Assembly (NCBI RefSeq): GCF_965641715.1 | Contig: NZ_OZ282453.1 | Reading direction: 5' to 3' (one strand) | From: Escherichia coli | GTDB lineage: Bacteria; Pseudomonadota; Gammaproteobacteria; Enterobacterales; Enterobacteriaceae | DNA: 64,000 nt | Part shown: piece by piece, positions 1 to 64,000 of the stretch | Numbering within the stretch: the first letter of the stretch is position 1 | Layout of the letters: the number at the start of each line of letters is the position of its first letter | The notes under the pieces: generated by a model | Told to the model about the DNA's origin: nothing | What the model saw: only the letters and a program-made list of their open reading frames with translations | The model's database searches: none | Made by a program: the position numbers and the translations under genes

Positions 1-203
1 GCTATATGGAAGCAGAAGCCGCCCGGCTGGGCCTCGGATTGGCCTATGTTCCTGTTGAACTGGTCGCGGATGATTTAGAACACGGTAAGCTTATCAGGGT
101 GTTGCAGCGTTACAGCCTGCGAATGGAGGGATTGTTTCTCTATTACCCTCATCGCAACGTCTCCCCCGCTCTGCGGATGGTCATTGATACATTGAAAATC
201 TGA
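1..203 (+). CDS. LysR-family regulator, C-terminal fragment (gene begins upstream of window)
   Basis: ORF 6..203 reads like the C-terminal effector-binding end of a LysR-type regulator; no start in window. Confidence 0.4.
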   Translation, partial: YMEAEAARLGLGLAYVPVELVADDLEHGKLIRVLQRYSLRMEGLFLYYPHRNVSPALRMVIDTLKI

Positions 204-903
204 ACGTTAACAACGACCGACTCTTCACTGTGCAATATTGTGTCAGGTAGTCACTCTGCGTTCAATTCCAGGGGCCGCTTTGAGCGAGAAAGAGCGGACT
301 TATCTGTACAAGGGGACTATCCAGCAATGGAGATCACCCAAAAGAAAAAACTACCTGGCTCCCTCAACAACCTTCATCCGGGAATTTAGCCTCAATCAAC
401 ATTTTTATATCTGTCAGGTTACTTCATTATGAAAACCGATCAATATCGTTGTTTTTGTTGCAATAGTAGAATACGCGTATTTATTCCTCCATTTCTATTA
501 ATAACGGCCATAAACTGTTCATTTCACTGATATTTAAAATATGCATCCTTTTCAAGCTGTTCAGCGGCGTAAGAAAACGTATTAAATATGAATTCGACGA
601 TTTAACCATTTCTGTCTGATTGGTAATCATCTGTGATTAATGCTGGTCTATTGATTACGCCAGCATTAACCGCTTAGGGATGTATTCTTCCTGTTGATAT
701 ACAGCCTCGAAAAAGAGAGAAAATAAAACTGTGTCCAATATTACTTTACTACTCCAGACCGAAGCATCGGTAGAATTAGCAGAACGACTGGTACAGAAGG
801 TGGGTATAGCGTCATTTGTCAGGTATTCCATTGCCTGACAAATGACAATTTTGAGTCAATAGACGTGCTTCTTGATCATGTCTTAAAAATTATACCATGA
901 GCC

Positions 904-1182
904 TTATGAAGCATTATTTTTACTGACTGGTGTTAACTTTGCTATCATATAAACTCTGTTCTTAAAAAACGCGCCCAGAATTTTATATGATTTCCCTTGT
1001 TTTTCTGCCTGTAAAGAAATTTCTTTTTCAGTGCTGTTAATGGTTGAACCGACGGCAGTAATCGTTTTGGCGACGCTACTGAATGATAATAAAGACAGTG
1101 CAACCACAACAATTAAAGAACAGATAGTATTCACGCTAATTCTCCTGACAATTGAGAGGATGAGTTTTATATATAAAGGCAT
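904..1182 (-). CDS. small secreted DUF1471-like (YhcN/BhsA-type) protein; true start probably internal
   Basis: hydrophobic N-terminal segment then short mature domain typical of small enterobacterial periplasmic stress proteins; AT-rich. Confidence 0.3.
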   Translation of the reverse strand: MPLYIKLILSIVRRISVNTICSLIVVVALSLLSFSSVAKTITAVGSTINSTEKEISLQAEKQGKSYKILGAFFKNRVYMIAKLTPVSKNNAS

Positions 1183-1347
1183 TAAACATGAGTCATGTTT
1201 ACTTCCTGTGAAAATAATCTTTCTGTAATTAAACCCTCATCTCCTTCGGGGTGAGCAATACATAATGCATCTTGCTATGAAAAACACAGGGATATATAAA
1301 TCTTCCTTCTGACCTATTTAATAAAACGTGAATGTAAAAATTATTCT

Positions 1348-2085
1348 TCAGTTTGCAGATGCAGTGGGTCTGATGGTAATTTCGGTTGTATCAACGCTTT
1401 CGGGAGATTCAATAATATGCCTTACCGCACGGGCAATATCCGCAGGTTGAAGTGCAACAGAACGGTAGGCGTCCATTGCCTTCATGGTTTCCACATGGGT
1501 AATGGTTGAAGCCAGTTCACTTTCGACAACGCCAGGATTTACGCAGGTCACACGGATTTTCGAGCTTTCCTGCCGTAAGCCATCAGAAATAGCCCGTACT
1601 GCAAATTTGGATGCACAATAGACTGCGCCTGTGGGCACAACAGAAAGGGCACCAATAGAACCAAGATTGATTATCTGACCGGAACCCTGTGCTTCCATCA
1701 CCGGAAGTACAGCGCCAATTCCCCACAGTACACCTTTGATATTCACGTCAATAGTGAGCTCCCATTCATCCTGTTTTCCTGCTGCAAGCGGTGAAAGCGG
1801 CATAACGCCCGCATTATTGATAAGAACATCAACTCGCCCCCAGCTATCCAGCGCTACTTGCACGAAATCTGCCATGGACTGTCGGTCTGTGACATCCAAC
1901 TCCCGAGCTTTAGCAATTCCTCCTGCGCGGCAAATTTCGGTTGCAATGGCTTCGATACGCTCAACTCTGCGTGCTCCCAGTAAAGTCTTTGCACCTGTCG
2001 TTCCCAGCTCTCTGGCAATACCTTCCCCAATACCACTTGATGCGCCGGTGATTAATATGACCTTATCCATTACGTTCTCCTTCAA
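1348..2085 (-). CDS. short-chain dehydrogenase/reductase (SDR) family oxidoreductase; likely start at MDKVILITG (2070)
   Basis: TGASSGIG Rossmann motif, NNAG, catalytic Y-x3-K (YCASK). Confidence 0.85.
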   Translation of the reverse strand: MKENVMDKVILITGASSGIGEGIARELGTTGAKTLLGARRVERIEAIATEICRAGGIAKARELDVTDRQSMADFVQVALDSWGRVDVLINNAGVMPLSPLAAGKQDEWELTIDVNIKGVLWGIGAVLPVMEAQGSGQIINLGSIGALSVVPTGAVYCASKFAVRAISDGLRQESSKIRVTCVNPGVVESELASTITHVETMKAMDAYRSVALQPADIARAVRHIIESPESVDTTEITIRPTASAN

Positions 2086-2168
2086 ATGTGTTCGGAGAGA
2101 GAATAGAACTTTATGATTGGTTCCAGTATCCTGCTTTCAATGTACTCAGTGGTTAGCGGCATTAAACA

Positions 2169-3068
2169 ATGAAAATCGATCTTAATCTTTTACCCATTTT
2201 TATCGCGGTAGCAGAAGAAAGTAATTTTAGTAAAGCCGCCGCACGACTGGGCGTTACCCGTTCAGCGGTCAGTCAGGGAATAAGACGCCTTGAAGATGCA
2301 TTCGGGACAATGCTTGTAATGCGGACCACGCGCTCAGTTAATTTGACGGAAGCGGGAGAACGGCTGCATAAATCGTTGTCATTACCTTTATCCGGTATTG
2401 AGACAGCGTTCGAAGAGATGGTTTCTGATCATGTACCACGTGGACTTCTCAGAATCGCAGTGACGTCAATAGCTGAAGAATTTCTTTCAGGTCCGCTAAT
2501 CGCTTCGTTTGCAGCAGCCAATCCAGCCGTTACGCTTGATATTGTTGTCACGGATGAGGAATTCGATATCGTGGCCGCAGGTTACGATGCTGGCGTAAGG
2601 CTCGGAGAGGTCATTGAAAAAGACATGATTGCTGTGCCCCTTACCGGCAGTCAGCGTGAAATGGTCGTTGCCTCTCCCTCCTATCTCGCAGCCAACAGCA
2701 CACCTGTTCATCCGCGTGAACTTGTGAATCATAAGTGTATCGGCTGGCGTCAGTCCCCGGAGGTTGCGCCTTATCGCTGGCCATTTGAAGAAAACGGGAG
2801 AGCTTTCGACCTTGCGATTGAACCGCAGATTACGACTAATGATCTGCGTCTGATGTTGAGGCTGGCTCTTGCCGGCGGAGGAATAACAATTGCCACTCAG
2901 GAAACTTTCAGGCCGTATATTGAAAGCGGTAAGCTTGTATCTCTGCTTGATGACTTTCTTCCACAATTTCCGGGCTTCTATCTGTATTTCCCACAGCGTC
3001 GCAATATTGCACCAAAGCTCCGCGCCCTGATTGACCACGTCAAGGAATGGCGGCAGCAATTGGCTTAA
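2169..3068 (+). CDS. LysR-type transcriptional regulator
   Basis: N-terminal HTH (FSKAAARLGVTRSAVSQGIRRLE) and LysR substrate-binding domain; divergent from the SDR gene. Confidence 0.85.
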   Translation: MKIDLNLLPIFIAVAEESNFSKAAARLGVTRSAVSQGIRRLEDAFGTMLVMRTTRSVNLTEAGERLHKSLSLPLSGIETAFEEMVSDHVPRGLLRIAVTSIAEEFLSGPLIASFAAANPAVTLDIVVTDEEFDIVAAGYDAGVRLGEVIEKDMIAVPLTGSQREMVVASPSYLAANSTPVHPRELVNHKCIGWRQSPEVAPYRWPFEENGRAFDLAIEPQITTNDLRLMLRLALAGGGITIATQETFRPYIESGKLVSLLDDFLPQFPGFYLYFPQRRNIAPKLRALIDHVKEWRQQLA

Positions 3069-3193
3069 ATGTCTGCACCTGCATTGCCTGATGTCAGAAC
3101 AGTATTTTGATTAATTGCCAGGGTTACAATGGCATAAATACGGCACAGGAGGAAACGTGGTGTATTTAAATATGGGGTAACTACTTGATTTAA

Positions 3194-3211
3194 ATGGTGC
3201 CGATAATAGGA
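3194..3211. repeat. attR of P4-like satellite: 18-bp direct repeat (atggtgccgataatagga) of the thrW 3' end
   Basis: identical 18-mer at 14821..14838 inside the tRNA-Thr 3' end. Confidence 0.6.
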
Positions 3212-3391
3212 ATAAAATAAAACAATAACATACTGAAAAATATACAAAAAAGAAACACACCGTTAAGTAATGCCCCCGAAAATGCCCCCATAATAGATGC
3301 CGCAGTAAGTCGACTTGTCCCAAGGACTGGTAAGTAATGTCAATAGCGGGAACAAAGAGACATTACTTACCGAGAATGGAATCCATTTAGG

Positions 3392-4621
3392 TTATGCTGG
3401 CCAATCCCACTGCTGATAGGCAGAGAATAGGCGCGTGAGCTCAGCAGGCGCAAGAATATCAACAATATTAGCTCTGTAGCTATGCGATTTACCTAATGGA
3501 ACATTTTCGAAATGATTAGCTTGATAAGGATTAAAATCGTGAAGCTCACCTAATGTTGAGATATCGGTATTAATAGTTTTAAGCCAAGAAACAAGAATTA
3601 CTTTTGCCCCTGTTCTCTGTATGTAAGCTCTTGCCGATTCAAAACTATAGCCTCGAGTTGTTATATCATCTATAAGAAGTACTGTTTTACCAGGGCCTAA
3701 AGGTGGTTTTTTATAGGTAGTTCTAGGATTTCTGTGTGGCTGAGAATTAAGACAAATTGTATTAAGTTGATTGCAATGGTCAATTGCAACTCCCTCATTT
3801 CTTGCTTTTTGAGATTTTTTGGAAGTCGTATGCCTTAAAATAAGATCTGGGATATACGTCTTGCGAAAACATTTTCCAAATATTGAAATCGCTTCATCCA
3901 TGATATTATTCCCATATCCTTGCTTATGCCCTGGATAAACACTAACATAATTAATCATCTTATGAATGCCACTAAAATAGAGACTGGATATTAAGGCACT
4001 CGTCCAAAATTCAGGATGGCCTAATCCATGTTTAGCAGCAGCACGAGCATCTTCAGAGTAAAGAGTATACTCTTCCTTCATGGTGCTGAAAGGAGCAAGT
4101 GCATAGAAATTAAAATCACCATCGTGAATTTCATGACACCAAAGATGCTCTCTTAAACAGAAGGTATCTATAAATCTAGCAATATCTTTAGGGGTTGAAA
4201 ACTCGAAACCATAATCTGTTTTGTCTGCCCACCATGTAGCTCTTAAAAAGAGCAACTCACCATTAACTGCTGTTTGCATGTCGTTTATCGAAGCACCAAT
4301 GTACAAAGTTTCTGTACTTTCCCAACCCATCAAATCAAGGACATATTTTGTAGCATCCGCAGTTGGCTTCCCTGGAATGCTCTTATCTTTCGCTCGACAA
4401 AGATATTTAAATTCTCCCCAATGCTTTTGTAACACATCCTCTAAAGGGGTTCTTTCATCTCCGACAACCCAACCCCTGTTAGTGAATACAACAAACTCGA
4501 TCTTTTTAGTTCTGAAATATCTAATTAATTTATCTACCTCTGCAAAGATTTCGCTATCGATCTTTCCCTTAGGCACAAGAATATCTTCAACACTAAGAAT
4601 CACACCCTTAATTTTGCTCAT
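3392..4621 (-). CDS. satellite cargo: protein with N-terminal Rossmann-like (possibly degenerate HAD-like) domain and C-terminal type I phosphoribosyltransferase domain; ShosT-like candidate
   Basis: PRTase signature VLLIDDITTRG near C-terminus; N-terminal YIGASINDMQTAVNG resembles HAD motif IV; AT-rich; 10-nt gap to upstream gene. Confidence 0.55.
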   Translation of the reverse strand: MSKIKGVILSVEDILVPKGKIDSEIFAEVDKLIRYFRTKKIEFVVFTNRGWVVGDERTPLEDVLQKHWGEFKYLCRAKDKSIPGKPTADATKYVLDLMGWESTETLYIGASINDMQTAVNGELLFLRATWWADKTDYGFEFSTPKDIARFIDTFCLREHLWCHEIHDGDFNFYALAPFSTMKEEYTLYSEDARAAAKHGLGHPEFWTSALISSLYFSGIHKMINYVSVYPGHKQGYGNNIMDEAISIFGKCFRKTYIPDLILRHTTSKKSQKARNEGVAIDHCNQLNTICLNSQPHRNPRTTYKKPPLGPGKTVLLIDDITTRGYSFESARAYIQRTGAKVILVSWLKTINTDISTLGELHDFNPYQANHFENVPLGKSHSYRANIVDILAPAELTRLFSAYQQWDWPA

Positions 4622-4631
4622 TTCATCTTCC

Positions 4632-5696
4632 TTAGAGATCTAAGCTCTGCTGTATCGGCTGTGCTTTTAAATCATGATTATTATTCAAAATATAATTACT
4701 CATCTCATTCAATTCAAAAGGCATTAAAAAAGATAAAGAATTTCTATTTTCTTCAGCAAACTTCAATTCTGGTCTACTTTCATACGTAGTAGGAAGATAT
4801 GGACTCGCTATCTTTTTTGCATACTTAAAAGCATAATCAACAGTATGTGATGTTCCACTTTTAATATTCCATTCGACTGGTATTAGTGAATCACATAAAG
4901 CAGCCTGGATTCTGTTACGCCTTACAAAATTTTCTGCGCTATATGTTTGTTCAGGTAGATACTCGGTAACGATAGCCCCACCATTAGAAACTATTGCTCG
5001 ATATAACTCTTTAGAACCTTTCGGATACTCGACAAAAATCCCATTACCCAATACCGCAATAGTTGGAATGCCATATCTCAGCGATTCATAATGACAACAT
5101 TGATCTATTCCTGTCGCCAAACCACTGACTGTTGAAACATCTTTAGAATATAGAGAAGAAACAATCAGTTTTACTAGAAAAATACCATCATCCGTTGGCT
5201 TTCGTGTCCCCACAATTGCAACAGATTTCTTATTAAGAAGTTCATAATTACCATGAACAAAAATCCAAAATGGCGGATCGCTTATGTTCTTTAATGATTG
5301 AGGAAATGTAGCCTGATCATAAAAGGTGAGCACAATACCATTTTTATTGAGTTCACGAGCTCTCTCCAGTCCCTTAGACCAAAGGTCTTGTTGAAATGTT
5401 TCCCAAGATATATTTTTAGGCAAGGAAACTCTTAGATATCCTGCCAAGGCATCAGCTGTATTATCTTTTAATATATTCTTAAATCCAATTTTGGATTGAT
5501 AGATTTTGCGAAGCGTCCAGTAACCAACCCCCTTTAGACAAGTTAAGGCAAGAAACGCAATAATTTCATTTTTCCAAAACTCTCTAACTTCAGTGTAATC
5601 TTTATATTCCATTTTACGTTTGCCTTTTAGATTACAACCCGTACTCAACACAAAAAATTTAGAAAATTGTTGCCAAAAGCATATTATAAATAGCAT
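4632..5696 (-). CDS. satellite cargo: DprA/Smf-like (SLOG-type Rossmann) protein; ShosA-like candidate; probable start at MEYKDY (5612)
   Basis: DprA core motifs VAIVGTRKPT, GLATGID, TIAVLGNGI, YPKGSKELYRAI, FVRRNRIQAAL; AT-rich. Confidence 0.55.
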   Translation of the reverse strand: MLFIICFWQQFSKFFVLSTGCNLKGKRKMEYKDYTEVREFWKNEIIAFLALTCLKGVGYWTLRKIYQSKIGFKNILKDNTADALAGYLRVSLPKNISWETFQQDLWSKGLERARELNKNGIVLTFYDQATFPQSLKNISDPPFWIFVHGNYELLNKKSVAIVGTRKPTDDGIFLVKLIVSSLYSKDVSTVSGLATGIDQCCHYESLRYGIPTIAVLGNGIFVEYPKGSKELYRAIVSNGGAIVTEYLPEQTYSAENFVRRNRIQAALCDSLIPVEWNIKSGTSHTVDYAFKYAKKIASPYLPTTYESRPELKFAEENRNSLSFLMPFELNEMSNYILNNNHDLKAQPIQQSLDL

Positions 5697-5980
5697 CTTA
5701 CCGCAGATTTGTGAAGCAACAACATCCCTAGGAGAAACCTTAACCTAGCGGGACAACTTACTGACCAATCCTCAGCTAGCTCATTGAATTGCCCCCATAT
5801 CGCACAGCCCCGCACGCCTGCCCGCTTCGCTTAACAGACTGGTTTTCATGCACCTCATAAATCGTCTCAGAAGCCACCAAACAAGGGCTTTCTCGTCAAA
5901 AATGGTGCATAAGACTCATGCGTTTTCATGCGCCATAGACATGCACTCATGCGCTCTCAGGCCAGCCAGGGAAAAGGTGT

Positions 5981-6005
5981 TAAAAATCCCGGTACTCGAC
6001 CGGGA
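5981..6005 (-). terminator. Rho-independent terminator downstream of delta/ogr-like gene
   Basis: stem tcccggtactcgaccggga followed by U-run on the minus-strand transcript. Confidence 0.5.
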
Positions 6006-6027
6006 TTACGTAGGCGTTTTTTTCTAA

Positions 6028-6309
6028 TCAGACAGGAATCTGCTGACGGCTTGACAGTTTTGACGCGGAGCCATAGCGATTGAGCGTTTGCTGTTGTTTT
6101 ACCGGGGTTTGTGATTTGTCTGGTTCCTGTTCATTGCGCCGGGGTTTCATGATTATCTTATCCACACTCTCCAGTGCCGTAAATGTGCAGGAACATTCCA
6201 GATTCTGGCACTGATACCACGAGCGTTTAACTGACGGAGCTTCATAGGCTGCTGTTCTGGCGTGTGCAACTGTACCGCATTCCGGACATTTAAGTGCCAT
6301 TAATATCAC
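6028..6309 (-). CDS. Ogr/Delta-family zinc-finger late transcription activator
   Basis: CPECG...HARTA...YQCQNLECSCTF matches the Ogr/Delta C4 zinc-finger pattern. Confidence 0.8.
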   Translation of the reverse strand: MILMALKCPECGTVAHARTAAYEAPSVKRSWYQCQNLECSCTFTALESVDKIIMKPRRNEQEPDKSQTPVKQQQTLNRYGSASKLSSRQQIPV

Positions 6310-6857
6310 TCCTGTATATCGTTAATGTCATTCAGGCGTTGCTGAAAACGCAGATGTTGTGCCGGGGTGTAAGAGCCCTGGCAATCACGAATCATACTGG
6401 GGTCAGGCATCAAACCGGATTCATCCAGGATCTCACGATAATCCCCGGCAATTTCAGGCGGTGTTATTGCCAGCTGGCGAACCAGAGCACTGCGTAATAT
6501 ACGGGACGCAACGTCAACCCCTCCGCGCCCCTTCAGGAACGGAGCCAGTGCAGATGTCAGGGCTGCCCCATTCGCCTGCATAAAATTGCTGAGAGCGGCT
6601 TCTGTGCAGGCCTCCATCAGTAAATGCTGCGAGTAAATGCATTCGCGCGCAGCACAGTTAATTTGCCATTTCAGCACATCCAGACGTTCCCGCAGGAATT
6701 CGAGCTGTCGGGCATAATCTGCTGGTTTTTCTGTGGCAGCGAGGAGAGATGTTATCTGTTGTTCAACGGCTTTTCGGCTCTCACTATGTCTGGCCCACAG
6801 AATACGGGCATTCCGAAAACTGGTAAGTACCTGGTCAGGTGTGCCTCGGGCCGTCAT
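6306..6857 (-). CDS. psu: Psu-like (polarity suppression / capsid decoration) protein
   Basis: 183 aa, recalled similarity to P4 Psu (KWQ.N.AA, FMQ.NGAAL.SALAP, FTPAQ); translationally coupled to sid and delta. Confidence 0.55.
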   Translation of the reverse strand: MTARGTPDQVLTSFRNARILWARHSESRKAVEQQITSLLAATEKPADYARQLEFLRERLDVLKWQINCAARECIYSQHLLMEACTEAALSNFMQANGAALTSALAPFLKGRGGVDVASRILRSALVRQLAITPPEIAGDYREILDESGLMPDPSMIRDCQGSYTPAQHLRFQQRLNDINDIQE

Positions 6858-7597
6858 ACTGCTTTCTCCTTCTCAGCAAGTTCCTGACGAACCTTTATTT
6901 TATGCATAGCTGCTGGAGAGAGTTGATTACTGAAATCCAGACGCGCCGCATAATCCGGGGCAACTCCCGCCAGTTTAAACACCGGGTCCTGTTCAGGCAT
7001 CGCATCGTTAGCCAGAGCCGGTCTGGTGATATGTTTATGAATAAAGTCTTTCAGCACTGTGTCCGGGTCATTAACTGAATTCACCACACCCACAACGGCA
7101 CTGGCTTCCCGGCCCATTGTGGATTTAAGCAGGCTCAGCGTCTGAATAAGCGCTTTTCCATGCGACTGCATAAAATCCTCCCAGATTTGTTTTGCGCGAA
7201 TATCCACAAGAATGTTATGCGCGTGGATATACTTTCCGGCTAATTCCGCAGCTTTCTGCGGCAAAAGTGCATTTTCGCTTTCCTGAGCCGCCAGCAGCTC
7301 ATCAAAATCCTCAAGCGTTTCTCGTCCCAGCGCAATTTCCGTGCGCAGTTTTTTCATTTCCTTTGAGACCACGCCCTGACTTTCACGAAACAGCGTGCGC
7401 CACTCCTCATTCAGTGTATTCGTCGTGGATTCCATTTCAGCGCGACGCTGGCGGATTGTCGCAATATTATCCGCTGCCGCTTTCTGCTGACGACGTGCTT
7501 CAAGCCATGCGTTTCTGGCTGTGTTCATGGTTTCCAGTGCCCGCTGCGTTACAGCCGGAAAAGTGGAAAGGTTGTTATTCACTGCGGTGTTGTTCAT
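6854..7597 (-). CDS. sid: Sid-like capsid size-determination (external scaffold) protein
   Basis: 247 aa helical protein first in the late operon upstream of psu/delta, size and position as P4 Sid. Confidence 0.5.
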   Translation of the reverse strand: MNNTAVNNNLSTFPAVTQRALETMNTARNAWLEARRQQKAAADNIATIRQRRAEMESTTNTLNEEWRTLFRESQGVVSKEMKKLRTEIALGRETLEDFDELLAAQESENALLPQKAAELAGKYIHAHNILVDIRAKQIWEDFMQSHGKALIQTLSLLKSTMGREASAVVGVVNSVNDPDTVLKDFIHKHITRPALANDAMPEQDPVFKLAGVAPDYAARLDFSNQLSPAAMHKIKVRQELAEKEKAV

Positions 7598-7631
7598 GAC
7601 TTCTCCTGTCGGGTTGGTTCGTTACGTCAAT

Positions 7632-7687
7632 TGTGTCGTGGCTGACACAAGCACACTATCGGTGCTCAGTGTGTGGTGGCTGGCACA
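7632..7687 (-). promoter_or_regulatory. Two TGT-N12-ACA dyads (Ogr/Delta-type activator sites) upstream of sid
   Basis: TGT(7632-7634)-N12-ACA(7647-7649) and TGT(7670-7672)-N12-ACA(7685-7687), 35-90 bp upstream of sid start. Confidence 0.45.
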
Positions 7688-7775
7688 ACGGGCGCTTGCG
7701 GTTATTCAGACGTGGCTATGAAAGCCAGCCAGATAAAAATGCCCACTGTTTCAGTCTGCTTTATGTCCCTGATGC

Positions 7776-7964
7776 GGTGGAACAGGTGAAACATGTGTTA
7801 CAGCTTTGTTTTATAAATCATTTATATACACTGCACCGGTGGAACATCGCGGGTAACAAGGTGGAACAGCGGATTGGCTGGCGTTACATCTGTTCCACCT
7901 CACTATTTCAGAAGGTGGAACAGGTTCAGCCCCTGTAAAATACGGTTGTTCCACCTGTTTCACC
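7776..7964. repeat. Iteron cluster: 6 perfect GGTGGAACA/TGTTCCACC 9-mers plus 2 variants in both orientations (crr/ori-like)
   Basis: copies at 7776, 7838, 7860, 7891(inv), 7914, 7947(inv); variants at 7785 and 7956; directly downstream of primase gene. Confidence 0.55.
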
Positions 7965-7998
7965 TGTTACCCTTAATAAATAAGACTCACGCAAAGCC

Positions 7999-10671
7999 TT
8001 AACCCGGCACCTCGCTGTTGAAGACATAGAGCCTGCGGGGATTCATCTCTGGCGGGCGAATGGTTGTCTGGAGTTTGCCATCAGTGGAGGGCAGCAGGTA
8101 TCCACGATCTGCGCACAGACGCGCCACCTTGCGCGGGTCAAATCCCCTGCAGATTTCTTTCCAGCCGGACGGCATGACATAAAACGTAGTGACAGCTTCC
8201 GTGCCCTGCGCGGTACTGCCTTTCTCCACCCTGCGCCAGCCCACCATATTGGCGGGGCGGTTGCGCTCGTCATACCAGTCTGCAAAGCGGCTGTACTGAT
8301 TCGCGGTAAAGAAACTGCGAACCTGCTCCAGTGCGGCGATATCTTCCTGATTGGCGGTGTGCCCGCGCTCTTTCAGCCATGCGTTCAGGCAGACGCGGGT
8401 TGCCCGCAATGCTTCACCCTCAGGCCAGCCGGTGATACCCTGACGGGTTGCCAGTTCACCTGCCATCGCCACCAGTGCAAAGCGGTTCACAGCCCGGCCC
8501 ACCTGATTGCCTGCATCTTTCGGAGTCAGGGCGGCAGCATATTCCTTCATCAGCGATTTTGCCTGTGCCGTTAGTCCGTTAAGATCAGCGGTCAGTGCTT
8601 TCAGCCACTCCCGGAACGGCGAACCGTAGTAGCAGGACGTGGCCCATTCAAGATGCTCTGCCAGAGCCTTGCCGCTGTCGAAGCCGTGCAGCTCCTCAAA
8701 AACGCCAAACTTCCCGGAATCGCTGGGGATCTGGATCATCCTGACTTCCATCCCGGCAAAAGTACGCTCACCGGCCTTTGCCGCATGTTCGGTCAGAGAT
8801 AACTCGCCAGTTGAAAAGAACAACAGGCGCCACTGCTTACGGGTACGCAGTTCACCGTCCGTACCGGCACGACCCTTGCCCTGACCGTTTGCCAGCATGT
8901 AGGCGATATTGCCTGCCTCGCGTCCGTCAACTTCCCGGATCTCATCAAGCATCATGGCGGCATCGTTGCGGCGGCTGGCACATCCCTCCAGCGCGTTGCC
9001 GGTGGCCCGCCATGTCTGCCAGTAGTCAGGCCCGCCGCAGACGGAGGTTGCCGCTTTCATGGTGGTGGTCTTACCGTCTGTCGATTCCCCTTTGAGGTGG
9101 TAGCCGCCGCCGTCCATACCAACCAGCCGTAACAGTGGTGCAGCAAAGGCCAGGCTGACAGCAAATGCCACGCGGGAGTTGCCGGTACAGTAGCGGGATA
9201 CGTTCTCCCGCCATTCCTCTGTTGTGCCCGACACGCGGAAATCACGCCCCTGCACGGAAGTGGTCTGGAGAATGACACCCTCTGCACCTTCACCGCTGAC
9301 CTCATCCTGCAGGACGTAAACCTGACCATGCCAGCCAGTACGGCTGACGCAGGTCACGCGACGTTCCGGTTTACACAGTGAGATATATTCCATCAGGCGT
9401 GCGCGTGCCTCACCGGTGGTGCTGATATAAGACAGCCCGTTAACAAGCAGTACCCGGCGCAGTTCCTCACCACTGCCGCTCAGCATTTCCATCGGCATCG
9501 CCCAGCGGCGACGCTCACCCCACGTATCTTCCCATTCCAGCAGTCGTCCGAAGTTACCGCCATCGGCATCGCAGGTGATTGCCGTCACGCGCAGCGGGCT
9601 GCATATTTTGACGTTCTGGATCTCCGTCTCACCGTTGCGCTGTACCTGCTTTTCATACCAGAGATATTCCTGGGTAAGACGGAACCCGTGCGGCAGTTGC
9701 GTGCGGCCTTCCCCGCACAGTACCAGACCGTTGCGAAAGGCTTCACGGGCACGGGTAATACCGTGCTCCCGATGAAAGTCATTCCAGTCAGCCTTAATCT
9801 CTCCTGGTGGCAGCGTCATCCAGCCGCCAACAGCTTTTGCCGCCCGTTCAGCAAAGGCTCTGCCGGGATTCTCCCCCCCGTCCTGAAAATCGTTATCACC
9901 GGCGATGATAATTTTTACCTCAGGCCAGCGTGCCCGCAGCGACTGCGCCACATTGGGCAGGTTGCCCGCAGATATGGCAGCCACTACGCATCCGGCAGTG
10001 AGCTGGCTTACCGTCAGCGCCGTAGCGTAACCTTCGGTAATCACCACCTGTACCGGTGGTTCAGACGGTAACGGGCTGAGCGACACAAACGCGCCTTTCA
10101 TCGTGCTGCCGGGCAGTATGCTTTTTTCACCCGTCGGGGCGATAAGCTGTGCACCGGTCACGGCTCCGGTGTTGGTCGTGAGTGGTAACAGCAGGGAACC
10201 AGCAGGAAAATCCTTACCGCTGATATGCTGCACGCTTCCGGTCAGAGAGGCCGGGTATCCGGCGAACCCTTTTCCTGCCAGATAGGCACTTTCTCCCGTG
10301 TGGCTCTCTTTCATCAGCGTCGCCACGGTAAGGCTCATGTCGCGTTTAGGGGCTTTTTGTCTGGCAGGCTTAACAGGCAGTTCCTGCACATCCGGCACAT
10401 TAAGCACCTGCGCCACCTGCTGCGCAGCCTTTCTGACGTTGTAGCCGGTTACGAGCTTAACCAGATCCAGACCGTCACCATTGCCACACTGGCTGCAGAT
10501 CCACGTCCCGCGCCCGTCAAGGTCATCGAGGCGAAAACGATCCTTGCCCCCACATTTCGGGCAGGGACCGTGCCTGCCGTTTTCAGGTACATCAATACGC
10601 AGCATATGCAGAATAACGGGCCATTTCCCCCGCGCGGCGGCTGAAATCTGCGTAACCGTCTGTATTGTCAT
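7999..10671 (-). CDS. P4 alpha-like primase/helicase (zinc finger + toprim + D5-type NTPase)
   Basis: N-terminal CPKCGG...CSQCG, Walker A GESTDGKTT, 890 aa. Confidence 0.8.
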   Translation of the reverse strand: MTIQTVTQISAAARGKWPVILHMLRIDVPENGRHGPCPKCGGKDRFRLDDLDGRGTWICSQCGNGDGLDLVKLVTGYNVRKAAQQVAQVLNVPDVQELPVKPARQKAPKRDMSLTVATLMKESHTGESAYLAGKGFAGYPASLTGSVQHISGKDFPAGSLLLPLTTNTGAVTGAQLIAPTGEKSILPGSTMKGAFVSLSPLPSEPPVQVVITEGYATALTVSQLTAGCVVAAISAGNLPNVAQSLRARWPEVKIIIAGDNDFQDGGENPGRAFAERAAKAVGGWMTLPPGEIKADWNDFHREHGITRAREAFRNGLVLCGEGRTQLPHGFRLTQEYLWYEKQVQRNGETEIQNVKICSPLRVTAITCDADGGNFGRLLEWEDTWGERRRWAMPMEMLSGSGEELRRVLLVNGLSYISTTGEARARLMEYISLCKPERRVTCVSRTGWHGQVYVLQDEVSGEGAEGVILQTTSVQGRDFRVSGTTEEWRENVSRYCTGNSRVAFAVSLAFAAPLLRLVGMDGGGYHLKGESTDGKTTTMKAATSVCGGPDYWQTWRATGNALEGCASRRNDAAMMLDEIREVDGREAGNIAYMLANGQGKGRAGTDGELRTRKQWRLLFFSTGELSLTEHAAKAGERTFAGMEVRMIQIPSDSGKFGVFEELHGFDSGKALAEHLEWATSCYYGSPFREWLKALTADLNGLTAQAKSLMKEYAAALTPKDAGNQVGRAVNRFALVAMAGELATRQGITGWPEGEALRATRVCLNAWLKERGHTANQEDIAALEQVRSFFTANQYSRFADWYDERNRPANMVGWRRVEKGSTAQGTEAVTTFYVMPSGWKEICRGFDPRKVARLCADRGYLLPSTDGKLQTTIRPPEMNPRRLYVFNSEVPG

Positions 10672-11051
10672 ACTTCCCCCTGATACAACGTCACACCAGT
10701 ACTGCAGAAGTCATCAAAGGTCGCCGGAAGCGTGCGGTACATCTCCGCCATTACTTCACAGCCGCGCGCGGTCAGTACCGGCGGCGCGGTCAGCAGTGAC
10801 GGCTCCAGCATGTCAGTCAGCAGTGCCAGCGCGGCAGCGGCGCCCTGTGCTTCGCCGTACTCGTTAATCAGTGCGCACTCGATATGCAGCGCAATGGCCA
10901 TTTCAATACGCTCCACCGTCAGGCTGTGCGGACCATACTGATCACTGCCAGTTTCGTTCAGCATTTTCTGCCGCCATGCTGAAGCAATAGCCCGCCGGTA
11001 AAGCGCGGTTGTCATTTCTGCCGGGAAAATGGAAACCTGCGGCTGGTTCAT
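10668..11051 (-). CDS. hypothetical satellite protein
   Basis: ORF translationally coupled (4-nt overlap) to primase gene. Confidence 0.4.
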   Translation of the reverse strand: MNQPQVSIFPAEMTTALYRRAIASAWRQKMLNETGSDQYGPHSLTVERIEMAIALHIECALINEYGEAQGAAAALALLTDMLEPSLLTAPPVLTARGCEVMAEMYRTLPATFDDFCSTGVTLYQGEV

Positions 11052-11332
11052 CTGGCACCTCCTTCAATCAGTGCACAGCTGTGCGCAATATCCGTCAAAT
11101 CTGCCCGCAGGTACTCCATCAGCGCGGCGACACCATGCGCACAGCCAGCGTCCAGTGCTCCGGCCTGAGACGGGTATTCAGAAAAGAGAAGCTGGAGCAT
11201 GTCGCAGGCATTTCTTGCGCGGGTCAGCTTTCCGAAACTGTCCTCTGACAACCCATAGGCAAAAGCACCGGTATTGTGTTTTTCAGGCAAAGTGTGGCCC
11301 TGAGCACCGTTGTGCCCGTTTGAAATATTCAT
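11048..11332 (-). CDS. hypothetical satellite protein
   Basis: ORF coupled by 4-nt overlap to downstream gene. Confidence 0.35.
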   Translation of the reverse strand: MNISNGHNGAQGHTLPEKHNTGAFAYGLSEDSFGKLTRARNACDMLQLLFSEYPSQAGALDAGCAHGVAALMEYLRADLTDIAHSCALIEGGAR

Positions 11333-11363
11333 CGTGGATTACTCCGTTTTCAGCGGTATTTTG

Positions 11364-11724
11364 TCAGAGAAACTTTGAATAGTGACCGTCGTCAGGCTCA
11401 GCAGAACGCCGTATGCTACGCTCCCGCCAGCGGATAAATAGCACAGACGGATGCAGTGTCAGCGGGCCGGAACCACTACCGCCTGCAGGAGCTGGTGCAG
11501 GCTTAAAGAGCGGTACATCAAACAGGCGCGTATACCGCTGTTCAAACCATGCCAGAGGGCAGGAAGAAAGCTGGTTGTCGCTGTCATGACGTATCAGCAC
11601 TTCACAGCTGAATTCAGGATTAACCAGCGCCACAGAGGGCGAGGCTTCAATTAATCGGATAATCGTGACCGTCCAGCCACGTTCATGCTGCCAGCGTTCG
11701 CCGGGGTGCGGATAATTACGCATG
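11364..11724 (-). CDS. hypothetical satellite protein (start MRNYPHPG at 11724)
   Basis: start ATG overlaps stop of upstream small ORF (ATGCGTAA). Confidence 0.35.
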
Positions 11725-11892
11725 TTCACCTCCGCAGGGAATGCGCCCGGCAAAGCTCAGTACATAATCCGGGGCAAGTCTTCGCCGCGCTGACCGCTCG
11801 TTATCTGCGGTGATCCTTAACATCACAGGACGGGCATTGCGTTGACTGCGGTTGATCGCCGCAAATAACCAGGTACACTTCTGTTTAGCCAT
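11716..11892 (-). CDS. small protein, possibly host cell division inhibitor Icd-like (58 aa)
   Basis: hand-translated MAKQKCTWLFAAINRSQRNARPVMLRITADNERSARRRLAPDYVLSFAGRIPCGGEHA; below the 60-aa cutoff of the ORF track. Confidence 0.35.
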   Translation of the reverse strand: MAKQKCTWLFAAINRSQRNARPVMLRITADNERSARRRLAPDYVLSFAGRIPCGGEHA

Positions 11893-11983
11893 CTTCGTTA
11901 CCTCTTATAACGGTTGGTTAAATGCCCGATTTGTGTTCCCGCACAATCGGGCATTGCTTTTACAAGCGAACTATACTTACAAT

Positions 11984-12027
11984 GGTAATTACCATGTAGT
12001 CATCATATTCCAGGGTAATTACCATGT
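11984..12027. promoter_or_regulatory. Tandem operator-like repeats GGTAATTACCATGT (each containing palindrome GGTAATTACC), 30 bp apart
   Basis: copies at 11984-11997 and 12014-12027; second overlaps the ATG of the small + strand ORF. Confidence 0.45.
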
Positions 12028-12197
12028 CAACACCACAAGAGAAACGTTCCCCACCATTCCAAATGCGTCTTACCGACGATTTTAGGTTGCAACTCGAAAA
12101 AGAAATGCGCAAAGATGGAGATAGCGCGTTGGCAACTTGGATTAAAAGAATTTTACGTAAAGAACTACAATCACGCGGGATTGACCCTAAAGGTTAA
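12024..12197 (+). CDS. small ribbon-helix-helix-like DNA-binding protein (57 aa)
   Basis: hand-translated MSTPQEKRSPPFQMRLTDDFRLQLEKEMRKDGDSALATWIKRILRKELQSRGIDPKG; strand-helix-helix pattern; only + strand gene in the satellite. Confidence 0.4.
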   Translation: MSTPQEKRSPPFQMRLTDDFRLQLEKEMRKDGDSALATWIKRILRKELQSRGIDPKG

Positions 12198-12229
12198 TCA
12201 GTTAAATATTACTAACTATCAATTAAGGC

Positions 12230-12520
12230 TTAGGGAGTAGGTGATAATCTATTCCCTTTATTAATTGCTCTTGCCTTATTTCTCATCCCCTCAAACTGTT
12301 GACCTGAGTTTTCTTCAAACCCATCTCGCCACTTATAATAATCAGCAGCGCGCCATCGGGACATCCGACCTATTTTTATAGGTTTTGGAAAGCGATTCAG
12401 AGAAATCAATCGATAAATCCATTTGTCACTTAATAAACAATCGGAAGTAATAAACTTCATATCGATCAGAGAATCCATTGAAGGTCGTTGCAAAGTAGTA
12501 TTATCATGTTTAGATAACAT
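12230..12520 (-). CDS. alpA: AlpA-family phage transcriptional regulator
   Basis: KFITSDCLLSDKWIYRLISLNRFPKPIKIGRMSRWRAADYYKWRDGF matches AlpA-type HTH proteins. Confidence 0.7.
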   Translation of the reverse strand: MLSKHDNTTLQRPSMDSLIDMKFITSDCLLSDKWIYRLISLNRFPKPIKIGRMSRWRAADYYKWRDGFEENSGQQFEGMRNKARAINKGNRLSPTP

Positions 12521-12645
12521 TCATCATTCTCCGTTTATCTAAGTCTATTGGCTTCAACACGGAAAATTAAAACATAGGTTATAAATGAGAAAAATGTGAC
12601 TAATGAAAAAAATCCAAAATCATTAGTCACAATAATTGTTAACAT

Positions 12646-13470
12646 TTAGTTAAACTTAATGTTTTTCATGCAACTACGTAGCAAGCTAACAACAGTATCA
12701 TAGCTCAAAGGTGGTTCTCCGGTCTTAGGCCAGAACTCACTGGCATGTTGAAAAAGATAATCAGCTATCGCTGCTGGACTCTCTCTTCTTAGCCTCATAT
12801 CACGATGATAGAGCGAAATAATAGCCATGAGTATTTCAGTTCGAGGAACAGCATGTTTTTGTTTTTGCGCCTCAGATTGTGATTTATATTTATTGGCGTT
12901 TTTTATCCGTTTTTGTTCGCATAAGACTATATCAATGAATTTTTGAATCTGTACCTTTGTAATCCACAAAACCTCAAAAAGATAATAATTTTCTTTTTCA
13001 TCATAATTTACATAAAGAATTACCTTACAATTTATATTAGGCGTACCCGCCAGTAGAAAATGAATAGGCCAGGAATCCGGTTGCCCCTCATGCTTAACTA
13101 ACAGATCTTTATATTCATAATCAACAGCCCATAAACCGGATATAAAGCATCGAATAAAACCATTTTTATCAATTAAATTATTTTCATCAGGGATTCTTAT
13201 AGAGCTTAAGTCTGACAACATAATATTGCCATTTCTATCTCGTGGTAAATATTTCAGATTAGATAAGAACTCATCCAGTTGACCATCAATCTTCAAACCA
13301 CATGAAACATCATACTCATCATCATGGAATTCCATGCATAGCTCTACATCTCGTTCTCTGGCAAACCAGAGTATATCCTTTTCACTACAACCAATTTTTT
13401 CTGAAGCTTCATCCAACTGGTAGTAATCTCTGAGCAGAGAATCAGTATTATTAATTTTTAAAATATTCAT
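12646..13470 (-). CDS. hypothetical AT-rich protein of unknown function, translationally coupled to integrase
   Basis: 274 aa; ATGA start/stop overlap with int; low GC relative to flanks; no motif recognised. Confidence 0.4.
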   Translation of the reverse strand: MNILKINNTDSLLRDYYQLDEASEKIGCSEKDILWFARERDVELCMEFHDDEYDVSCGLKIDGQLDEFLSNLKYLPRDRNGNIMLSDLSSIRIPDENNLIDKNGFIRCFISGLWAVDYEYKDLLVKHEGQPDSWPIHFLLAGTPNINCKVILYVNYDEKENYYLFEVLWITKVQIQKFIDIVLCEQKRIKNANKYKSQSEAQKQKHAVPRTEILMAIISLYHRDMRLRRESPAAIADYLFQHASEFWPKTGEPPLSYDTVVSLLRSCMKNIKFN

Positions 13471-14726
13471 TTATGAGTACCAATTAGCTCAGATAAATAA
13501 TTAGCATACCATTGCATCATTTCTCTTCTCCCTTCGAGATATTGGGCATGGTTATAAATTCCACGAATAGAGTTTTTGTCCGAATGAGCAAGCTGGGTTT
13601 CAATCCAAGCGCTGTTAAATCCTTTCTCATGTAGAATTGTACTCATCGTATGCCTGAAACCATGTCCCGTAACACGCCCTGCATATCCAATACGTTTAAA
13701 CACCTGATTGATGCTTGCTTCACTCATAAATTTGCTAGGATCGTTGCGTCCAGGGAACATCAGCGGGTAGTTCCCAGTTAGTTCTTTCAAACTTTTGAGA
13801 TGGGATAATGCTTGTTTTGGTAACGGGACAATATGGCTCCTACGCATTTTCATACGTTCTTTTGGGATCTCCCACACCGCATTATCAAAATCCACCTCTC
13901 GCCACTCACCTGCTCGTAGTTCTCCAGTTCGTAGACCTGTCAGGATAAGTAAATGCGCCCCCAACAATACAATTGGACTTCCTGAATAAGAATTAAGGGC
14001 ATTAAAGAACTCCGGTAGTTCGTTGGCTTTGAGGAATGGATAGTGGACTGCTTCATGTCCTTGCATCGCACTGGCAAGATCCGGTGCCGGATTGTAGATT
14101 GCCCTACCCGTTACGATGGCATAGCGAAAAACTTCACCGCATCGCTGACGGACTTTCTTCGCTTTCTCCATAGCGCCTCGAGCTTCTATCAACCTCAGAA
14201 CTTCAAGCAGTTCAAGGGGCTGAATATCAGCTATAGGTCTGTGCCCAATATGCGGAAAAATGTCTTTCTCAAATGCCTCAATGATGTCGGAAGCATAGCC
14301 CTCAGACCATTTGGATGATTTCATTTTGTGCCACTCTAACGCCACTTCTCTGAATGGGTTAAGTGTCTCAATCGCTGCGTTTAAAGCCTGCTTTTTGGCT
14401 TTTTTGACTTCGCCGGGATCTTCACCTGCTGCGAGTAGTTTCTTTGCGTCTTCTCGTTTTTGTCTGGCATCAGCAAGTGTGACTGTTGGATAAACACCAA
14501 AGGACAATCGTTTCTCTTTACCAGCAAAACGGTATTTCATACGCCAGTAACGCGAGCCATTAGGTTCGACCTGAAGGTATAGGCCACCTCCATCAAACAG
14601 CTTATAGCTCTTCTCTTTTCCTTTCGCAGCTTCAACCTTGCGGGCATTCAGCATCATTGGGGGCACATTTCCTAGACCGAACAGAACATGCCCCTGATTG
14701 TGCCCCCAACCGCGTGTTGATTTCAA
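13467..14726 (-). CDS. int: P4-type tyrosine integrase (probable start at MLNARKV, 14654)
   Basis: KEKSYKLFDGGGLYLQVEPNGSRYWRMKYRFAGKEK N-terminus and C-terminal HGFRHT...Y catalytic region; adjacent to tRNA-Thr. Confidence 0.9.
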   Translation of the reverse strand: MKSTRGWGHNQGHVLFGLGNVPPMMLNARKVEAAKGKEKSYKLFDGGGLYLQVEPNGSRYWRMKYRFAGKEKRLSFGVYPTVTLADARQKREDAKKLLAAGEDPGEVKKAKKQALNAAIETLNPFREVALEWHKMKSSKWSEGYASDIIEAFEKDIFPHIGHRPIADIQPLELLEVLRLIEARGAMEKAKKVRQRCGEVFRYAIVTGRAIYNPAPDLASAMQGHEAVHYPFLKANELPEFFNALNSYSGSPIVLLGAHLLILTGLRTGELRAGEWREVDFDNAVWEIPKERMKMRRSHIVPLPKQALSHLKSLKELTGNYPLMFPGRNDPSKFMSEASINQVFKRIGYAGRVTGHGFRHTMSTILHEKGFNSAWIETQLAHSDKNSIRGIYNHAQYLEGRREMMQWYANYLSELIGTHK

Positions 14727-14820
14727 GAGACAAGGGTTGACCTCAAACGTATGAAAACAACGTAATATATATGTTTTTAAATGATTTTGTTGATGTGGGT
14801 TGACTTGGGAAAACTAGGTG

Positions 14821-14838
14821 ATGGTGCCGATAATAGGA
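14821..14838. repeat. attL core: 18 bp at thrW 3' end, repeated at 3194..3211
   Basis: exact 18-mer match. Confidence 0.6.
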
Positions 14839-14897
14839 GTCGAACCTACGACCTTCGCATTACGAATGCGCTGCTCTACCAACTGAGCTATATCGGC
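14822..14897 (-). tRNA. thrW: tRNA-Thr (anticodon CGU)
   Basis: reverse complement reads GCCGATATAGCTCAGTTGGTAGAGCAGCGCATTCGTAATGCGAAGGTCGTAGGTTCGACTCCTATTATCGGCACCA. Confidence 0.9.
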
Positions 14898-15011
14898 CCT
14901 GAAAGGACATGTTCACGAACGTGAATCACGGTGGACAAGGGTAAAACTAACCGGGCGATGCGTCAATGGCCTTGTGAATCAAATGGCTACTTTTGCATCA
15001 CCCGGTTTTAT

Positions 15012-16265
15012 TTACGCACGAATGGTGTAATCACCAATGCCGATCCACTTGTAAGTGGTCAGTGCTTCCAGCCCCATTGGGCCACGCGCGTGGAGTTTTT
15101 GTGTGCTTACCGCCACTTCCGCACCCAGTCCAAACTGGCCGCCGTCGGTAAAACGCGTAGAGGCGTTAACGTAAACAGCGGACGAATCCACTTCGTTAAC
15201 AAAACGCTGGGCGTTGCGCATATCGCGGGTCAGGATCGCATCGGAGTGTTGTGTGCCGTGTTCACGAATATGGGCGATGGCATCGTCAAGATCGCTGACG
15301 ATTTTGACGTTCAAATCTAATGACAGAAACTCATCGTCATACTCTTCGGCTTTAACCGCCACCACCTTCGCGGGGCCTGCCTGCAACTGTGTCAGCGCAG
15401 CTGCATCTGCGTGTACTGTCACGCCGCTTTCCGCCATTTGTTTGCTTAATGCGGGCAGGAAGCTATCGGCGATGTTTTTATTCACCAGCAACGTTTCTAC
15501 CGTATTACATGTGCTCGGACGCTGAGTTTTCGCGTTGACGATCACTTTTAATGCTTCAGCGATCTCTGCACTTTCATCAACGTAAATATGGCATACGCCT
15601 ATACCACCTGTGATCACCGGGATCGTCGACTGTTCGCGGCACAGTTTATGCAAACCAGCCCCGCCGCGCGGGATCAGCATGTCGATGTATTTATCCATAC
15701 GCAGCATTTCACTGACCAGCGCACGGTCAGGATTATCAATCGCCTGCACGGCACCCGCCGGTAAGCCACAGGATTTCAGGGCGTCCTGAATCACCGCCAC
15801 CGTTGCAGCGTTAGTGCGACAGGTTTCTTTGCCACCGCGCAGGATCACCGCGTTACCTGTTTTCAGGCACAGCGAAGCGACATCAACCGTCACGTTCGGG
15901 CGCGCTTCATAAATCACGCCAATAACCCCCAGCGGTACGCGACGACGCTCAAGACGCAGGCCGCTGTCCAGTACGCCGCCATCGATTACCTGCCCCACCG
16001 GATCGGCGAGGTTGCACACCTGGCGCACATCATCGGCAATGCCTTTCAGCCGTGCGGGCGTCAGTGCCAGACGGTCAAGCATCGCTTCGCTAAGGCCATT
16101 GGCACGCGCGTCAGCAACATCCTGGGCGTTAGCGTTGAGGATGATTTCGCTTTGTGCTTCCAGTTCATCGGCGATTTTTTCCAGCACGCGATTTTTTTCG
16201 CGGCTGGAGAGTTGCGCTAATTTATACGAGGCTTGCTTCGCGGCAATGCCCATTTGTTCCAGCAT
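15012..16265 (-). CDS. proA: gamma-glutamyl phosphate reductase
   Basis: full-length match to ProA. Confidence 0.95.
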
Positions 16266-16276
16266 CGGCCAGCTCC

Positions 16277-17380
16277 TTAACGGGTAATCATGTCATCACG
16301 GTGAACGGCAACCGGGCCGTATTCATATCCCAGTATTGCATCAATTTCTTGCGAGTGGTGTCCGGCAATACGGCGTAATGCATCGCTGTTGTAACGACTG
16401 ACGCCGTGGGCGATATCGCGACCTTCGAGGTTACAAATGCGGATGACTTCACCACGCGAGAAATTGCCAGTCACGCTTTTAATGCCTTTCGGCAACAGGG
16501 AGCTGCCGCGTTCAAGAATGGCGGCAGTTGCCCCTTCATCTACCGTGATTTCACCCGCCGGCGGCGCACCGAAAATCCAGCGTTTACGGTTTTCAAGCGG
16601 AGTCGCCTGGGCATGGAACAGCGTACCGACGGAAATGCCTTCCATCACATCACCAATGACGCCCGGCTTGCTGCCCGCGGCAATAATGGTGTCGATACCC
16701 GCACGGCAAGCCACGTCCGCGGCCTGCAATTTGGTACTCATGCCGCCAGTTCCGAGGCCTGAAACGCTGTCACCGGCAATCGCGCGCAGTGCGTCATCAA
16801 TGCCGTAAACATCTTTAATCAGTTCTGCCTGCGGATTGCTGCGCGGGTCAGCGGTATACAAACCTTTTTGATCGGTCAGCAGCAACAGTTTATCGGCACC
16901 CGCCAGAATCGCCGCCAGCGCAGAAAGGTTGTCGTTATCGCCGACTTTAATCTCTGCCGTAGCGACAGCATCGTTCTCATTGATTACCGGAACGATATTG
17001 TTATCGAGCAACGCACGCAGGGTGTCGCGGGCGTTCAGGAAGCGTTCACGGTCTTCCATATCAGCACGAGTCAGCAGCATTTGCCCGACGTGAATGCCAT
17101 AAATCGAAAACAGCTGTTCCCACAGTTGAATCAGTCGACTCTGCCCTACCGCCGCCAGCAGTTGTTTCGAGGCGATAGTCGCTGGCAGTTCCGGGTAACC
17201 CAGGTGCTCACGTCCGGCGGCGATCGCGCCCGACGTCACAATAACAATCCGATGCCCGGCGGCATGTAACTGCGCGCACTGGCGAACAAGTTCAACGATA
17301 TGGGCACGGTTCAGACGGCGCGATCCGCCTGTTAGCACACTGGTGCCGAGTTTTACCACCAGCGTCTGGCTGTCACTCAT
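16277..17380 (-). CDS. proB: glutamate 5-kinase
   Basis: [19 protein letters not shown] start; ORF track extends upstream spuriously. Confidence 0.95.
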
Positions 17381-17568
17381 GATTCTCTGCCATTCAATTT
17401 TAGGAAAAATGATATCAAACGAACGTTTTAGCAGGACTGTCGTCGGTTGCCAACCATCTGCGAGCAAAGCATGGTGTTTTGTTGCGCGGGATCAGCAAGC
17501 CTAGCGGCAGTTGTTTACGCTTTTATTACAGATTTAATAAATTACCACATTTTAAGAATATTATTAAT

Positions 17569-17588
17569 CTGTAATATATCTTTAACAA
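17569..17588 (+). promoter_or_regulatory. Pho box (PhoB binding site) of phoE promoter
   Basis: ctgtaatatatctttaacaa ~80-100 bp upstream of phoE start. Confidence 0.5.
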
Positions 17589-17667
17589 TCTCAGGTTAAA
17601 AACTTTCCTGTTTTCAACGGGACTCTCCCGCTGAATATTCGCGCGTTAATTAAAATCAGGAATGAAA

Positions 17668-18723
17668 ATGAAAAAGAGCACTCTGGCATTAGTGGTGATG
17701 GGCATTGTGGCATCTGCATCCGTACAGGCCGCAGAAATATATAACAAAGACGGTAATAAACTGGATGTCTATGGCAAAGTTAAAGCCATGCATTATATGA
17801 GTGATAACGACAGTAAAGATGGCGACCAGAGTTATATCCGTTTTGGTTTTAAAGGCGAAACACAAATTAACGATCAACTGACTGGTTATGGTCGTTGGGA
17901 AGCAGAGTTTGCCGGTAATAAAGCAGAGAGTGATACTGCACAGCAAAAAACGCGTCTCGCTTTTGCCGGGTTGAAATATAAAGATTTGGGTTCTTTCGAC
18001 TATGGCCGTAACCTGGGCGCGTTGTATGACGTGGAAGCCTGGACCGATATGTTCCCGGAATTTGGTGGCGACTCCTCGGCGCAGACCGACAACTTTATGA
18101 CCAAACGCGCCAGCGGTCTGGCGACGTATCGGAACACCGACTTCTTCGGCGTTATCGATGGCCTGAACTTAACCCTGCAATATCAAGGGAAAAACGAAAA
18201 CCGCGACGTTAAAAAGCAAAACGGCGATGGCTTCGGCACGTCATTGACATATGACTTTGGCGGCAGCGATTTCGCCATTAGTGGGGCCTATACCAACTCA
18301 GATCGCACCAACGAGCAGAACCTGCAAAGCCGTGGCACAGGCAAGCGTGCAGAAGCATGGGCTACAGGTCTGAAATACGATGCCAATAATATTTATCTGG
18401 CAACTTTTTATTCTGAAACACGCAAAATGACGCCAATAACTGGCGGCTTTGCCAATAAGACACAGAACTTTGAAGCGGTCGCTCAATACCAGTTTGACTT
18501 TGGTCTGCGTCCATCGCTGGGTTATGTCTTATCGAAAGGGAAAGATATTGAAGGTATCGGTGATGAAGATATGGTCAATTATATCGATGTCGGGGCTACA
18601 TATTATTTCAACAAAAATATGTCAGCGTTTGTTGATTATAAAATCAACCAACTGGATAGCGATAACAAATTGAATATTAATAATGATGATATTGTCGCGG
18701 TTGGCATGACCTATCAGTTTTAA
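17668..18723 (+). CDS. phoE: phosphate-starvation outer membrane porin
   Basis: signal peptide [22 protein letters not shown]-terminal VGMTYQF. Confidence 0.95.
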
Positions 18724-18731
18724 TGATTATT

Positions 18732-18758
18732 GCCGGATGTGATGCATCCGGCATATTT
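18732..18758. terminator. hairpin terminator between convergent phoE and crl
   Basis: gccggatg..catccggc stem followed by T-rich tract. Confidence 0.5.
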
Positions 18759-18761
18759 CAC

Positions 18762-19220
<459 letters not shown>

Positions 19221-20465
19221 TTAACACAAACGTTTTTCGATCCATTCTGTGATTTCCTGAAGACCTTTGTCAAAATTCCGATACACCGGGTTAAATGGGA
19301 TCTCTAATAATTTACCGTCAGCAGATGATGAGGTGATTAAGCGTGAGTCCTCTTCCGGGCTGAACGGATCGTTCTTCCAGTAGCCTGATAACATTGGCGT
19401 TGGGCAGCGACGTCCCAGCAATCCTTGCACTTTTAATGAATAGCGATTCAGCTCCACGCGCAACGCTTCGTCGGAAGCATCATGCATCCCCAAACGACTG
19501 GCCAGAACGTCAAGATACATTTCCGGCACCTGTTGCTGGCACTTAAAATCACTCAACAGGGTATGAACTACCGGACCAAGACAGGCAACCGCTTTCAGAC
19601 GCGGCGATTCAAGGTATGCCAGACGCACGGCAACGTTAGCGCCGAAACGGAAACCAAAGGCCGCGACGCGAGTGTGATCCACCCACGGTACGTTAGGCAG
19701 TGCCTTTAAGACGTGCTGATGCAACAGGCTGGAGTCCTGGGTGAGCTTCCATTTTGAAGAAAAGCCCACCGACGGCATATCAATAGTCAGCATCGCAATG
19801 CCGCGCGGCGCAAAATAACGTTCATACAGGCTGTAATAGTCCGTCTGCATCGCATCCAGACCACCACACATTAATACCGTCGGGAACGGGCCATCGCCTT
19901 TCGGCATATGCAAAAAGCCGGTGATGGGCGCACCGCCAGGTACGGTAAACTCCATCTGCCGCATCGTGCCCGGTAGACGCTGAGCGGCCTCTTCATAGGC
20001 GCGGTTTGACAAAGCCTGCGCTTGCTCGGCCAGGTCATCTCCTTTCAGATGAGGATAGGCGGCAATGTTGTACAACGTAGCCGCATGCAGCCAGTGACGA
20101 CCACTGAGTTGCGGATCTTCTTCCGCACAGGCTTTTTGTTGCCACACCATCGCCTGGGTGGCCCACTCATAAATCCAGTTGCCGCCACGGTAGCCAATCA
20201 CCGTATCGTATAAATCATCGTCGGTACGTTCGGCATCGCTCATCACAATACGTGCCTGGACGTCGAGGATTTCGCGTGGGTCAATGCCGCGCCAGATCCA
20301 CATCAGACGGTTAATCATGCGATACCAGTGAGGGATGGTTTTACCATCAAGGGCCGACTGCACAGGCGGTTGTGCGCCGTGATTAAAGCGGCGGACTAGC
20401 GTCGAGGTTTCAGGATGTTTAAAGCGGGGTTTGAACAGGGTTTCGCTCAGGTTTGCCTGTGTCAT
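19221..20465 (-). CDS. frsA: esterase FrsA
   Basis: 414 aa alpha/beta hydrolase matching FrsA. Confidence 0.9.
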
Positions 20466-20556
20466 GGATGCAGCCTCCAGAATACTTACTGGAAACTATT
20501 GTAACCTGCCTGAAGTTAAAAAGAACAACGCCCGGCAATGCCAGGCGTTGAAAAGA

Positions 20557-21015
20557 TTAGCGACCGGAGATTGGCGGGACGAATACGACGCCCATATCCC
20601 ACGGCTGTTCGATCCAGGTATCTTGCGGGATATCAACAACATAATCATCAACCAGCGGACGACCAGCCGGTTTTGCAAAGATGGTGACAAAGTGCGCTTT
20701 TGGATACATTTCACGAATCGCAACCGCAGTACCACCGGTATCCACCAGGTCATCAATAACGATGAAGCCTTCGCCATCGCCTTCTGCGCGTTTCAGCACT
20801 TTAAGCTCGCGCTGGTTGTCGTGATCGTAGCTGGAAATACAAACGGTATCGACATGACGAATACCCAGTTCACGCGCCAGTAACGCACCCGGTACCAGAC
20901 CGCCACGGCTTACGGCAATAATGCCTTTCCATTGTTCAGAAGGCATCAGTCGGCTTGCGAGTTTACGTGCATGGATCTGCAACATGTCCCAGGTGACGAT
21001 GTATTTTTCGCTCAT
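20557..21015 (-). CDS. gpt: xanthine-guanine phosphoribosyltransferase
   Basis: 152 aa, [13 protein letters not shown]ase motif. Confidence 0.95.
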
Positions 21016-21275
21016 GTGAAGTGTCCCAGCCTGTTTATCTACGGCTTAAAAAGTGTTCGAGGGGAAAATAGGTTGCGCGAGATTATAGAGATCTGGCGCA
21101 CTAAAAACCAGTATTTCACATGAGTCCGCGTCTTTTTACGCACTGCCTCTCCCTGACGCGGGATAAAGTGGTATTCTCAAACATATCTCGCAAGCATGTC
21201 TTGTGTTGACAACATTTTCTGCTAACCCTGTGACCTGCAATACTGTTTTGCGGGTGATCGACAAGGAGACTTAAC

Positions 21276-22733
21276 GTGTCTGAACTGTCTCAATTATCTC
21301 CACAGCCGCTGTGGGATATTTTTGCCAAAATCTGTTCTATTCCTCACCCGTCCTATCATGAAGAGCAACTCGCTGAATACATTGTTGGTTGGGCAAAAGA
21401 GAAAGGTTTCCATGTCGAACGCGATCAGGTAGGTAATATCCTGATTCGTAAACCTGCTACAGCAGGTATGGAAAATCGTAAACCGGTCGTCTTGCAGGCC
21501 CACCTCGATATGGTGCCGCAGAAAAATAACGACACCGTGCATGACTTCACGAAAGATCCTATCCAGCCTTATATTGATGGCGAATGGGTTAAAGCGCGCG
21601 GCACCACGCTGGGTGCGGATAACGGCATTGGTATGGCCTCTGCACTGGCGGTTCTGGCTGACGAAAACGTGGTTCACGGTCCGCTGGAAGTGCTGCTGAC
21701 TATGACCGAAGAAGCCGGTATGGACGGTGCTTTTGGCTTACAGAGCAACTGGTTGCAGGCTGATATTCTGATTAACACCGACTCCGAAGAAGAAGGTGAA
21801 ATCTACATGGGTTGCGCGGGGGGTATCGACTTCACCTCCAACCTGCATTTAGATCGTGAAGCGGTTCCAGCTAGTTTTGAAACCTTCAAGTTAACCTTAA
21901 AAGGTCTGAAAGGCGGTCACTCCGGCGGTGAAATCCACGTTGGCCTCGGTAATGCCAACAAACTGCTGGTGCGCTTCCTGGCGGGTCATGCAGAAGAACT
22001 GGACCTGCGTCTTATCGATTTCAACGGCGGCACACTGCGTAACGCCATCCCGCGTGAAGCCTTTGCGACCATTGCTGTCGCAGCTGATAAAGTCGACGCC
22101 CTGAAATCTCTGGTGAATACCTATCAGGAGATCCTGAAAAACGAGCTGGCAGAGAAAGAGAAAAATCTGGCCTTGTTGCTGGACTCTGTAGCGAACGATA
22201 AAGCTGCCCTGATTGCGAAATCTCGCGATACCTTTATTCGTCTGCTGAACGCCACCCCGAACGGTGTGATCCGCAATTCCGACGTGGCAAAAGGTGTGGT
22301 CGAAACCTCCCTGAACGTCGGTGTGGTGACCATGACTGACAATAACGTAGAAATTCACTGCCTGATCCGTTCTCTGATCGACAGCGGTAAAGACTACGTG
22401 GTGAGCATGCTGGATTCGCTGGGTAAACTGGCTGGCGCGAAAACCGAAGCGAAAGGCGCATATCCTGGCTGGCAGCCGGACGCTAATTCTCCGGTGATGC
22501 ATCTGGTACGTGAAACCTATCAGCGTCTGTTCAACAAAACGCCGAACATCCAGATTATCCACGCGGGCCTGGAATGTGGTCTGTTCAAAAAACCGTATCC
22601 GGAAATGGACATGGTTTCTATCGGGCCAACAATCACCGGTCCACACTCTCCGGATGAGCAAGTTCACATCGAAAGCGTAGGTCATTACTGGACACTGCTG
22701 ACTGAACTGCTGAAAGAAATTCCGGCGAAGTAA
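21276..22733 (+). CDS. pepD: cytosol non-specific dipeptidase (Xaa-His dipeptidase)
   Basis: 485 aa M20 peptidase, GTG start. Confidence 0.95.
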   Translation: MSELSQLSPQPLWDIFAKICSIPHPSYHEEQLAEYIVGWAKEKGFHVERDQVGNILIRKPATAGMENRKPVVLQAHLDMVPQKNNDTVHDFTKDPIQPYIDGEWVKARGTTLGADNGIGMASALAVLADENVVHGPLEVLLTMTEEAGMDGAFGLQSNWLQADILINTDSEEEGEIYMGCAGGIDFTSNLHLDREAVPASFETFKLTLKGLKGGHSGGEIHVGLGNANKLLVRFLAGHAEELDLRLIDFNGGTLRNAIPREAFATIAVAADKVDALKSLVNTYQEILKNELAEKEKNLALLLDSVANDKAALIAKSRDTFIRLLNATPNGVIRNSDVAKGVVETSLNVGVVTMTDNNVEIHCLIRSLIDSGKDYVVSMLDSLGKLAGAKTEAKGAYPGWQPDANSPVMHLVRETYQRLFNKTPNIQIIHAGLECGLFKKPYPEMDMVSIGPTITGPHSPDEQVHIESVGHYWTLLTELLKEIPAK

Positions 22734-22745
22734 TTATTTGATTTG

Positions 22746-22781
22746 CTGCCGGATGGCGTTTAATCGCCTTCCGGCAGTTTC
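22746..22781. terminator. hairpin terminator downstream of pepD
   Basis: ctgccggatggcg..cgccttccggcag imperfect palindrome then TTTC. Confidence 0.45.
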
Positions 22782-22789
22782 ATCCTTCA

Positions 22790-23158
22790 TTATCCTTCGA
22801 TAAATGCCATCCCTGTAAACGTTCGTCGCGGGTTGCCACGTTCAATCTGGTGATGGAACATTCGCCGCTGCGATTTCAGCGCCGCGCTATTTTCCTGTTG
22901 CTGTTGCTCCAGCTTCCAGGCAATCAGCAATCGCGCCAGCCGTTTGTTAGCATGCTGGCTGCGTTCTGACTGAACCTTCACGCTAATCCCGGTTGCCAGA
23001 TGCGTGGCGCGTACCGCCGAGTCGGTTTTATTGACATGTTGACCGCCCGGCCCCGACGAACGCAGCGTGTCAGGATAACGCCCGGCTTCGGTTTCCAGCA
23101 CCGTTACCGCGACGTCTTGTCGGGTAAAAACGACCAACAGAGAAGAACGCTGCGCCAA
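22790..23158 (-). pseudogene. prfH: peptide chain release factor homolog RF-H, 5'-truncated fragment
   Basis: GGQ motif [11 protein letters not shown] present but protein only 122 aa; upstream rtcB-like fragment in another frame. Confidence 0.7.
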
Positions 23159-23324
23159 TCGGGTAGCCGCGTCCGGGGTGTAAATCTGGCATCCCCACTA
23201 CGCGCTGCATGTTGGGTAAATTTGCCGTGGTGTGTAATTGTTGGATCGCTAAACTCTCGATCCACAGGTCATCAGATGCGATGGTAAATACCGCATCGGA
23301 TAAGGGACGAATATATTTGCCCAT
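23140..23324 (-). pseudogene. ykfJ: RtcB-like ligase N-terminal fragment (ykfJ-type remnant)
   Basis: [57 protein letters not shown] then frame lost; boundaries approximate. Confidence 0.5.
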
Positions 23325-23641
23325 GTACCATTCCATTTATACTCGTCATACTTCAAGTTGCATGTACTGCGACTGCGTTCGTTCACCCCAGTCACTTACT
23401 TATGTAAGCTCCTGGGGATTCACTCGCTTGTCGCCTTCCTGCAACTCGAATTATTTAGAGTATATAAATATAAAAATCAGGAAATGGCAGACGAATCCAG
23501 GGCAAGAAAAAAAGAATTAATCCTGGAAAGGTCTGCAAAGAGTCATTGATAAAGGATTTGTCATGATTTACCTCCTTGCAGTTTGTGGAATAAGAAAACG
23601 CGCACATACCAGGCGGGCGTTATTTTCATTGCAAGCTGGAT

Positions 23642-24094
23642 TTAATGTTGCGGTTTATATCGCATATAAAAATTAGTAAACCAAGCTCCACGGCATTCAA
23701 CGCGCTGCTGCTTAACTGTCTGAAAACCATAACGTTCAAAAAAGGGTTTTGCGGTTATGCTGGCGTCCACCGTAAGTTCGGATTCAGACTTAATCAAAGG
23801 TTTTAACAAAGCGCTGGCAACCCCACGGCGGGTGTATTCAGGGTCAACAAATAACATATCGATATAATGTTCAATGCGGGAAATAAAACCAACCGGTTGT
23901 GCATTAATGACTGCAACCCGCACTTGTGATTTCGCGAGTTTCTCCTTCCAGCGAGATTCGTCAATCTGCGCCCAGGCGGCAATTTGTTGTGGTGAATAAT
24001 GCTGACTGGCGGTCATCATAACCGCTCTAATGAAAATAGCGCATAGTTGCTGAAAATCGCCAGGCTGATAGTTTCTTATTTGTATGTTATTCAT
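23642..24094 (-). CDS. yafP: GNAT-family acetyltransferase
   Basis: MNNIQIRNYQPGDFQQLCAIF start matches YafP; ORF track adds spurious upstream codons. Confidence 0.85.
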   Translation of the reverse strand: MNNIQIRNYQPGDFQQLCAIFIRAVMMTASQHYSPQQIAAWAQIDESRWKEKLAKSQVRVAVINAQPVGFISRIEHYIDMLFVDPEYTRRGVASALLKPLIKSESELTVDASITAKPFFERYGFQTVKQQRVECRGAWFTNFYMRYKPQH

Positions 24095-24125
24095 AATGTA
24101 AGTTTTGTTTTGAATACCCGCATCC

Positions 24126-24419
24126 TTATTCCTTAAAGTCATTGAAATCATCATCCGTCATATCATTAAGATATTGTTCAGCGCGGCGTGTAATTTCCTC
24201 TAATCTTGCAGCACTTGGACGGAAGCGCGCCTTTATGGGCTTTTTCTCCTCTTGTTCAGCAAGCATGTCCATTAACGCTTCGAATGCGCTGGCACTTAAG
24301 AGATATCCTGCGGGGCGATTATTAGAAAGAACCGCAACCGGTTGATCAATAAAGTATTTAGCTGGGTTTTTACGTAACTCAGTAATATTGACCGATTTTT
24401 CAGCGAGAATTCGATGCAT
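24126..24419 (-). CDS. yafN: antitoxin YafN (Phd/YefM family)
   Basis: 97 aa match to YafN. Confidence 0.9.
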   Translation of the reverse strand: MHRILAEKSVNITELRKNPAKYFIDQPVAVLSNNRPAGYLLSASAFEALMDMLAEQEEKKPIKARFRPSAARLEEITRRAEQYLNDMTDDDFNDFKE

Positions 24420-24470
24420 ACAGTGATCCCCTCATAATAATGCACACTAGAATAGACATAATAGTATACA

Positions 24471-25526
24471 TCATAATCCCAGCACCAGTTGTCTTTCCAT
24501 TTGAGGGTCAAGCAACGTCACATGCAGCCCCACCAGTCGCACACCGCGCCCACCGCGGCGTTCATCCCAGGTTTTACGCGCGGTGGCGATTAGATCAGCT
24601 TTATTCAGCCGCGGCCAGACGTGCTCCTGGGTGGTTTGCTGAAAATCGTCGAACTTTAATTTCACCCCCTGGCGAGCAATCAGTAAATCAGGTTTTACCT
24701 TTGCCAGACGGCGTTCAAGTTCCGGATACAGCCGCTCGATAATCGCTTCACATTCAGACCAGTGATGAATATCTTCCGCCATCGTGCGTTCCACGCCGAC
24801 GGATTTTCGTAACCGTTCGCTGTTAACATCGCGCTCGTCAATCCCCTGACTACGCTCCCACAAAATGCGGCCAAATTTGCCAAAGCGTTTAAGCAGAATC
24901 ACCAGATCACACTTTTGTACATCACCGCAGGTCCGCAGCCCCATCGCTTCCAGTTTTGCCGCCGAGACTTTGCCGACGCCGGGGATTTTTGCCAGCGGTA
25001 AGGTTTGCAGAAATGCCGGAACTTCTGCCGGAGTAATCACAAACTGGCCGTTGGGTTTATTCATGTCGGAGGCGATTTTGGCGAGAAACTTTACTGGTGC
25101 CACGCCCGCAGACGCCGTCAGTTGCAGCTCGCTGAAAATCGTCTGGCGGATTTCCTGGGCGATGAGGGTCGCAGAACCGTGGCAATGGACGCTGTCGGTG
25201 ACATCGAGATAAGCCTCATCCAGTGACAACGGCTCAATGCGCGAGGTGTAGCGCGAGAAGATTTCACGGATATGATTTGAGGCTTCTTTGTAGGCGTCAA
25301 AGCGCCCCGGAAGCAAGGTGAGATGTGGGCATAATTTGAGCGCCATCCCTGTCGGCATAGCGCTGCGTACGCCAAATTTACGCGCGGGATAATTGGCGGT
25401 GCTGATCACCCCCCGACGTTCGCGGCTGCCGCCAATAGCAATAGGGATATCGCGCAGGGCGGGATTGTCGCGCATCTCCACTGCGGCGAAAAAGCAGTCC
25501 ATATCCACATGAATGATTTTACGCAT
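24471..25526 (-). CDS. dinB: DNA polymerase IV
   Basis: 351 aa Y-family polymerase. Confidence 0.95.
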
Positions 25527-25540
25527 TACTCACCTCTCAA

Positions 25541-25560
25541 CACTGGTAAAGTATACAGTG
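25541..25560 (-). promoter_or_regulatory. LexA (SOS) box upstream of dinB
   Basis: minus-strand cactgtatactttaccagtg = CTG-N10-CAG, 15-34 nt upstream of dinB ATG. Confidence 0.7.
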
Positions 25561-25596
25561 ATTTCAGGGTTTGAGAAATGCGTAAAGATTCAGCAT

Positions 25597-26300
25597 TTAG
25601 CGCGTTCGCTGCGAAAGCACCTGCTGCTTATCCAGCTTTTGCACCAGCGGCTGCACCACTTTATCCCCATGCTGACCAAAGTATTGATACAGCGTATCGG
25701 ACGCACTTTTGGTCAGCACCATAATCTCAATACGCCGATTGCCCGCGCTTTGCGGATTTTTGGCATCCAGCAGCATCTGGTCAGCCATTGCGCTTACCTG
25801 CATCACTTTATCTTCCGGCATTCCGGCCTCTTCCAGCACCCGACGAGCCGAAAGCGCGCGATCGCCCGAAAGGTTCCAGTTGTTGTAGATATTGTTTTTG
25901 TAGGCCATCGCATCGGTATGCCCGGTAATAATAATTTTGTTATCGAGCGAGTCGAACACTGGCGCGAGCTCCACCAGCAGCGTTTTAAAGAACGGCATAA
26001 TCTGCGCGCTGCCGCGTTCAAACATATTGCGGTTCTGGTCGTCTTTAATCAGCACGCGTAATCCCTGCGGGACAATCTCCATCTCCAGATTCGCTTCCAT
26101 ATGCGCATCACGGGCAATGGTGTTGATACTGGTTGCCAACTCGCCAAGCTCGGTGGCGGATTTCTTCTTCAGCAGCGCCGTTTTCTCATTCACATCACGC
26201 GCTTTTTTCTCCGTCTCTTCCGGCACCGCCACGGTGGCAGGTTTTGGCGGATGAGACGGGCTGATTTTATTTAACGGCGACAGCCCACCACCGTTAAAAA
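25597..26300 (-). pseudogene. lafU: lateral flagellar motor protein LafU (MotB-like) 3' fragment
   Basis: OmpA-like C-terminus with NRRIEIMVL; 5' end replaced at junction ~26300-26330; upper boundary approximate. Confidence 0.6.
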
Positions 26301-26326
26301 TCGACTGCCCGTGCAGCGCGGCGATA

Positions 26327-28066
26327 ATGCTTTCACGCTCGGATTTACTGACGCTGTTGACAATCAACTTTATCGTCGTCACCAAAGGGGCCGAGCGTAT
26401 TTCCGAGGTTTCTGCCCGCTTTACCCTGGACGCGATGCCCGGCAAACAGATGGCGATTGACGCTGACCTTAACGCCGGGTTGATCAACCAGGCGCAGGCG
26501 CAAACCCGGCGTAAAGATGTCGCCAGCGAGGCCGATTTCTACGGCGCGATGGACGGGGCGTCGAAGTTTGTGCGCGGGGATGCCATCGCCGGGATGATGA
26601 TTCTGGCGATCAACCTGATCGGTGGTGTCTGTATCGGGATCTTCAAATACAACCTGAGCGCTGACGCTGCCTTCCAGCAATATGTGCTGATGACCATCGG
26701 CGACGGGCTGGTGGCGCAGATCCCTTCCCTGCTGCTCTCCACCGCGGCGGCGATTATCGTCACCCGCGTCAGCGACAACGGCGATATCGCCCATGACGTA
26801 CGCCACCAACTGCTGGCAAGCCCGTCGGTGCTCTACACCGCTACCGGAATTATGTTTGTGCTGGCGGTAGTGCCGGGGATGCCCCACCTGCCGTTTTTGC
26901 TGTTCAGCGCCCTGCTTGGCTTTACCGGCTGGCGGATGAGCAAACGCCCGCAGGCGGCGGAGGCGGAAGAGAAAAGCCTCGAAACGCTGACCCGTACCAT
27001 CACCGAAACCAGCGAGCAACAGGTCAGTTGGGAGACTATTCCGCTGATCGAGCCTATCAGTTTAAGCCTCGGCTACAAGCTGGTGGCGCTGGTGGACAAA
27101 GCCCAGGGCAACCCGCTCACCCAGCGTATTCGCGGCGTGCGACAGGTGATATCCGACGGCAACGGCGTGCTGCTGCCGGAGATCCGCATTCGGGAAAACT
27201 TCCGCCTTAAGCCCAGTCAGTACGCTATTTTCATCAACGGCATTAAGGCCGATGAAGCAGATATTCCGGCGGATAAACTGATGGCCCTGCCCTCCAGCGA
27301 AACCTACGGCGAGATAGACGGCGTGCTGGGGAACGACCCGGCGTACGGGATGCCGGTGACCTGGATCCAGCCCGCGCAGAAGGCGAAGGCACTAAATATG
27401 GGGTATCAGGTGATCGACAGCGCCAGCGTGATTGCCACCCATGTGAATAAGATTGTACGCAGCTATATTCCTGATTTGTTTAACTATGACGACATCACAC
27501 AGTTGCATAACCGTTTGTCGTCGATGGCACCGCGCCTGGCGGAGGATTTAAGCGCGGCGCTGAATTACAGCCAGTTGCTGAAAGTGTACCGCACACTACT
27601 GACCGAAGGCGTTTCCCTGCGCGACATCGTCACCATCGCCACCGTGCTGGTCGCCAGTAGCGCGGTGACCAAAGATCACATTCTGCTGGCGGCCGATGTG
27701 CGCCTGGCGCTGCGGCGCAGCATTACTCATCCGTTCGTTCGCAAACAGGAGCTGACGGTGTATACGCTGAATAATGAGCTGGAAAATCTGCTCACCAACG
27801 TAGTGAATCAGGCGCAACAGGGCGGCAAAGTGATGCTCGACAGCGTGCCGGTCGACCCGAATATGCTCAACCAGTTCCAGAGCACGATGCCGCAGGTGAA
27901 GGAGCAGATGAAAGCGGCGGGGAAAGATCCGGTGCTGCTGGTGCCGCCGCAGTTGCGTCCTTTGCTGGCGCGCTATGCAAGGTTGTTTGCGCCGGGGCTG
28001 CATGTGCTGTCGTATAACGAAGTGCCGGACGAGCTGGAGTTGAAGATTATGGGGGCCTTGAGTTGA
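26327..28066 (+). pseudogene. lfhA: lateral flagellar export protein LfhA (FlhA-like), promoterless 5'-truncated fragment
   Basis: begins inside the FlhA motif FTLDAMPGKQMAIDADLNAGLI..FYGAMDGASKFVRGDAIAG; lacks N-terminal TM segments. Confidence 0.65.
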
Positions 28067-28096
28067 TTGAGGAGGCTATATAAGGGCCAGGACCGT

Positions 28097-28185
28097 CCCC
28101 TCGCCCCTTTGGGGAGAGGGTTAGGGTGAGGGGAAAGTGCGCGCTGAGCCCCTCACCCCGGCCCTCTCCCCAAAGGGGCGAGGGA
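28097..28185. repeat. REP-type imperfect palindrome (two ~36-bp inverted arms)
   Basis: ccctcgcccctttggggagagggttagggtgagggg ... cccctcaccccggccctctccccaaaggggcgaggg. Confidence 0.6.
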
Positions 28186-28227
28186 GAAAATCGTGTACGA
28201 CTTTAGCTTTTTCGCGGTATTGCCGTC

Positions 28228-28977
28228 CTACAAAATCGTCTCTTCCGTCAAAATCCGCCGCGCGCCTAAAAAATGATCCTGCCAGAAAGGTTCAGCTAAC
28301 CGACTTACCCGAATGGTTTCCCCGGTGCGCGGTGACTCAATAAACTGACCGTCGCCCAGATACACCCCCATATGGTCGGCAATCTCGCGGCTGTGGATAT
28401 GGAAAAACAGCAAATCTCCCCGGCGCAGGTCGTTATTCGCCACAATCGTTGCCCGATGGTAGTGATACATCTCATTAGCCGTACGCGGGAGCTTCGCCTC
28501 GAGGATCTTGTTGTAGGCATAAAAAACCAACCCGCTACAGTCAAAGCCTTTATCAGGCCGCGTGCCGCCCCAGACGTAAGGCTTGCCAAGCTGCTGCTCC
28601 AGGCGGTGAATCGCCACTTCGGTGATGTTATGCAGATGGTCGCTGCTTAAAAAGTGGTTATTTTCCGCCAGCGCCTGCCAGCGTCTGTCACTCGCCTTGA
28701 GCGGCGCAGGAAACCATTCTGGATGCTGTTTTATCTGTTCGCGGTTGTGCTGGCGCAGCGCCCTTCTGCTTTCGGCATTGCCTTCCACAATATAGCTGGC
28801 CTGCTTTTTCAGATGGGTTTGGTACTGTTTTAATAAACGCGCACGGTTTTGCATCCGCTGGCGGGCGGCGTAGCTGAAAGAGATATGTGATGTGGTGGCG
28901 CAGGCAAATGAAGAAAACGGCAAGCAAAGCAACAGTAATCCCGACAACACAAAAGAGGGAATCGACGGCAAAGACAT
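28228..28977 (-). CDS. yafL: NlpC/P60-family lipoprotein endopeptidase
   Basis: lipoprotein signal and C-terminal NlpC/P60 region (YVWGG...DCSGLV...H). Confidence 0.85.
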   Translation of the reverse strand: MSLPSIPSFVLSGLLLLCLPFSSFACATTSHISFSYAARQRMQNRARLLKQYQTHLKKQASYIVEGNAESRRALRQHNREQIKQHPEWFPAPLKASDRRWQALAENNHFLSSDHLHNITEVAIHRLEQQLGKPYVWGGTRPDKGFDCSGLVFYAYNKILEAKLPRTANEMYHYHRATIVANNDLRRGDLLFFHIHSREIADHMGVYLGDGQFIESPRTGETIRVSRLAEPFWQDHFLGARRILTEETIL

Positions 28978-29154
28978 TCTCAATAATGGCTGGTCATGCA
29001 TTGATGTTGCAGTGTATCCTGGCCCGTACCTGAACAAACTTAATAAACCATTATTATAAAATTAATAAATATATTTCAGTTTATTATGTAAAAACATCCG
29101 TTTATTAAATTACTCATGGATTGTCGCTGTTGCTCATTTGAGCTACAATTCAAG

Positions 29155-29170
29155 CTGAATAAATATACAG
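29155..29170 (+). promoter_or_regulatory. LexA (SOS) box upstream of dinJ
   Basis: CTGaataaatataCAG, 17 nt upstream of dinJ ATG. Confidence 0.6.
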
Positions 29171-29186
29171 CACAGGAGATACCCCA

Positions 29187-29447
29187 ATGGCTGCTAACGC
29201 GTTTGTTCGCGCCCGAATCGATGAAGATCTGAAGAATCAGGCGGCGGACGTACTGGCCGGGATGGGGCTGACCATCTCTGACCTGGTTCGCATAACCCTC
29301 ACAAAGGTCGCGCGTGAAAAGGCATTGCCGTTTGATTTACGCGAGCCTAATCAATTAACCATTCAATCAATCAAAAACAGCGAAGCTGGCGTTGATGTTC
29401 ATAAGGCCAAAGACGCCGATGATTTATTTGATAAATTAGGAATTTAA
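29187..29447 (+). CDS. dinJ: antitoxin DinJ (RelB family)
   Basis: 86 aa match to DinJ. Confidence 0.9.
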   Translation: MAANAFVRARIDEDLKNQAADVLAGMGLTISDLVRITLTKVAREKALPFDLREPNQLTIQSIKNSEAGVDVHKAKDADDLFDKLGI

Positions 29448-29449
29448 AT

Positions 29450-29730
29450 ATGATTCAAAGGGATATTGAATACTCGGACAATTTTCAAAGGATGTAAAAC
29501 TTGCACAAAAGCGTCATAAGGATATGAATAAATTGAAATATCTTATGACGCTTCTTATCAATAATACTTTACCGCTTCCAGCTGTTTATAAAGACCACCC
29601 GCTGCAAGGTTCATGGAAAGGTTATCGCGATGCTCATGTCGAACCGGACTGGCTCCTGATTTACAAACTTACCGATAAACTTTTACGATTTGAGAGAACT
29701 GGAACTCACGCGGCGCTCTTTGGGTAAAGC
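29450..29730 (+). pseudogene. yafQ: toxin YafQ, frameshifted near the 5' end
   Basis: ATG at 29450 gives MIQRDIEYSDNFQRM then TAA; the YafQ body (MNKLKYLMTLL...) continues from 29524 in a different frame. Confidence 0.65.
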
Positions 29731-29882
29731 CCGCTTCCGATGAAATTTGTAAACCCTGCGCCGACAGGCTTGCGTAAAACTCTTTTGGTGATAATGTGAG
29801 CCTTCCAAATCCAGACTATTCCGATTTGGGATCCATTTTGCCGTCCTGGCGTGTGTAACCGTTTTATCAAGGAATAAGCAGT

Positions 29883-30623
29883 ATGCGTAAAATCGCATTA
29901 ATTCTTGCGATGTTGTTGATCCCGTGCGTTTCGTTTGCCGGTTTGCTGGGCAGCAGTAGCTCGACCACGCCAGTGAGCAAAGAGTATAAGCAGCAGTTGA
30001 TGGGATCCCCTGTCTACATCCAGATCTTCAAGGAAGAACGTACGCTCGATCTCTACGTCAAAATGGGCGAGCAATATCAACTGCTCGACAGCTATAAAAT
30101 CTGTAAATATTCCGGCGGCTTAGGGCCAAAACAGCGTCAGGGCGATTTCAAAAGCCCGGAAGGGTTTTATAGCGTCCAGCGTAATCAGTTAAAACCAGAC
30201 AGCCGTTACTACAAAGCGATTAATATTGGTTTCCCCAATGCCTATGACCGTGCGCATGGTTATGAAGGGAAATACCTGATGATCCACGGCGATTGTGTTT
30301 CCATCGGCTGCTACGCGATGACCAATCAGGGCATTGACGAGATTTTCCAGTTCGTTACTGGCGCACTGGTATTTGGTCAGCCGAGCGTGCAAGTGAGCAT
30401 TTACCCGTTCCGCATGACCGACGCTAATATGAAGCGCCACAAATATTCCAACTTTAAGGACTTCTGGGAGCAACTGAAGCCGGGTTACGACTACTTTGAG
30501 CAAACCCGTAAGCCACCGACCGTTTCTGTGGTCAATGGTCGTTACGTGGTCAGCAAGCCGTTAAGCCACGAAGTTGTGCAACCACAGCTGGCATCAAACT
30601 ACACGCTCCCCGAGGCAAAATAA
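29883..30623 (+). CDS. yafK: L,D-transpeptidase-like periplasmic protein
   Basis: signal peptide plus YkuD-like domain. Confidence 0.85.
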
Positions 30624-31361
30624 GCGCCATTCGCCTGGCATAATTTTTTGCCAGGTTTCATTGCCCGTCAGCGGCTGTGTCGCAATCACCGTGACCACAT
30701 CATTCGGTGTGGTCTGCGAGCTGAAGTCGATTTCCACATCCTGATCCAGCAACGTTGCCACGCCAAACGGCGCGCGGCGGGTGATCCAGTGTAAATTAGT
30801 CGAGCAATACGCCATTACATAGCGCCCGTCCGAAAGCAGCATGTTGAAAACGCCCTTCGCCCGCAGTTCATCCGCCAGTGAGGCGATATATTTAAACACT
30901 GCCGCCATGTTGCCCGGCGTGCGCGGGTAACGCTGCGTTAATTTATGCAGCAGCCAGCAAAAGGCTTTTTCGCTGTCGGTTTCACCGACCGGGCGGAAGT
31001 TGCCGGTTTCCAGTGATTTGTAGCCCGTCAGTTGCCCGTTATGGGCATAAGTCCAGTTACGCCCCCATAACTCGCGGGTAAACGGGTGAGTATTTTCCAG
31101 CGCCACCTCGCCCCGATTAGCCTGGCGAATATGAGCCACCACCGAACAAGATTTTATCGGGTAGTCCTGGACCAGTTTGGCGATAGGTGAGTTAAAGCTG
31201 GGTTGCGGATCTTTAAATGTGCGACAGCCTTTACCTTCGTAAAAGGTAATGCCCCAGCCATCTTTATGTGGCCCGGTTCCACCACCACGCTGCACCAGAC
31301 CGGTGAAACTAAAGCAGATATCGGTAGGGACGTTGGCGCTCATCCCGAGCAATTCGCACAT
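30594..31361 (-). CDS. yafJ: class II glutamine amidotransferase
   Basis: [12 protein letters not shown] start with N-terminal catalytic Cys. Confidence 0.85.
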
Positions 31362-31384
31362 GGGTAACCTCCACAACAGCGGGA

Positions 31385-31565
31385 GCGCATGGCCCCCGGC
31401 GAAGATTGATTTAAGAATTTTCAGGTCGGATGCGGCGTGAACGCATTATTCGGCCTACGGTTCGCGTACAGATTTGTAGGCATGATAAGACGCGTCAGCG
31501 TCGCATCAGGCATCAGCGCACAAATGCCGGATGCGGCGTAAACGTCTTATCCGGCCTACGCCAGA
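31385..31565. repeat. REP/BIME cluster (about 3 REP units in alternating orientation)
   Basis: gccggatgcggcgtgaacgc..., gtaggcatgataagacgcgtcagcgtcgcatcaggcat, gccggatgcggcgtaaacgtcttatccggcctacg. Confidence 0.8.
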
Positions 31566-31566
31566 C

Positions 31567-32145
31567 TTACTTAACCATCTCTTTTTCAATCAACTGGATC
31601 AGGATATGGATCACTTTAATGTGAATCTCCTGAATGCGGTCGGCATAACCAAAGTGCGGTACGCGAATTTCGATATCCGCCGTGCCAGCCATTTTGCCGC
31701 CGTCTTTACCGGTCAGGGTGATCACTTTCATTCCCTTCTCACGCGCCGCTGCGATCGCTTTGATCACGTTTGCAGAGTTACCGGAGGTGGAGATCCCCAG
31801 CAGTACATCGCCTTCGCGACCTACCGCTTCAACGTAACGGGAGAAAATATCATTGAAACCGAAATCGTTACCGACGCATGAAATATGACTAACGTCAGAA
31901 ATAGCAATCGCCGGGTAGCCCGGACGGTTTTCACGGTAGCGACCGGTCAACTCTTCGGCAAAGTGCATAGCGTCGCAATGGGAACCGCCGTTGCCGCAGG
32001 AAAGCACTTTGCCACCGGCTTTAAAGCTGTCTGCTAACAGGACCGCCGCGCGCTGAATGGCGTGAATATTGGCGTCATCTTTTAAAAAGTTAGCCAGCGT
32101 TTCCGCCGCTTCGTTCAGTTCGTTACGAATAAGATCCTGGTACAT
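31567..32145 (-). CDS. gmhA: phosphoheptose isomerase
   Basis: [20 protein letters not shown] start, SIS domain. Confidence 0.95.
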
Positions 32146-32384
32146 GAGGATATCCTTCAGCATAAATGTAATAGACAAAATGCAGTGTACCGGATACCGC
32201 CAAAAGCGAGAAGTACGGGCAGGTGCTATGACCAGGACTTTTTGACCTGAAGTGCGGATAAAAACAGCAACAATGTGAGCTTTGTTGTAATTATATTGTA
32301 AACACATTGCTAAATGTTTTTACATCCACTACAACCATATCATCACAAGTGGTCAGACCTCCTACAAGTAAGGGGCTTTTCGTT

Positions 32385-34829
32385 ATGATGATTTTGAGTA
32401 TTCTCGCTACGGTTGTCCTGCTCGGCGCGTTGTTCTATCACCGCGTGAGCTTATTTATCAGCAGTCTGATTTTGCTCGCCTGGACAGCCGCCCTCGGCGT
32501 TGCTGGTCTGTGGTCGGCGTGGGTACTGGTGCCTCTGGCCATTATCCTCGTGCCATTTAACTTTGCGCCTATGCGTAAGTCGATGATTTCCGCGCCGGTA
32601 TTTCGCGGTTTCCGTAAGGTGATGCCGCCGATGTCGCGCACTGAGAAAGAAGCGATTGATGCGGGCACCACCTGGTGGGAGGGCGACTTGTTCCAGGGCA
32701 AGCCGGACTGGAAAAAGCTGCATAACTATCCGCAGCCGCGCCTGACGGCTGAAGAGCAAGCGTTTCTCGACGGCCCGGTAGAAGAAGCCTGCCGGATGGC
32801 GAATGATTTCCAGATCACCCATGAACTGGCGGATCTGCCGCCGGAGTTGTGGGCGTACCTTAAAGAGCATCGCTTCTTCGCGATGATTATCAAAAAAGAG
32901 TACGGCGGACTGGAGTTCTCAGCTTATGCCCAGTCTCGCGTGCTGCAAAAACTCTCCGGCGTGAGCGGGATCCTGGCGATTACCGTCGGCGTGCCGAACT
33001 CATTAGGCCCGGGCGAGCTGCTGCAACATTACGGCACTGACGAGCAGAAAGATCACTATCTGCCGCGTCTGGCGCGTGGTCAGGAAATCCCTTGCTTTGC
33101 ACTAACCAGCCCGGAAGCGGGTTCCGATGCGGGCGCGATTCCGGACACCGGGATTGTCTGCATGGGCGAATGGCAGGGCCAGCAGGTGCTGGGGATGCGT
33201 CTGACCTGGAACAAACGCTACATTACGCTGGCACCGATTGCGACCGTGCTGGGTCTGGCGTTTAAACTCTCCGACCCGGAAAAATTACTCGGCGGTGCAG
33301 AAGATTTAGGCATTACCTGTGCGCTGATCCCGACCACCACGCCGGGCGTGGAAATTGGTCGTCGCCACTTCCCGCTGAACGTACCGTTCCAGAACGGACC
33401 GACGCGCGGTAAAGATGTCTTCGTGCCGATCGATTACATCATCGGCGGGCCGAAAATGGCCGGGCAAGGCTGGCGGATGCTGGTGGAGTGCCTCTCGGTA
33501 GGCCGCGGCATCACACTGCCTTCCAACTCAACCGGCGGCGTGAAATCGGTAGCGCTGGCAACCGGCGCGTATGCTCACATTCGCCGTCAGTTCAAAATCT
33601 CTATCGGTAAGATGGAAGGGATTGAAGAGCCGCTGGCGCGTATTGCCGGGAACGCTTATGTAATGGATGCTGCGGCATCGCTGATTACCTACGGCATAAT
33701 GCTCGGCGAAAAACCTGCCGTGCTGTCGGCTATCGTTAAGTATCACTGTACCCACCGCGGGCAGCAGTCGATTATTGATGCGATGGATATTACCGGCGGT
33801 AAAGGCATTATGCTCGGGCAAAGCAACTTCCTGGCGCGAGCTTACCAGGGCGCACCGATTGCCATCACCGTTGAAGGGGCCAACATTTTGACCCGCAGCA
33901 TGATGATCTTCGGGCAGGGAGCGATTCGTTGCCATCCGTATGTGCTGGAAGAGATGGAAGCGGCGAAGAACAATGACGTCAACGCGTTCGATAAACTGTT
34001 GTTCAAACATATCGGTCACGTCGGTAGCAACAAAGTTCGCAGCTTCTGGCTGGGCCTGACGCGCGGTTTAACCAGCAGCACGCCAACCGGCGATGCCACT
34101 AAACGCTACTATCAGCACCTGAACCGCCTGAGCGCCAACCTCGCCCTGCTTTCTGATGTCTCGATGGCAGTGCTGGGCGGCAGCCTGAAACGTCGTGAGC
34201 GTATCTCGGCACGTCTGGGGGATATTTTAAGCCAGCTCTACCTCGCCTCCGCCGTTCTGAAACGTTATGACGACGAAGGCCGTAATGAAGCCGACCTGCC
34301 GCTGGTGCACTGGGGCGTACAGGATGCGCTGTATCAGGCAGAACAGGCGATGGACGATTTACTGCAAAACTTCCCGAACCGCGTGGTTGCCGGGCTGCTG
34401 AATGTGGTGATCTTCCCGACCGGACGTCATTATCTGGCACCGTCTGACAAGCTGGATCATAAGGTGGCGAAGATTTTACAAGTGCCGAACGCCACTCGCT
34501 CACGTATTGGTCGGGGTCAGTACCTGACGCCGAGCGAGCATAATCCGGTTGGTTTACTGGAAGAGGCGTTGGTGGATGTGATTGCCGCCGACCCGATTCA
34601 TCAGCGGATCTGTAAAGAGCTGGGTAAAAATCTGCCATTTACCCGTCTGGATGAACTGGCGCACAACGCGCTGGCGAAGGGGCTGATTGATAAAGATGAA
34701 GCCGCTATTCTGGTGAAAGCGGAAGAAAGCCGTCTGCGCAGTATTAACGTTGATGACTTTGATCCGGAAGAGCTGGCGACGAAGCCGGTAAAGTTGCCGG
34801 AGAAAGTGCGGAAAGTTGAAGCCGCGTAA
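32385..34829 (+). CDS. fadE: acyl-CoA dehydrogenase FadE
   Basis: [14 protein letters not shown] start; 814 aa. Confidence 0.95.
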
Positions 34830-34838
34830 TTGAATAAC

Positions 34839-34862
34839 GGAGCCGAAAGGCTCCGTTTCTTT
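34839..34862. terminator. bidirectional hairpin terminator between fadE and ivy
   Basis: ggagccgaaaggctcc followed by gtttcttt. Confidence 0.6.
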
Positions 34863-34871
34863 ATCCGCTAA

Positions 34872-35345
34872 TTATTTAAAATTAAAGCCATCCGGATGGT
34901 TTTCCAGGCTGCCGGTCAACGCCGCGAACAGCACCGTTTTACCATCAATCGAAAGCGCATCGTTCACATTCAGCCAGGTGAGTTTCTCTTGCGACGTTTT
35001 CTCATCAATAGTCGAGAACAGCCCCGTCATCTGATTAGATTTCTCGGACCACATCACAGCGATACGTTGCGAGCCACAGTCATGCGGTTTGCACGCGCTC
35101 ATCACCTGATACGTCTCATCTCCCAACGTTACGGTTTGTGCGGGAGTATAAGTACCGCCTTTCATCACCCATGCAGGTAGCTTATGCCCTTGCACCATCT
35201 GATTAAACGCAGCTTTGGTGGTTTCGCCCTTTGCCAGGCTGCTAATGGTTAAATCATCCTGCGCCATTGCACTGGTGGCGATGACCAGAGCGGCGACTGT
35301 CGTTATTGCCTTAAACATCATTCCTCCCGAGCTTATCCTGCCCAT
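34872..35345 (-). CDS. ivy: inhibitor of vertebrate lysozyme
   Basis: 157 aa with signal peptide and CKPHDCG loop. Confidence 0.9.
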   Translation of the reverse strand: MGRISSGGMMFKAITTVAALVIATSAMAQDDLTISSLAKGETTKAAFNQMVQGHKLPAWVMKGGTYTPAQTVTLGDETYQVMSACKPHDCGSQRIAVMWSEKSNQMTGLFSTIDEKTSQEKLTWLNVNDALSIDGKTVLFAALTGSLENHPDGFNFK

Positions 35346-35498
35346 GTTATTAACCTCCTAAAGCCTGGCGATAACACGATAATTTGCAAATCAGATATTT
35401 CCAATATCAGCATTTGTTATCAATTTATTCTGCGCTAAGGCAACTGCCTGATAAGGTGTTAAAGTTATAAAACCCTTCGCATAAAGGAGTTGTACACC

Positions 35499-36269
35499 GT
35501 GCCTGGTTTGAAGATTACGCTTTTGCAGCAACCACTGGTGTGGATGGATGGTCCTGCCAACCTGCGCCATTTTGATCGTCAACTGGAAGGTATTACCGGG
35601 CGCGATGTGATCGTTCTACCGGAGATGTTTACCAGCGGCTTTGCCATGGAAGCGGCAGCTTCGTCGCTAGCGCAAGATGACGTAGTGAACTGGATGACAG
35701 CTAAAGCGCAGCAGTGCAATGCGCTGATTGCAGGCAGTGTTGCATTACAAACGGAGTCTGGTTCTGTTAACCGCTTTTTGCTGGTTGAGCCGGGCGGCAC
35801 GGTACATTTTTATGATAAGCGTCATCTGTTCCGCATGGCAGATGAGCATCTACATTATAAACCGGGCAATGCGCGAGTGATTGTGGAATGGCGCGGCTGG
35901 CGTATTTTGCCGCTGGTGTGCTACGACTTACGTTTTCCTGTGTGGTCGCGCAATCTCAACGATTATGACCTCGCCCTGTACGTCGCCAACTGGCCTGCTC
36001 CGCGCTCTCTGCACTGGCAGGCATTGCTGACGGCCCGCGCGATTGAGAATCAGGCGTATGTGGCGGGATGCAATCGCGTCGGCAGCGATGGCAACGGCTG
36101 CCATTATCGCGGTGACAGCCGGGTGATTAATCCACAAGGCGAGATTATCGCTACTGCCGACGCGCATCAGGCAACGCGCATTGATGCGGAGCTGTCGATG
36201 GTGGCATTGCGGGAATATAGAGAAAAGTTTCCGGCATGGCGGGATGCGGATGAGTTTAGGTTGTGGTGA
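35499..36269 (+). CDS. yafV: nitrilase-superfamily omega-amidase
   Basis: GTG start [19 protein letters not shown]. Confidence 0.85.
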
Positions 36270-36289
36270 GTGGGTGTTGTGTTTAGGGC

Positions 36290-36480
36290 AGGGGAGAGTC
36301 GGGGAAGACTACGAAAGCCCGCTCTCCTGCGACCACTTTTATCATAGGAGTGTGGAAGTGCTTTACCATCAATCGCGATGACGTCTTTGTCATTTGATGA
36401 ATGGCAGTCACGCATCCAGTTAATAAAGCACTCGTGAAATTATACTGAACGGATACAAGACATAACTCTAATTATGGTGT
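36290..36480 (-). mobile_element. ISAs1-family (H-repeat) transposase fragment, copy B
   Basis: minus-strand [28 protein letters not shown]; homologous to 38230-38430. Confidence 0.6.
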
Positions 36481-36539
36481 CGTGAACAGGATTACCATTT
36501 TCAAAATTACAATATTATTTGCAGTAATTATGTTATTAA

Positions 36540-37052
36540 TCATTGTGATATTTCCATCTCTGTGATTAATACCGGATAAGCATTTAATTGCAGAGTTTGC
36601 ACGAAATTATCGCAGATAACTGGCAATAACAATAACCCATCAGCCCGCTGCTGTAATACCTCCATTCGTTCTACTGATTCAACATTAACAACCAAACCAA
36701 GGGCATTTAGCGATTTAAGGATCTCCAGATGTTCACTCATCCAGCGCAGAGAAAAAGGATCATCACCAATTATAAAAACAGGCCCCCAGCCGGTTAATAA
36801 CTGGCGTTTCATTACGGAACCAGGATGAAGTCGAGTACATATTACAGGAAATACCCCCTGTTGCGATGGTTCCGATGATGTGGATAATTCAGAAATATTT
36901 TCCATTGTTAGTGAAGAATTAACATGCATTAATAATGGTGAAACAACCTCACTTTCCTTGCTAGTAATGGCTGCACTAATCTGAAAGGAAAATAACAATA
37001 TTATTACGTATAAACTCATTTTTAACATAACACATTCAATCCGTTTATTCAT
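36540..37052 (-). CDS. hypothetical secreted protein (signal peptide), unknown function
   Basis: hydrophobic N-terminus LYVIILLFSFQISAA; AT-rich; between ISAs1 fragments. Confidence 0.4.
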   Translation of the reverse strand: MNKRIECVMLKMSLYVIILLFSFQISAAITSKESEVVSPLLMHVNSSLTMENISELSTSSEPSQQGVFPVICTRLHPGSVMKRQLLTGWGPVFIIGDDPFSLRWMSEHLEILKSLNALGLVVNVESVERMEVLQQRADGLLLLPVICDNFVQTLQLNAYPVLITEMEISQ

Positions 37053-37118
37053 GTTATAGAATAATGATGCTATAAATCATCATTAATGTTCAATTATTTA
37101 ATCACACAATTTAAAAAA

Positions 37119-37622
37119 TCATTGACCAATGTGAATTGGCAATGTACCACTCAAGTTAAAATCACTGAATATTTTATCAATTTCTCTTGCAGTTTCTATA
37201 TATTTAACCTCTTTCGTACTTGCATTATAAATAGCCCAAGCCTCGGGATGGGATGTTCCACCAAACCTTACAAAAAAACTTGATTTCATATTATTATATA
37301 AATTAACATCAGGAAAAGGATCTTCTCCAAAATTAGTAGTATTGAATAATGAAAGTTCGTATCGCTTAGAAAATTCTGTTGGTAGGATAGCTTCACTGCC
37401 ATCAATAGCATTCATCCAGAGTTTGTTACCATTATATTCCAACAATAATCTCTGTTTTGCATGTGTCTTATCTCGTTCTTTAACGACAGCGAATACCTTT
37501 TTAACAACTTGCTGTGCGGATGGTCCTATTGTATTACCAAAAGCTGGCAACCCGATTTTGCCATAAACACTCTCCTGAATGAAATAAATATCCGTTTTAT
37601 CGGCCTCGACAATATCTACCAT
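37119..37622 (-). CDS. hypothetical protein, unknown function (possible orphan immunity protein)
   Basis: AT-rich 167-aa ORF between ISAs1 fragments. Confidence 0.35.
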   Translation of the reverse strand: MVDIVEADKTDIYFIQESVYGKIGLPAFGNTIGPSAQQVVKKVFAVVKERDKTHAKQRLLLEYNGNKLWMNAIDGSEAILPTEFSKRYELSLFNTTNFGEDPFPDVNLYNNMKSSFFVRFGGTSHPEAWAIYNASTKEVKYIETAREIDKIFSDFNLSGTLPIHIGQ

Positions 37623-37850
37623 TTATCCCTCCAAACAAGACCTGACTCCAGGACAAGAGCATAGTGTGTAGTAAACACTTCATGCTCTTGCCCTGACCAT
37701 TGAAATAACAACTTTCGTTTGTTTACTGTACGCTGTCTAAATAGCTGCGTGGAATAAAGTTGCACTTTTTATCATCCCTTGCAGAACAAGATTACGAAAG
37801 CCCGCCCCCGCAAGGACTGACGCGAGGTAGTCTCTGTCCGCAGCTGCTTT

Positions 37851-38430
37851 TCACATCTTACATCTTGCCCCTGCCTTGATTATCTTATCTTTCGTTAAAA
37901 TATTAATAGCGATCTTCCGTATCCCTGAAAATAATTCTGCTGCATTTCCTCTTCTTATTTTGAAGTCGTCTTTATTCATTACCACGTCCAGATGCCAGTG
38001 CAATTTATTCTCCACTTGCCAGTGATTTCGGTTCGCTGTGGCGAACTTCTCTGCGGTTAAATCAGCAGAAATGCTATAATATCTGACCGTCATTTCGGGA
38101 TTTTTCTTTTGTTCTGCTATTATTGAGCGAAATGAGACTGCCATGCATAATTTCTTCAGCCCTTTCCATTCAAACGTAAAATCAATAAATTCATCAGAGA
38201 CATGCAAACAATATGAAGACGGGTTTTAATGACATAAATTGCTCCCTTGTGACGACTTTTATCATAAGAGTGCCGGAGCGTTTTTCCATCAATTGTAATG
38301 ACGTCTTTATCATCTGAAGAATGACAGTCACGCATCCAGTTAATAAAGCACTCATGAAATTTTTCAGGACTGATACAGGATACAACTCTGGCAATGATAT
38401 CGTGAACAGGAATACCATTTTCAAAATCAC
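37851..38430 (-). mobile_element. ISAs1-family (H-repeat) transposase remnant, copy A (internally deleted/frameshifted)
   Basis: C-terminal part intact (ORF 37851..38207); N-terminal part ([23 protein letters not shown]) in another frame at 38230-38430. Confidence 0.7.
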
Positions 38431-38772
38431 CATATCACTTCAAAAAATCGGGATGTGTTTCCCCAAATCCTCTATATCTTCCCAGCATTATGCACCAGAA
38501 ATAACGGCGCAAATAGTTAACAGATAGAATATCTGGCAATTTATGTTCCACTTTCCAGGCTTGCCTGTAATCGGGGATAATAGAAATATGTTCCATCAAT
38601 TTTTTAAGTTCCATTTTGCCCCCCTTAATTATGCAATGAGTATTTGATCATGTATAAGCAATGAAAAACAGCTTTAGGTAATAAGGAACACCTCAATTAT
38701 TGAACATAAAATGCGAATTATTTAGTACAAAAAAAGCAGCATTACGTGATTTTTCCCTGGGAGTACAGTGTG

Positions 38773-38824
38773 AAGTTTCCGGCATGGCGGGATGCGGATG
38801 GGTTTGAACTGGGGTGATTAGGCA
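38773..38824. repeat. Imperfect duplicate of the yafV 3' end (matches 36225..36276)
   Basis: 28-bp exact core aagtttccggcatggcgggatgcggatg plus diverged flank. Confidence 0.6.
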
Positions 38825-38871
38825 CTACATGTCTACATTTTCCCGGTCACCACCCCCTCAATCTTATGAAC

Positions 38872-40965
38872 TTAACCTCGGCTCACCGTTTTCGATTCCA
38901 TCCAATAAATGACCCGGTTGGATGTGGGCTGATCGCCAACAACTTTGCCATCTGCAGAGATTAGCTTCAGCTCTTTATTAGCCTCATCACCGAAGTAAAT
39001 CATGCGGTAGCGAAAATAACCGCCCCAGGGTTCGCGTCCACCCAGCGAACTTTGCATAAACCAGGCGCGGGAGTCGTGAACCTGGTCATCATAGAGAGCC
39101 AGTAATTCAGCGCAGGGCTGAGTACGCGTTCCCGTTCCCAGTGAATCAATAAAAAATTGTGGATAGAGTCCGTCTCCCATAGCCTTAATTTGCTGATATT
39201 CTTTTGCTTCATCATCGCCATTAATCAGATACACCGGATATTTAGGAATGACATCCACAAGAATCTGAATGGCTTTCTCCATGACGCTGCCGTTAATATC
39301 GCGCGTCCATCCTTTATAATCGCTCTGAAATTCTCGGGCTGCCTCTCGCAACTGATACTGAGCATTGGTTGGGTCAAGGATAGGAATGCCCTGATTACTT
39401 TCATCAAGTGTGCCATTCCCTTTCTGCTTGTTCGCCCGCTCTTTTTCAATATTTTCCATTTGTTCTTTACGCGCTTTAGCCTCTTTATCAAGTCCATCTT
39501 TATCCAGCTGTGGCGCCTTAATATAAAAAGGTTGCACAAGAAGGCTGTTATTCGCATAGCGACCGATACGCCAGGCGGTGATCCAGCCGATCTGATCGCT
39601 AATTGCGCTTTCAAGAACCTGGGCAAGTTGATAGGAGTGATAATCTTCCCTCGTATCAATCATTTCTTCTGTACCCTGCAAGGTGGTGTTCAGCAGCGTT
39701 TGTCGCCAGATGTTGAAGCGTTTTGTTAATGAATTAGCAATCGTAAATTCCTTTACGCTAGAAGGACTCATAATTCGCAGAGGCGACACACCTTTTATTA
39801 ATGGAGTAACAAATTTAGAATAAACAGCAAGTGGTGCTCCTGAATCAAATGCAGCAAGATACATATCATGCAGTGCTATCTGAGAAAGAATTTCGCCTGA
39901 GTCACCACAGGACTTCCCCTGATCGCGAACGGGATAGCCACCACCGACATCAGAGTGCATCCCCGGATAGATAATTTCCTCTGCATTTAAAGGATAATTT
40001 CCGTCTGGACGACGGATTGAATCCAGCGGAAAGCACAGCCGCTGCTCATGCGCGGCAACGAAGTGGCGGCAGCATTTAATCAGGCCGGGAAACTGCCTCT
40101 CATCAGGGAGTTGCTGAGTACTATCGGCCCATCCCATATGACCGGCAGCGCCCGGTAAAACATGCGCCGCCCCCACAGAAGCTACGGTATCCAGCAGCCC
40201 CAAAAACTCAATACTGACAGCTAACCCGGCCAGCATCACCTGTTGCTCCTGCGGGCAAGCTAACTGAGTCAACCAGTTAACAAAAGTTCGTGCTTCCGCT
40301 GCGCCACGGGAAAATCCGTAGATAAACAGCTTTACGTTTAGCAGGCGCGGACTGGCTTGCTCTAACAGTCCCTGTAATTTTTCCAGGTAGGGGTTAATCA
40401 CATTGCGACGATTCACTTCACCAGTCATAGGCCAGGGAGCGCGCATAAGAGGAATGTGCTCTTTTGCCACATTATCATCCAGTCGCTTATGGGAAGGGTC
40501 AATGGAATAGCTCAGGGCATCCACGAGGCGTAATAATGCCCAATTAATTCGATCTTCACCACCAGTAGCGAACTCCAGCCCGCTGTTGCTGTAATCCATT
40601 TCACCTATCTTGGGAAATGGTGTGCCTACACCCGGTATATAGTAGTTAAAATATCCCTGTTCTTCTGCGTTCTGATAGGTCGTATGAAACAGTTTGGCAA
40701 TATTGATTGGGTGTCCAGGAGTGTCATTATATTCATTATTATTTGTACCATCAAAAAACAGACTAATATGCAGACTTTGATTACACGTAAAGCCAATTCT
40801 AAATCCAGCCTGTTTACTACAGTTGGTTTTGTGCTCTTCTGTTTTATTGATTTGTTTTAGGTAGTTCGCGTTTACCTGCGCTTCAGATAATATTAATCGC
40901 CCATTTTCAGGAAACGCTGGGGGGGCATAACACGGAAAAGCCAGACCACTTATTTCGCTGGACAT
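38872..40965 (-). CDS. tle1: T6SS phospholipase effector, Tle1 family
   Basis: 697 aa; lipase motif GFSRGA (GxSxG); sits after adaptor gene in vgrG island. Confidence 0.7.
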   Translation of the reverse strand: MSSEISGLAFPCYAPPAFPENGRLILSEAQVNANYLKQINKTEEHKTNCSKQAGFRIGFTCNQSLHISLFFDGTNNNEYNDTPGHPINIAKLFHTTYQNAEEQGYFNYYIPGVGTPFPKIGEMDYSNSGLEFATGGEDRINWALLRLVDALSYSIDPSHKRLDDNVAKEHIPLMRAPWPMTGEVNRRNVINPYLEKLQGLLEQASPRLLNVKLFIYGFSRGAAEARTFVNWLTQLACPQEQQVMLAGLAVSIEFLGLLDTVASVGAAHVLPGAAGHMGWADSTQQLPDERQFPGLIKCCRHFVAAHEQRLCFPLDSIRRPDGNYPLNAEEIIYPGMHSDVGGGYPVRDQGKSCGDSGEILSQIALHDMYLAAFDSGAPLAVYSKFVTPLIKGVSPLRIMSPSSVKEFTIANSLTKRFNIWRQTLLNTTLQGTEEMIDTREDYHSYQLAQVLESAISDQIGWITAWRIGRYANNSLLVQPFYIKAPQLDKDGLDKEAKARKEQMENIEKERANKQKGNGTLDESNQGIPILDPTNAQYQLREAAREFQSDYKGWTRDINGSVMEKAIQILVDVIPKYPVYLINGDDEAKEYQQIKAMGDGLYPQFFIDSLGTGTRTQPCAELLALYDDQVHDSRAWFMQSSLGGREPWGGYFRYRMIYFGDEANKELKLISADGKVVGDQPTSNRVIYWMESKTVSRG

Positions 40966-41504
40966 GTTGCTGGTTCCTTCATCTCGCGGGGTTCTTTGAT
41001 GGGATAATTCGGTGTGCCATACTTCTGGCAGACGGTTGTCACTTTAATCTGATTACACGTTAGAAAATGAACGGTCAGGCCACAAAGCTCAGCATCGTAT
41101 TCCGGGATATCAACAATTGCGGTATGTTGAATGTAACTTTCTTTTAGTTTTTTCTCCCAGGCCTGATATTTATCCCAATCCTTATAGAGTGGTGGCGGAG
41201 GTACTGTATTTGGGGTAATTTCCCATTCAACCTGGGCTTTTAATCCAGAATGCCACTTATCTGGCAGCATAACGCAACAATATCCTCCACCGTCTCCGAA
41301 TGGACCAATATTTGGTCCGCCGTAACCATTGATGTGTATATAATTTATATCCTTATCCGTATGATTTATCCCATTAATATCCACAGCAGTGTAATCACCG
41401 CTATTTTTTGCCATTGAACAGCCTGATACTGCAAATAAAATCATTAGAGAATAACATTTGAAAATCGTTCTCATACTGATACTTTTCCTTATTTTGCTGG
41501 ACAT
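40950..41504 (-). CDS. lipoprotein, candidate Tle1 immunity protein
   Basis: lipobox LFAVSGC; overlaps tle1 start by 16 nt. Confidence 0.4.
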   Translation of the reverse strand: MSSKIRKSISMRTIFKCYSLMILFAVSGCSMAKNSGDYTAVDINGINHTDKDINYIHINGYGGPNIGPFGDGGGYCCVMLPDKWHSGLKAQVEWEITPNTVPPPPLYKDWDKYQAWEKKLKESYIQHTAIVDIPEYDAELCGLTVHFLTCNQIKVTTVCQKYGTPNYPIKEPREMKEPATCPAK

Positions 41505-41817
41505 GTTGCTGGTTCTTTTACTTTGAGAGATTTTAATTGATGGGTATTGTTTCTACGACAATAAAGTTTTGACAAAGAAGCAAATAAAATGCATATCTTT
41601 CGATTGTCACACATTGGAATATCGACAGAGCATTGATGATATTACGCAAAATATATTGCAGCCAAGTGAACTGACATTACGATCGAACACAAATGCAACA
41701 TGATGGATACTACCATTACATGTCGAGCTTGATTTTCCGTTTATTTCACGATTATCTCTTGATATTAACAGCTACGGACTTTTAAACAGATAAATCTCCC
41801 CGTACATCACCACAATA

Positions 41818-42588
41818 TTATCCTTCGAAGTCCCGCAAAGCTCCGAAATATTTCGCGTCATTGGCTCTGAAAGCAATATCAAGACAGTGGGCAAAATAGC
41901 TTTCCTGACTGAGTTCACTGACTGCTTTCTCCTTCATCAGGACTTCAGCGTCGCAGATACAGCCCATCAATCCCACCTGTACATCATCCACCCGATTCAT
42001 CTCCGGGTTGTCAGTAAGCCTGCGTTCTGGTGAAAAACTTCCTGATTTCCAGTTAATCTCACCATCACGGTCTAACCAGCTCCAGAACAACGCAATATCA
42101 GTAAATGTCGCCTGCTGCTCGTTAGTCAAAACATGTGTGAACAGTAAAGGGAACACCCGATTATCATAGTAACGCAGCAATCCGGTCTGTTCTTCCCACT
42201 GAACCTGTGACAATACCTGAAGATGCCGCCCCAGCAGGTCGAATGTAAGAGGGGATATCAACAAAGTAAGACGCGGCGTATCAGCAAATGACGCCATCAG
42301 TTGTGCCAGAAATTTGCGATGGCTACTGAGCGCAAAGTACAGGCGTAACACTACAGGGGAATACTCCATCGTCTCAGCTTCAGGCGTTCCTTCAAACAGG
42401 GCATACCAGTGAATGGCTGGCCACAGATGAAGTATCTCATTTTGCAAAGGTTGGTCGGTTCCAGCCTGGTCAACAAGCACATCTATGTAATCCAAACCAG
42501 CGGCAGAACAGAATGATTCAGCCTGCTTCAGCCAGATAATATATTTGTCTTGATCGGTAGCGCGTGGCGATACTGTTATCATCGTCAT
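41818..42588 (-). CDS. T6SS effector adaptor/chaperone (DUF4123-like)
   Basis: 256 aa; positioned between vgrG remnant and effector. Confidence 0.45.
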   Translation of the reverse strand: MTMITVSPRATDQDKYIIWLKQAESFCSAAGLDYIDVLVDQAGTDQPLQNEILHLWPAIHWYALFEGTPEAETMEYSPVVLRLYFALSSHRKFLAQLMASFADTPRLTLLISPLTFDLLGRHLQVLSQVQWEEQTGLLRYYDNRVFPLLFTHVLTNEQQATFTDIALFWSWLDRDGEINWKSGSFSPERRLTDNPEMNRVDDVQVGLMGCICDAEVLMKEKAVSELSQESYFAHCLDIAFRANDAKYFGALRDFEG

Positions 42589-42594
42589 TCTCCC

Positions 42595-43010
42595 TTATCC
42601 ACGAGGCGCAAAAGCGGCGGCGGCTTCCTGCGCCCTTTTCAGGCACTCCTTACACACCGATTTTTCTGGCGCTTCCTCACCCTCATCGTTGTTATCATTC
42701 TGATCGGACGATGCATTACTATCATTTTGCTCAGCCGCTAAACTTTTATCATCTGCCAGCGCTTTCAGAACCGCCGGTTGCAGCGTCGGCACCGGCGTTC
42801 CCGGACTACCGCCGCTATTGAGATTGATTTTCGGCCCGACGATGTCCACGCCCCCTGAATGGATGACCACAAACGAACCGCCCACCTTCAGGCTTATCCG
42901 GCTGCTGCTCTCCAGCACCACATCGCCCTCCACCTTTAACCACGCCACCGCAGTCAATGGCATCACCGGTTCTGGCGGTAGGTTTATCGTCGATAAAGGC
43001 GGAAGAGGTG
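42595..43010 (-). pseudogene. Chimeric PAAR 3' fragment fused to vgrG 3' fragment (recombination scar)
   Basis: PAAR motif SSAFIDDKPTARTGDAIDCGGVV in one frame, then vgrG C-terminus VLESSSRISLKVGGSFVVIHSGGVDIVGPKINLN in another; junction ~42940. Confidence 0.65.
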
Positions 43011-43082
43011 TTTCCGGCTCTTAAGAAATATTTACGCACATGCACCAGCATTACAGAAAATAAAACCTGCGATACATTTTAA

Positions 43083-43859
43083 TCAATAAGGTTGCTTTAC
43101 CAAGCTTCCATCGATATTGATGGAAAATTCATTAGACCTAATATGAACAGAATGTTGCTCATCATCTTTATCTAATATTTGATTAACAAAAAAAAACGTA
43201 TTTTTATCAAATTCATAATTATCACATCCCTCTCCACTAAATGATATAGCTCTAAAATCATATTCATTACATGAGTATCTTTTCATCAAAATAGAGAGGA
43301 ATGTTTCATTAATTGATTTTAATACAAACCATTTTCTCCTAACAAGTTTGTAGTTTAATGTTTTTATATGATAATTATTTAAACTGGGGAGAAATGAATG
43401 CATATCATTCAATTTTACATCAAAAGATATTTTTTTACCTGCCGTAATTTCCACCCATCGGCTCAAATTCAAATCAAGCTCAAAGGGACAAAAGCCTCCT
43501 AGATAGTCTAAGCTAATATTTCCTGATGTAATCAAGAATTCGTCATCACACAAAGCATCAAATACATCTCCATTTCCTTTTTGGAAGTTCTTTGGATAAT
43601 ATATTCTGGGGAGAAAATACGATTTAGTACTACTGTTATAAAAAGTTATAGTAGCTAAAATATTTTCAGCATGTGGCTTAACCACCAATTTAACAACAAC
43701 ATCATTTGTTAATTCATTACTTATATTTTCCTCTGGCGCTAAATTATGGCTAAGATAAATAATTGGTTTCCCATTGTCACTTCTTCGTTCAAAACCGAAT
43801 CTGTATTTTTTTACAAAAAGATTCTCATTATCTATTGCAATTGCAATAGATAATGGCAA
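43083..43859 (-). CDS. hypothetical protein, candidate immunity for upstream HExxH effector
   Basis: AT-rich 258-aa ORF directly downstream of putative effector; no signal peptide seen. Confidence 0.35.
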   Translation of the reverse strand: MPLSIAIAIDNENLFVKKYRFGFERRSDNGKPIIYLSHNLAPEENISNELTNDVVVKLVVKPHAENILATITFYNSSTKSYFLPRIYYPKNFQKGNGDVFDALCDDEFLITSGNISLDYLGGFCPFELDLNLSRWVEITAGKKISFDVKLNDMHSFLPSLNNYHIKTLNYKLVRRKWFVLKSINETFLSILMKRYSCNEYDFRAISFSGEGCDNYEFDKNTFFFVNQILDKDDEQHSVHIRSNEFSINIDGSLVKQPY

Positions 43860-43924
43860 AAAACAAAGAAAAAAAAACCATCAGTACAACATAATTTAGA
43901 TTATAGAAAGCCAACCTCTTCATC

Positions 43925-44728
43925 TTATTTCCCCGTCAACTCATCAAAACATTTTTCTATCTCTTTTATTTTATCCTCTACTTTTTTTGCTAACATATTC
44001 TCATCTTGAGCTTCAATATCTTCATCATTTAATTTTATATAAAAATATCTTTCAACATTATATGCATTCTCAAATAACTGATCTTTACGCAATGTAACCA
44101 GATCATTAGCCACTGAAACATGTTTCTCATAGCTAACTTCATCCTTATTACTTGTTGCGAACTTATTAATACCCGTATAATCCTGAGTCCACATACCACC
44201 TTTTTGATTGTCACCCCAATACCAAAATATATGGGACATTTCATGGCAAAGTGTACTTACATGAGAGTCTCTACCTGTAACCGACTGTTTTATACCATGT
44301 CTGTATTCAAAATGCGCTCCGATATTTACAATGTAAGGAGGATCAAGATGTGGACTAATAAAAGCAGCAAATTCATTGCAGTTCGTATAATCTTTATAGC
44401 TTTCGATCGTCAAACCATTTGCAATCGTCATTATTCGTCTGATGCCATCCATTATGAATAGTCTCGCTTGCATTCGTTTCCCAGTATCTTCCCCAACTTT
44501 TCTGATTTTTATAATGTCCTCGCCTTTAAGGCCAAAAACTTTAATAAAATCTCGTTGTTGTTCCCCCTCCCATGACATAATATCATCTGCTCTTTTCAAT
44601 AAAACCATTTTCTGTGCTTTACAAGCCTTACTCATCATTATTTTAAATTTATTTGTAATTTTTTGCGGTACTACACATACTTGCGACTCGGGTTGTGAAG
44701 TCCCACTAGTATTATTATTCCCTGCCAT
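43925..44728 (-). CDS. putative zincin-like (HExxH) metallopeptidase toxin, T6SS effector candidate
   Basis: HEMSH motif (LCHEMSHIFWYWG); start MAGNNNTSG overlaps vgrG stop; AT-rich; ORF track extension to 45103 is spurious. Confidence 0.45.
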   Translation of the reverse strand: MAGNNNTSGTSQPESQVCVVPQKITNKFKIMMSKACKAQKMVLLKRADDIMSWEGEQQRDFIKVFGLKGEDIIKIRKVGEDTGKRMQARLFIMDGIRRIMTIANGLTIESYKDYTNCNEFAAFISPHLDPPYIVNIGAHFEYRHGIKQSVTGRDSHVSTLCHEMSHIFWYWGDNQKGGMWTQDYTGINKFATSNKDEVSYEKHVSVANDLVTLRKDQLFENAYNVERYFYIKLNDEDIEAQDENMLAKKVEDKIKEIEKCFDELTGK

Positions 44729-47114
44729 AATGCCCCTCCGGCTCAATATAAAAAGCATCCGAAAATAACAATTGGACTTTAATTTCCTGTGCTGTATCTG
44801 TATAAAATATTTCTGTATATCCCTCTCTGTCTGTTTCACCACGCGTCTGTGTGCCATCCTCAAAAAAGGCAATATACTGCGTCTCTGAATACGGTATCCC
44901 GTCATCGTCCGTAAAATGGAACTGGAGGGTATATTTTTCAGGATCATCTTCATCGTCACCGCCATCACCTCCTCCGTCACTCCCTGCGGGATTGCCACTA
45001 TCCTCTCCGGAGTCATCACTGCCATCATCACTGCTCTCATCCTCCGGAGCCTCCAGCACCGCCGGCTGCATCGTCCCCACCGGTGTCCCCGCACTGCCCC
45101 CACCGTTCAGGTTTATCTTCGGCCCGGCAATATCCACTCCGCCCGGCTGAATGACGATAAACGAGCCACCCACCTTCAGGCTTATCCGGCTGCTGCTCTC
45201 CAGCACGATATCCCCGTCCACTTTTATCCCCAGCGCGCCACTCACCTTCTCCGCCAGGTCCCCCTTCACCTCCAGGCTGTGCTTCCCCTCCACCAGGCTG
45301 ATGTGGTTACCCGTCGTCTTATGCTCCTGCTTCCCTTTCACCGTCACCCTACGGTCATTTCTGACGTACAGACCGTCATCGTGACTCACGCTCACCGTCC
45401 GGTCATTTGTCACCTTCAGCGTCTGGTCGTTACGTACCGTTATGCTCCGGTCGTTCGCCACCGTGATACTCTGGTCGTGGCCTCCTTCTTTTCTGGTCCC
45501 GACCTCAACCGTCTGCCCCTTCACCACCGTTATCTTCTGGTCGTTACCAATGGTCTCCGTATGGTCATGTTTCACATCCGTTGTCCGGTCGTTGAGCACC
45601 TCCGTATCCATGTTCTTCTGCGCATGGATATACACCTGCTCATTACTGGTGGCGTCCTCAAAGCGCAACTCGTTAAATCCGCTTCCTTTATAGGTCTTCG
45701 ACCGTATCGTCATCTGCGTCTTCGTCCCCGGCAGGCTCCCCGGCGAACGGTTGTCCTCATGGTACGTCCGGCCCATGACCAGCGGCTGGTCCGGGTCTCC
45801 GTTCAGGAAGTCAACAATCACCTCCTGACCCACCCGCGGTATCGCCAGGTTACCAAACCCCGGCCCCGCCCACGCCTGTGATACCCGCACCCAGCATGAA
45901 CTCGCCTCCGTCATCCCGTGATAACGGTCCCAGTGGAACTTCACCCGTACCCGGCCATGTTCGTCGCAGAATATCTCCTCACCCTTCGGCCCGGTGACAA
46001 TGGCGCTCTGCGGCCCGTCCACCTTCGGTTTGCTTTGCAGCCGTGGACGCCACGTCCGGTCCGCCGGTATCACCTCTAACTGATTTCCCAGCGTGGTTCC
46101 TCTCCCCTGGCTGCCGTGCAGCGCCTGCGGCTGGCTTCCTGACAGTATGCTCTGTACCACCTGCCATTCACGGTTCAGCATCTTCTGCGGATGCCCCGTC
46201 AGCGTAAACCGCGTTCCCGGCCACAGCCTCGGCGAATTACTCTGCCCTGTGGCCTTTTCCGCATCACTGCGCAGGCTCTCCATCTGGTACAGCGTGAAAT
46301 CCTTGCCGTGCTGCTCATCCTTGAACCTTCCCGGATAATCAAATATCTCGTACTGCGCCAGCTGTCCGTTCAGGTTCTCACCCTGCTGCTCATACATCCC
46401 CGGCCAGTCCGGCACCTTAAACGTGTAATCCTGGCTCTGCACCGACGACGGGCGGACATGCGCCTCATAACGGAACATACTGAGACACTCCGTCTCCGCT
46501 CCTGCCGATGTGTCCGGGTTAAACGGAAGCTCTCCCGCCTGTGACAGCCCCGCCACATCGTCGCACAGCGTCAGCTTCTGCTCCGGACTGTCCGCCGCAA
46601 ACCGCTCAAAGAAGAAAATTCCTTCTTCCGCCCACAGCCGAGCCAGAAACGCCAGGTCGCTCTCCCCGTACTGGACACAGAACTCCCGCGCCGGATGGTC
46701 TTCATAAAACAGCGGAGTCCACTCCGTGACGCCGTTCTCGTTCAGTAACGTGGCCGATATCGTCCGGATATCCTGCTGCTGAAAAATACGAAAGTTCTGC
46801 CGCAGCCCGCACCGCCATAACGGCGGCTCAATACGCAGGTGATAACGCATCTGCCAGCCGTTGTTCTCCTGCATGCCAAAGCCCGCCACCACGCCGGTGA
46901 CATAACGCTGCGCCACCGCGCCCTGCCAGATGGCCAGCGTCGCCTTCTTCTCCAGCAGCATCTCCGCCGTCTGCATAAAAGAGTCGCTGGCAACATCCAC
47001 ACTCATCACAAACGGATAAGACTGGTTCTGGATTAACCTGAAATTCACCACTGCAAAGGTGTCCGGCTCCTGGCCGTCAATCTCCAGCGTAAAGCGCAGA
47101 CCGTTTAAGGACAT
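44715..47114 (-). CDS. vgrG: T6SS spike protein VgrG with acidic linker and C-terminal extension domain
   Basis: 799 aa; repeated octapeptide region; Asp/Gly-rich linker then ~70-aa C-terminal domain. Confidence 0.9.
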   Translation of the reverse strand: MSLNGLRFTLEIDGQEPDTFAVVNFRLIQNQSYPFVMSVDVASDSFMQTAEMLLEKKATLAIWQGAVAQRYVTGVVAGFGMQENNGWQMRYHLRIEPPLWRCGLRQNFRIFQQQDIRTISATLLNENGVTEWTPLFYEDHPAREFCVQYGESDLAFLARLWAEEGIFFFERFAADSPEQKLTLCDDVAGLSQAGELPFNPDTSAGAETECLSMFRYEAHVRPSSVQSQDYTFKVPDWPGMYEQQGENLNGQLAQYEIFDYPGRFKDEQHGKDFTLYQMESLRSDAEKATGQSNSPRLWPGTRFTLTGHPQKMLNREWQVVQSILSGSQPQALHGSQGRGTTLGNQLEVIPADRTWRPRLQSKPKVDGPQSAIVTGPKGEEIFCDEHGRVRVKFHWDRYHGMTEASSCWVRVSQAWAGPGFGNLAIPRVGQEVIVDFLNGDPDQPLVMGRTYHEDNRSPGSLPGTKTQMTIRSKTYKGSGFNELRFEDATSNEQVYIHAQKNMDTEVLNDRTTDVKHDHTETIGNDQKITVVKGQTVEVGTRKEGGHDQSITVANDRSITVRNDQTLKVTNDRTVSVSHDDGLYVRNDRRVTVKGKQEHKTTGNHISLVEGKHSLEVKGDLAEKVSGALGIKVDGDIVLESSSRISLKVGGSFIVIQPGGVDIAGPKINLNGGGSAGTPVGTMQPAVLEAPEDESSDDGSDDSGEDSGNPAGSDGGGDGGDDEDDPEKYTLQFHFTDDDGIPYSETQYIAFFEDGTQTRGETDREGYTEIFYTDTAQEIKVQLLFSDAFYIEPEGHYGRE
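45650..47114. repeat. ~1.5 kb direct repeat, vgrG 5' region copy 1
   Basis: near-identical to 51535..52995 (1 mismatch in the ~130 bp compared by eye); boundaries approximate. Confidence 0.7.
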
Positions 47115-47132
47115 AAATACCTCTCAGACATA

Positions 47133-47417
47133 TCAGCCTATATTTACCGTACCGCCACCAATGACCACACCACCACAGTCGATGGCATCACCGGTTCTGG
47201 CGGCGGGCAGGCCGTCAATAAAGACGGTTGAAGAACCTCTGGCGATTTTACGGGGATGAGGTGGATGCTTCGGTTTAGCATGCGGCGTCAGCGGATCTCC
47301 CTGGCGAGCAGCAGGTAATCCATCAATAAATACCGTGGATGAAGCCGCAATGATGACTGTCTCACGGTAGCCATCATGCTGAGTACCTTTGTCGTTTAAT
47401 CTGGCAGCTAAAGGCAT
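47133..47417 (-). CDS. PAAR-domain protein
   Basis: two PAAR motifs (STVFIDGLPAARQGD / STVFIDGLPAARTGDAIDCGG). Confidence 0.8.
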   Translation of the reverse strand: MPLAARLNDKGTQHDGYRETVIIAASSTVFIDGLPAARQGDPLTPHAKPKHPPHPRKIARGSSTVFIDGLPAARTGDAIDCGGVVIGGGTVNIG

Positions 47418-47527
47418 AATTCCTCCTGTTCAGAATATCAGCGACAAAAAATTTAAAAAACGGTAAGGTGCTTAACTCAGCAATAATCACCTTACCGGAC
47501 ATCCTGATTTGTAGCCCAACAGGTTAA

Positions 47528-48538
47528 TCAAGTAACAGGGATAAACTGACCATCAATCAGCGAAAATACCGGAGCGTAATACCCCATACGCTCTTCACCA
47601 CTTTCATCTGTAAAACGGTAAGTCAGTGGGGAATACGTTGGCATTGATTTATTATATAATTGCACCATACGCCCATTATTCATAACCCGGACGGCATAAT
47701 CGTTCCACCTGATAGGCAGTATTTTGGCTTTTCCACCCTCAAGGTTATCTTTCGGAAAGTGGGAGAGTAATATGTCATCCTCAGAGTCACCGGTTGTGGC
47801 TGACCATGCCTTCAGCGCCTCTGTGTTATATAACTTAAGACGTGCTCTGTCCCCGCTGTTAATAATTGTTGCCATTTCGGTATAGGTGGCTTTTAACTTC
47901 CGTAGCTGCTCGTCGCTTCCGGTATAGGGGGTTGCCCGCGTCCAGGCCCATTCAGGAAGCCCCGTCACCGTGACTTTTTGTGTAAACTGATACACCTTCA
48001 TCCCTTTCGGAAAATAGGTTTCATCAAAATAATCTGGATCTATAAATCCTGGCTCCGCCTGCTCTGCCAGGATCTCTTTCCTGATAACGGGATGCACGCT
48101 GTCTGACCGGGCTTCAGGTATGCCCTGCTGGTTGATGGTCACTTTTATCGAAGAAAGCAGGGTTTCTTCCTGTTTAATAAAACGAACCAAATCCAGGCTG
48201 CACCCTGCTTTTTGGAAAAAACGCCCCCGTTCTTCCGTACTGGCAGGCTTGTCAGAAAACCATCCTAACGCCCCGATTTCCAGACTGATTTCATTTTCTC
48301 CATTCGCCATCAGCATCATGGCATTGGTGCTGGATATGGCCCCGGTGGAATCACCATTCTCTCGCCATGCGTTCATTCGGTTACTGAAGCCGAGGACACC
48401 GTTGGTTTTGATGGCACAATATGATTCCTCAATATTAAACTTACTGCGGATTTTTTGTGGATTTTCACCCGAGTACAATCCTGCTCCCATAATACCTCCT
48501 GACAGTAAAATAACCGATATTAAATGTTTTACCTTCAT
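47528..48538 (-). CDS. secreted protein of unknown function, candidate periplasmic immunity protein
   Basis: N-terminal signal peptide; follows putative effector. Confidence 0.4.
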   Translation of the reverse strand: MKVKHLISVILLSGGIMGAGLYSGENPQKIRSKFNIEESYCAIKTNGVLGFSNRMNAWRENGDSTGAISSTNAMMLMANGENEISLEIGALGWFSDKPASTEERGRFFQKAGCSLDLVRFIKQEETLLSSIKVTINQQGIPEARSDSVHPVIRKEILAEQAEPGFIDPDYFDETYFPKGMKVYQFTQKVTVTGLPEWAWTRATPYTGSDEQLRKLKATYTEMATIINSGDRARLKLYNTEALKAWSATTGDSEDDILLSHFPKDNLEGGKAKILPIRWNDYAVRVMNNGRMVQLYNKSMPTYSPLTYRFTDESGEERMGYYAPVFSLIDGQFIPVT

Positions 48539-48604
48539 AATTATTTTCTCTTAAAAGGAAAAGACTCTCATTATATTGAGTGATTTTAATTGCTGTAATA
48601 TCAC

Positions 48605-50176
48605 TTAATAATCCATGCCTATTGTCCACGTTGTCACTGGCTTCGGCGGTATTACTTTTTTCTCTACCGTGCGTTCTTTACCGTATAAATTAACCCGCAA
48701 TGGTGAATCTTTTATCTCCATAGGATCACATAACTGCCACTCAACGGTATCTTTCTTCTCGGGTTTCTCACTCTTTTCTTTCCCCTTTCCCTTCCCTTTA
48801 CTTTCACCATAAGATACATCCGCCTTAAATTCGAACTTTCCTTTAATGCCGTCATGAAATAATGCCAGGTCCAGTCCGTCATCATGTGAATCGAATCCAA
48901 AGCCAGCTTTCGCCTCTATAGAAGCGGTCGCTTCTGCGGTCAGTTGTACAACAAAAACATTCGCCTCAAACGTCGCACTCACCACACCTTTTAAACCGAG
49001 CTTGATGTTACTTTCCTTTACATTAAACTCCCATTTTTTATCCTTTTCAGCGTATACTGCGCCAAGATCAAGATTAATCTCCGCTGAAATCTCGATATAG
49101 CATTCAACACTGGCTCCGTTTTTACGGAGATATTCACGACATCTGTTGACCAATGACTCGACTTTACAGTATGCACATATAAATGAAATAATATCGAATC
49201 TGAACGACGCTTCAAAAAATGGGGCACCAAACAAACCATAAAAATGACAGGGGCCATCCTGGATATCGGTATATTGATAGGCATACGATATACCCAGTTT
49301 AACGGGTTCTATTTTTGCACTGAACAATGCATATTTGCGCGTACCATTATTATTGTCAGGATCTGGCGCAAAATATTTATTGACATTCTTGACCAGAGAG
49401 TCAATTCTTCCTATCTGTTCCAGTTGCTTTGTTTGTCGAAGTTTTTTTATCTCTTTTTCATATTCACTTGTGTGTTCAACATTAGCTATTTTTACGCCAA
49501 AATCGACAGTCAGGGAAGTCTTGTTTATCCACTCAAACTCAGCAGTGGTATTTGTCCAGCCGCTACGGAGTTTATTTTTATCCCTGGGCTTGGTGTTCTC
49601 CATTGCGTCCCTGGCTTTTATTCTTTCGTCACGCCGCTCTTTTACTGTTCGCGTCTGTTTTGATGACGAAATCTCATAGCTGAACCCTGTAGTAAACCTA
49701 ATTTCCATTGTAGGATAAACATCAATTTCAACATAATTGCCACATTCGTAACAACTGTCAATTCTGACTGAATAATGGGCAGGTTCATAATGATTCTTAA
49801 GTGGAGAGGATATTGCCCCCAAATAATCCCATGGTACGCGAAATGTACCCATAGCAATTATTTCACCTTCAGACAAGTTATCATCCAAAGTGACCTTATT
49901 AGGTATTCCGAAAGGTTGCAGTATCTTATGATTATTTTCTGATTCTTCCTCTAACCATGCCTCATGTGTTCCACTTTTATCGCACTGGTAGGTAATGGTA
50001 ATTATACCATCACATCCGGAACCATCATCCAGTAGCTTAAAACGCGCCACTCCTTCTTTTGACCAGAAATGTTTCTCGCCGGCCTCTGGAAAATCACTAA
50101 TAACATCAAAAATACATGGATCAGGTATGCCGCATTCCACACAGGGCTTTCCGGCTGTCGAAGATGGAGATGTCAT
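48605..50176 (-). CDS. large protein of unknown function, candidate T6SS effector
   Basis: 523 aa, follows DUF4123-like adaptor; Cys-rich N-terminus (CVECG..DPC), Lys/Gly-rich C-terminal tract; AT-rich. Confidence 0.4.
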   Translation of the reverse strand: MTSPSSTAGKPCVECGIPDPCIFDVISDFPEAGEKHFWSKEGVARFKLLDDGSGCDGIITITYQCDKSGTHEAWLEEESENNHKILQPFGIPNKVTLDDNLSEGEIIAMGTFRVPWDYLGAISSPLKNHYEPAHYSVRIDSCYECGNYVEIDVYPTMEIRFTTGFSYEISSSKQTRTVKERRDERIKARDAMENTKPRDKNKLRSGWTNTTAEFEWINKTSLTVDFGVKIANVEHTSEYEKEIKKLRQTKQLEQIGRIDSLVKNVNKYFAPDPDNNNGTRKYALFSAKIEPVKLGISYAYQYTDIQDGPCHFYGLFGAPFFEASFRFDIISFICAYCKVESLVNRCREYLRKNGASVECYIEISAEINLDLGAVYAEKDKKWEFNVKESNIKLGLKGVVSATFEANVFVVQLTAEATASIEAKAGFGFDSHDDGLDLALFHDGIKGKFEFKADVSYGESKGKGKGKEKSEKPEKKDTVEWQLCDPMEIKDSPLRVNLYGKERTVEKKVIPPKPVTTWTIGMDY

Positions 50177-50197
50177 ATAATCTATCCGTTTGTCTTT

Positions 50198-51040
50198 TTA
50201 TTGCGGGATAAATCCCAGTTCCTGTTGTGCAAGTTCATGTACCCGAATATGTCCCGGGTATGACTGATTGCTGAGTTGTTCATACCAGTCATCCGGAATA
50301 TATCTGAGATCGATTATATTTTTTTTCAGTAATATAAGCGTCATTGTTCTGACGGAACGATCATCTGCTATATTTAATGACTGGCAAAAAGAGAAATAAT
50401 CTTCTGCCAGAATTCGGGATGATTCAGCTTTTGATAAATCATCCCATCCGTCTTTATCTACATTTTCTTCGATAAATGCAGATAATATATCAAGATAATT
50501 ATCCCGTGCCTTTCGTTCCAGTTGGCTATATTGTCTGTAACTCAGCGTCAGTTGTGATGGCCGTTCTGCCCTTATATTCATAGTTTCTGCGGGACGGACG
50601 GAAGAAAAATTATCCTCACGACATTCTTCACCATAGCGGGTACTTAGCTGTCTGACGGGGCTGATAAAAGAAAGAAGCTGGCGGGGGGTCAGAACTTCCG
50701 CTAATACCCATATATTCCGGGGATCATAAAATCGCATGAGAACAGGTTTCTCCTGTTCGGGGATCATAACCCACAGATAACGTCTGAAGTGTTGCTGTAG
50801 CTCACGTATGGATGACTCAGAAGTAAGATATATTCCCCACGGCGACGCCTTATCACTCAGCCATGCTTCAACTTCCGGAACAACCTCCACGAGATAAGGG
50901 GCCAGCGCGACCAGATCCGGTTGTATGGGTTCTGCATACAGACAACAGTGCGGGGGATTCACCTCGTTCAGAAAATCCAGCAATCCTTCCTCCACAGCGC
51001 CATCCACAATGGCGTACTGCACGGGTGCCGTTTCCATCAC
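50198..51040 (-). CDS. T6SS effector adaptor/chaperone (DUF4123-like)
   Basis: N-terminal YAIVDGA; overlaps vgrG2 stop. Confidence 0.5.
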   Translation of the reverse strand: MMETAPVQYAIVDGAVEEGLLDFLNEVNPPHCCLYAEPIQPDLVALAPYLVEVVPEVEAWLSDKASPWGIYLTSESSIRELQQHFRRYLWVMIPEQEKPVLMRFYDPRNIWVLAEVLTPRQLLSFISPVRQLSTRYGEECREDNFSSVRPAETMNIRAERPSQLTLSYRQYSQLERKARDNYLDILSAFIEENVDKDGWDDLSKAESSRILAEDYFSFCQSLNIADDRSVRTMTLILLKKNIIDLRYIPDDWYEQLSNQSYPGHIRVHELAQQELGFIPQ

Positions 51041-52995
51041 TTATCCTCCTTCGGACAATGCGACACGAACATCGAACCACTTCCGGCTGCGGCTTTCAGG
51101 ATCACCGGGCGCATCGGCAGGATCACATCCCCCGGACTGCCCCCGCCGTTAAGATTGATTTTCGCGCCCTTAATATCCACGCCGCCGGAATGGATCACCA
51201 CAAATGAACCGCCCACCCGCAGACTGATTTTGCTGTCGCTCTGTAAAACAATATCGCCCTGTACGCTGATACCCAGCGCGCCGCTTATTTTCTGTGCCAG
51301 ATCGCCTTTCACCTCCAGTCCCTGATTGCCCTCTGTCAGGCTGACGTGGTCTTTGGTGGTTTTATGGTCCTGTTTACCTTCAACCGTCACTTTCCGGTCA
51401 TTTGCCACCACCAGGGATTCATCATGCCCGATGCTGACCGTCCGGTCATAGTTGACCCGCTTATCCTTGCTGTTCAGCACAACGACCTGCATATTTTTCT
51501 GTGCGTGCAGATAAATTTCTTCCTTGTCCGTGGCGTCCTCAAACCGCAGTTCGTTAAATCCGCTTCCTTTATAGGTCTTTGACCGTATCGTCATCTGCGT
51601 CTTCGTCCCCGGCAGACTCCCCGGCGAACGGTTGTCCTCATGGTATGTCCGGCCCATGATTATCGGCTGGTCCGGGTCTCCGTTCAGGAAGTCAACAATC
51701 ACCTCCTGACCCACCCGCGGTATCGCCAGGTTACCGAACCCCGGCCCCGCCCACGCCTGCGATACCCGCACCCAGCATGAACTCGCCTCCGTCATCCCGT
51801 GATAACGGTCCCAGTGGAACTTCACCCGTACCCGGCCATGTTCGTCGCAGAATATCTCCTCACCCTTCGGCCCGGTCACAATGGCACTCTGCGGCCCGTC
51901 CACCTTCGGTTTGCTTTGCAGCCGTGGACGCCACGTCCGGTCTGCCGGTATCACCTCTAACTGATTTCCCAGCGTGGTTCCCCTCCCCTGGCTGCCGTGC
52001 AGCGCCTGCGGCTGGCTTCCTGACAGTATGCTCTGTACCACCTGCCATTCACGGTTCAGCATCTTCTGCGGATGCCCCGTCAGCGTAAACCGCGTTCCCG
52101 GCCACAGCCTCGGCGAATTACTCTGCCCTGTGGCCTTTTCCGCATCACTGCGCAGGCTCTCCATCTGGTACAGCGTGAAATCCTTGCCGTGCTGCTCATC
52201 CTTGAACCTTCCCGGATAATCAAATATCTCATACTGCGCCAGCTGTCCGTTCAGGTTCTCACCCTGCTGCTCATACATCCCCGGCCAGTCCGGCACCTTA
52301 AACGTGTAATCCTGGCTCTGCACCGACGACGGGCGGACATACGCCTCATAACGGAACATACTGACACACTCTGTCTCCGCTCCTGCCGATGTGTCCGGGT
52401 TAAACGGAAGCTCTCCCGCCTGTGACAGCCCCGCCACATCGTCGCACAGCGTCAGCTTCTGCTCCGGACTGTCCGCCGCAAACCGCTCAAAGAAGAAAAT
52501 TCCCTCCTCCGCCCACAGCCGCGCCAGAAACGCCAGGTCCGACTCCCCGTACTGCACACAGAACTCCCGCGCCGGATGGTCCTCATAAAACAGCGGCGTC
52601 CACTCCGTGACGCCGTTCTCGTTCAGTAACGTGGCCGATATCGTCCGGATATCCTGCTGCTGGAAGATACGGAAGTTCTGCCGCAGCCCGCACCGCCATA
52701 ACGGCGGCTCAATACGCAGGTGATAACGCATCTGCCAGCCATTGTTCTCCTGCATACCAAAACCCGCCACCACGCCGGTGACATAACGCTGCGCCACCGC
52801 GCCCTGCCAGATGGTCAGCGTCGCCTTCTTCTCCAGCAGCATCTCCGCCGTCTGCATAAAAGAGTCGCTGGCAACATCCACACTCATCACAAACGGATAT
52901 GACTGGTTCTGGATTAACCTGAAATTCACCACTGCAAAGGTGTCCGGCTCCTGGCCGTCAATCTCCAGCGTAAAGCGCAGACCGTTTAAGGACAT
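51037..52995 (-). CDS. vgrG: T6SS spike protein VgrG (short form, no C-terminal extension)
   Basis: 652 aa; N-terminal region near-identical to the 799-aa vgrG. Confidence 0.9.
   Translation of the reverse strand: MSLNGLRFTLEIDGQEPDTFAVVNFRLIQNQSYPFVMSVDVASDSFMQTAEMLLEKKATLTIWQGAVAQRYVTGVVAGFGMQENNGWQMRYHLRIEPPLWRCGLRQNFRIFQQQDIRTISATLLNENGVTEWTPLFYEDHPAREFCVQYGESDLAFLARLWAEEGIFFFERFAADSPEQKLTLCDDVAGLSQAGELPFNPDTSAGAETECVSMFRYEAYVRPSSVQSQDYTFKVPDWPGMYEQQGENLNGQLAQYEIFDYPGRFKDEQHGKDFTLYQMESLRSDAEKATGQSNSPRLWPGTRFTLTGHPQKMLNREWQVVQSILSGSQPQALHGSQGRGTTLGNQLEVIPADRTWRPRLQSKPKVDGPQSAIVTGPKGEEIFCDEHGRVRVKFHWDRYHGMTEASSCWVRVSQAWAGPGFGNLAIPRVGQEVIVDFLNGDPDQPIIMGRTYHEDNRSPGSLPGTKTQMTIRSKTYKGSGFNELRFEDATDKEEIYLHAQKNMQVVVLNSKDKRVNYDRTVSIGHDESLVVANDRKVTVEGKQDHKTTKDHVSLTEGNQGLEVKGDLAQKISGALGISVQGDIVLQSDSKISLRVGGSFVVIHSGGVDIKGAKINLNGGGSPGDVILPMRPVILKAAAGSGSMFVSHCPKEDK
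51535..52995. repeat. ~1.5 kb direct repeat, vgrG 5' region copy 2
   Basis: near-identical to 45650..47114. Confidence 0.7.
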
Positions 52996-53169
52996 AATGA
53001 CCTCCCTGATTTATTCACGGACCAAATGATTCTCACCATGCAGCAAAGGGTGCCAGTGCAGCGTTACACTCATCTTTACATTTTCAGGTACGCTACCGCC
53101 CGGGTTTCCGGCATCCGCCATCTCCCTCATGAAAGCGTAACTCCTTACTGACACTCATTTTTTACACGT

Positions 53170-53204
53170 ACAAAAACAACATCCTGCACGAAGGCAGGAT
53201 GTTG
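53170..53204 (-). terminator. Rho-independent terminator downstream of hcp
   Basis: stem caacatcctgc/gcaggatgttg followed by UUUUUG on minus-strand transcript. Confidence 0.6.
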
Positions 53205-53215
53205 TTGACTCAGAT

Positions 53216-53734
53216 TTATGCTTCCAGCGGTGCACGCCAGTCATCGGCACCAGAAGTACCGGATTTGATGTGCTCCCACTCAACCTTACGGTATGCCAGT
53301 GATACTGCGAGCAATTGCGTAAACTCACGCTGTGCAGGGTCCTGGCAGTGCGGCATGTGCAGGTTCATGTCCACAATCGTCGCGTCAGTAAGACGTGTGG
53401 TGAAGTAGTGCTCCTGCTTGCCTTCAACTGAAGTACGCCACCAGTGCAGCTCCACTTTCGGCAGCATTTCACCGGAGGCCAGCGCGTTGTACAGCAGCGG
53501 AACGGCTTTGTTCAGCGCCACGGTGAAAATGAACGGTTTGTGCGCGCGCTGCCCGGAAGGTTGACCAGACTGTGGATCGGTTGGAACAGTAACGTTATGC
53601 AGAAACTCCTGCACCAGCATTTCATCTTCGTGTCCCTGCACGTAGATATTGCCGACAGAATCTGCGGTGAAAGCACCGGCAGTGATGTTCCCCTGGGTCT
53701 GACCTGTAATTGAAATGTAACATGGGGTTGGCAT
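53216..53734 (-). CDS. hcp: T6SS tube protein Hcp (TssD)
   Basis: 172 aa MPTPCYISITGQTQGNITAG; good RBS. Confidence 0.9.
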   Translation of the reverse strand: MPTPCYISITGQTQGNITAGAFTADSVGNIYVQGHEDEMLVQEFLHNVTVPTDPQSGQPSGQRAHKPFIFTVALNKAVPLLYNALASGEMLPKVELHWWRTSVEGKQEHYFTTRLTDATIVDMNLHMPHCQDPAQREFTQLLAVSLAYRKVEWEHIKSGTSGADDWRAPLEA

Positions 53735-54437
53735 TTATGAACTCCTTGTGAAATTATCAACTGCTGTTTTACGAACAACCCGTCGTTAATCCCCGACGGG
53801 TTAGAGTGTGATGCGGCTCACATCAGGAACCACACCCTTTTCTTTATTCGAGTTACAGGCACACGTAATTAGCACCTACTGAAAAACTCTTTTATGGTGT
53901 TTAAATATATTTTTAGTCAATTTCAGAACACGGTCACATAAGCTAAAAATATATCAACTTCAACAGCAGAATTATCCATAACGTATCTTCCCCCCCCATA
54001 AAAATCCACAGCCGCGTCAAAAACAAATTATTACGACACTTACTCCGCCATCGTTCCAGCACGCAATTAAGACATTCCTTAAAGGAATTTCTTATGATGT
54101 ATTGCCAGCAATTAATTAATTGATAAAACCATACATAAAACTTATTAATCAATTTAATAAATGCATATAAATCAATATATTATGGTATTTTATTAACCGT
54201 AAAATCATATTCATCAAGTCTATAAATACCAAAATTTATTTCACTATAATATATTAGCAAGGAAGAATACATCTCTTTCTAAAATATAAATAGTTCTTTT
54301 AATATTTTATTTCATGAGTAGAATACTGATCACAACAGAAGGAAGGTTACATTATCTAACTGCCACTGAAACGGTATCTTCGGTATTTTTATGCAGTACG
54401 AAAATGCTGTGCTCATGGCCTGAACGGGAACATTTTT

Positions 54438-54941
54438 ATGAGCAAAATGAACAACAATGGCGGCAGTGTCGCGCCGAAAGAAAGAATCAGCGTTCGGTAT
54501 ACACCAAAAGTTGATGGGGTGGCTGCTGATATCGAATTGCCGCTGAATTTATTGATCACCGGCAATCTGAAAGGGAAACCAGATAACACGCCGTTGGACG
54601 AGCGAACTGCCATTGCTATCAACCGCTATAACCTCAACGCAGTCATTTCAGAAGCTGACATTGAACGGGAGTTTGTTGTTCCGGCTGAACTCAGTGACGC
54701 TCCCAATGAGCAAATGTACGTCAACCTGAAAGTCAAATCTATGGATGACCTTTCTCCGGACCATATTGCCAGCCAGGTACCAGAAATAAAACGTCTTCTC
54801 GAATTGCGTGAAGCTCTGGTCGCACTTAAGTCTCCACTAGGCAATATTCCGGCCTTCCGCGCACAACTTCAGGCGCTACTGGAAAACGAAGACAGCCGCG
54901 AGCAGCTGATCCATGAACTGGGTATCGCCGTTCAGAAATAA
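54438..54941 (+). CDS. tssB: T6SS sheath small subunit TssB
   Basis: 167 aa, first gene of structural operon. Confidence 0.85.
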   Translation: MSKMNNNGGSVAPKERISVRYTPKVDGVAADIELPLNLLITGNLKGKPDNTPLDERTAIAINRYNLNAVISEADIEREFVVPAELSDAPNEQMYVNLKVKSMDDLSPDHIASQVPEIKRLLELREALVALKSPLGNIPAFRAQLQALLENEDSREQLIHELGIAVQK

Positions 54942-54963
54942 TTTTCACAGAAGGATTTTCAGT

Positions 54964-56448
54964 ATGTCAGTAAAGGAAGATATTGCTCCCGTCAGCGCGT
55001 CGCAAACCGCCGCGCCCCCATCTCTGCTTGATGAAATCATGGCGCAAACCCGCGTCCAGCCTAAATCAGAAAGCTACGATATCACCCGCCAGGGCGTGAG
55101 CGCCTTTATTGCCGCCATGTTACAGGGCGACAGTAGCGCTGAACCTATCAATATCCTGGCCGTTGACGCCATGATTGCTGATATTGATGCCCGAACCAGC
55201 AGGCAGATGGATGCCATTATTCATGCCCCGGAGTTTCAGGAACTGGAATCCCTGCTGCGCTCGCTGAAGCTGCTGGTTGAACGCGCGGATACACGGGAAA
55301 ACATCAAGGTCCATTTCCTGAATGTCACTCAGGAAGAACTGCTGGATGATTTCGAATTTGCACCTGAAATCACGCAGTCTGCATATTACAAGCATGTATA
55401 TTCAAGCGGTTACGGACAATTTGGCGGTGAGCCAGTGGCGGCGGTAATCGGCAACTTTGCCTTTAAGAACACCACGCCGGATATGAAGTTGCTGAAATAT
55501 ATCAGCCAGGTCAGTGCGATGGCGCACAGCCCGTTCCTCTCATCAGTATCATCCGAATTTTTCGGTCTGGACTCATGGACAGAGTTACCGGGGATTAAAG
55601 AACCAGGAGCCATCTTTGAAGGCCCGGCCTATTCCCGCTGGCGTGCCTTGCGTGAATCAGAAGATTCACGCTACCTGGGGCTGACCGCCCCCCGGTTCCT
55701 GCTGCGTCACCCTTACTCGCCGGATGAGAACCCAGCCAGGACCTTCCGTTACCATGAAGACGTCAGCCAGAGTCACGAGTCTTATTTGTGGGGGAACACC
55801 TCGTTTTTACTAGCTGCGAACCTGGCTGAAAGTTTTGCTAAATATCGCTGGTGTCCCAATATCATTGGCCCTTCCAGCGGCGGCGCAGTCAAAGACCTCC
55901 CGGTGCATCTGTATGAATCCATGGGGCAAATGCAGGCAAAAATTCCGACTGAAGTGTTGATCACTGACCGGAGAGAGTATGAGCTGGCGGAAGAAGGCTT
56001 TATCACACTGACCATGCGTAAAGGGTCTGATAATGCGTGCTTTTTCTCGGCCAACTCGGTGCAGAAACCCAAAACATTCCCCAAAACCCCCGAAGGCAAG
56101 GCTGCGGAGACCAACTATAAACTCGGCACCCAGCTACCATACTTATTTGTTATCAGTAGGTTAGCGCATTACATCAAGGTAATTCAGCGCGAACAGCTTG
56201 GCTCATGGAAAGAACGCAGTGACCTGGAGCGCGAGCTGAACACCTGGATTCGCCAGTATGTGGCCGACCAGGAGAATCCGCCTGCCGAAGTCCGCAGCCA
56301 CCGGCCATTACGTCAGGCGAAGATCGAGGTACTTGATGTGGATGGTGAGCCAGGCTGGTACCAGGTCGCGATTTCTGTCAGACCGCATTTTAAATACATG
56401 GGTGCCAGTTTCGACCTGAGCTTGGTCGGACGACTGGATAAGGAATAA
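54964..56448 (+). CDS. tssC: T6SS sheath large subunit TssC
   Basis: 494 aa from MSVKEDIAPV. Confidence 0.9.
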   Translation: MSVKEDIAPVSASQTAAPPSLLDEIMAQTRVQPKSESYDITRQGVSAFIAAMLQGDSSAEPINILAVDAMIADIDARTSRQMDAIIHAPEFQELESLLRSLKLLVERADTRENIKVHFLNVTQEELLDDFEFAPEITQSAYYKHVYSSGYGQFGGEPVAAVIGNFAFKNTTPDMKLLKYISQVSAMAHSPFLSSVSSEFFGLDSWTELPGIKEPGAIFEGPAYSRWRALRESEDSRYLGLTAPRFLLRHPYSPDENPARTFRYHEDVSQSHESYLWGNTSFLLAANLAESFAKYRWCPNIIGPSSGGAVKDLPVHLYESMGQMQAKIPTEVLITDRREYELAEEGFITLTMRKGSDNACFFSANSVQKPKTFPKTPEGKAAETNYKLGTQLPYLFVISRLAHYIKVIQREQLGSWKERSDLERELNTWIRQYVADQENPPAEVRSHRPLRQAKIEVLDVDGEPGWYQVAISVRPHFKYMGASFDLSLVGRLDKE

Positions 56449-56452
56449 TCAG

Positions 56453-56878
56453 ATGCAAAGACGGGATTCAGGGCCAACCAGCAGTCTTTTTGAACGTATC
56501 CGTGAGGCGGCCAACCCACCTTCATACCAGAATCCAAAAGAAGCACTGATACGTTCCATCAGACGTAACCTGCGACAGGTCCTGAATACCCGCTCCGGCA
56601 GTTGTTATGGCTCACCAGAGCTGGGGATTACTGATTTAAATGATGAATCGCTGGCCTCCAGCGATTTCAGACGAGAAATCCGTAAGTCCATTAGCCAGTG
56701 CATTTTACATTACGAACCTCGTATTACCGATGTTGTTGTTACGGCTGCGGCACCGGATGAATACGCCCCTGTGGAACTACGTTTTCATATTGTGGCTACG
56801 GTCGATGTCAGCGAAACCAGGGGAGTGTTTGAATTTGACATTTTGCTGGACAATCATCAACGCTATTGTGTGGAGTGA
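56453..56878 (+). CDS. tssE: T6SS baseplate protein TssE (gp25-like)
   Basis: 141 aa, position after tssC. Confidence 0.8.
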   Translation: MQRRDSGPTSSLFERIREAANPPSYQNPKEALIRSIRRNLRQVLNTRSGSCYGSPELGITDLNDESLASSDFRREIRKSISQCILHYEPRITDVVVTAAAPDEYAPVELRFHIVATVDVSETRGVFEFDILLDNHQRYCVE

Positions 56879-58725
56879 TCTCTGTGGCTTTTGAAGAACG
56901 TTACTACCGCGAAGAGCTGGATTATCTTCGCCAGCTTGGCAAACTGCTGGCGCAGGAAAAACCACATCTGGCCCACTTTCTGGCCGAGAAAGAGGGTGAT
57001 CCGGACGTGGAGCGTCTGATGGAAGCCTTTGCCTTTATGTCCGGTAGCCTGCGTCAGAAACTTGAGGACGAATTCCCCGAATTCACCCATGGGCTAATCC
57101 GTATGCTGTGGGCAAACTATTTACGCCCAGTTCCGGCCATGACGGTTATTGCCTATGAACCCAAAACCGATCAGTTAAAAGTCCCTGTTCAAGTCTGCCG
57201 TAATGAACTGATCAGAAGCCGCTCAGAAAAGTCCGCCCTGGCTGCTCAGAAGGTGCTGTCTGACAATCATGATAAAATCGTTTCTTCCGTAGCCTGTCAT
57301 TTCACGCTGGCGCGCGATATCTGGCTGCAACCACTGCGCATTCTCGACACCCGCAACGCCAGCAGCCTGAAAGAAGGCATCATAGATATCAGTTTTACCG
57401 CAGATAACAATGTCTCCCCCGCCATGCTTGACCTGAACAAAATAACGTTCTGGCTGGGTAATGAAGACGATTATACCCGACACCAGCTTTATCTGTGGTT
57501 TTGCGAATGCCTGATGGATGCGGAACTGATTGCCGGAGAGTACCGCCTGCCGCTGCCGGATCTGTGGCTGGAGGCCGCCGGGTTTGAAAACCAGGACGCC
57601 CTGCTGCCGTGGCCGAAAAATGTCCACAGCGGCTATCGGGTACTCCAGGAATATTTCTGCTATCCCGAAGCCTTCTTCTTTTTTCATCTGCGCGATGTTG
57701 CGCCGCTACCAGACGATTTCCCGGTCAGCGCGTTTACGCTGCGCCTGCACTTTAACCGCCCGTTACCTGCCGACATCAAGCTGCGTCAGGACTCAATGCG
57801 TCTGCACTGTACGCCAGCCATTAACCTGTTTACGCATTATGCGGAACCCGTCAGGCCTGATGGACGGATAGCGGAATACCCGCTGCGCGCCAGCCACCGG
57901 CATCCCGACGCTTATGACATTTTTCAGATAAGCACAGTCACCAGCAAAGTCAAAGTTTCAGGTACTGAATCCAACCCTGGCAGCCAGGCGCGTGTCTGGC
58001 CCGAATTTGAAAGTTTCCAGCACCAGATGGAGTACAGCCGCCAGCGGGAAGTCGTCTACTGGCATCACCGGACTAAAACATCCCTGTTTCACCGCGGGCT
58101 TGAACATAGTATCGCCTTTGTCCATGCGGACGGCAGCATTCCGGACAGCTCACGGTTTAATGATGATGTGATCACCACGTCATTAATCTGTACCAACCGT
58201 ATGATCCCTGCTCGGCTGCATATCGGCGATATCTGCGTGGCCGTCAACAAAAACCCGGCGGTGGCCTCATTTCATAATGTCACACGCCCAACGCAGCCGC
58301 TCTGGCCAGTCACGGACGGCGACATGCACTGGTCGCTGATTTCCGCGATGAACCTGAACTACCTCTCCCTGCTGGACAGGGAGACACTGATCCAGATCCT
58401 GCGGACCTTCGACCTGCCAGGCGCTCACCATCCGCAGCGGGCCAGACTGTCGCGCCAGAAACTGGATGCCATAGAAAAACTCGAAACCAAACCTGTTGAC
58501 AGGTTGTTTAAAGGCGTGCCGGTTCGCGGGCTGGCGACCACGCTGTGGATACGTCCCGATCCATTTATCTGCGAAGGTGAAATTTATCTTCTTGGTACAG
58601 TGCTCTCGCACTTTTTTGCTCTCTACGCCAGCATCAATTCGTACCACTGTCTGAAAATTATCAACACGGAAAGTCAGGAGGCCTGGGAATGGCAGGAGAA
58701 AATGGGTCAGCACGCCCTTATATAG
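56866..58725 (+). CDS. tssF: T6SS baseplate protein TssF
   Basis: 619 aa; start may be an internal GTG. Confidence 0.8.
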   Translation: MCGVISVAFEERYYREELDYLRQLGKLLAQEKPHLAHFLAEKEGDPDVERLMEAFAFMSGSLRQKLEDEFPEFTHGLIRMLWANYLRPVPAMTVIAYEPKTDQLKVPVQVCRNELIRSRSEKSALAAQKVLSDNHDKIVSSVACHFTLARDIWLQPLRILDTRNASSLKEGIIDISFTADNNVSPAMLDLNKITFWLGNEDDYTRHQLYLWFCECLMDAELIAGEYRLPLPDLWLEAAGFENQDALLPWPKNVHSGYRVLQEYFCYPEAFFFFHLRDVAPLPDDFPVSAFTLRLHFNRPLPADIKLRQDSMRLHCTPAINLFTHYAEPVRPDGRIAEYPLRASHRHPDAYDIFQISTVTSKVKVSGTESNPGSQARVWPEFESFQHQMEYSRQREVVYWHHRTKTSLFHRGLEHSIAFVHADGSIPDSSRFNDDVITTSLICTNRMIPARLHIGDICVAVNKNPAVASFHNVTRPTQPLWPVTDGDMHWSLISAMNLNYLSLLDRETLIQILRTFDLPGAHHPQRARLSRQKLDAIEKLETKPVDRLFKGVPVRGLATTLWIRPDPFICEGEIYLLGTVLSHFFALYASINSYHCLKIINTESQEAWEWQEKMGQHALI

Positions 58726-59738
58726 CGGTAAAACCGCCGTTATCGGCGGATGTGCGCAACTGCAATTTCTATGTGCTGATGGAGGCGCTGTACCGTCGGT
58801 ATGGCGCTCCGGGCCAGGATATTTCCCTGCGTACCGAGCCAGCCCAAGAGATCGTGCGTTTCAGCTCTGACGCCAATATCGGTTTTCCGGGTACGGACCT
58901 GAGTGTGCTTTCCCGTAGCCAGAACGGACAGTATGTACTGCAAACCCGTTTCCTGGGCTTTTCCGGCAGCCAGTCGCCGCTACCGGGCTATTATCTGGAT
59001 CAGATGGCGCAGGAGTCCGCACAGAACGAAGACGGCCTGAAAGAATTTCTCGATCTGTTCAGCCACCGCTGGACGCAGTTTGCCTACCATGCCTGGCGCA
59101 AATACCGCTACTACATCTGCTTTCGTAACGGCGGTAATGACACCTTTTCACAGCGCATGTACGCACTGGTCGGACTGGGTAATCAGAGCGTGCGTGACAG
59201 GCTTGCCATTAACCACAGCAAAATGCTGGCCTACGCCGGAATTCTGGCGACACCTGGCCGCGCGCCGGAGGTTATCTGTAATCTGGTGTCGCACTGTTTC
59301 GATTTGCCGGATGTCACCATTGAACGCTGGCAACTGCGTAAAGTCGCCATTGATCCGGCACACCAGAACCGGCTGGGTGTACGTAATCCGAAAGGAAAAA
59401 CGGCTGGACATATTCCGGGACGCTCCATACTCGGCGTTAATTTTACCCTCGGCGCACGGGTACCGGATCGCAGCGGAAAATTCCTGTTGCAGATTGGCGG
59501 CCTGTCGCGGGAGCGTTATCTCTCATTTTTACCCGATGGCGAAAATCACCTGCCTCTGACCATGTTCCTTTCCTTTATTCTGCGCGACCAGTTTGCCTGG
59601 GATTTACGGCTGTGCCTGGCACCACAGCAGGCTAAAGGGATGCGCCTTGGCGATCCGGCCAGCTCCCGCCTCGGCAGAACCAGCTTTATTGGTCAGCCGA
59701 AAGTACCGCCCGCCATCACCATCCGAATCAGGGAATAA
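58689..59738 (+). CDS. tssG: T6SS baseplate protein TssG
   Basis: 349 aa, overlaps tssF end. Confidence 0.8.
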   Translation: MAGENGSARPYIAVKPPLSADVRNCNFYVLMEALYRRYGAPGQDISLRTEPAQEIVRFSSDANIGFPGTDLSVLSRSQNGQYVLQTRFLGFSGSQSPLPGYYLDQMAQESAQNEDGLKEFLDLFSHRWTQFAYHAWRKYRYYICFRNGGNDTFSQRMYALVGLGNQSVRDRLAINHSKMLAYAGILATPGRAPEVICNLVSHCFDLPDVTIERWQLRKVAIDPAHQNRLGVRNPKGKTAGHIPGRSILGVNFTLGARVPDRSGKFLLQIGGLSRERYLSFLPDGENHLPLTMFLSFILRDQFAWDLRLCLAPQQAKGMRLGDPASSRLGRTSFIGQPKVPPAITIRIRE

Positions 59739-59742
59739 TTCT

Positions 59743-61035
59743 ATGGAACCACTTATGGCTGAGGAAAAACAGCAATCCCGCCAGGCCTCACTGACTTTAC
59801 AGGTGATGAATGGCAACGAACTGGAAAGCGGACGCGCCGCAAAATGCCTGTTCAGCGAAAACGGCGGTGATATTGGTCATACGCCGGAATGTCACTGGCA
59901 GGTACAGGATCGGGCGGGAAGCATTGCTGCGCGTGCCTGTACCGTTATCCGGCACGACGGAGCCTATTGCCTGCGGTGCCTGACGCCGGGACTGATGATT
60001 AATCTGGCCCCGGTTTCTTCCGATGCGCTCATCCGCCTGCGCCAAGGGGATGAGATCCAGCTCGGTGCACTGGCGTTGAAAGCGTTTCTGCATGACGGCG
60101 CGGCTGTCACCTACGACGAGCGGATGGCAACCCCGGAAACGATTGTGATGAACCGCGACAGTCTGGCGGACACCCTGCTGACCACCGAGGGACAACCGTC
60201 CTATCCGGGAATGCCGTTCCAGCATCAGCTTGCCCCCACGGTGGCGCACGGTTTTTCCAGCGATCCGCTCCAGGCACTCCAGACGGAAAGCCTGATGGTG
60301 GCAGATGATCCGATCGCACCACGCGTTTCCCGGCCCGTCGCCCCCGCCTCCGAACTGACAGGTGCAAACGGGATCAATACGCCGTTTATGGATCTGCCGC
60401 CCGGCAATGCCCGTTATGAGGACGACGATGAATTTTCTGCCATGGCGCAGTACCACCTGGCCGTGACCCCGCTGCTGCGCGGTATGGAGTGCCCGCTGAC
60501 GCTGCACGATTCTCAGGATGCGGATGAGTTTCTCGAAGAGGCCGGACGGGCGTTGCAGTCTGCCATTAAGGGATTGCTGAGCCTGCAACAACAACAGAAC
60601 AGCCTGTCGGATAAACATCTGCGTCCACTGGAAGACAACCCGCTTCGCCTTGATATGGACTACGCCACTGCGCTGAACGTCATGTTCGCTGAGGGTAAAA
60701 GTCCGGTACATCTCGCAGCACCCGCGGCCATCGGCGAAAGCCTGCGCAACATCCGGCATCATGAAGAGGCTAACCGGGCGGCGATTGTGGAAGCGTTGCG
60801 TGTCATGCTGGAGGCCTTCTCGCCGGGCAACCTGATGCGCCGCTTTGCGCAATACCGCCGCAGCCATGAACTGCGCCAGAAAATGGACGACGCCTGGGCA
60901 TGGCAGATGTACAGCAACTATTACGATGAGCTGGCCTCCAGCCGACAGCAAGGATTTGAAATGCTGTTCAATGAAGTTTATGCCCAGGTCTATGACCGGG
61001 TGCTGCGAGAAAAACAGCGGGAGCCGGAAGCATGA
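59743..61035 (+). CDS. tagH: FHA-domain T6SS-associated protein (TagH/Fha)
   Basis: start MEPLMAEEK; FHA-like N-terminal region; ORF track adds upstream codons. Confidence 0.7.
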   Translation: MEPLMAEEKQQSRQASLTLQVMNGNELESGRAAKCLFSENGGDIGHTPECHWQVQDRAGSIAARACTVIRHDGAYCLRCLTPGLMINLAPVSSDALIRLRQGDEIQLGALALKAFLHDGAAVTYDERMATPETIVMNRDSLADTLLTTEGQPSYPGMPFQHQLAPTVAHGFSSDPLQALQTESLMVADDPIAPRVSRPVAPASELTGANGINTPFMDLPPGNARYEDDDEFSAMAQYHLAVTPLLRGMECPLTLHDSQDADEFLEEAGRALQSAIKGLLSLQQQQNSLSDKHLRPLEDNPLRLDMDYATALNVMFAEGKSPVHLAAPAAIGESLRNIRHHEEANRAAIVEALRVMLEAFSPGNLMRRFAQYRRSHELRQKMDDAWAWQMYSNYYDELASSRQQGFEMLFNEVYAQVYDRVLREKQREPEA

Positions 61036-61556
61036 ACGGCAAAGCGTTTCTGGCCTGCGTTCTGATGAGCGTCGTATTAACTGGCTGTGAAACAGCGAAA
61101 AAAATCAGCCAGGTGATCCGCAATCCGGATATTCAGGTCGGAAAGCTGATGGATCAGTCAACCGAGCTAACCGTCACGCTGCTGACCGAGCCGGACAGCA
61201 ACCTGACGGCGGACGGCGAAGCTGCGCCGGTGGATGTCCAACTGGTTTACCTGAGCGACGACTCCAAATTCCAGGCCGCCGACTACGACCAGGTTGCCAC
61301 CACCGCGCTGCCCGACGTGCTGGGGAAAAACTATATCGATCATCAGGACTTCAACCTGTTGCCGGACACCGTAAAAACACTGCCGCCGATCAAGCTGGAT
61401 GAGAAAACCAGTTATATCGGTGTCATTGCCTATTTTTCAGACGACCAGGCCACAGAATGGAAACAAATTGAGCCGGTAGAAAGTATCGGCCACCACTATC
61501 GCCTGCTGGTGCACATCCGCGCCAGTGCGATTGAGATGAAAAAAGAGGAAAACTGA
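61032..61556 (+). CDS. tssJ: T6SS outer-membrane lipoprotein TssJ
   Basis: lipobox VLTGC. Confidence 0.8.
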   Translation: MNGKAFLACVLMSVVLTGCETAKKISQVIRNPDIQVGKLMDQSTELTVTLLTEPDSNLTADGEAAPVDVQLVYLSDDSKFQAADYDQVATTALPDVLGKNYIDHQDFNLLPDTVKTLPPIKLDEKTSYIGVIAYFSDDQATEWKQIEPVESIGHHYRLLVHIRASAIEMKKEEN

Positions 61557-61558
61557 CG

Positions 61559-62905
61559 ATGGCAACAATGAAAAACAAGGTGATCTGGCAGGAAGGGCTG
61601 TTTGCCCTGCCGCAGCATTTTCAGCAACAGCAGCGTCACTGCGAGTACCTGCTGACCCGTCGTCTGGATGCACTGGGTGATTTTTTCTGGGGCTTTACGG
61701 AACTCTCCATCAATACCGAACTGCTTGCTCAGGGCAAAATTATGATTGACCGTGCGGCGGGCTGCATGCCTGACGGCACCGTATTCAGTATTCCCGACCA
61801 GGATCTGCTGCCGGAACCTTTCCAGCCGGGAACCCTTTCATCGAAAGAGAGCCACAGTATTTATCTGGCGCTGCCGGTGATAAGCGACGTGATCAATGAA
61901 ATCCAGGGGTTGCACAGCGCCGGTCAGGGTACGGAGCGTTACCGCCTCACCCATACCCGCGTCCGTGATTTTCACACTGACGAAGGCGACGAACAGCCAG
62001 TCGGTCTGGGACAGTTGATCCCCAGGATAGTCAGCGGCGCAGATGATCTCAGCGCGATGGTGACTCTCCCCCTGTGCCGTATCCTCAATAAAAATGCCAC
62101 CGGCGCGCTGGTGCTGGACAACACCTTTATTCCCACCATTCAGGCCGTCCGTGTCAGCGGGTTGCTCGGGGCATTCTCCGGCGAGGTGCAGGGACTGCTT
62201 GCCACCCGCGCCGCTGACCTGGCCGGGCGCATTGGTTCGCCTGAACAGAGCGGGATCGCCGATGTAGCCGAATTTATGATGTTGCAGATGCTTAACCGCC
62301 ATCAAATGCAGTTCACGCATCGTTCCCAACTGCACACGCTGCATCCGGAAGCCTTCTACCGGGATCTGGTGGGGCTGCTGGGAGAACTGATGACCTTTAC
62401 CGAAGGTAATCGCCTGCCCTGCACCGTGGAGCCATATAATCACAGGGATCTTACCGCGACCTTCACCAGAACCGTGATCCCGGAACTGCGGCGCGCGCTC
62501 AATACCGTACTGGTGCCGCGTGCGCAGAATCTGCCGCTGTTCTTTTCAGAGGGGACCTGGATCGCCACCATCAACGATCCCACACTGTTGCAGTCCTGCA
62601 AGCTGGTACTGGCAGTGCGCGCCAGGATGCCCTACGACCAGGTACAACGCCAGTTCATCCAGCAGTCGAAAGTGGCCGCTACCGACAAAATCCGCAGCGT
62701 GGTCAGCGTGCAGGTGCCGGGTATTCCGCTGCACACGCTTACCGCTGCGCCGCGTCAGTTGCCCTGGCATGAAGGTTATGTTTACTTCGAACTGGAAAAA
62801 GGCACCCCAGCCTGGCAGGACGTGATAAAAGCGGGCGCGCTGGCGCTGCATATCTCCGGCACCTTCCCCGATCTGAACCTTCAGCTCTGGGCGATAAGGG
62901 GATAA
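61559..62905 (+). CDS. tssK: T6SS baseplate protein TssK
   Basis: 448 aa, N-terminus VIWQEGLFALPQHFQQQ. Confidence 0.85.
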   Translation: MATMKNKVIWQEGLFALPQHFQQQQRHCEYLLTRRLDALGDFFWGFTELSINTELLAQGKIMIDRAAGCMPDGTVFSIPDQDLLPEPFQPGTLSSKESHSIYLALPVISDVINEIQGLHSAGQGTERYRLTHTRVRDFHTDEGDEQPVGLGQLIPRIVSGADDLSAMVTLPLCRILNKNATGALVLDNTFIPTIQAVRVSGLLGAFSGEVQGLLATRAADLAGRIGSPEQSGIADVAEFMMLQMLNRHQMQFTHRSQLHTLHPEAFYRDLVGLLGELMTFTEGNRLPCTVEPYNHRDLTATFTRTVIPELRRALNTVLVPRAQNLPLFFSEGTWIATINDPTLLQSCKLVLAVRARMPYDQVQRQFIQQSKVAATDKIRSVVSVQVPGIPLHTLTAAPRQLPWHEGYVYFELEKGTPAWQDVIKAGALALHISGTFPDLNLQLWAIRG

Positions 62906-62909
62906 GTGA

Positions 62910-63683
62910 ATGAGCGATATCAGCGATATGGGTGAACCGTCGGTTTTTCCCATGGAGCCGGAGAGCGGAACATCAGGACGTCAGTACCGTCTCGCCCTTC
63001 GCGGCAACAGCCTGAACCCAATGATTGACGCCGCCACGCCGTTGCTCGGCATGGTGATGCGTCTGTCCACCATGAACAGCCAGGCCATGCCAGAACATCT
63101 GTTTGCCCAGGTGGTAACCGATGTCCAGGCCGTAGAACAACTACTCCAGGAACAGGGATACGAACCGGGCGTCATTGTTTCGTTCCGCTACATTCTCTGC
63201 ACGTTTATTGACGAAGCGGCGCTGGGCAACGGCTGGTCCAACAAAAACGAATGGATCAAACAGTCGCTGCTGGTTCATTTTCATAACGAAGCCTGGGGCG
63301 GCGAGAAAGTGTTTATCCTGCTCGAACGCCTTATCCGGGAGCCGATACGTTACCAGGATCTGCTGGAATTTTTATACCTTTGTTTTTCGCTCGGCTTTCG
63401 CGGGCGCTACAAGGTTGCCATTCAGCAACAGGATGAATTTGAGCGGATCTACCAGCGCCTGCACCATGCCCTGCACAAACTGCGCGGCGATGCGCCATTT
63501 CCGCTGCTTCACCAGAAGAACAACATACAGGGTGGGCGTTATCAGTTAATCCGGCGGCTGACCATCAGGCATGTAATGTGCGGAGGTCTTGTTGTGCTGG
63601 CCGTATTTTATCTGTTTTATCTGCTGCGTCTGGACAGCCAGACACAGGATATTCTGCATCAGCTCAATAAATTACTCCGATAA
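62910..63683 (+). CDS. tssL: T6SS membrane protein TssL (DotU family)
   Basis: 257 aa with C-terminal TM segment. Confidence 0.8.
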   Translation: MSDISDMGEPSVFPMEPESGTSGRQYRLALRGNSLNPMIDAATPLLGMVMRLSTMNSQAMPEHLFAQVVTDVQAVEQLLQEQGYEPGVIVSFRYILCTFIDEAALGNGWSNKNEWIKQSLLVHFHNEAWGGEKVFILLERLIREPIRYQDLLEFLYLCFSLGFRGRYKVAIQQQDEFERIYQRLHHALHKLRGDAPFPLLHQKNNIQGGRYQLIRRLTIRHVMCGGLVVLAVFYLFYLLRLDSQTQDILHQLNKLLR

Positions 63684-63692
63684 GGACATCTT

Positions 63693-64000
63693 ATGATCCA
63701 GATTGATTTAGCCACGCTGGTAAAGCGGCTTAACCCCTTTGCAAAACAGGCGCTGGAAATGGCTGCCTCGGAGTGTATGAGCCAGCAGGCCAGTGAGATC
63801 ACCGTTGCCCATGTGCTGTTACAGATGCTGGCAATCCCGCGCAACGACGTAAGGGTGATTGCCGAACGCACAGGCATCAGTGCGGAGGATTTACGCCAGG
63901 CGCTGACCGTGGAGAGTTATCCCGGCGGACGTTCCGCCGATGGCTATCCCAGCTTCTCCCCGATGCTGGTCGAATGGCTCAAGGAGTCATGGCTGCTGGC
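63693..64000 (+). CDS. clpV: T6SS ATPase ClpV (TssH), N-terminal fragment; continues past window
   Basis: hand-translated MIQIDLATLVKRLNPFAKQALEMAASECMSQQASEITVAHVLLQML (Clp N-domain). Confidence 0.7.
   Translation, partial: MIQIDLATLVKRLNPFAKQALEMAASECMSQQASEITVAHVLLQMLAIPRNDVRVIAERTGISAEDLRQALTVESYPGGRSADGYPSFSPMLVEWLKESWLL

What the first reader, a model, noticed from the sequence alone, without database searches (positions are those of the whole stretch)
24095..24125. yafO toxin gene absent: yafN antitoxin is followed directly by yafP
Only ~31 bp separate the yafN stop from the yafP start, whereas K-12 has the yafO toxin gene between them. With the yafQ frameshift, both SOS-linked toxins near dinB are inactivated in this genome while their antitoxins remain.
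Basis: partly seen in the sequence, partly recalled or inferred. Interest (0 to 1): 0.4.

Follow-up and report, generated by a model that had tools for sequence, protein, structure and literature searches.

The report
yafO toxin gene deleted, antitoxin kept
In this E. coli lineage a clean 379-bp deletion has removed the YafO toxin gene from the SOS-controlled dinB operon and left its antitoxin gene yafN and the downstream yafP intact; this is a rare but ordinary example of a toxin-antitoxin pair decaying toxin-first.

Summary
On the minus strand, yafN ends at 24126-24128 and yafP starts at 24094, so 31 nt (24095-24125) separate them. K-12 and the closest yafO-carrying relative (A30) have 379 bp more at this point. 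Only the first 25 nt of yafO survive. They now form a 10-codon mini-ORF (MRVFKTKLTL*) whose TGA overlaps the yafP ATG (ATGA).

dinB, its LexA box, yafN (100% identical to K-12 YafN) and yafP are intact. No YafO homologue lies elsewhere in the window. The yafQ frameshift (GGG to GG at 29476-29477) is also real, and dinJ is intact.

Among 5,426 complete E. coli genomes, 2,846 carry yafN and 2,844 carry the yafO interior; the rest lack both, which is the known two-gene dinB-yafP form. Only one complete genome (GF43) has this junction. The junction also occurs in draft assemblies on several different haplotypes, so it is neither an assembly artefact nor a laboratory construct.

All copies share a junction base (C) that no yafO-carrying genome shows. 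This favours a single origin spread by recombination.

The finding is a third structural form of a known polymorphic operon, and the only study of this operon's structure that my text searches found does not report it. Biologically it is routine toxin loss. Interest is low to moderate.

The parts
25541..25560 (-). LexA (SOS) box of the dinB operon promoter
   Evidence: Exact match to CACTGTATACTTTACCAGTG. The same 20-mer lies 34 nt upstream of the dinB ATG in the K-12 locus. That this 20-mer is the dinB SOS box comes from my recollection, not from a tool result or a cited paper.
24471..25526 (-). dinB (DNA polymerase IV), intact, 351 aa
   Evidence: ORF. tblastn gives 99.4% identity to K-12 DinB over its full length.
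24470..24499 (-). Promoter-like site upstream of yafN, a candidate for the yafNO proximal promoter
   Evidence: This is a consensus match only: TGGAAA-18-TATGAT. A mapped, YafN-autoregulated promoter upstream of yafN is reported for K-12 in PMC2814082. The correspondence between that promoter and this site was not verified base by base.
24126..24419 (-). yafN, now an orphan antitoxin gene, intact, 97 aa
   Evidence: 100% amino-acid identity to K-12 YafN. NCBIfam NF007300 scores 196.7 bits against a cut-off of 99.
24095..24125 (-).
24091..24123 (-). yafO remnant: a 10-codon mini-ORF, ATG CGG GTA TTC AAA ACA AAA CTT ACA TTA TGA (MRVFKTKLTL*). It keeps the yafO start region, and its TGA overlaps the yafP ATG (ATGA).
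   Evidence: Translation. yafO nt 1-25 are 100% identical to K-12.
24098..24101 (-). Deletion junction TTAC. K-12 and A30 have TTAT at both the left and the right breakpoint, so the C at 24098 is specific to the deletion allele.
   Evidence: Alignments, and the mismatch map. No perfect match was found to yafO-carrying sequence engineered to carry the C on either side.
23642..24094 (-). yafP (GNAT N-acetyltransferase), intact, 150 aa
   Evidence: 97.3% identity to K-12 YafP. NF007338 scores 326.8 bits against a cut-off of 146.
29187..29447 (+). dinJ antitoxin gene, intact
   Evidence: 98.8% identity to K-12 DinJ. TIGR02384 scores 83.7 bits.
29450..29727 (+). yafQ pseudogene. A 1-nt deletion (GGG to GG at 29476-29477) gives a stop after 15 codons.
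   Evidence: Alignment. tblastn splits the gene over two frames. The frameshift is shared by drafts L004 and L005, which align without gaps. It is absent from all 3,330 complete genomes that carry this locus.

Best explanation
This is a genuine, naturally occurring deletion allele of the E. coli dinB-yafN-yafO-yafP operon.

Shown:
- A 379-bp deletion with endpoints in a short TTA(T) direct repeat removed yafO codons 9-132.
- dinB, the LexA box, yafN and yafP are untouched.
- The locus can therefore still make Pol IV, YafN and YafP, but not the ribosome-dependent mRNA interferase YafO.
- YafN is left as an orphan antitoxin.

Inferred:
- The surviving yafO start region now opens a 10-codon mini-ORF that terminates at a TGA overlapping the yafP ATG (ATGA). 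This is the same kind of overlap found in the common two-gene dinB-yafP form. yafP translation is therefore probably still coupled to upstream translation by termination-reinitiation.
- The allele is the toxin-first stage of toxin-antitoxin decay.
- The allele most likely arose once and has been moved between, or eroded within, different E. coli backgrounds by homologous recombination.

In the window's own lineage the neighbouring yafQ toxin is independently dead through a frameshift, while its antitoxin gene dinJ is intact.
For: - Deletion defined against K-12 and A30, with the yafO stub and ATGA overlap.
- Intact partner genes and an exact LexA box.
- Not an artefact. The identical junction 30-mer is in the complete genome GF43 and in the independent drafts L004-L007, L011 and L012. 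L004 and L005 are 99.99% identical to the window over 12.4 kb.
- Not a K-12 construct. The region is only 96.8-98% identical to K-12.
- Derived from the four-gene form. yafN and yafO co-occur almost perfectly, in 2,846 and 2,844 of 5,426 genomes, and a 25-nt yafO stub remains.
- Single origin is favoured by three results. All deletion alleles carry C at the junction. The best matches among about 2,840 yafO-carrying genomes to C-bearing left or right flanks were always one mismatch short of identity. The tracts identical to the window are nested around the junction: about 2.7 kb in L006, 729 bp in L007 and 157 bp in GF43.
- Background from the literature: yafNO has its own YafN-autoregulated promoter, SOS induction comes from the dinB promoter (PMC2814082), and yafP in the two-gene form overlaps dinB by ATGA (PMC3105422).
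Against: - Only 64 kb of the genome is visible, so a second yafO-family toxin elsewhere, which would make YafN not truly orphan, cannot be excluded.
- Translational coupling through the mini-ORF is inferred from sequence only.
- GF43 shares just 157 identical bases around the junction. Its yafN-yafP haplotype is 97.6% identical to the nearest yafO-carrying genome and about 96% identical to the window. An independent, recurrent deletion therefore remains possible.
- The test for the C variant would miss a progenitor that carries the C together with another nearby SNP.
- The statement that yafN cannot be deleted while yafO is active comes from my recollection of Singletary 2009. That paper was not available to read.
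Confidence: 0.85

Rival explanations
1. Recurrent hotspot. The same 379-bp deletion arises repeatedly and independently by slippage between the TTAT microhomologies, or by a two-step route through the AACTTA repeats in yafO codons 7-9 and 12-14. On this view the window lineage and the GF43 lineage do not share the allele by descent.
For: The GF43 and window haplotypes differ at 222 of 5,785 aligned positions and are identical for only 157 bp around the junction. The GF43 haplotype is far from every sampled haplotype (97.6%). The common yafNO deletion is itself thought to have recurred at least three times at an ATGA repeat (PMC3105422).
Against: Every copy has the same junction base C, which is templated by neither flank in any perfect-match yafO-carrying genome. 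Independent events would each need the same extra change. Only 1 of 2,846 complete yafN-carrying genomes has the junction, and yafN and the yafO interior are found in 2,846 and 2,844 genomes. That is not what a hotspot would produce.
Confidence: 0.2
2. Retained for function. YafN is not a decaying leftover but is kept by selection. It could act as repressor of the internal promoter that also feeds yafP, or as an anti-addiction factor against incoming YafO-family toxins on plasmids or phages.
For: YafN is full-length in all five deletion haplotypes examined, and the GF43 copy differs by 4 synonymous changes and 1 non-synonymous change. YafN autoregulates its promoter (PMC2814082). yafN and yafO sequences each match 8 places on plasmid records in the complete E. 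coli genome set.
Against: There are too few substitutions for a selection test, and they may have been imported by recombination from yafO-carrying strains where yafN is essential. Roughly half of E. coli genomes manage without yafN. No experimental data exist.
Confidence: 0.25
3. Assembly error or laboratory-engineered yafO knockout.
For: The deletion is clean and leaves yafP positioned directly behind a short upstream ORF, as a designed non-polar deletion might.
Against: The same junction is present in at least seven independent public assemblies, including a complete genome from chicken meat. There is no FRT or cassette scar. The surrounding DNA is 2-3% diverged from K-12.
Confidence: 0.02
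4. Ancestral yafN-only state, with yafO inserted later in other strains.
For: Some authors regard yafNO as an insertion into an original dinB-yafP bicistron (PMC7167474).
Against: The first 25 nt of yafO, including its start codon, are still present. yafN and yafO co-occur in 2,846 and 2,844 genomes.
Confidence: 0.02

Closest known systems
Four-gene dinB-yafN-yafO-yafP operon of E. coli K-12 (NC_000913.3, 250898-253161)
   Same: Same genes, order, LexA box, yafN protein (100% identical) and yafO start region. Same flanking genes (lafU/lfhA remnants, ykfJ/prfH pseudogenes, pepD).
   Different: 379 bp are missing, covering yafO codons 9-132 and 5 nt of the spacer. yafP now sits 31 nt after yafN.
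Two-gene dinB-yafP operon (CFT073 type; Gutierrez et al. 2011, PMC3105422)
   Same: yafO is lost, yafP is retained, and the yafP ATG is overlapped by an upstream stop codon as ATGA. The exact YafP protein of the window also occurs in two-gene strains (L008-L010).
   Different: In the two-gene form yafN is also gone and the overlapping stop belongs to dinB. Here yafN is kept and the overlapping stop belongs to a 10-codon yafO stub. Gutierrez et al. report only the four-gene and two-gene forms.
E. coli GF43 chromosome NZ_CP172127.1 (yafN ACHP5S_RS10610, yafP ACHP5S_RS10605)
   Same: Identical junction sequence (100% over 101 nt), and yafN and yafP are annotated as adjacent. It is the only such case among 5,426 complete genomes.
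   Different: The haplotype is very different (96.2% identity). rtcB-prfH is intact, and dinJ-yafQ and rayT are absent.
Orphan antitoxins left by toxin loss in E. coli, for example orphan higA in NRG857c and CFT073 (PMC7232551) and the abundant orphan antitoxins reported in PMC10790755
   Same: An antitoxin gene is retained at the native locus after its toxin partner is lost.
   Different: The gene family and locus are different. Here the deletion endpoints and the surviving toxin stub are defined at base resolution.

Membership tests
Complete YafNO type II toxin-antitoxin module | Phd/YefM-type antitoxin gene yafN present and intact | tested here: met
   NF007300 scores 196.7 bits against a cut-off of 99. 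100% identity to K-12 YafN.
Complete YafNO type II toxin-antitoxin module | Cognate toxin gene yafO (PRK09885 family, 132 aa) immediately downstream of yafN | tested here: not met
   Only nt 1-25 remain. There is no YafO-like ORF anywhere in the window. K-12 YafO scores 246.6 bits on NF007377 as a positive control.
Complete YafNO type II toxin-antitoxin module | Embedded in the LexA-controlled dinB operon | tested here: met
   dinB is intact, and the 20-mer I recall as the dinB LexA box is present exactly at the K-12 position upstream of the dinB ATG. Gene order is as in K-12.
Complete YafNO type II toxin-antitoxin module | Toxin arrests growth and antitoxin neutralises it | not testable with these tools
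   This needs expression experiments. It is moot here because the toxin gene is gone.
Orphan antitoxin / degenerate toxin-antitoxin locus | Intact antitoxin at the native locus, toxin deleted or disrupted, and remnants showing derivation from a full module | tested here: met
   The yafO stub and the 379-bp deletion relative to A30 and K-12. Also holds for dinJ with the frameshifted yafQ.
Orphan antitoxin / degenerate toxin-antitoxin locus | No cognate toxin copy elsewhere in the genome | not testable with these tools
   Only the 64-kb window is available. Complete genomes hold 1 to 2 places matching the yafO interior, with a median of 1.
Two-gene dinB-yafP operon (Gutierrez 2011) | dinB stop codon overlaps the yafP ATG (ATGA), with yafN and yafO both absent | tested here: not met
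   The dinB stop codon (24471-24473) is 376 nt from the yafP ATG (24094), and yafN lies between them.
DinJ-YafQ type II toxin-antitoxin module | Intact yafQ reading frame downstream of dinJ | tested here: not met
   A 1-nt deletion gives a stop after 15 codons. Residues 10-92 are still recognisable: TIGR00053 scores 110.4 bits.

The most novel reading that the evidence does not exclude
The yafN-only operon may be the missing intermediate in the repeated loss of yafNO from E. coli: toxin first, by a TTAT-mediated deletion, then antitoxin, by recombination between the TTATGA at the end of dinB and the TTATGA at the yafP start. On this reading, only deletions that restore an ATGA stop-start overlap with yafP survive, because yafP translation depends on coupling. 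That would make this locus a natural record of how an inserted toxin-antitoxin module is excised without harming its host operon. The evidence does not exclude it. The window's exact YafP allele occurs in both three-gene and two-gene strains, and both derived forms end in TTATGA overlapping the yafP ATG.
Probability: 0.15. Interest if true: 0.4.

Novelty: new member of a known kind. Interest (0 to 1): 0.22.

Why it matters
- It adds a third, rare structural form (dinB-yafN-yafP) to an operon that the only study of its structure found in my text searches (Gutierrez 2011, PMC3105422) describes as either four-gene or two-gene.
- It gives a base-resolution example of toxin-first decay of a chromosomal toxin-antitoxin pair.
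- Strains carrying it are natural yafO-null, yafN-positive backgrounds. In the window's lineage they are yafQ-null as well. They could be used to ask whether YafO or YafQ contribute anything to SOS physiology, and whether orphan YafN has a role of its own.
- For annotation, the deletion opens the yafP frame upstream to an ATG at 24154, so gene callers may mis-start yafP.
- None of this changes current understanding of toxin-antitoxin biology.

Tried and rejected
- Shigella origin. I suspected this because of the double toxin loss and the low identity to complete E. coli genomes. I rejected it because no IS elements turned up in the ORF and family scans, a T6SS gene cluster is present (two vgrG, tssC, Tla1 and Tli1a), and E. 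coli draft assemblies match at 99.99%.
- Engineered K-12 yafO knockout. Rejected: the region is 96.8-98% identical to K-12, there is no scar, and the same junction occurs in wild isolates.
- Progenitor with the junction C. I searched for a yafO-carrying genome with C on the right flank or the left flank. The best hits always had one mismatch, so none was found.
- Second yafO in the window. tblastn, blastn and phmmer --max on six frames found nothing.
- Singletary et al. 2009, on the essentiality of yafN when yafO is present, is not held in the library. That point rests on my memory.
- Text searches for a described orphan yafN or yafN-only operon found nothing specific.
- I did not run the metagenome or species-representative genome scans for the junction. 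Exact-match scans there would add little to the E. coli counts already obtained.

Full report
**Setting**

The window is an E. coli chromosome segment that is largely collinear, in inverted orientation, with K-12 between roughly 237 and 262 kb. The gene order is:
- proA, then frsA 19221-20465 (-), gpt and pepD 21276-22733 (+)
- the ykfJ/prfH pseudogenes
- yafP, yafN and dinB (all on the minus strand)
- lafU/lfhA remnants, yafL, dinJ-yafQ, dpaA, yafJ and fadE
- an integrase-bearing island on the left and a T6SS cluster on the right

These assignments come, and partly from synteny with the K-12, GF43 and A30 records.

The lineage is not among the 5,426 complete RefSeq E. coli genomes. The best identity over 24 kb is 98.2-98.3%. 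Two draft E. coli assemblies, GCA_053638755.1 and GCA_018013555.1, match 12.4 kb around the finding with a single mismatch and no gaps.

**The observation**

yafN occupies 24126-24419 (-) and yafP occupies 23642-24094 (-). In K-12, yafO (399 bp) lies between them, 2 nt after yafN and 9 nt before yafP.

Alignment with K-12 and with A30, the closest yafO-carrying relative, shows one 379-bp gap. It corresponds to L001 8327-8705. The first 25 nt of yafO are retained (window 24123-24099).

Both breakpoints carry TTAT in yafO-carrying genomes. The junction in the window reads TTAC (24101-24098), so the C matches neither flank.

The remnant reads ATG CGG GTA TTC AAA ACA AAA CTT ACA TTA TGA, which translates to MRVFKTKLTL*. 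Its TGA overlaps the yafP ATG as ATGA.

No other YafO-like sequence exists in the window.

**Integrity of the rest of the operon**

- dinB is full-length, 99.4% identical to K-12.
- YafN is 100% identical to K-12 and passes the NCBIfam equivalog cut-off.
- YafP is 97.3% identical to K-12 and also passes its cut-off.
- A 20-mer that I recall as the dinB LexA box is present exactly, at the same position upstream of the dinB ATG as in K-12.
- A promoter-like hexamer pair lies just upstream of yafN. A YafN-autoregulated promoter was mapped in that region in K-12 (PMC2814082). I did not verify the correspondence base by base.

**The companion claim about yafQ**

yafQ has lost one G from a GGG run (29476-29477), which gives a stop after 15 codons. 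dinJ is intact.

The frameshift is shared by the two near-identical drafts. None of the 3,330 complete genomes that carry the locus has it: the best hits all show a one-base gap. So it is real and specific to this lineage.

**How unusual the arrangement is**

In 5,426 complete E. coli genomes, yafN is found in 2,846 and the deleted part of yafO in 2,844. The two genes are therefore almost always present or absent together. This matches the published split into four-gene and two-gene operons (Gutierrez et al. 2011, PMC3105422).

A 101-nt probe across the junction matched contiguously, at 100%, in only one complete genome. That genome is GF43 from chicken meat, where yafN and yafP are annotated as neighbours.

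In the larger collection of draft assemblies:
- The window's exact YafP protein was read on 24 contigs. By the tool's grouping of contigs with mostly the same neighbouring genes, 19 of these fall in groups whose shown representative has the yafN-31 nt-yafP arrangement, and 5 fall in groups with the two-gene form.
- The GF43 YafP variant is indexed in 255 blocks of the collection. The two places shown have the three-gene arrangement, and 22 further contigs were grouped with one of them.
- The junction 30-mer is present in L002, L004-L007, L011 and L012.

The allele is thus rare among finished genomes but established in at least two sizeable lineages.

**One origin or several**

Relative to the window:
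- L006 is identical over about 2.7 kb around the junction.
- L007 is identical over 729 bp (yafP to yafN).
- GF43 is identical over only 157 bp, with about 3% divergence on both sides.

The GF43 haplotype is also 2.4% away from every yafO-carrying genome.

All deletion alleles nevertheless share the junction C. Probes carrying that C on either the left or the right yafO-carrying flank never found a perfect match among about 2,840 genomes.

I therefore favour a single deletion event, with later recombination moving the allele or eroding its flanks. Recurrence at the microhomology is not excluded. I give it about 0.2.

**Mechanism and consequences**

Shown: the locus can no longer encode YafO, and the other three genes and the SOS operator are intact.

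Established for K-12: YafO is a translation-dependent mRNA interferase, YafN neutralises it and autoregulates the proximal promoter, and DNA damage induces the genes from the dinB promoter (PMC2814082).

Inferred:
- SOS induction in this strain raises Pol IV, YafN and YafP without any YafO-mediated mRNA cleavage.
- YafN may persist because the deletion is young, because it still represses the internal promoter, or because it can neutralise incoming YafO-like toxins. YafN is full-length in all five haplotypes, but there are too few substitutions to test for selection.
- The mini-ORF keeps yafP translationally coupled. yafP has no recognisable Shine-Dalgarno sequence in the two-gene form (PMC3105422), and I saw none upstream of its ATG in the K-12 or window sequence. 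In both derived forms an upstream stop overlaps its ATG.

**Comparison with known systems**

The locus fails the test for a complete YafNO module because the toxin gene is absent. It also fails the test for the two-gene dinB-yafP operon because yafN is present and there is no dinB/yafP overlap.

It fits the general category of orphan antitoxins left by toxin loss, which is widely reported in E. coli (PMC10790755, PMC7232551).

I found no paper describing a yafN-only dinB operon. The arrangement is visible, without comment, in public annotation of GF43.

**Verdict**

The feature is a real, naturally occurring, apparently undescribed but unsurprising allele. I class it as a new member of a known kind, with interest about 0.2.

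Noticed in passing
window 29450-29727 (+), frameshift at 29476-29477: The yafQ toxin gene is inactivated by loss of one G from a GGG run, while dinJ is intact. None of the 3,330 complete E. coli genomes carrying the locus has this frameshift. Two near-identical draft assemblies share it.
   Followed up: yes
window 23642-24154 (-): After the deletion, the yafP reading frame stays open upstream through the yafO stub to an ATG at 24154 inside yafN. This creates a spurious 170-aa ORF that could mislead gene callers about the yafP start.
   Followed up: partly
window 28062-28227: rayT (yafM, the REP-associated transposase present in K-12 and A30) is absent. Only about 160 bp of G+C-rich, REP-like palindromic sequence separates the lfhA remnant from yafL. 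GF43 also lacks rayT.
   Followed up: no
window 3392-14726: This appears to be an integrated island beside proA. It holds a P4-type integrase (13467-14726, -), a DprA-like protein (4632-5696, -), an 890-aa helicase-like ORF (7999-10671, -) and several ORFs with no NCBIfam match.
   Followed up: no
window about 36500-64000: A T6SS cluster with two vgrG genes (44715-47114 and 51037-52995, both -), a Tla1 chaperone (41818-42588), Tli1a immunity protein (40950-41504) and TssC (54913-56448, +). An ORF at 36540-37052 hits an ICE PFL_4695-family domain.
   Followed up: no
window 22790-23336; L002 8837-10587: The window has the same ykfJ/prfH pseudogene pair (an rtcB-prfH deletion) as K-12. GF43, which shares the yafO deletion junction, has intact rtcB and prfH. 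The two structural polymorphisms, 1 kb apart, are therefore unlinked.
   Followed up: partly
L008-L010 (draft E. coli contigs), positions 4949-6453: The window's exact 150-aa YafP protein also occurs in strains with the two-gene dinB-yafP fusion. One of these (L010) has Flag-2-type flagellar genes (FliD, FliS and a MotA/MotB pair) directly upstream of dinB, where the window has only lafU/lfhA remnants.
   Followed up: no
window 12000-36000: The source lineage is not represented among 5,426 complete RefSeq E. coli genomes. The best identity over 24 kb is 98.2-98.3%, which is unusually distant for so densely sampled a species.
   Followed up: partly

What the first reader, a model, noticed from the sequence alone, without database searches (positions are those of the whole stretch)
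25597..28066. Flag-2 lateral flagellar locus reduced to two promoterless gene ends
lafU (minus) and lfhA (plus) both lack their 5' ends and meet at ~26300-26330, consistent with deletion of the whole lateral flagellar cluster between them, as in K-12.
Basis: partly seen in the sequence, partly recalled or inferred. Interest (0 to 1): 0.3.

Follow-up and report, generated by a model that had tools for sequence, protein, structure and literature searches.

The report
Known Flag-2 flagellar deletion scar
This is the well-known scar left in most E. coli when the 35-kb second (lateral, Flag-2) flagellar gene cluster was deleted, leaving only the tail ends of its two outermost genes; the scar is ordinary, but the same base-level junction also occurs in several other genera, and that is unexplained.

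Summary
Observation confirmed; interpretation supported; already known. Window 25597-28066 holds the 3' 769 nt of lafU (minus strand, codons 53-307) joined head-to-head to the 3' 1704 nt of lfhA (plus strand, codons 128-697).

Alignment to an intact Flag-2 locus (E. coli 873.10) puts the junction at a shared ATC, 26363-26365, inside an imperfect 15-nt direct repeat (11/15). In 873.10 the missing segment is 35,320 bp.

The window is gaplessly collinear with K-12 lfhA (b0229) and lafU (b0230). A 200-nt junction probe is contiguous in 4,085 of 5,426 complete E. coli genomes, and no alternative crossover was found. The scar is published (Ren et al. 2005, as cited by De Maayer 2020 and others).

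Beyond the finding:
- The remnants show no decay: no indels in 13 E. coli scars, and variants are overwhelmingly synonymous.
- Scar and intact alleles are intermixed.
- The same codon-level junction occurs in E. albertii, Citrobacter, Cedecea, Atlantibacter, Ewingella and an 'Enterobacter' sp.

This could mean one old allele kept fresh by recombination with intact alleles, or recurrent site-directed deletion. I could not decide between them.

The parts
25597..26365 (-). lafU (motB-like lateral flagellar stator gene) remnant: codons 53-307 plus stop, 769 nt. It lacks the N-terminal cytoplasmic segment and the single transmembrane helix.
   Evidence: NCBIfam NF005273 LafU, profile 42-297. Gapless homology to intact lafU of 873.10 up to window 26365. 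A2 alignment of 17 E. coli alleles.
26354..26368 (.). Deletion junction. The hybrid copy of an imperfect 15-nt direct repeat is CTGTTGACAATCAAC. Intact lafU side: CTGTTGACAATCCAC. Intact lfhA side: CTGATGATCATCAAC. The crossover lies within ATC at 26363-26365.
   Evidence: Three-way alignment. All 12 E. coli scars carry the hybrid and all 7+5 intact alleles carry the parental forms. Three alternative crossover products are absent from 5,426 genomes.
26363..28066 (+). lfhA (flhA-like export-gate gene) remnant: codons 128-697 plus stop, 1704 nt. It lacks about the first 127 residues, the N-terminal part of the membrane domain.
   Evidence: Pfam FHIPEP profile 99-656 and TIGR01398 profile 114-677. 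Gapless homology to intact lfhA from 26354/26363.
26327..28066 (+). Open frame of 579 aa (the old 'fhiA' ORF of K-12). Its first 12 codons (MLSRSDLLTLLT) are antisense lafU, fused in frame to lfhA codon 128.
   Evidence: the ORF listing; junction mapping.
25597..26487 (-). Open frame of 296 aa containing the lafU remnant. Its first ~41 codons are antisense lfhA. PGAP calls the equivalent of 25597-26382 (261 aa) as a non-pseudo lafU CDS in scar genomes.
   Evidence: the ORF listing; RefSeq annotation of 10 scar genomes.
24471..25526 (-). dinB (DNA polymerase IV): conserved left flank of the scar, downstream of lafU on the same strand.
   Evidence: ORF; annotations of matching genomes.
28098..28184 (.). 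36-nt inverted repeat (92% complementary, 15-nt loop) filling the lfhA-yafL spacer where K-12 has rayT. This is right-flank context, not part of the scar.
   Evidence: the repeat finder. No rayT between 28067 and 28227. Part of it is multicopy in E. coli genomes.

Best explanation
The window carries the K-12-type Flag-2 deletion allele. An intact Flag-2 locus runs from lafU (last gene of cluster 3, read leftward) to lfhA (last gene of the lfiMNPQR-lfhBA operon, read rightward). One deletion of about 35 kb removed everything from lafU codon ~52 to lfhA codon ~127 and joined the two gene tails head to head at a 3-bp ATC inside a 15-nt imperfect direct repeat.

Shown: both genes lose their 5' coding parts, and every gene that lies upstream of them in the intact locus is gone. 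Inferred: their operon promoters went with those genes. What remains are two non-functional gene ends; that they are non-functional is inferred from the missing transmembrane segments and missing partner proteins.

The window inherited this allele, which about 75% of E. coli share. It did not make the deletion itself.

The remnants stay open and look selectively constrained. My inference is that they are not an isolated pseudogene lineage. They belong to the same recombining gene pool as the 3' parts of intact lfhA and lafU (about 25% of strains), where purifying selection still acts. Flag-2 gain and loss by homologous recombination through these arms has been documented in ST131.
For: Identity and truncation of both genes.

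Break points and the 35,320-bp missing segment against intact 873.10.

Gapless collinearity with K-12 and its lfhA/lafU pseudogene annotation.

The junction 200-mer is contiguous in 4,085 of 5,426 complete genomes and split in two in the rest.

The same hybrid repeat is in all 12 sampled scars. No alternative crossover exists.

Literature: PMC6993521, PMC3032704, PMC5369007 (which reports fragments of 769 bp and about 1,700 bp, the sizes found here) and PMC11420993.

Gene-pool reading:
- Scar and intact alleles are interleaved. The K-12 and NMBU scars have lfhA remnants identical to the intact lfhA of 873.10.
- Diversity among scars equals diversity among intact alleles and equals the between-class divergence, right up to the junction.
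- Scar-only variants are 14 nonsynonymous to 114 synonymous. Intact-only variants are 5 to 41.
- ST131 subclade B2 regained Flag-2 from a scar-bearing ancestor (PMC5369007).
- Decay does occur. The E. albertii type strain has a 22-nt frameshifting deletion, and shorter FlhA-like protein clusters exist in E. coli.
Against: Nothing contradicts the identification.

Against the 'refreshed by recombination' part:
- Three Atlantibacter species all carry the scar with dN/dS of 0.02-0.10 at dS of 0.3-1.2. Yet De Maayer et al. found no intact Flag-2 in 5 Atlantibacter or 2 Ewingella genomes. I found one intact Atlantibacter allele.
- The scar strain NMBU-W12E19 equals the intact strain 873.10 over 3.8 kb of flank with zero differences. 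A fresh deletion produces that more easily than recombination with a diverged donor.

Expression of the remnants was not tested.
Confidence: 0.93

Rival explanations
1. Recurrent, site-directed deletion. The lafU/lfhA junction is a deletion hot spot, or the target of an unknown sequence-specific process. Scars then arise again and again from intact loci, in E. coli lineages and independently in other genera. The window's scar would be a relatively young derivative of an intact allele, not a copy of one old event.
For: The same codon-level junction (LafU I53 / FlhA I128) is found in E. coli, E. albertii, Citrobacter sp. MGH106, Cedecea, three Atlantibacter species, Ewingella (Yersiniaceae) and 'Enterobacter' sp. 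Ap-916. Chromosomal contexts differ among the genera where the flanks were examined.

Every 5'-truncated lafU among the GTDB species representatives has this junction.

The Atlantibacter scar equals the conspecific intact lfhA from the first base after the junction.

10 of 11 scars keep the full frame, and dN/dS is low between species.

There is a perfect scar/intact flank pair in E. coli, and diversity among scars is not reduced next to the junction.
Against: No mechanism is visible:
- The exact microhomology is only 2-3 nt. The 15-nt repeat is 11/15 in E. coli and seems absent on the lafU side in Ewingella and Ap-916.
- By my estimate, 38 kb should contain many better direct repeats.
- Three other crossovers possible within the same repeat never occur in 5,426 genomes.
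- Where a 4-nt GATC microhomology is available (Cedecea), it is not the one used.
- No recombinase is annotated in the cluster.

Flag-2 gain by recombination is documented, so recombination alone can move the allele within a species.
Confidence: 0.35
2. One ancient deletion allele. The scar arose once, before the Enterobacteriaceae/Yersiniaceae genera split. It has persisted beside the intact locus as a long-lived presence/absence polymorphism. In each lineage its flanks are continually homogenised with intact alleles.
For: A single origin explains why the junction is identical to the base even where no microhomology exists today, and why no alternative junctions are seen.

Within E. coli the scar/intact state is unlinked from SNPs as close as ~10 nt, as expected for an old polymorphism in a recombining pool.

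About 25% intact is reported for both E. coli and E. albertii.

Inner and outer genes show the same E. coli-Atlantibacter synonymous divergence, so the intact locus itself looks vertically inherited.
Against: It needs both alleles to survive every speciation over a very long time in at least five lineages, including lineages where the locus sits in a different chromosomal context. It also needs intact alleles to be common enough to keep the remnants clean in Atlantibacter and Ewingella, where intact loci are rare or unknown.
Confidence: 0.35
3. The truncated genes are functional. The 579-aa FlhA fragment and/or the LafU fragment have been co-opted, are expressed from promoters inside each other's antisense region, and are kept by purifying selection on their own account.
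For: Both frames are open in 13 of 13 E. coli scars and in nearly all other taxa. dN/dS between scar alleles of different species is 0.02-0.2, the same as between intact alleles. A weak promoter-like match lies just upstream of the 579-aa frame. PGAP annotates the lafU remnant as a normal CDS.
Against: - LafU loses its only membrane anchor, and FlhA starts inside its membrane domain.
- All partner proteins are deleted.
- No start codon is conserved across genera; the Met sits at -12, -25 or -31 codons from the junction.
- Two unrelated fragments would both need a new function.
- E. albertii carries a frameshifted copy. Many shorter FlhA-like protein variants exist in the protein collection, though some may be contig-end partials.
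- Promoter-like hits are no more frequent than in shuffled sequence.
- dN/dS is equal in scar-scar and intact-intact comparisons (0.105 vs 0.112), as if the scars simply track the intact genes.
Confidence: 0.07

Closest known systems
E. coli K-12 MG1655 pseudogenes lfhA (b0229, formerly fhiA) and lafU (b0230, formerly mbhA)
   Same: Same genes, same orientation, same flanks (dinB on one side, yafL on the other), same junction. There is a gapless 3,963-nt alignment.
   Different: The window's lfhA remnant is only 94.5% identical to K-12's, against 98.3-98.5% for the lafU remnant and dinB. Its best match among 5,426 genomes is 97.1%. The window lacks rayT and yafO and has a frameshifted yafQ.
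Intact Flag-2 locus (E. coli 042; here strain 873.10, NZ_CP061754.1)
   Same: Same chromosomal site between dinB and rayT/yafL. The retained parts of lafU and lfhA are orthologous, 97.3% (across yafN-dinB-lafU) and 94.3% identical.
   Different: The intact locus has full-length lafU (307 aa) and lfhA (697 aa), with about 40 flagellar genes between them. The window lacks those 35,320 bp.
lfhA/lafU remnants reported across Enterobacterales (De Maayer et al. 2020, PMC6993521; E. albertii, PMC11420993)
   Same: The same two outermost genes remain after en bloc loss. They were reported in 531 of 4,028 genomes, mostly in taxa that also have intact loci.
   Different: In the parts I read, those papers do not say that the junction is identical to the codon across genera and families, or that the remnants lack signs of decay. 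Both were seen here.
Deletions between short imperfect direct repeats (lacI deletion hot spots; host-mediated precise excision of Tn10/Tn5). From my own knowledge, not tested here.
   Same: The junction lies in a short imperfect direct repeat. The ends of the deleted segment also show a weak inverted similarity: the sense strands of the two genes match at 21 of 30 nt (my reading).
   Different: Here the repeats are 35 kb apart with only 3 nt of exact identity. Known hot spots use longer or closer repeats, so this is a resemblance, not a demonstrated mechanism.

Membership tests
K-12-type Flag-2 deletion scar (lafU'/'lfhA pseudogene pair) | A LafU (MotB-like, OmpA-domain) homologue lacking its 5' end | tested here: met
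   NF005273 LafU match starts at profile position 42. Codons 1-52 are absent relative to the intact 307-aa gene.
K-12-type Flag-2 deletion scar (lafU'/'lfhA pseudogene pair) | An FlhA/FHIPEP homologue of the Flag-2 type lacking its 5' end | tested here: met
   FHIPEP match starts at profile position 99 of 657. Codons 1-127 are absent relative to the intact 697-aa gene. It is 94-97% identical to E. coli lfhA.
K-12-type Flag-2 deletion scar (lafU'/'lfhA pseudogene pair) | The two remnants abut head to head with no Flag-2 gene between them | tested here: met
   The two homology blocks overlap by 15 nt at 26354-26368.
K-12-type Flag-2 deletion scar (lafU'/'lfhA pseudogene pair) | Junction at the same base as in K-12 | tested here: met
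   Gapless collinearity with NC_000913.3 across the junction. The hybrid repeat is identical in 12 scar genomes. A 200-nt probe is 100% identical in O157:H7 TR01.
K-12-type Flag-2 deletion scar (lafU'/'lfhA pseudogene pair) | Chromosomal context dinB | scar | (rayT) yafL | tested here: met
   dinB at 24471-25526(-) and yafL at 28228-29037(-). rayT is absent in this strain, as in GF43.
K-12-type Flag-2 deletion scar (lafU'/'lfhA pseudogene pair) | Remnants are promoterless and not expressed | tested here: inconclusive
   All upstream operon genes are gone (versus the window). A consensus scan gives one weak match at 26301-26328(+), and the region's total is no higher than in shuffles. No expression data were available.
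Functional Flag-2 (lateral-type) flagellar system | Presence of the ~39 conserved Flag-2 genes (clusters 1-3) | tested here: not met
   Only the two gene ends are present. The 35,320 bp carrying the other genes are missing.

The most novel reading that the evidence does not exclude
The Flag-2 scar is not one lucky accident of E. coli history. It is the product of a precise, recurrent excision of the whole 35-kb flagellar cluster at one codon pair (LafU I53 / FlhA I128), operating independently in Escherichia, Citrobacter, Cedecea, Atlantibacter, Ewingella and others. That would be an unrecognised sequence-directed way of switching off, irreversibly, a costly surface organelle.

The equally unexcluded alternative is a presence/absence polymorphism older than the enterobacterial families, whose 'pseudogene' arms never decay because they recombine with intact alleles and serve as landing pads for regaining the cluster.
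Probability: 0.35. Interest if true: 0.65.

Novelty: already known. Interest (0 to 1): 0.3.

Why it matters
As found in the window, it matters little. It is a textbook example of gene-cluster loss and a reminder that K-12 'fhiA/mbhA' are gene ends, not genes.

The follow-up raises a sharper question that is cheap to test. Why is the junction identical to the base in at least six genera of two families? Why do 2.5 kb of supposedly dead DNA show no decay, with frames open and dN/dS of 0.02-0.1 across species?

If the cause is recurrent precise excision, a new deletion mechanism or hot-spot rule is waiting to be found. If the cause is an old allele kept clean by recombination, it would show that pseudogene remnants can be 'evergreen' when they share a gene pool with functional copies. 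It would also show that such remnants act as homology arms for regaining a 35-kb organelle locus.

Tried and rejected
1. Full-length genes on realignment: rejected. The remnants have 255 of 307 and 570 of 697 codons.

2. The ATG at 26327 is antisense lafU.

3. The remnants as freely decaying pseudogenes: not what the data show. There are no indels in 13 E. coli scars, and the nonsynonymous:synonymous ratio is about 0.12 against about 3 expected under neutrality.

4. A single recent sweep of the scar in E. coli: rejected. Diversity among scars next to the junction is as high as among intact alleles.

5. The scar as resident, with the intact cluster re-imported from other genera: not supported. 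Inner genes (lfhB, lfiR, lfiP; dS 0.83-0.91) are as diverged between E. coli and Atlantibacter as the retained part of lfhA (dS 1.06). The low dS of lfhA codons 1-128 (0.5) is local.

6. Microhomology-driven recurrence: weak. Three other crossovers possible within the same repeat are absent from 5,426 genomes, and the repeat is not evident in Ewingella or Ap-916.

7. A recombinase inside the cluster: none is annotated in 873.10. I saw an 8-bp inverted repeat around the lafU break point and a 12-bp palindrome at the lfhA break point. Both follow from conserved codons and are not conserved in all taxa, so I do not treat them as evidence.

8. Ren et al. 2005 (PMC545627) is not held in the library. 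Its content is taken only from papers that cite it.

9. Practical problems: several loci (for example L002, L005) were never exported to the Python sandbox, so sequences were passed through DNA alignment. One search failed on a length limit.
Full report
**What is in the window.**
The region is E. coli chromosome in the reverse of K-12 orientation. The genes run yafP, yafN, dinB (24471-25526, minus), then the finding, then yafL (28228-29037, minus), dinJ, yafQ and dpaA. The minus-strand ORF ending at 25597 matches NCBI's LafU equivalog (NF005273, E 1e-143), but only from profile position 42 of 297, and carries an OmpA domain. The plus-strand ORF ending at 28066 matches FHIPEP/FlhA only from profile position 99 of 657 (Pfam) or 114 of 678 (TIGR01398).

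**Mapping the junction.**
I took an intact Flag-2 locus from E. coli O18ac:H14 strain 873.10 (NZ_CP061754.1). It has lafU (307 aa), about 40 flagellar genes and lfhA (697 aa) between dinB and rayT/yafL.
- BLASTN gives two gapless blocks. Window 24099-26368 matches the dinB-lafU side, and window 26354-28061 matches the lfhA side.
- The three-way alignment shows that the 15-nt overlap is an imperfect direct repeat. The lafU side reads CTGTTGACAATCCAC and the lfhA side reads CTGATGATCATCAAC, matching at 11 of 15 positions.
- The window carries the hybrid CTGTTGACAATCAAC, so the crossover lies within ATC at 26363-26365.
- lafU keeps 769 nt (codons 53-307) and lfhA keeps 1704 nt (codons 128-697). 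The missing segment is 35,320 bp in 873.10.
- These are the fragment sizes reported for an ST131 scar strain: 769 bp and about 1,700 bp (PMC5369007).
The ATG at 26327 that opens the 579-aa frame, and its first 12 codons, are antisense lafU. Likewise the first ~41 codons of the 296-aa minus-strand frame are antisense lfhA.

**Same allele as K-12, and how common it is.**
- The window aligns to MG1655 without a gap from 24099 to 28061. K-12 annotates the pseudogenes lfhA (b0229) and lafU (b0230) exactly there.
- A 200-nt probe centred on the junction is contiguous in 4,085 of 5,426 complete E. coli genomes. In the others it is split into a lafU half and an lfhA half.
- All 12 sampled scar genomes have the same hybrid repeat, and all sampled intact genomes have the parental forms.
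- Synthetic probes for the three other crossovers possible inside the repeat find no exact match in any genome.
- The literature describes this deletion and its direct repeats (Ren et al. 2005 as cited in PMC6993521, PMC3032704, PMC5369007 and PMC11420993). The finding is real, correctly interpreted and already known.

**'Promoterless'.**
All genes upstream of lafU and lfhA in their operons are gone, so their native promoters are presumably gone too. That is an inference. The consensus scan finds one weak sigma-70-like site (TCGACT-16-GATAAT, 26301-26328, plus strand) just before the 579-aa frame. The region has no more such sites than shuffled sequence does. Expression was not testable here.

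**The remnants do not look like decaying pseudogenes.**
- Across 13 E. coli scar alleles and 7+5 intact alleles there is not a single indel in 2.5 kb.
- Window versus K-12 in the lfhA remnant shows 85.5 synonymous and 10.5 nonsynonymous differences (dN/dS 0.034). The K-12 remnant is identical to the intact lfhA of 873.10 over 566 codons.
- Variants seen only in scars are 14 nonsynonymous to 114 synonymous. Variants seen only in intact alleles are 5 to 41, and shared variants are 13 to 122.
- Diversity among scars, diversity among intact alleles and divergence between the two classes are all equal (about 3-6%), even in the first 200 nt from the junction.
- One scar strain (NMBU-W12E19) equals the intact strain 873.10 at every one of 1,340 + 757 + 1,698 flanking positions.
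- Decay does occur. The E. albertii type strain has a 22-nt frameshifting deletion, and shorter FlhA-like protein clusters exist in the protein collection.

**The same junction in other genera.**
- Truncated FlhA-like proteins from other taxa start at the same residue (…|INF(I/V)VVTKGAERISE), preceded by antisense-lafU sequence.
- Their loci show an OmpA-domain gene head to head with the FHIPEP gene in chromosomal contexts unlike E. coli's. The DNA aligns across the junction without indels.
- In a scan of one genome per species, every 5'-truncated lafU has this junction at LafU I53 / FlhA I128. These are E. coli, E. albertii, Citrobacter sp. MGH106, Cedecea sulfonylureivorans, Atlantibacter hermannii, Atlantibacter sp. 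RC6 and Ewingella americana. No other truncation point appears.
- In Atlantibacter the scar's lfhA part is identical to a conspecific intact lfhA from the first base after the junction, while it differs from E. coli at many synonymous sites.
- Ten of eleven scar alleles from nine taxa keep the full 567-codon frame.
- Between three Atlantibacter species, scar-scar dN/dS is 0.017-0.033 for lfhA' (dS 0.33-0.81) and 0.06-0.10 for lafU' (dS 0.6-1.2). Yet De Maayer et al. found no intact Flag-2 in 5 Atlantibacter or 2 Ewingella genomes.

**How to read this.**
The identification (best explanation, 0.93) is not in doubt. The readings below compete only over how the allele arose and why it stays clean.
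- *Remnants evolving neutrally since one deletion in each genus:* excluded by the dN/dS values.
- *Truncated proteins with a function of their own:* I rate this unlikely (about 0.07). LafU loses its only membrane anchor, FlhA starts inside its membrane domain, all partners are gone, no start codon is conserved, and scar-scar dN/dS equals intact-intact dN/dS (0.105 vs 0.112).
- *One old scar allele (about 0.35):* its arms share a recombining gene pool with the 3' parts of intact genes, where selection still acts. In E. coli, recombination is believed to overwrite a site far more often than mutation changes it (my knowledge, not tested here), so the arms would stay clean. ST131 shows that the cluster can be regained through these arms. 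This explains the base-identical junction even where no microhomology exists today. It requires both alleles to persist through many speciations and in different chromosomal contexts.
- *Recurrent, site-directed deletion (about 0.35):* this explains the fresh look of every scar, the perfect scar/intact pair in E. coli and the spread across families. I see no mechanism for it. The exact microhomology is 2-3 nt, better repeats must abound in 38 kb, and alternative crossovers never occur. A 4-nt GATC microhomology is not used where it is available, and no recombinase is annotated in the cluster.
- The E. coli-Atlantibacter comparison shows no break in evolutionary history at the junction: inner genes have dS of 0.83-0.91 and outer lfhA has 1.06. 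This argues against the intact cluster being a recent import.

**Verdict.**
The finding is a correct recognition of a known feature. Novelty: already known. I score interest at 0.3. The scar itself would surprise no specialist. The cross-family identity of the junction and the non-decay of the remnants, which I did not find stated in the papers available to me, make a cheap and decisive experiment possible: PCR for de novo junction formation in intact-locus strains.

Noticed in passing
window 24099-24104 (between yafN 24126-24419 and yafP 23642-24154): The yafO toxin gene is missing. A 373-bp segment present in K-12 and 873.10 is deleted with a 6-nt overlap of the flanking homology blocks, leaving the antitoxin gene yafN and an extended yafP frame. 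GF43 has the same arrangement. Other strains lack yafN as well, with dinB directly followed by yafP.
   Followed up: partly
window ~29476 (yafQ, 29450-29727): yafQ (toxin of the dinJ-yafQ pair) has a 1-nt deletion (GGG to GG) in about codon 9 relative to K-12 and 873.10. Only a 67-aa internal frame stays open, while dinJ (29187-29447) is intact. Together with the yafO loss, both toxin genes next to the scar are inactivated while their antitoxins are kept.
   Followed up: partly
window 28067-28227: rayT (the REP-associated tyrosine transposase of K-12) is absent. The spacer holds a 36-nt inverted repeat (28098-28133 / 28149-28184, 92% complementary). Part of it is multicopy in E. coli genomes and also occurs on a plasmid. 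Other strains carry rayT, hicAB, a hypothetical gene or nothing at this spot, so it is a small variable-cargo site.
   Followed up: partly
window 26400-30200: From the lfhA remnant rightwards the window is unusually diverged: 94.5% to K-12 in lfhA' and 96.7% in yafL-dpaA, against 98.3-98.5% in lafU' and dinB. The best lfhA' match among 5,426 complete genomes is only 97.1%, although window 2730-22000 is 99.5% identical to other E. coli. This looks like a recombination mosaic with a rare haplotype.
   Followed up: partly
window 1-22000: The left part of the window near proA/frsA contains an integrase, a TOPRIM/DUF927 protein and several hypothetical genes. This island-like insertion is shared at more than 80% coverage by only 8 of 5,426 genomes.
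   Followed up: no
L047 (E. albertii NBRC 107761), A7 alignment columns 991-1012: The E. albertii type strain carries the same scar, but with a 22-nt deletion that frameshifts the lfhA remnant. It is the only disrupted copy among the 11 scar alleles compared.
   Followed up: partly
L016 (E. coli 720632), A1 alignment column 1465: An otherwise intact Flag-2 locus has a CAG to TAG nonsense mutation in lfhA (PGAP note: internal stop). Its lfhA differs at only 1 position from the K-12 scar remnant over the retained part.
   Followed up: no
L025-L032 (Atlantibacter, Cedecea-like, 'Enterobacter' sp. Ap-916): An NlpC/P60 (yafL-like) peptidase gene lies next to the scar in Atlantibacter, the Cedecea-like contigs and Ap-916: beside the lfhA end in the first two, beside lafU in Ap-916. 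The wider chromosomal context differs from E. coli's, so this gene may belong to the Flag-2 locus periphery. None was called in the Ewingella-like contigs L028/L029.
   Followed up: no
L001 2620-3003 vs L032 3001-3384 (lfhA codons 1-128): Between the intact lfhA genes of E. coli and Atlantibacter, synonymous divergence is about half in the first 128 codons (dS 0.5) of what it is in the rest of the gene and in lfhB, lfiR and lfiP (0.8-1.1). This suggests an extra constraint on the 5' coding sequence, which is exactly the part lost in the scar.
   Followed up: partly

What the first reader, a model, noticed from the sequence alone, without database searches (positions are those of the whole stretch)
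29450..29730. yafQ toxin gene is frameshifted while dinJ antitoxin and its SOS box are intact
From the ATG at 29450 the frame reads MIQRDIEYSDNFQRM and stops; the recognisable YafQ body resumes at 29524 in another frame. From memory of the K-12 sequence this is a single-base loss near codon 10, removing about 25 N-terminal residues if translation restarts internally. This leaves an antitoxin with a degraded toxin.
Basis: partly seen in the sequence, partly recalled or inferred. Interest (0 to 1): 0.5.

Follow-up and report, generated by a model that had tools for sequence, protein, structure and literature searches.

The report
Frameshifted yafQ toxin, intact dinJ
An E. coli toxin gene (yafQ) has lost one base and is dead while its partner antitoxin gene (dinJ) is intact. 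The mutation is real, but this kind of decay is common at this locus and is not a new biological feature.

Summary
Compared with K-12 and the closest intact alleles, yafQ (29450-29727, +) lacks one G of the GGG run spanning codons 9/10. The native frame stops after 15 codons (MIQRDIEYSDNFQRM*). The YafQ body is readable only from Met26 (29524).

dinJ (29187-29447), its promoter region and the LexA-box palindrome (29155-29170) are intact and match K-12.

It is not an assembly error. Thirteen contigs from NCBI draft assemblies encode the same remnant. Three of them, read directly, match the window at 99.99-100% and carry the deletion. The window also shows zero indels over 11.8 kb against a near-identical comparator.

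The allele is lineage-specific. It is absent from 5,426 complete E. coli genomes, GTDB representatives and JGI metagenomes. The phenomenon, however, is ordinary. At least five other independent yafQ lesions exist, each beside an intact 86-aa dinJ. About 20% of sampled dinJ-yafQ-bearing complete genomes have a PGAP-annotated yafQ pseudogene.

A Met26 restart product would lack helix α1, whose basic patches are required for ribosome binding, so this is most likely a null toxin beside an orphan antitoxin.

The same lineage has also deleted the neighbouring toxin yafO while keeping yafN. Interest is low.

The parts
29121..29149 (+). dinJ promoter-like site (TTGTCG-17-TACAAT)
   Evidence: Consensus scan. 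The sequence is identical to K-12. Promoter function is inferred, not shown.
29155..29170 (+). LexA-box palindrome CTG-N10-CAG (CTGAATAAATATACAG) overlapping the dinJ promoter
   Evidence: Read directly and identical to K-12. LexA binding to the dinJ promoter is reported, but SOS induction has not been observed (PMC4996492).
29187..29447 (+). dinJ antitoxin gene, intact (86 aa)
   Evidence: ORF list. NCBIfam TIGR02384 RelB/DinJ scores 83.7 bits against a cutoff of 45.65. One common substitution (I69V) relative to K-12.
29450..29727 (+). yafQ toxin pseudogene (278 nt instead of 279)
   Evidence: Alignments. tblastn with A30 YafQ matches only residues 10-92, in another frame. The conceptually repaired protein scores 120 bits on TIGR00053 and E=3.7e-60 to PDB 4ML2 YafQ.
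29476..29477 (+). Site of the 1-bp deletion (GG here, GGG in intact alleles; codons 9/10)
   Evidence: It is the only indel in the HSP covering window 28,223-33,447 against A30.
29450..29497 (+). 15-codon ORF left at the native start (MIQRDIEYSDNFQRM*)
   Evidence: Translation.
29524..29727 (+). 67-aa remnant ORF from Met26. It encodes H50, H63, D67, H87 and F91 but lacks residues 1-25.
   Evidence: TIGR00053 scores 91.5 bits over profile positions 25-91 of 92. The upstream AAGGA ends 1 nt before the ATG, which is poor Shine-Dalgarno spacing (inference from general knowledge).

Best explanation
This is the chromosomal dinJ-yafQ type II toxin-antitoxin operon of E. coli, carrying a genuine, lineage-specific, recent loss-of-function allele of the toxin.

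Shown:
- One G is deleted from the GGG run at codons 9/10.
- Ribosomes starting at the native ATG (2 nt after the dinJ stop) terminate after 15 codons.
- The only start codon in the YafQ frame is Met26.

Inferred:
- Little or no 67-aa product is made, because the Shine-Dalgarno-like AAGGA sits only 1 nt from that ATG.
- Any product would lack residues 1-25, including the helix α1 basic patches K14/K17 and K21/R22/K24. It could therefore not dock in the ribosomal A site or cleave mRNA, although the catalytic residues are still encoded.
- dinJ, its promoter and LexA box are unchanged, so DinJ should still be made and still repress its own promoter. This locus does not use the toxin for conditional cooperativity.

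The net state is a toxin-null locus with an orphan antitoxin. Toxin-first decay is the expected order, because losing the antitoxin first is costly. dinJ is most simply intact because the lesion is young.
For: The lesion and reading frames are shown.

The deletion is real:
- The 85-aa remnant product is on 13 contigs in NCBI draft assemblies.
- L027 and L028 match the window at 12,257/12,258 nt. L025 matches at 5,750/5,750 and L029 at 6,628/6,628. All carry the deletion.
- The window has 0 gaps in 11,831 nt against LR-64-2, despite 626 homopolymer runs of 3 nt or more.
- Only two uncompensated indels occur in about 32 kb against A30.

The deletion is recent. Apart from the missing G, yafQ is identical to the intact L73 allele.

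Loss of function is supported by experiment on K-12 YafQ. K14A/K17A and K21A/R22A/K24A mutants do not bind the 70S ribosome at all and partly restore growth. Helix α1 is the ribosome-specificity element (PMC4652777).

Autoregulation does not depend on the toxin. There is no conditional cooperativity, and DinJ represses its own locus (PMC4996492).

The state is recurrent. Independent yafQ lesions, each with an intact 86-aa dinJ ORF where dinJ was read, are:
- delT at codon 35
- delAT at codons 7-8 (O157:H7)
- a 9-bp deletion plus K48stop
- Q20stop
A further lesion, an IS insertion, lies at a contig end, so its dinJ was not seen. About 12 of 59 systematically sampled genomes are affected.
Against: No expression or toxicity data exist for this allele. 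The remnant ORF still passes the YafQ family cutoff and encodes all catalytic residues, so residual activity cannot be formally excluded. Reinitiation after the nearby stop codon is mechanistically possible. Secondary-structure limits for residues 1-25 rest on the literature; I did not model the truncated protein.
Confidence: 0.9

Rival explanations
1. Sequencing or assembly error: the genome really has GGG and an intact yafQ, and one G was dropped from a homopolymer.
For: The site is a short homopolymer. The window's other frame-breaking indel (A8 to A9 at 43,868) is also homopolymeric and is private among the 12 complete genomes that hold that segment. No complete genome has the yafQ deletion.
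Against: The identical allele is present on 13 contigs of separate NCBI assemblies. Four contigs were read directly and three cover the site; these match at 99.99-100%. At least one is a 23.5-kb contig, so it cannot be the source of the 64-kb window. The window has zero gaps in 11.8 kb against a 99.9%-identical comparator, across 626 runs of 3 nt or more.
Confidence: 0.02
2. The gene still yields an active toxin. This could happen by reinitiation at Met26 (67 aa). It could also happen by a rare -1 slip of tRNA-Phe on the T-TTT of AAT-TTT-CAA, which would restore the frame and give a 92-aa G10D/Q11N protein.
For: The remnant keeps H50, H63, D67, H87 and F91 and scores above the TIGR00053 cutoff. 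The stop codon lies 27 nt before Met26. A four-T run lies between the deletion and the stop codon.
Against: Alanine substitution of either basic patch in helix α1 abolishes 70S binding (PMC4652777), and the Met26 product lacks the whole helix. The Shine-Dalgarno spacing is 1 nt. There is no stimulatory element for slippage, and an unstimulated P-site slip is very inefficient (general knowledge). Any trace product would be swamped by co-expressed DinJ.
Confidence: 0.04
3. Selected state rather than neutral decay. Toxin loss was favoured and DinJ is kept for a job of its own: regulation of cspE/RpoS, or neutralising YafQ homologues on incoming plasmids (anti-addiction). This does not exclude the best explanation. 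It adds a claim about selection.
For: The same lineage also lacks yafO but keeps yafN. All the independent lesions seen hit yafQ and none hit dinJ. dinJ is still intact in lineage-wide yafQ-null clades such as O157:H7. dinJ-yafQ copies occur on plasmids (12-15 places). DinJ represses cspE (PMC4996492). Orphan antitoxins have been proposed as anti-addiction modules (PMC7354431).
Against: The asymmetry is expected anyway, because antitoxin-first loss is costly. The alleles were found partly by searching with yafQ, which is an ascertainment bias. The lesion is young, with no further changes in yafQ, so intact dinJ needs no selection. About 39% of complete genomes lack the whole module, and the two complete genomes that share the yafO deletion have no dinJ at all. 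dinJ is too short and too little diverged for a dN/dS test here.
Confidence: 0.12

Closest known systems
E. coli K-12 dinJ-yafQ type II toxin-antitoxin operon (YafQ structures 4ML2, 4ML0, 4Q2U)
   Same: Same chromosomal site between yafL and dpaA(yafK). The promoter and LexA box are identical. DinJ differs by one residue. yafQ differs by two substitutions plus the deletion.
   Different: The toxin reading frame is broken at codon 10, so no full-length YafQ can be made.
Other natural yafQ pseudogene alleles in E. coli: the O157:H7 delAT at codons 7-8, the XH992/1517k/AJ5 delT at codon 35, the WCHEC050613-type 9-bp deletion plus K48stop, Q20stop, and an IS insertion
   Same: The state is the same: dead yafQ beside an intact 86-aa dinJ. 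RefSeq annotates these as 'frameshifted' or 'internal stop'.
   Different: The lesion is different and independent (delG at codons 9/10). It is found only in a lineage represented by draft assemblies.
Degraded toxin-antitoxin loci and orphan antitoxins in general, for example the parE pseudogene with intact parD in Caulobacter and the frameshifted yacB toxin in Shigella flexneri (PMC7354431)
   Same: The toxin is inactivated by a frameshift or stop while the antitoxin ORF is retained.
   Different: Nothing of substance. This is one more example in a different family and locus.

Membership tests
RelB/DinJ antitoxin family (DinJ) | The protein matches the family profile above the curated cutoff over its full length. 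| tested here: met
   TIGR02384 scores 83.7 bits against a cutoff of 45.65, covering residues 1-84. The protein is 85/86 identical to K-12 DinJ.
YafQ family (RelE/ParE superfamily) ribosome-dependent mRNA interferase | The sequence matches the YafQ profile and solved YafQ structures. | tested here: met
   The repaired translation scores 120 bits on TIGR00053 (cutoff 87.25). The 67-aa remnant scores 91.5 bits over profile positions 25-91. The match to 4ML2_A has E=3.7e-60.
YafQ family (RelE/ParE superfamily) ribosome-dependent mRNA interferase | An uninterrupted ORF encodes the whole toxin. | tested here: not met
   The 1-bp deletion gives a stop after 15 codons. It is a pseudogene of the family, not a functional member.
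YafQ family (RelE/ParE superfamily) ribosome-dependent mRNA interferase | The catalytic residues H50, H63, D67, H87 and F91 are present. | tested here: met
   All five are encoded in the 29524-29727 ORF (translation, K-12 numbering). Their roles are from PMC4652777.
YafQ family (RelE/ParE superfamily) ribosome-dependent mRNA interferase | The helix α1 basic patches (K14/K17, K21/R22/K24) needed for 70S binding are present in a translatable product. | tested here: not met
   These codons lie between the frameshift and Met26. No ORF with a start codon includes them in frame. The binding requirement is from PMC4652777.
Type II toxin-antitoxin operon | The antitoxin gene lies immediately upstream of the toxin gene, on the same strand, under a shared autoregulated promoter. 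| tested here: met
   The dinJ stop is at 29445-29447 and the yafQ ATG at 29450. A promoter-like site and palindrome lie upstream and are identical to K-12.
Type II toxin-antitoxin operon | The toxin inhibits growth and the antitoxin neutralises it. | not testable with these tools
   This needs expression experiments. The prediction is that this allele has no toxicity.
LexA (SOS) regulon member | A LexA box (CTG-N10-CAG) at the promoter that is bound by LexA. | tested here: inconclusive
   The palindrome is present and identical to the K-12 site. Binding is reported for K-12, but SOS induction has not been seen (PMC4996492). It was not tested for this strain.

The most novel reading that the evidence does not exclude
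The lineage has shed both toxins of the two neighbouring SOS-associated modules while keeping both antitoxins: yafO by a clean 376-bp deletion and yafQ by frameshift. This could reflect selection for 'disarmed' loci, in which DinJ and YafN persist as regulators or as anti-addiction factors against plasmid- or phage-borne homologues, rather than two unrelated decay events.
Probability: 0.1. Interest if true: 0.35.

Novelty: already known. Interest (0 to 1): 0.1.

Why it matters
It matters little on its own. It is one more natural null allele of a dispensable chromosomal toxin.

Its modest value is practical:
- Strains of this lineage should be scored as YafQ-negative and YafO-negative in persistence or stress studies, and in toxin-antitoxin inventories.
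- Gene callers produce misleading 67-aa or 85-aa 'YafQ_toxin' proteins from such alleles.
- At least six independent yafQ lesions were seen (five with an intact dinJ read beside them), and roughly 20% of module-bearing complete genomes are affected. This supports the view that the chromosomal dinJ-yafQ toxin is under weak or no purifying selection in E. coli.

Tried and rejected
- Exact-allele scans of GTDB species representatives and JGI metagenomes found nothing. Neither did the 5,426 complete E. coli genomes.
- Looking up the 67-aa remnant found other lesions (Q20stop, an IS insertion, a +1 insertion in a generally broken assembly, and contig ends) but not this one.
- The allele was found only by looking up the exact neighbouring YafL protein, and then the 85-aa product that the collection's gene caller makes from it. 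The same product with Ile as first residue is not on record.
- A strict 20-mer LexA consensus with up to 3 mismatches gave no hit in the window. The dinJ box is a weak site, so I relied on identity to the K-12 site instead.
- A 61-nt A-rich query around 43,868 was masked by the low-complexity filter and was repeated with 221 nt.
- The Armalyte 2012 mutagenesis paper (PMC3294823) is not held.
- Phase variation was considered and rejected, because a 3-nt G run is not a contingency tract.
- An ancient pseudogene was considered and rejected, because yafQ has no further changes relative to the intact L73 allele.
- I did not run structure prediction on the truncated protein. It would not measure stability, and the published mutagenesis is more direct.

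Full report
**1. The observation**

On the + strand, dinJ runs 29187-29447 (86 aa). Two bases later, ATG 29450 opens a frame that reads MIQRDIEYSDNFQRM and stops at TAA 29495-29497. The frame one base back reads ...GQFSKDVKLAQKRHKDMNKLKY... to the normal YafQ C-terminus ...THAALFG. Its first start codon is ATG 29524, which gives a 67-aa ORF.

Alignment with K-12 MG1655, strain L73 and strain A30 shows one missing G in TCG-GGA at codons 9/10. The window has GG at 29476-29477 and the references have GGG. ATG 29524 is Met26, so a restart would lose 25 residues. The upstream region is identical to K-12, including a promoter-like TTGTCG-17-TACAAT (29121-29149) and the LexA palindrome CTGAATAAATATACAG (29155-29170). 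DinJ differs from K-12 only by I69V, a variant shared with the other non-K-12 alleles compared.

**2. Real mutation or assembly error?**

The first results left error open.
- None of the 3,325 complete E. coli genomes that carry dinJ-yafQ has this deletion. Every full-length hit to a 67-nt probe has a one-base gap.
- Exact-pattern scans of GTDB species representatives and JGI metagenomes found nothing.
- The window's only other frame-breaking indel against its best comparator, A8 to A9 at 43,868, is also homopolymeric. It is private among the 12 complete genomes with that segment.

Three lines of evidence then settled it.
- The assembly is clean. Only two uncompensated indels occur in about 32 kb of collinear alignment to A30. 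Against a 99.9%-identical comparator (LR-64-2), window 3100-14930 has 13 substitutions and no gap in 11,831 nt, although that stretch holds 626 homopolymer runs of 3 nt or more.
- Looking up contigs that encode exactly the window's YafL allele returned GCA_013072045.1. Its 23.5-kb contig is 100% identical to window 25,728-31,477 and includes the deletion. The window is 64 kb, so this is a different assembly.
- That assembly's gene call for the remnant is an 85-aa product starting right after the out-of-frame TGA, and it is on record for 13 contigs. L027 and L028 match the window at 12,257/12,258 nt and L029 at 6,628/6,628. All carry the deletion.

The allele is therefore real and fixed in a lineage that is known from draft genomes but is not among the complete genomes.

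**3. What it does to the gene**

The native initiation site now yields a 15-residue peptide. No ATG, GTG or TTG lies in the YafQ frame before Met26. The AAGGA upstream of Met26 ends one base before the ATG. From general knowledge of Shine-Dalgarno spacing this is unfavourable, so efficient restart is unlikely (inference).

If a 67-aa product were made it would keep H50, H63, D67, H87 and F91 but lack residues 1-25. Maehigashi et al. (PMC4652777) showed that YafQ K14A/K17A and K21A/R22A/K24A do not bind the 70S ribosome at all and partly restore growth. They identify helix α1 as the element that confers ribosome specificity. Removing the whole helix should therefore abolish ribosome-dependent mRNA cleavage (inference from those data).

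DinJ should be unaffected. The locus is reported not to use conditional cooperativity, and DinJ represses its own promoter. LexA binds that promoter, although SOS induction has not been observed (PMC4996492).

**4. Age**

Apart from the missing G, the window's yafQ is identical to the intact allele of strain L73. No secondary mutations have accumulated, so the event is recent. Intact dinJ needs no special explanation.

**5. How ordinary this is**

The module is present in 3,325 of 5,426 complete genomes. An evenly spaced sample of 59 full-length yafQ hits broke down as follows.

| Span in the record | Rows | Meaning |
|---|---|---|
| 279 nt | 45 | Normal length |
| 277 nt | 5 | O157:H7 type, delAT at codons 7-8 |
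| 278 nt | 3 | delT at codon 35 |
| 270 nt | 4 | 9-bp deletion plus K48stop |
| 274 nt | 2 | 6-bp deletion that removes the ATG |

Representatives of the 277-, 278- and 270-nt classes are annotated by PGAP as 'frameshifted' or 'internal stop' pseudogenes, each next to an intact 86-aa dinJ. The start-deletion allele is annotated with an upstream start. That is about 12 of 59, or roughly 20%. The sampling error is wide and the collection over-represents O157:H7.

Draft and metagenomic contigs add a Q20stop allele and an insertion whose end looks like IS1 (from memory of the IS1 terminus) at about codon 16. With the window's allele there are at least six independent disruptive lesions in yafQ and none in dinJ. 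This is the expected toxin-first order of decay. Reviews already describe degraded toxins with orphan antitoxins as common (PMC7354431).

**6. Rivals**

Sequencing error is refuted as far as it can be without reads (section 2). Residual toxin activity, by Met26 restart or by a rare -1 slip on the T-TTT in AAT-TTT-CAA that would restore the frame, cannot be excluded formally. It is unlikely for the reasons in section 3.

Selection for disarmed loci is conceivable, with DinJ kept as a regulator or an anti-addiction factor.
- In favour: the same lineage has also lost yafO but kept yafN. dinJ-yafQ copies occur on plasmids. DinJ represses cspE.
- Against: the data do not require it. About 39% of complete genomes lack the whole module. 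The two complete genomes that share the yafO deletion lack dinJ too. dinJ is too short and too similar between strains for a selection test here.

**7. Verdict**

The feature is a genuine but ordinary pseudogene allele at a locus where such alleles are frequent and already annotated. Interest is low.

Noticed in passing
window 24095-24128 (- strand), between yafN (24129-24419) and yafP (23645-24094): The yafO toxin of the dinB-yafN-yafO-yafP operon is deleted. About 376 bp are missing relative to A30, leaving only its first 8 codons fused just upstream of the yafP start. YafN is intact (NF007300, 196.7 bits). The junction occurs in only 2 of 5,426 complete genomes (GF43 and MEI003). These are about 96% identical to the window nearby and lack dinJ-yafQ altogether. 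The junction is also present in the draft assemblies that share the yafQ deletion.
   Followed up: yes
window 43868 (gene on - strand, about 43086-43923): An A9 run, where A30 and 11 other complete genomes are one or two bases shorter, splits a 279-aa hypothetical protein next to an M35 peptidase in the T6SS effector region. It is private among complete genomes. I did not check it in the draft assemblies.
   Followed up: partly
window 3211-14821: An 11.6-kb P4-like satellite lies beside tRNA-Thr. It carries an integrase, AlpA, Icd-like, TOPRIM/DUF927 primase, Psu and Ogr/Delta genes. Its cargo is a ShosT/ShosA (Shosha) defence pair at 3392-5696 (PADLOC ShosT 314 bits, ShosA 300 bits). The island is absent from A30 and 99.9% identical, with no gaps, to strain LR-64-2.
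   Followed up: partly
window 28061-28223, between the flhA remnant and yafL: The REP-associated transposase gene rayT, present here in K-12, L73 and A30, is absent from the window and from GF43. MEI003 has a hicAB toxin-antitoxin pair at the same spot. This intergenic site seems to be a small variable hotspot.
   Followed up: no
window 29040-29742 (whole dinJ-yafQ module): The module is a presence/absence polymorphism. It is present in 3,325 of 5,426 complete genomes. Where it is absent, the match starts about 15 nt after the yafQ stop, and unrelated sequence of about 160 bp fills the gap (GF43). Between 12 and 15 copies are on plasmids.
   Followed up: partly
L009 (GCA_020421745.1 contig) and L021 (CFSAN027343): Two further yafQ variants were seen. 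One is an insertion whose terminus looks like IS1, at about codon 16, on a contig shared by 4 samples. The other is a 6-bp deletion that removes the yafQ ATG; PGAP rescues it with an upstream start overlapping dinJ (95 aa). Its function is untested.
   Followed up: partly
window 47123-51530 and 51091-52995: An extra 4.4-kb segment, not collinear with A30, lies between two vgrG copies. The second VgrG is about 83% identical to the first. This suggests an additional or rearranged T6SS effector cassette.
   Followed up: no
window 53987: A one-base length difference from A30 lies beside a C8 run in the intergenic region upstream of hcp. Exactly one complete genome (ET350) shares it, so it is probably a real slippage polymorphism.
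   Followed up: partly

Follow-up and report, generated by a model that had tools for sequence, protein, structure and literature searches.

The 64,000-nt stretch of Escherichia coli DNA analysed here (the window; contig NZ_OZ282453.1) raises the question of how some 2.5 kb of DNA, carrying two ISAs1 remnants and two further genes, came to lie between two copies of the 3' end of yafV, and of what the two genes may do. The reading that we favour, at a probability of roughly 60%, is that the segment marks where the aspV-yafV T6SS-1 island ends on its yafV side, that it was built by successive recombination, and that its two-gene cassette is a putative effector-immunity-type pair.

The resident yafV gene, encoding a 2-oxoglutaramate amidase, was intact (35499-36269, plus strand), as judged by translation and by the annotation that RefSeq gives a strain with 99.4% identity. 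An earlier note on this DNA had reported that the yafV 3' end is present twice in imperfect form, and self-alignment agreed: the resident copy (36211-36274, plus strand) and a second copy at 38759-38822 were 79-80% identical over 64 nt, with a 28-nt core that was identical in both (36225-36252 and 38773-38800). An exact 28-mer repeat in only 4 kb has a negligible likelihood of being fortuitous, and all of the repeats that the note described aligned when computed. Its suggestion that the copy beside tle1 is a duplicate made by the IS element was contradicted by the origin of that copy, which was found to consist of the last 19 codons and stop of a foreign yafV allele (about 59 nt; 38760-38817, plus strand), recognised by its match to L026, an enterobacterial metagenome contig in which tle1 directly adjoins yafV without an IS between them. 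Over 38760-38822 the remnant matched L026 at 59 of 63 nucleotides (94%) and the resident yafV at 50 of 63 (79%), the differences from the resident gene including third-position synonymous changes (GAA/GAG, TAT/TAC).

The first base of the remnant lay directly at the left end of the second IS copy (IS-B, below) and its other side was continuous with the tle1 module. From 38759 onward L026 was 92.8% identical to the window, unbroken into tle1 itself (38872-40965, minus strand), a T6SS phospholipase effector gene with about 91-93% identity to L026. As the remnant is closer to the yafV of L026, where tle1 adjoins yafV with no IS, sequence comparison indicates that it came in with the tle1 module and was not made by duplication in place. 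The fadE-ivy-yafV region of L026 was only 81% identical to the window, against 91-93% for the tle1 module and 94% for the remnant, and the remnant, taken with the donor-type arrangement recovered in L026, shows that the module crossed a nucleotide divergence of approximately 19%. The remnant was carried by 73 of 5426 complete E. coli genomes; no full-length copy of its yafV allele was found among the E. coli genomes searched, and the best matches of the L026 YafV protein to named species were at most about 88-90% identical, giving no match to a donor species.

The two IS remnants were mapped with reference to the intact ISAs1 that adjoins yafV in strain NDM2. Positions 36100-36327 corresponded to the yafV end plus the right end of the IS (94% identity), 36521-37792 to unique DNA with both ORFs, and 37793-38226 together with 38227-38759 to a second ISAs1 (90-91% identity) with a 312-bp internal deletion. 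The first copy, IS-A, was a 230-nt composite scar. Its right terminus (36289-36327, minus strand) lay 19 nt 3' of the yafV stop and had an inverted repeat of aberrant sequence, CAGGGGAGAGTCGGGGAAGACTACGAAAGCCCGC; at the microhomology CGCTC it was joined to a piece from within a divergent ISAs1 transposase gene (36320-36520, minus strand; 81-83% identity to each of the ISEc1 copies compared), with about 200 nt of that gene kept and the left end absent. IS-B was an ISEc1-like copy (37782-38759, minus strand) in which the deletion, at 38226/38227, was accompanied by a frameshift and stops, with a complete left end (...TTTTTCCCTG) and a degenerate right end that read CAGAAC... in place of CAGGGC.... 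Ends were defined by mapping to intact elements (right CAGGGCAAGATTACG..., left ...GATCTTTCCCTG); of the terminal inverted repeats (CAGGGCAAGAT... / ...ATCTTTCCCTG), IS-B thus retained the left in full and the right in mutated form, and IS-A only an aberrant right. Both copies belonged by homology to the ISAs1 family (ISEc1/H-rpt), and RefSeq annotates both as ISAs1 transposase pseudogenes, that of IS-A as partial; an intact transposase ORF (about 378 aa) was present in neither. The homology of the two remnants, proposed in the earlier note, was confirmed by this match to intact ISAs1 and by self-alignment (81% over 200 nt, 36321-36520 against 38241-38440), with the positions first assigned to them (36290-36480 and 37851-38430) roughly right and too short. 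Apparent ISEc1 matches in PMC10711316 proved to be ISEc12.

One way to make such a structure would be an ISAs1 composite element that inserted with two passenger ORFs at the yafV 3' end and duplicated about 60 bp of target, or an IS-mediated unequal exchange within a single lineage that doubled the yafV end. The layout invites this, with two ISAs1 copies in direct orientation bracketing the ORFs, two yafV-like ends bracketing the whole segment, and a topology like that of a long target duplication in which the left yafV copy ends near IS-A and the right begins at the end of IS-B. We consider it very improbable, however, as the two yafV copies are only 79-80% identical while the tle1-side copy is that of a foreign yafV contiguous with tle1, and as no target-site duplications or short direct repeats were found at the outer IS ends of the segment. 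IS-A furthermore has no complete outward-facing end, and its junction with yafV is common to NDM2 and to K-12, which has no cassette. From this shared junction in distant strains we infer that the insertion of the IS-A right end beside yafV is ancient. The cassette was also found elsewhere with one IS (L031 and L003) or none (L012), APEC strains had the same IS-cassette-IS block without the yafV remnant, and no complete cassette was found on a true plasmid (the one full match was a 4.9-Mb record and two others were partial, with DUF2859 only). The segment was thus not upheld as an IS-bounded insertion unit, nor the ORFs as IS passengers; what did stand of these proposals is that the ISAs1 copies mark the joints of a mosaic, and that an immunity-type role for genes at the tail of a T6SS array is plausible.

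The left end of IS-B was the joint between a constant block and swappable T6SS effector modules. Beyond it, tle1 occupied the slot in strains A30 and A42, PAAR-like, DUF2169 and VgrG genes did so in APEC strains, and further ISAs1 copies with a group II intron did so in K12a. Comparison with empty-site alleles had been suggested, and a single allele without the segment was found among the 5426 genomes, in strain ChlosBP-23-1, where the segment was missing exactly at the 28-nt core. In this allele yafV ran straight into tle1, the sequence being of resident type up to the core and of remnant type beyond it; its Tle1 and one DUF3304 protein were identical to those of the IS-bearing A42. Chimeric at the core, the allele has the look of a secondary deletion rather than of an ancestral empty site, although in principle it could be a primary recombinant. 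The shared core explains how so clean a natural deletion could occur.

We propose that an ancient ISAs1/H-rpt copy 19 nt 3' of yafV was reduced here to IS-A, in which its aberrant right end runs into 200 nt from the interior of a divergent copy. The constant cassette comes next, with the gene for a 167-aa protein followed by one for a Sec-exported DUF2859 protein, co-oriented with the T6SS effector genes; IS-B separates it from the variable slot, which may hold tle1, PAAR/DUF2169/VgrG or other modules according to strain. The foreign yafV end would have been imported attached to tle1 from another Enterobacteriaceae lineage. Its joint with IS-B most likely arose by homologous recombination between ISAs1 copies; alternatively, an ISAs1 may have inserted into the foreign yafV before ISAs1 recombination took place. 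No ISAs1-interrupted foreign yafV, as an intermediate, was found, and the mismatch profile along IS-B gave no clear crossover point. The shared 28-nt core would finally have been the deletion substrate at which one strain lost the whole 2.5 kb. Read like this, the architecture provides a worked example of the swapping of a T6SS effector module between species.

The earlier description of the two ORFs as AT-rich, one of them with a signal peptide, was borne out by a GC content of 27-42% over the ORFs against 50-58% in yafV, and by inspection of the N-termini. They were accessory and not conserved core genes: the pair was present in 758 of 5426 complete E. coli genomes (14%), including the ExPEC/APEC lineages S88, 536 and APEC O1/O2, and among 100,044 species representatives, searched with a three-sequence alignment, it was found only in E. 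whittamii. Both ORFs were intact in 7 of 7 loci compared. In the three most divergent of these the 167-aa gene had a dN/dS of 0.15-0.30 and the DUF2859 gene one of 0.27-0.53, ratios which indicate that both genes are under purifying selection; against this, the DUF2859 ratio within E. coli was 0.6-0.9, on few changes. Searches of the literature on yafV/ISAs1/T6SS, DUF2859/TIGR03765 and aspV/T6SS gave no description of the pair or of the junction.

Homology and structure searches, recommended for both ORFs, identified one of them. The second gene of the cassette (36540-37052, minus strand; RefSeq start at 37028, giving 162 aa) encoded a DUF2859 protein (Pfam, E=2.8e-28) of TIGR03765, the PFL_4695 family of 'integrating conjugative element protein', matching the NCBIfam profile over positions 1-105 of 105 with 120.6 bits against a cut-off of 59.75. 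Its N-terminus, MLKMSLYVIILLFSFQISA/A, was read by eye as a Sec-type signal peptide. Relatives in Salmonella (55% identity over 67% of the query) lay in a canonical T4SS cluster of the PFGI-1/ICEclc type, in the order PilL2, TIGR03759, VirB1-like and DUF2859, then TraG/TraD. That context and the score well above the cut-off would suit a DUF2859 gene and neighbour left over from a degraded ICE at a tRNA-linked hotspot. This is nevertheless most improbable, since no other ICE or T4SS gene lay beside DUF2859 in any of three arrangements (here, in L031 or in L012), the gene immediately 5' of DUF2859 in ICEs (weakly VirB1-like, E=0.0045) was unrelated to the 167-aa family by hhalign, both genes are intact with signs of purifying selection, and the closest full-length relative outside Escherichia (49% identity) likewise had a member of the 167-aa family as its partner, at a VgrG/PAAR island.

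The first gene of the cassette (37119-37622, minus strand) encoded the 167-aa protein, of a rare uncharacterised family and predicted to be cytoplasmic, which contained no cysteine and no signal peptide and is a putative T6SS effector-like partner of the DUF2859 protein. No match was obtained for it in Pfam, and none in PDB sequence searches, PADLOC or PHROGs. AlphaFold gave an unusable model from the single sequence (pLDDT 36.8) and a usable one (pLDDT 81.6) from an alignment of 23 sequences, with which Foldseek against AFDB50 returned only uncharacterised members of the same family and no known fold. The E. coli subfamily was without about 26 residues present in 190-aa relatives, and clustering of the family at 50% identity left 31 representatives. 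Just upstream of the ORF lay an imperfect 21-nt inverted repeat with a 5-nt loop (37649-37695; 81% complementary), kept in L006, L021, L022 and L025. Promoter-like sites were no commoner than in shuffled sequence.

Linkage provided the main indication of what the pair may do. It co-occurred in three diverged alleles across two genera (100/100%, 68/75% and 59/49% amino acid identity) and occupied the tail of T6SS effector arrays in three arrangements: where the T6SS-1 island terminates in the present window, after PAAR-like-WD40-411aa-Trx in PapM-32-1, and after VgrG-DUF4123-...-PAAR in L012 (where a 163-aa ORF 3' of the pair was unrelated). More distantly, a 40% identical relative of the 167-aa protein was encoded 16 nt 3' of hcp, and a 29% identical relative lay between tssC and tssE, heading an array with a Tae-like amidase. 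In five further contexts the gene that followed the 167-aa relative encoded a fast-evolving protein of 145-157 aa with four transmembrane segments (4-TM), and no similarity could be detected among these 4-TM partners or between them and DUF2859. The family was linked to, and ran in the same direction as, hcp, vgrG, PAAR or core tss genes, and the second gene encoded an envelope protein, either with the signal peptide read by eye or 4-TM in relatives. A recognisable toxin domain or catalytic motif was not evident in the 167-aa family, whose invariant positions were mostly Gly and Pro with one Asp.

Our best guess is that the cassette is a putative orphan T6SS effector-immunity pair, in which the 167-aa protein may travel as Hcp-sized cargo, with the DUF2859 protein as its presumed periplasmic neutraliser, a role that a 4-TM protein appears to take in sister lineages. 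Points against this reading are the lack of obvious catalytic residues in the 167-aa family, the residues missing from its E. coli subfamily, the association of DUF2859 with conjugation elsewhere, the different kind of partner protein in relatives, and the finding that about half of the distant relatives examined had no T6SS gene within 5-10 kb.

Neither ORF need be an effector: both could be orphan immunity genes with no relation to each other, gathered at the tail of an array, of which one protects against a cytoplasmic toxin and the other against a periplasmic one. Their position downstream of effector-immunity modules at the terminus of the island, the AT-rich region, the lack of catalytic motifs in either protein and purifying selection, as expected of kept immunity, all fit. 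This is unlikely, however, given that the genes stay adjacent and co-diverge through the three alleles, and that the 167-aa gene is always followed by one for an envelope protein (4-TM or exported), including directly after tssC and hcp; this is the usual order of effector then immunity. Quite unlikely, in our view, is a small envelope-associated module, for example one for stress, phage defence or membrane homeostasis, that collects in variable regions and has no T6SS role. Several distant relatives, flanked by housekeeping genes, had a 4-TM gene and a DUF805 membrane gene as neighbours and no T6SS gene nearby, but five independent contexts were T6SS-linked and PADLOC and PHROGs gave no matches. 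T6SS effector-immunity pairs are, moreover, common away from the main cluster.

Should the cassette prove to be an effector-immunity pair, a further family would join the E. coli T6SS-1 arsenal and DUF2859 would gain a testable function. A more specific version, which we put forward tentatively and think rather doubtful, is that the 167-aa protein typifies a new family of T6SS effectors, small cargo proteins with a fold not seen before, whose immunity partner has been swapped, being 4-TM in most lineages and an ICE-derived DUF2859 protein in Escherichia. If true, this would be the first functional assignment for DUF2859, as a periplasmic neutraliser, and the role might extend to a cell-wall enzyme in ICEs, where its neighbour is VirB1-like. 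The gene pair is the more useful lead from this locus, being carried by 14% of complete E. coli genomes under apparent purifying selection, with no known fold and with repeated T6SS linkage.

Several features of the segment have counterparts in known systems. H-rpt elements occur in the C-terminal tip regions of Rhs loci, and no transposition of them has been observed (PMC3032704). IS-B had the same termini as intact H-rpt/ISEc1 copies (ydcC, yhhI and the yafV-adjoining copy), to which it was 90-91% identical, and the same position as those at the tails of Rhs/VgrG arrays; unlike intact elements, both copies here are dead and would have acted as recombination joints rather than as mobile elements. 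Where island modules have been replaced horizontally, a scrap of a donor core gene likewise stays next to the module brought in, and recombination with the resident copy follows later; the present case does not differ in principle, and is a clean example in that the donor-type arrangement was recovered. The DUF2859 protein resembles its counterparts in PFGI-1/ICEclc-type ICEs along its full length, in size and in its signal peptide, and unlike them it is encoded beside a member of the 167-aa family at T6SS islands, with no T4SS genes present. Like Hcp-carried effector-immunity pairs of the hcp-tae4-tai4 type, the cassette encodes first a soluble protein of less than 20 kDa and then, in the same orientation, one targeted to the envelope, and its placement after hcp, tssC or VgrG/PAAR, with deep allelic divergence, is similar to that of the orphan effector-immunity and immunity arrays found at the ends of T6SS clusters.

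At this end of the island, an ancient IS scar, a constant pair of genes (the cassette), an IS joint and a foreign scrap of yafV carried with tle1 lie in succession, and one genome has a probable deletion across a 28-nt core shared by two yafV ends. The closest match of the window was the E. coli chromosome of strain A30 (99.4%), where dpaA-yafJ-lpcA-fadE-ivy-yafV is followed by this segment, tle1, DUF3304, DUF4123 and VgrG fragments, and then by a full T6SS-1 cluster and tRNA-Asp (aspV)-dnaQ-rnhA. This gene order shows that the segment forms the terminus of the aspV-yafV T6SS-1 island nearest to yafV. In A30, the window's nearest relative, tssH (clpV; locus L016, 19364-22096) carries an internal stop and is a pseudogene by annotation; T6SS-1 of that strain may therefore be inactive. 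DUF3304 varies in copy number 5' of tle1: the window (40950-41504) and A30 have a single gene, and ChlosBP-23-1 (L004 7178-8797) and A42 (L006 7191-8750) have a tandem array of three to four, of which some are frameshifted. The tRNA-Thr (CGT) gene at 14822-14897 is probably thrW, which is known as an integration hotspot.

Repeat search and BLAST bore out the two repeats described in the earlier note, namely of the yafV 3' end (36211-36274 versus 38759-38822; 64 nt, 80% identity, with the identical 28-nt core at 36225 and 38773) and of ISAs1 remnants (36321-36520 versus 38241-38440; 200 nt, 81% identity). Between the two IS copies, IS-A beside yafV and IS-B beside tle1, lie two ORFs, both on the minus strand and in DNA of 27-42% GC, against 50-58% in yafV. 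The ISAs1/ISEc1 termini (right, CAGGGCAAGATTACGAAAGCCCGC...; left, ...GATCTTTCCCTG) were taken from an intact copy adjoining yafV in NDM2, the sole ISAs1 lying between yafV and an Rhs immunity gene in that strain, and from independent ISEc1 copies at ydcC and yhhI. IS-B (37782-38759; 90-91% identity to intact copies) retains a complete left end, with an internal deletion of 312 bp at 38226/38227 and a mutated right inverted repeat. The right end of IS-A starts at 36289, 19 nt past the yafV stop, and is aberrant (CAGGGGAGAGTCGGGG...); its junction with yafV is contiguous with the NDM2 arrangement at 94% and is the same in K-12, which indicates that the junction is old and common to distant strains. 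At a microhomology (36320-36327) IS-A switches to a 200-nt internal IS piece, which shares only 81-83% identity with each of the ISEc1 copies compared; IS-A has no left end. IS scars and remnants of flanking genes are ordinary at island junctions. The occurrence of H-rpt/ISEc1 at Rhs/T6SS loci was already known (PMC3032704).

The yafV copy adjoining tle1 has its first base exactly at the IS-B left end, reads in frame with yafV, and differs from resident yafV (35499-36269) at sites that include synonymous third-position changes. In A42 (L006 ~4960-5000) the IS-B left terminus is duplicated locally (GATCTTTCCCTGATTACTTGACCTTTCCCTG), immediately before this remnant. A degenerate-codon pattern for the remnant's C-terminus matched one metagenome contig (AGFS01075944.1), whose fadE, ivy and yafV have only 81% identity to the window genes. 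From 38759 onward the contig matches the window at 92.8%, running straight into tle1 with no IS. The remnant is closer to the yafV of this contig (59/63 nt) than to resident yafV (50/63), and no full-length copy of the foreign allele was found among the complete E. coli genomes, only 73 of which contain the 76-nt remnant region; the remnant is therefore xenologous. No short direct repeats were found beside the ends of either IS. The IS-mediated insertion or duplication suggested earlier, read as a composite transposon or an in-situ duplication, is poorly supported. The remnant was carried in with the tle1 module, whose donor was another Enterobacteriaceae lineage with tle1 next to yafV; the remnant's upstream part would have been replaced by the IS-B end, most likely through ISAs1 insertion into the foreign yafV and then homologous recombination between ISAs1 copies. 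YafV of the contig has at most ~90% identity to YafV of any named species. In close relatives of its lineage the locus is truly empty, and yafV is the immediate neighbour of dnaQ-rnhA. In the enterobacterial lineage with foreign-type yafV (L027-L029), nqr genes lie beside dpaA-yafJ-gmhA-fadE, and some members lack an island between yafV and dnaQ.

Comparison with empty-site alleles, as envisaged earlier, yielded one direct yafV-tle1 fusion among 5426 complete E. coli genomes, in ChlosBP-23-1, which does not look like an original empty site. Its yafV is resident-type as far as the 28-nt core and remnant-type beyond, with a body that matches ordinary E. coli yafV at 98%; the IS-bearing strain A42 has an identical Tle1 and an identical copy of one DUF3304 protein. 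This allele is probably a secondary deletion that arose when the core sequences recombined; a primary recombinant is the less likely alternative.

The IS-A-cassette-IS-B block is constant and the DNA past the IS-B left end is variable: tle1 follows in 72 genomes, PAAR-like/DUF2169/VgrG genes in APEC, and further ISAs1 copies, one interrupted by a group II intron (ltrA), in K12a. IS-B is intact in K12a (L022 6644-10965), 49 nt nearer the cassette than in the window, and also in the same block of E. whittamii. The cassette ORFs are not core genes, being present in 758 of the 5426 genomes (at least 80% of cassette length in 553); some strains have the cassette truncated by IS1 or IS630, and no complete cassette was found on a true plasmid. 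A divergent allele of only 76% identity occurs in 12 genomes. Strains with this allele (L003 10512-10903; L031 5214-5477) carry ~390 nt of DNA that the window lacks, holding an 87-aa ORF, where the right end of ISAs1 gives way to the flank of yafV, so that the IS-yafV junction differs there. Between E. coli and E. whittamii, the region of the upstream cassette gene, which encodes a 167-aa protein (37099-37699), has diverged much less than neighbouring core genes (dS ~0.10-0.12, compared with 0.37 in yafV and 0.28 in ivy), and several E. coli lineages that differ by 1-3% in yafV share this region unchanged. These figures suggest that the cassette spread horizontally, recently and across a species boundary.

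The ORF at 36540-37052(-) matched DUF2859/TIGR03765 (PFL_4695 family) and has, judged by eye, the N-terminal signal peptide predicted earlier; the 167-aa protein called at 37119-37622(-) had no match in Pfam, NCBIfam, PADLOC, PHROGs or PDB sequences. Exhaustive HMMER searching recovered only 31 cluster representatives of the 167-aa family, mostly ~190-aa proteins at 25-40% identity, relative to which the Escherichia form has ~26 fewer internal residues; its alignment-based AlphaFold model was confident (pLDDT 81.6). Both genes were intact in 7/7 loci compared, with dN/dS of 0.15-0.30 (167-aa gene) and 0.27-0.53 (DUF2859) in the three most divergent comparisons (E. whittamii, L003 and metagenome contig L012). 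Their adjacency is kept in three diverged alleles, with respective identities of 68%/75% in OU349849 and PapM-32-1 and 59%/49% in metagenome contigs L012 and L013.

In PapM-32-1 the cassette directly follows DUF4150, PAAR-like, WD40-like, 411-aa and thioredoxin-like genes with no intervening IS, and in L012 it follows VgrG-DUF4123-538aa-313aa-PAAR. One relative of the 167-aa protein (40% identity) starts 16 nt past an hcp gene, and another (29%) lies between tssC and tagJ/tssE in a GC-rich metagenome T6SS cluster (L032), heading a long array of small genes for exported proteins (6000-11100) that includes a 126-aa Tae-like Cys-His amidase followed by a signal-peptide protein. There and in four other contexts, the gene that follows specifies a protein of 145-157 aa with four hydrophobic segments; divergence among these proteins was too great for them to be aligned. 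This gene order is the usual effector-then-immunity signature. The putative function we favour for the cassette, at roughly 40%, is an orphan T6SS effector-immunity-type pair, the main alternatives being two unrelated orphan immunity genes, as the earlier note had allowed, or a module with no T6SS connection.

An origin as an ICE remnant is poorly supported. Unlike the cassette, the Salmonella relatives of DUF2859 belong to a canonical conjugation cluster of an ICE, where PilL2, TIGR03759 and a weakly VirB1-like gene precede them. That last gene, directly 5' of DUF2859 (L014 6445-6975), resembles VirB1 lytic transglycosylase only weakly, below the threshold (E=0.0045), a hint that in ICEs DUF2859 may work with an enzyme acting on the cell wall. 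Kinship of this gene with the 167-aa family was rejected, the two being unrelated. Literature searches found no paper describing the gene pair. As an effector-immunity pair, these uncharacterised genes would add to a known class of T6SS modules, with one unusual feature, a conjugation-family periplasmic protein in the immunity position.
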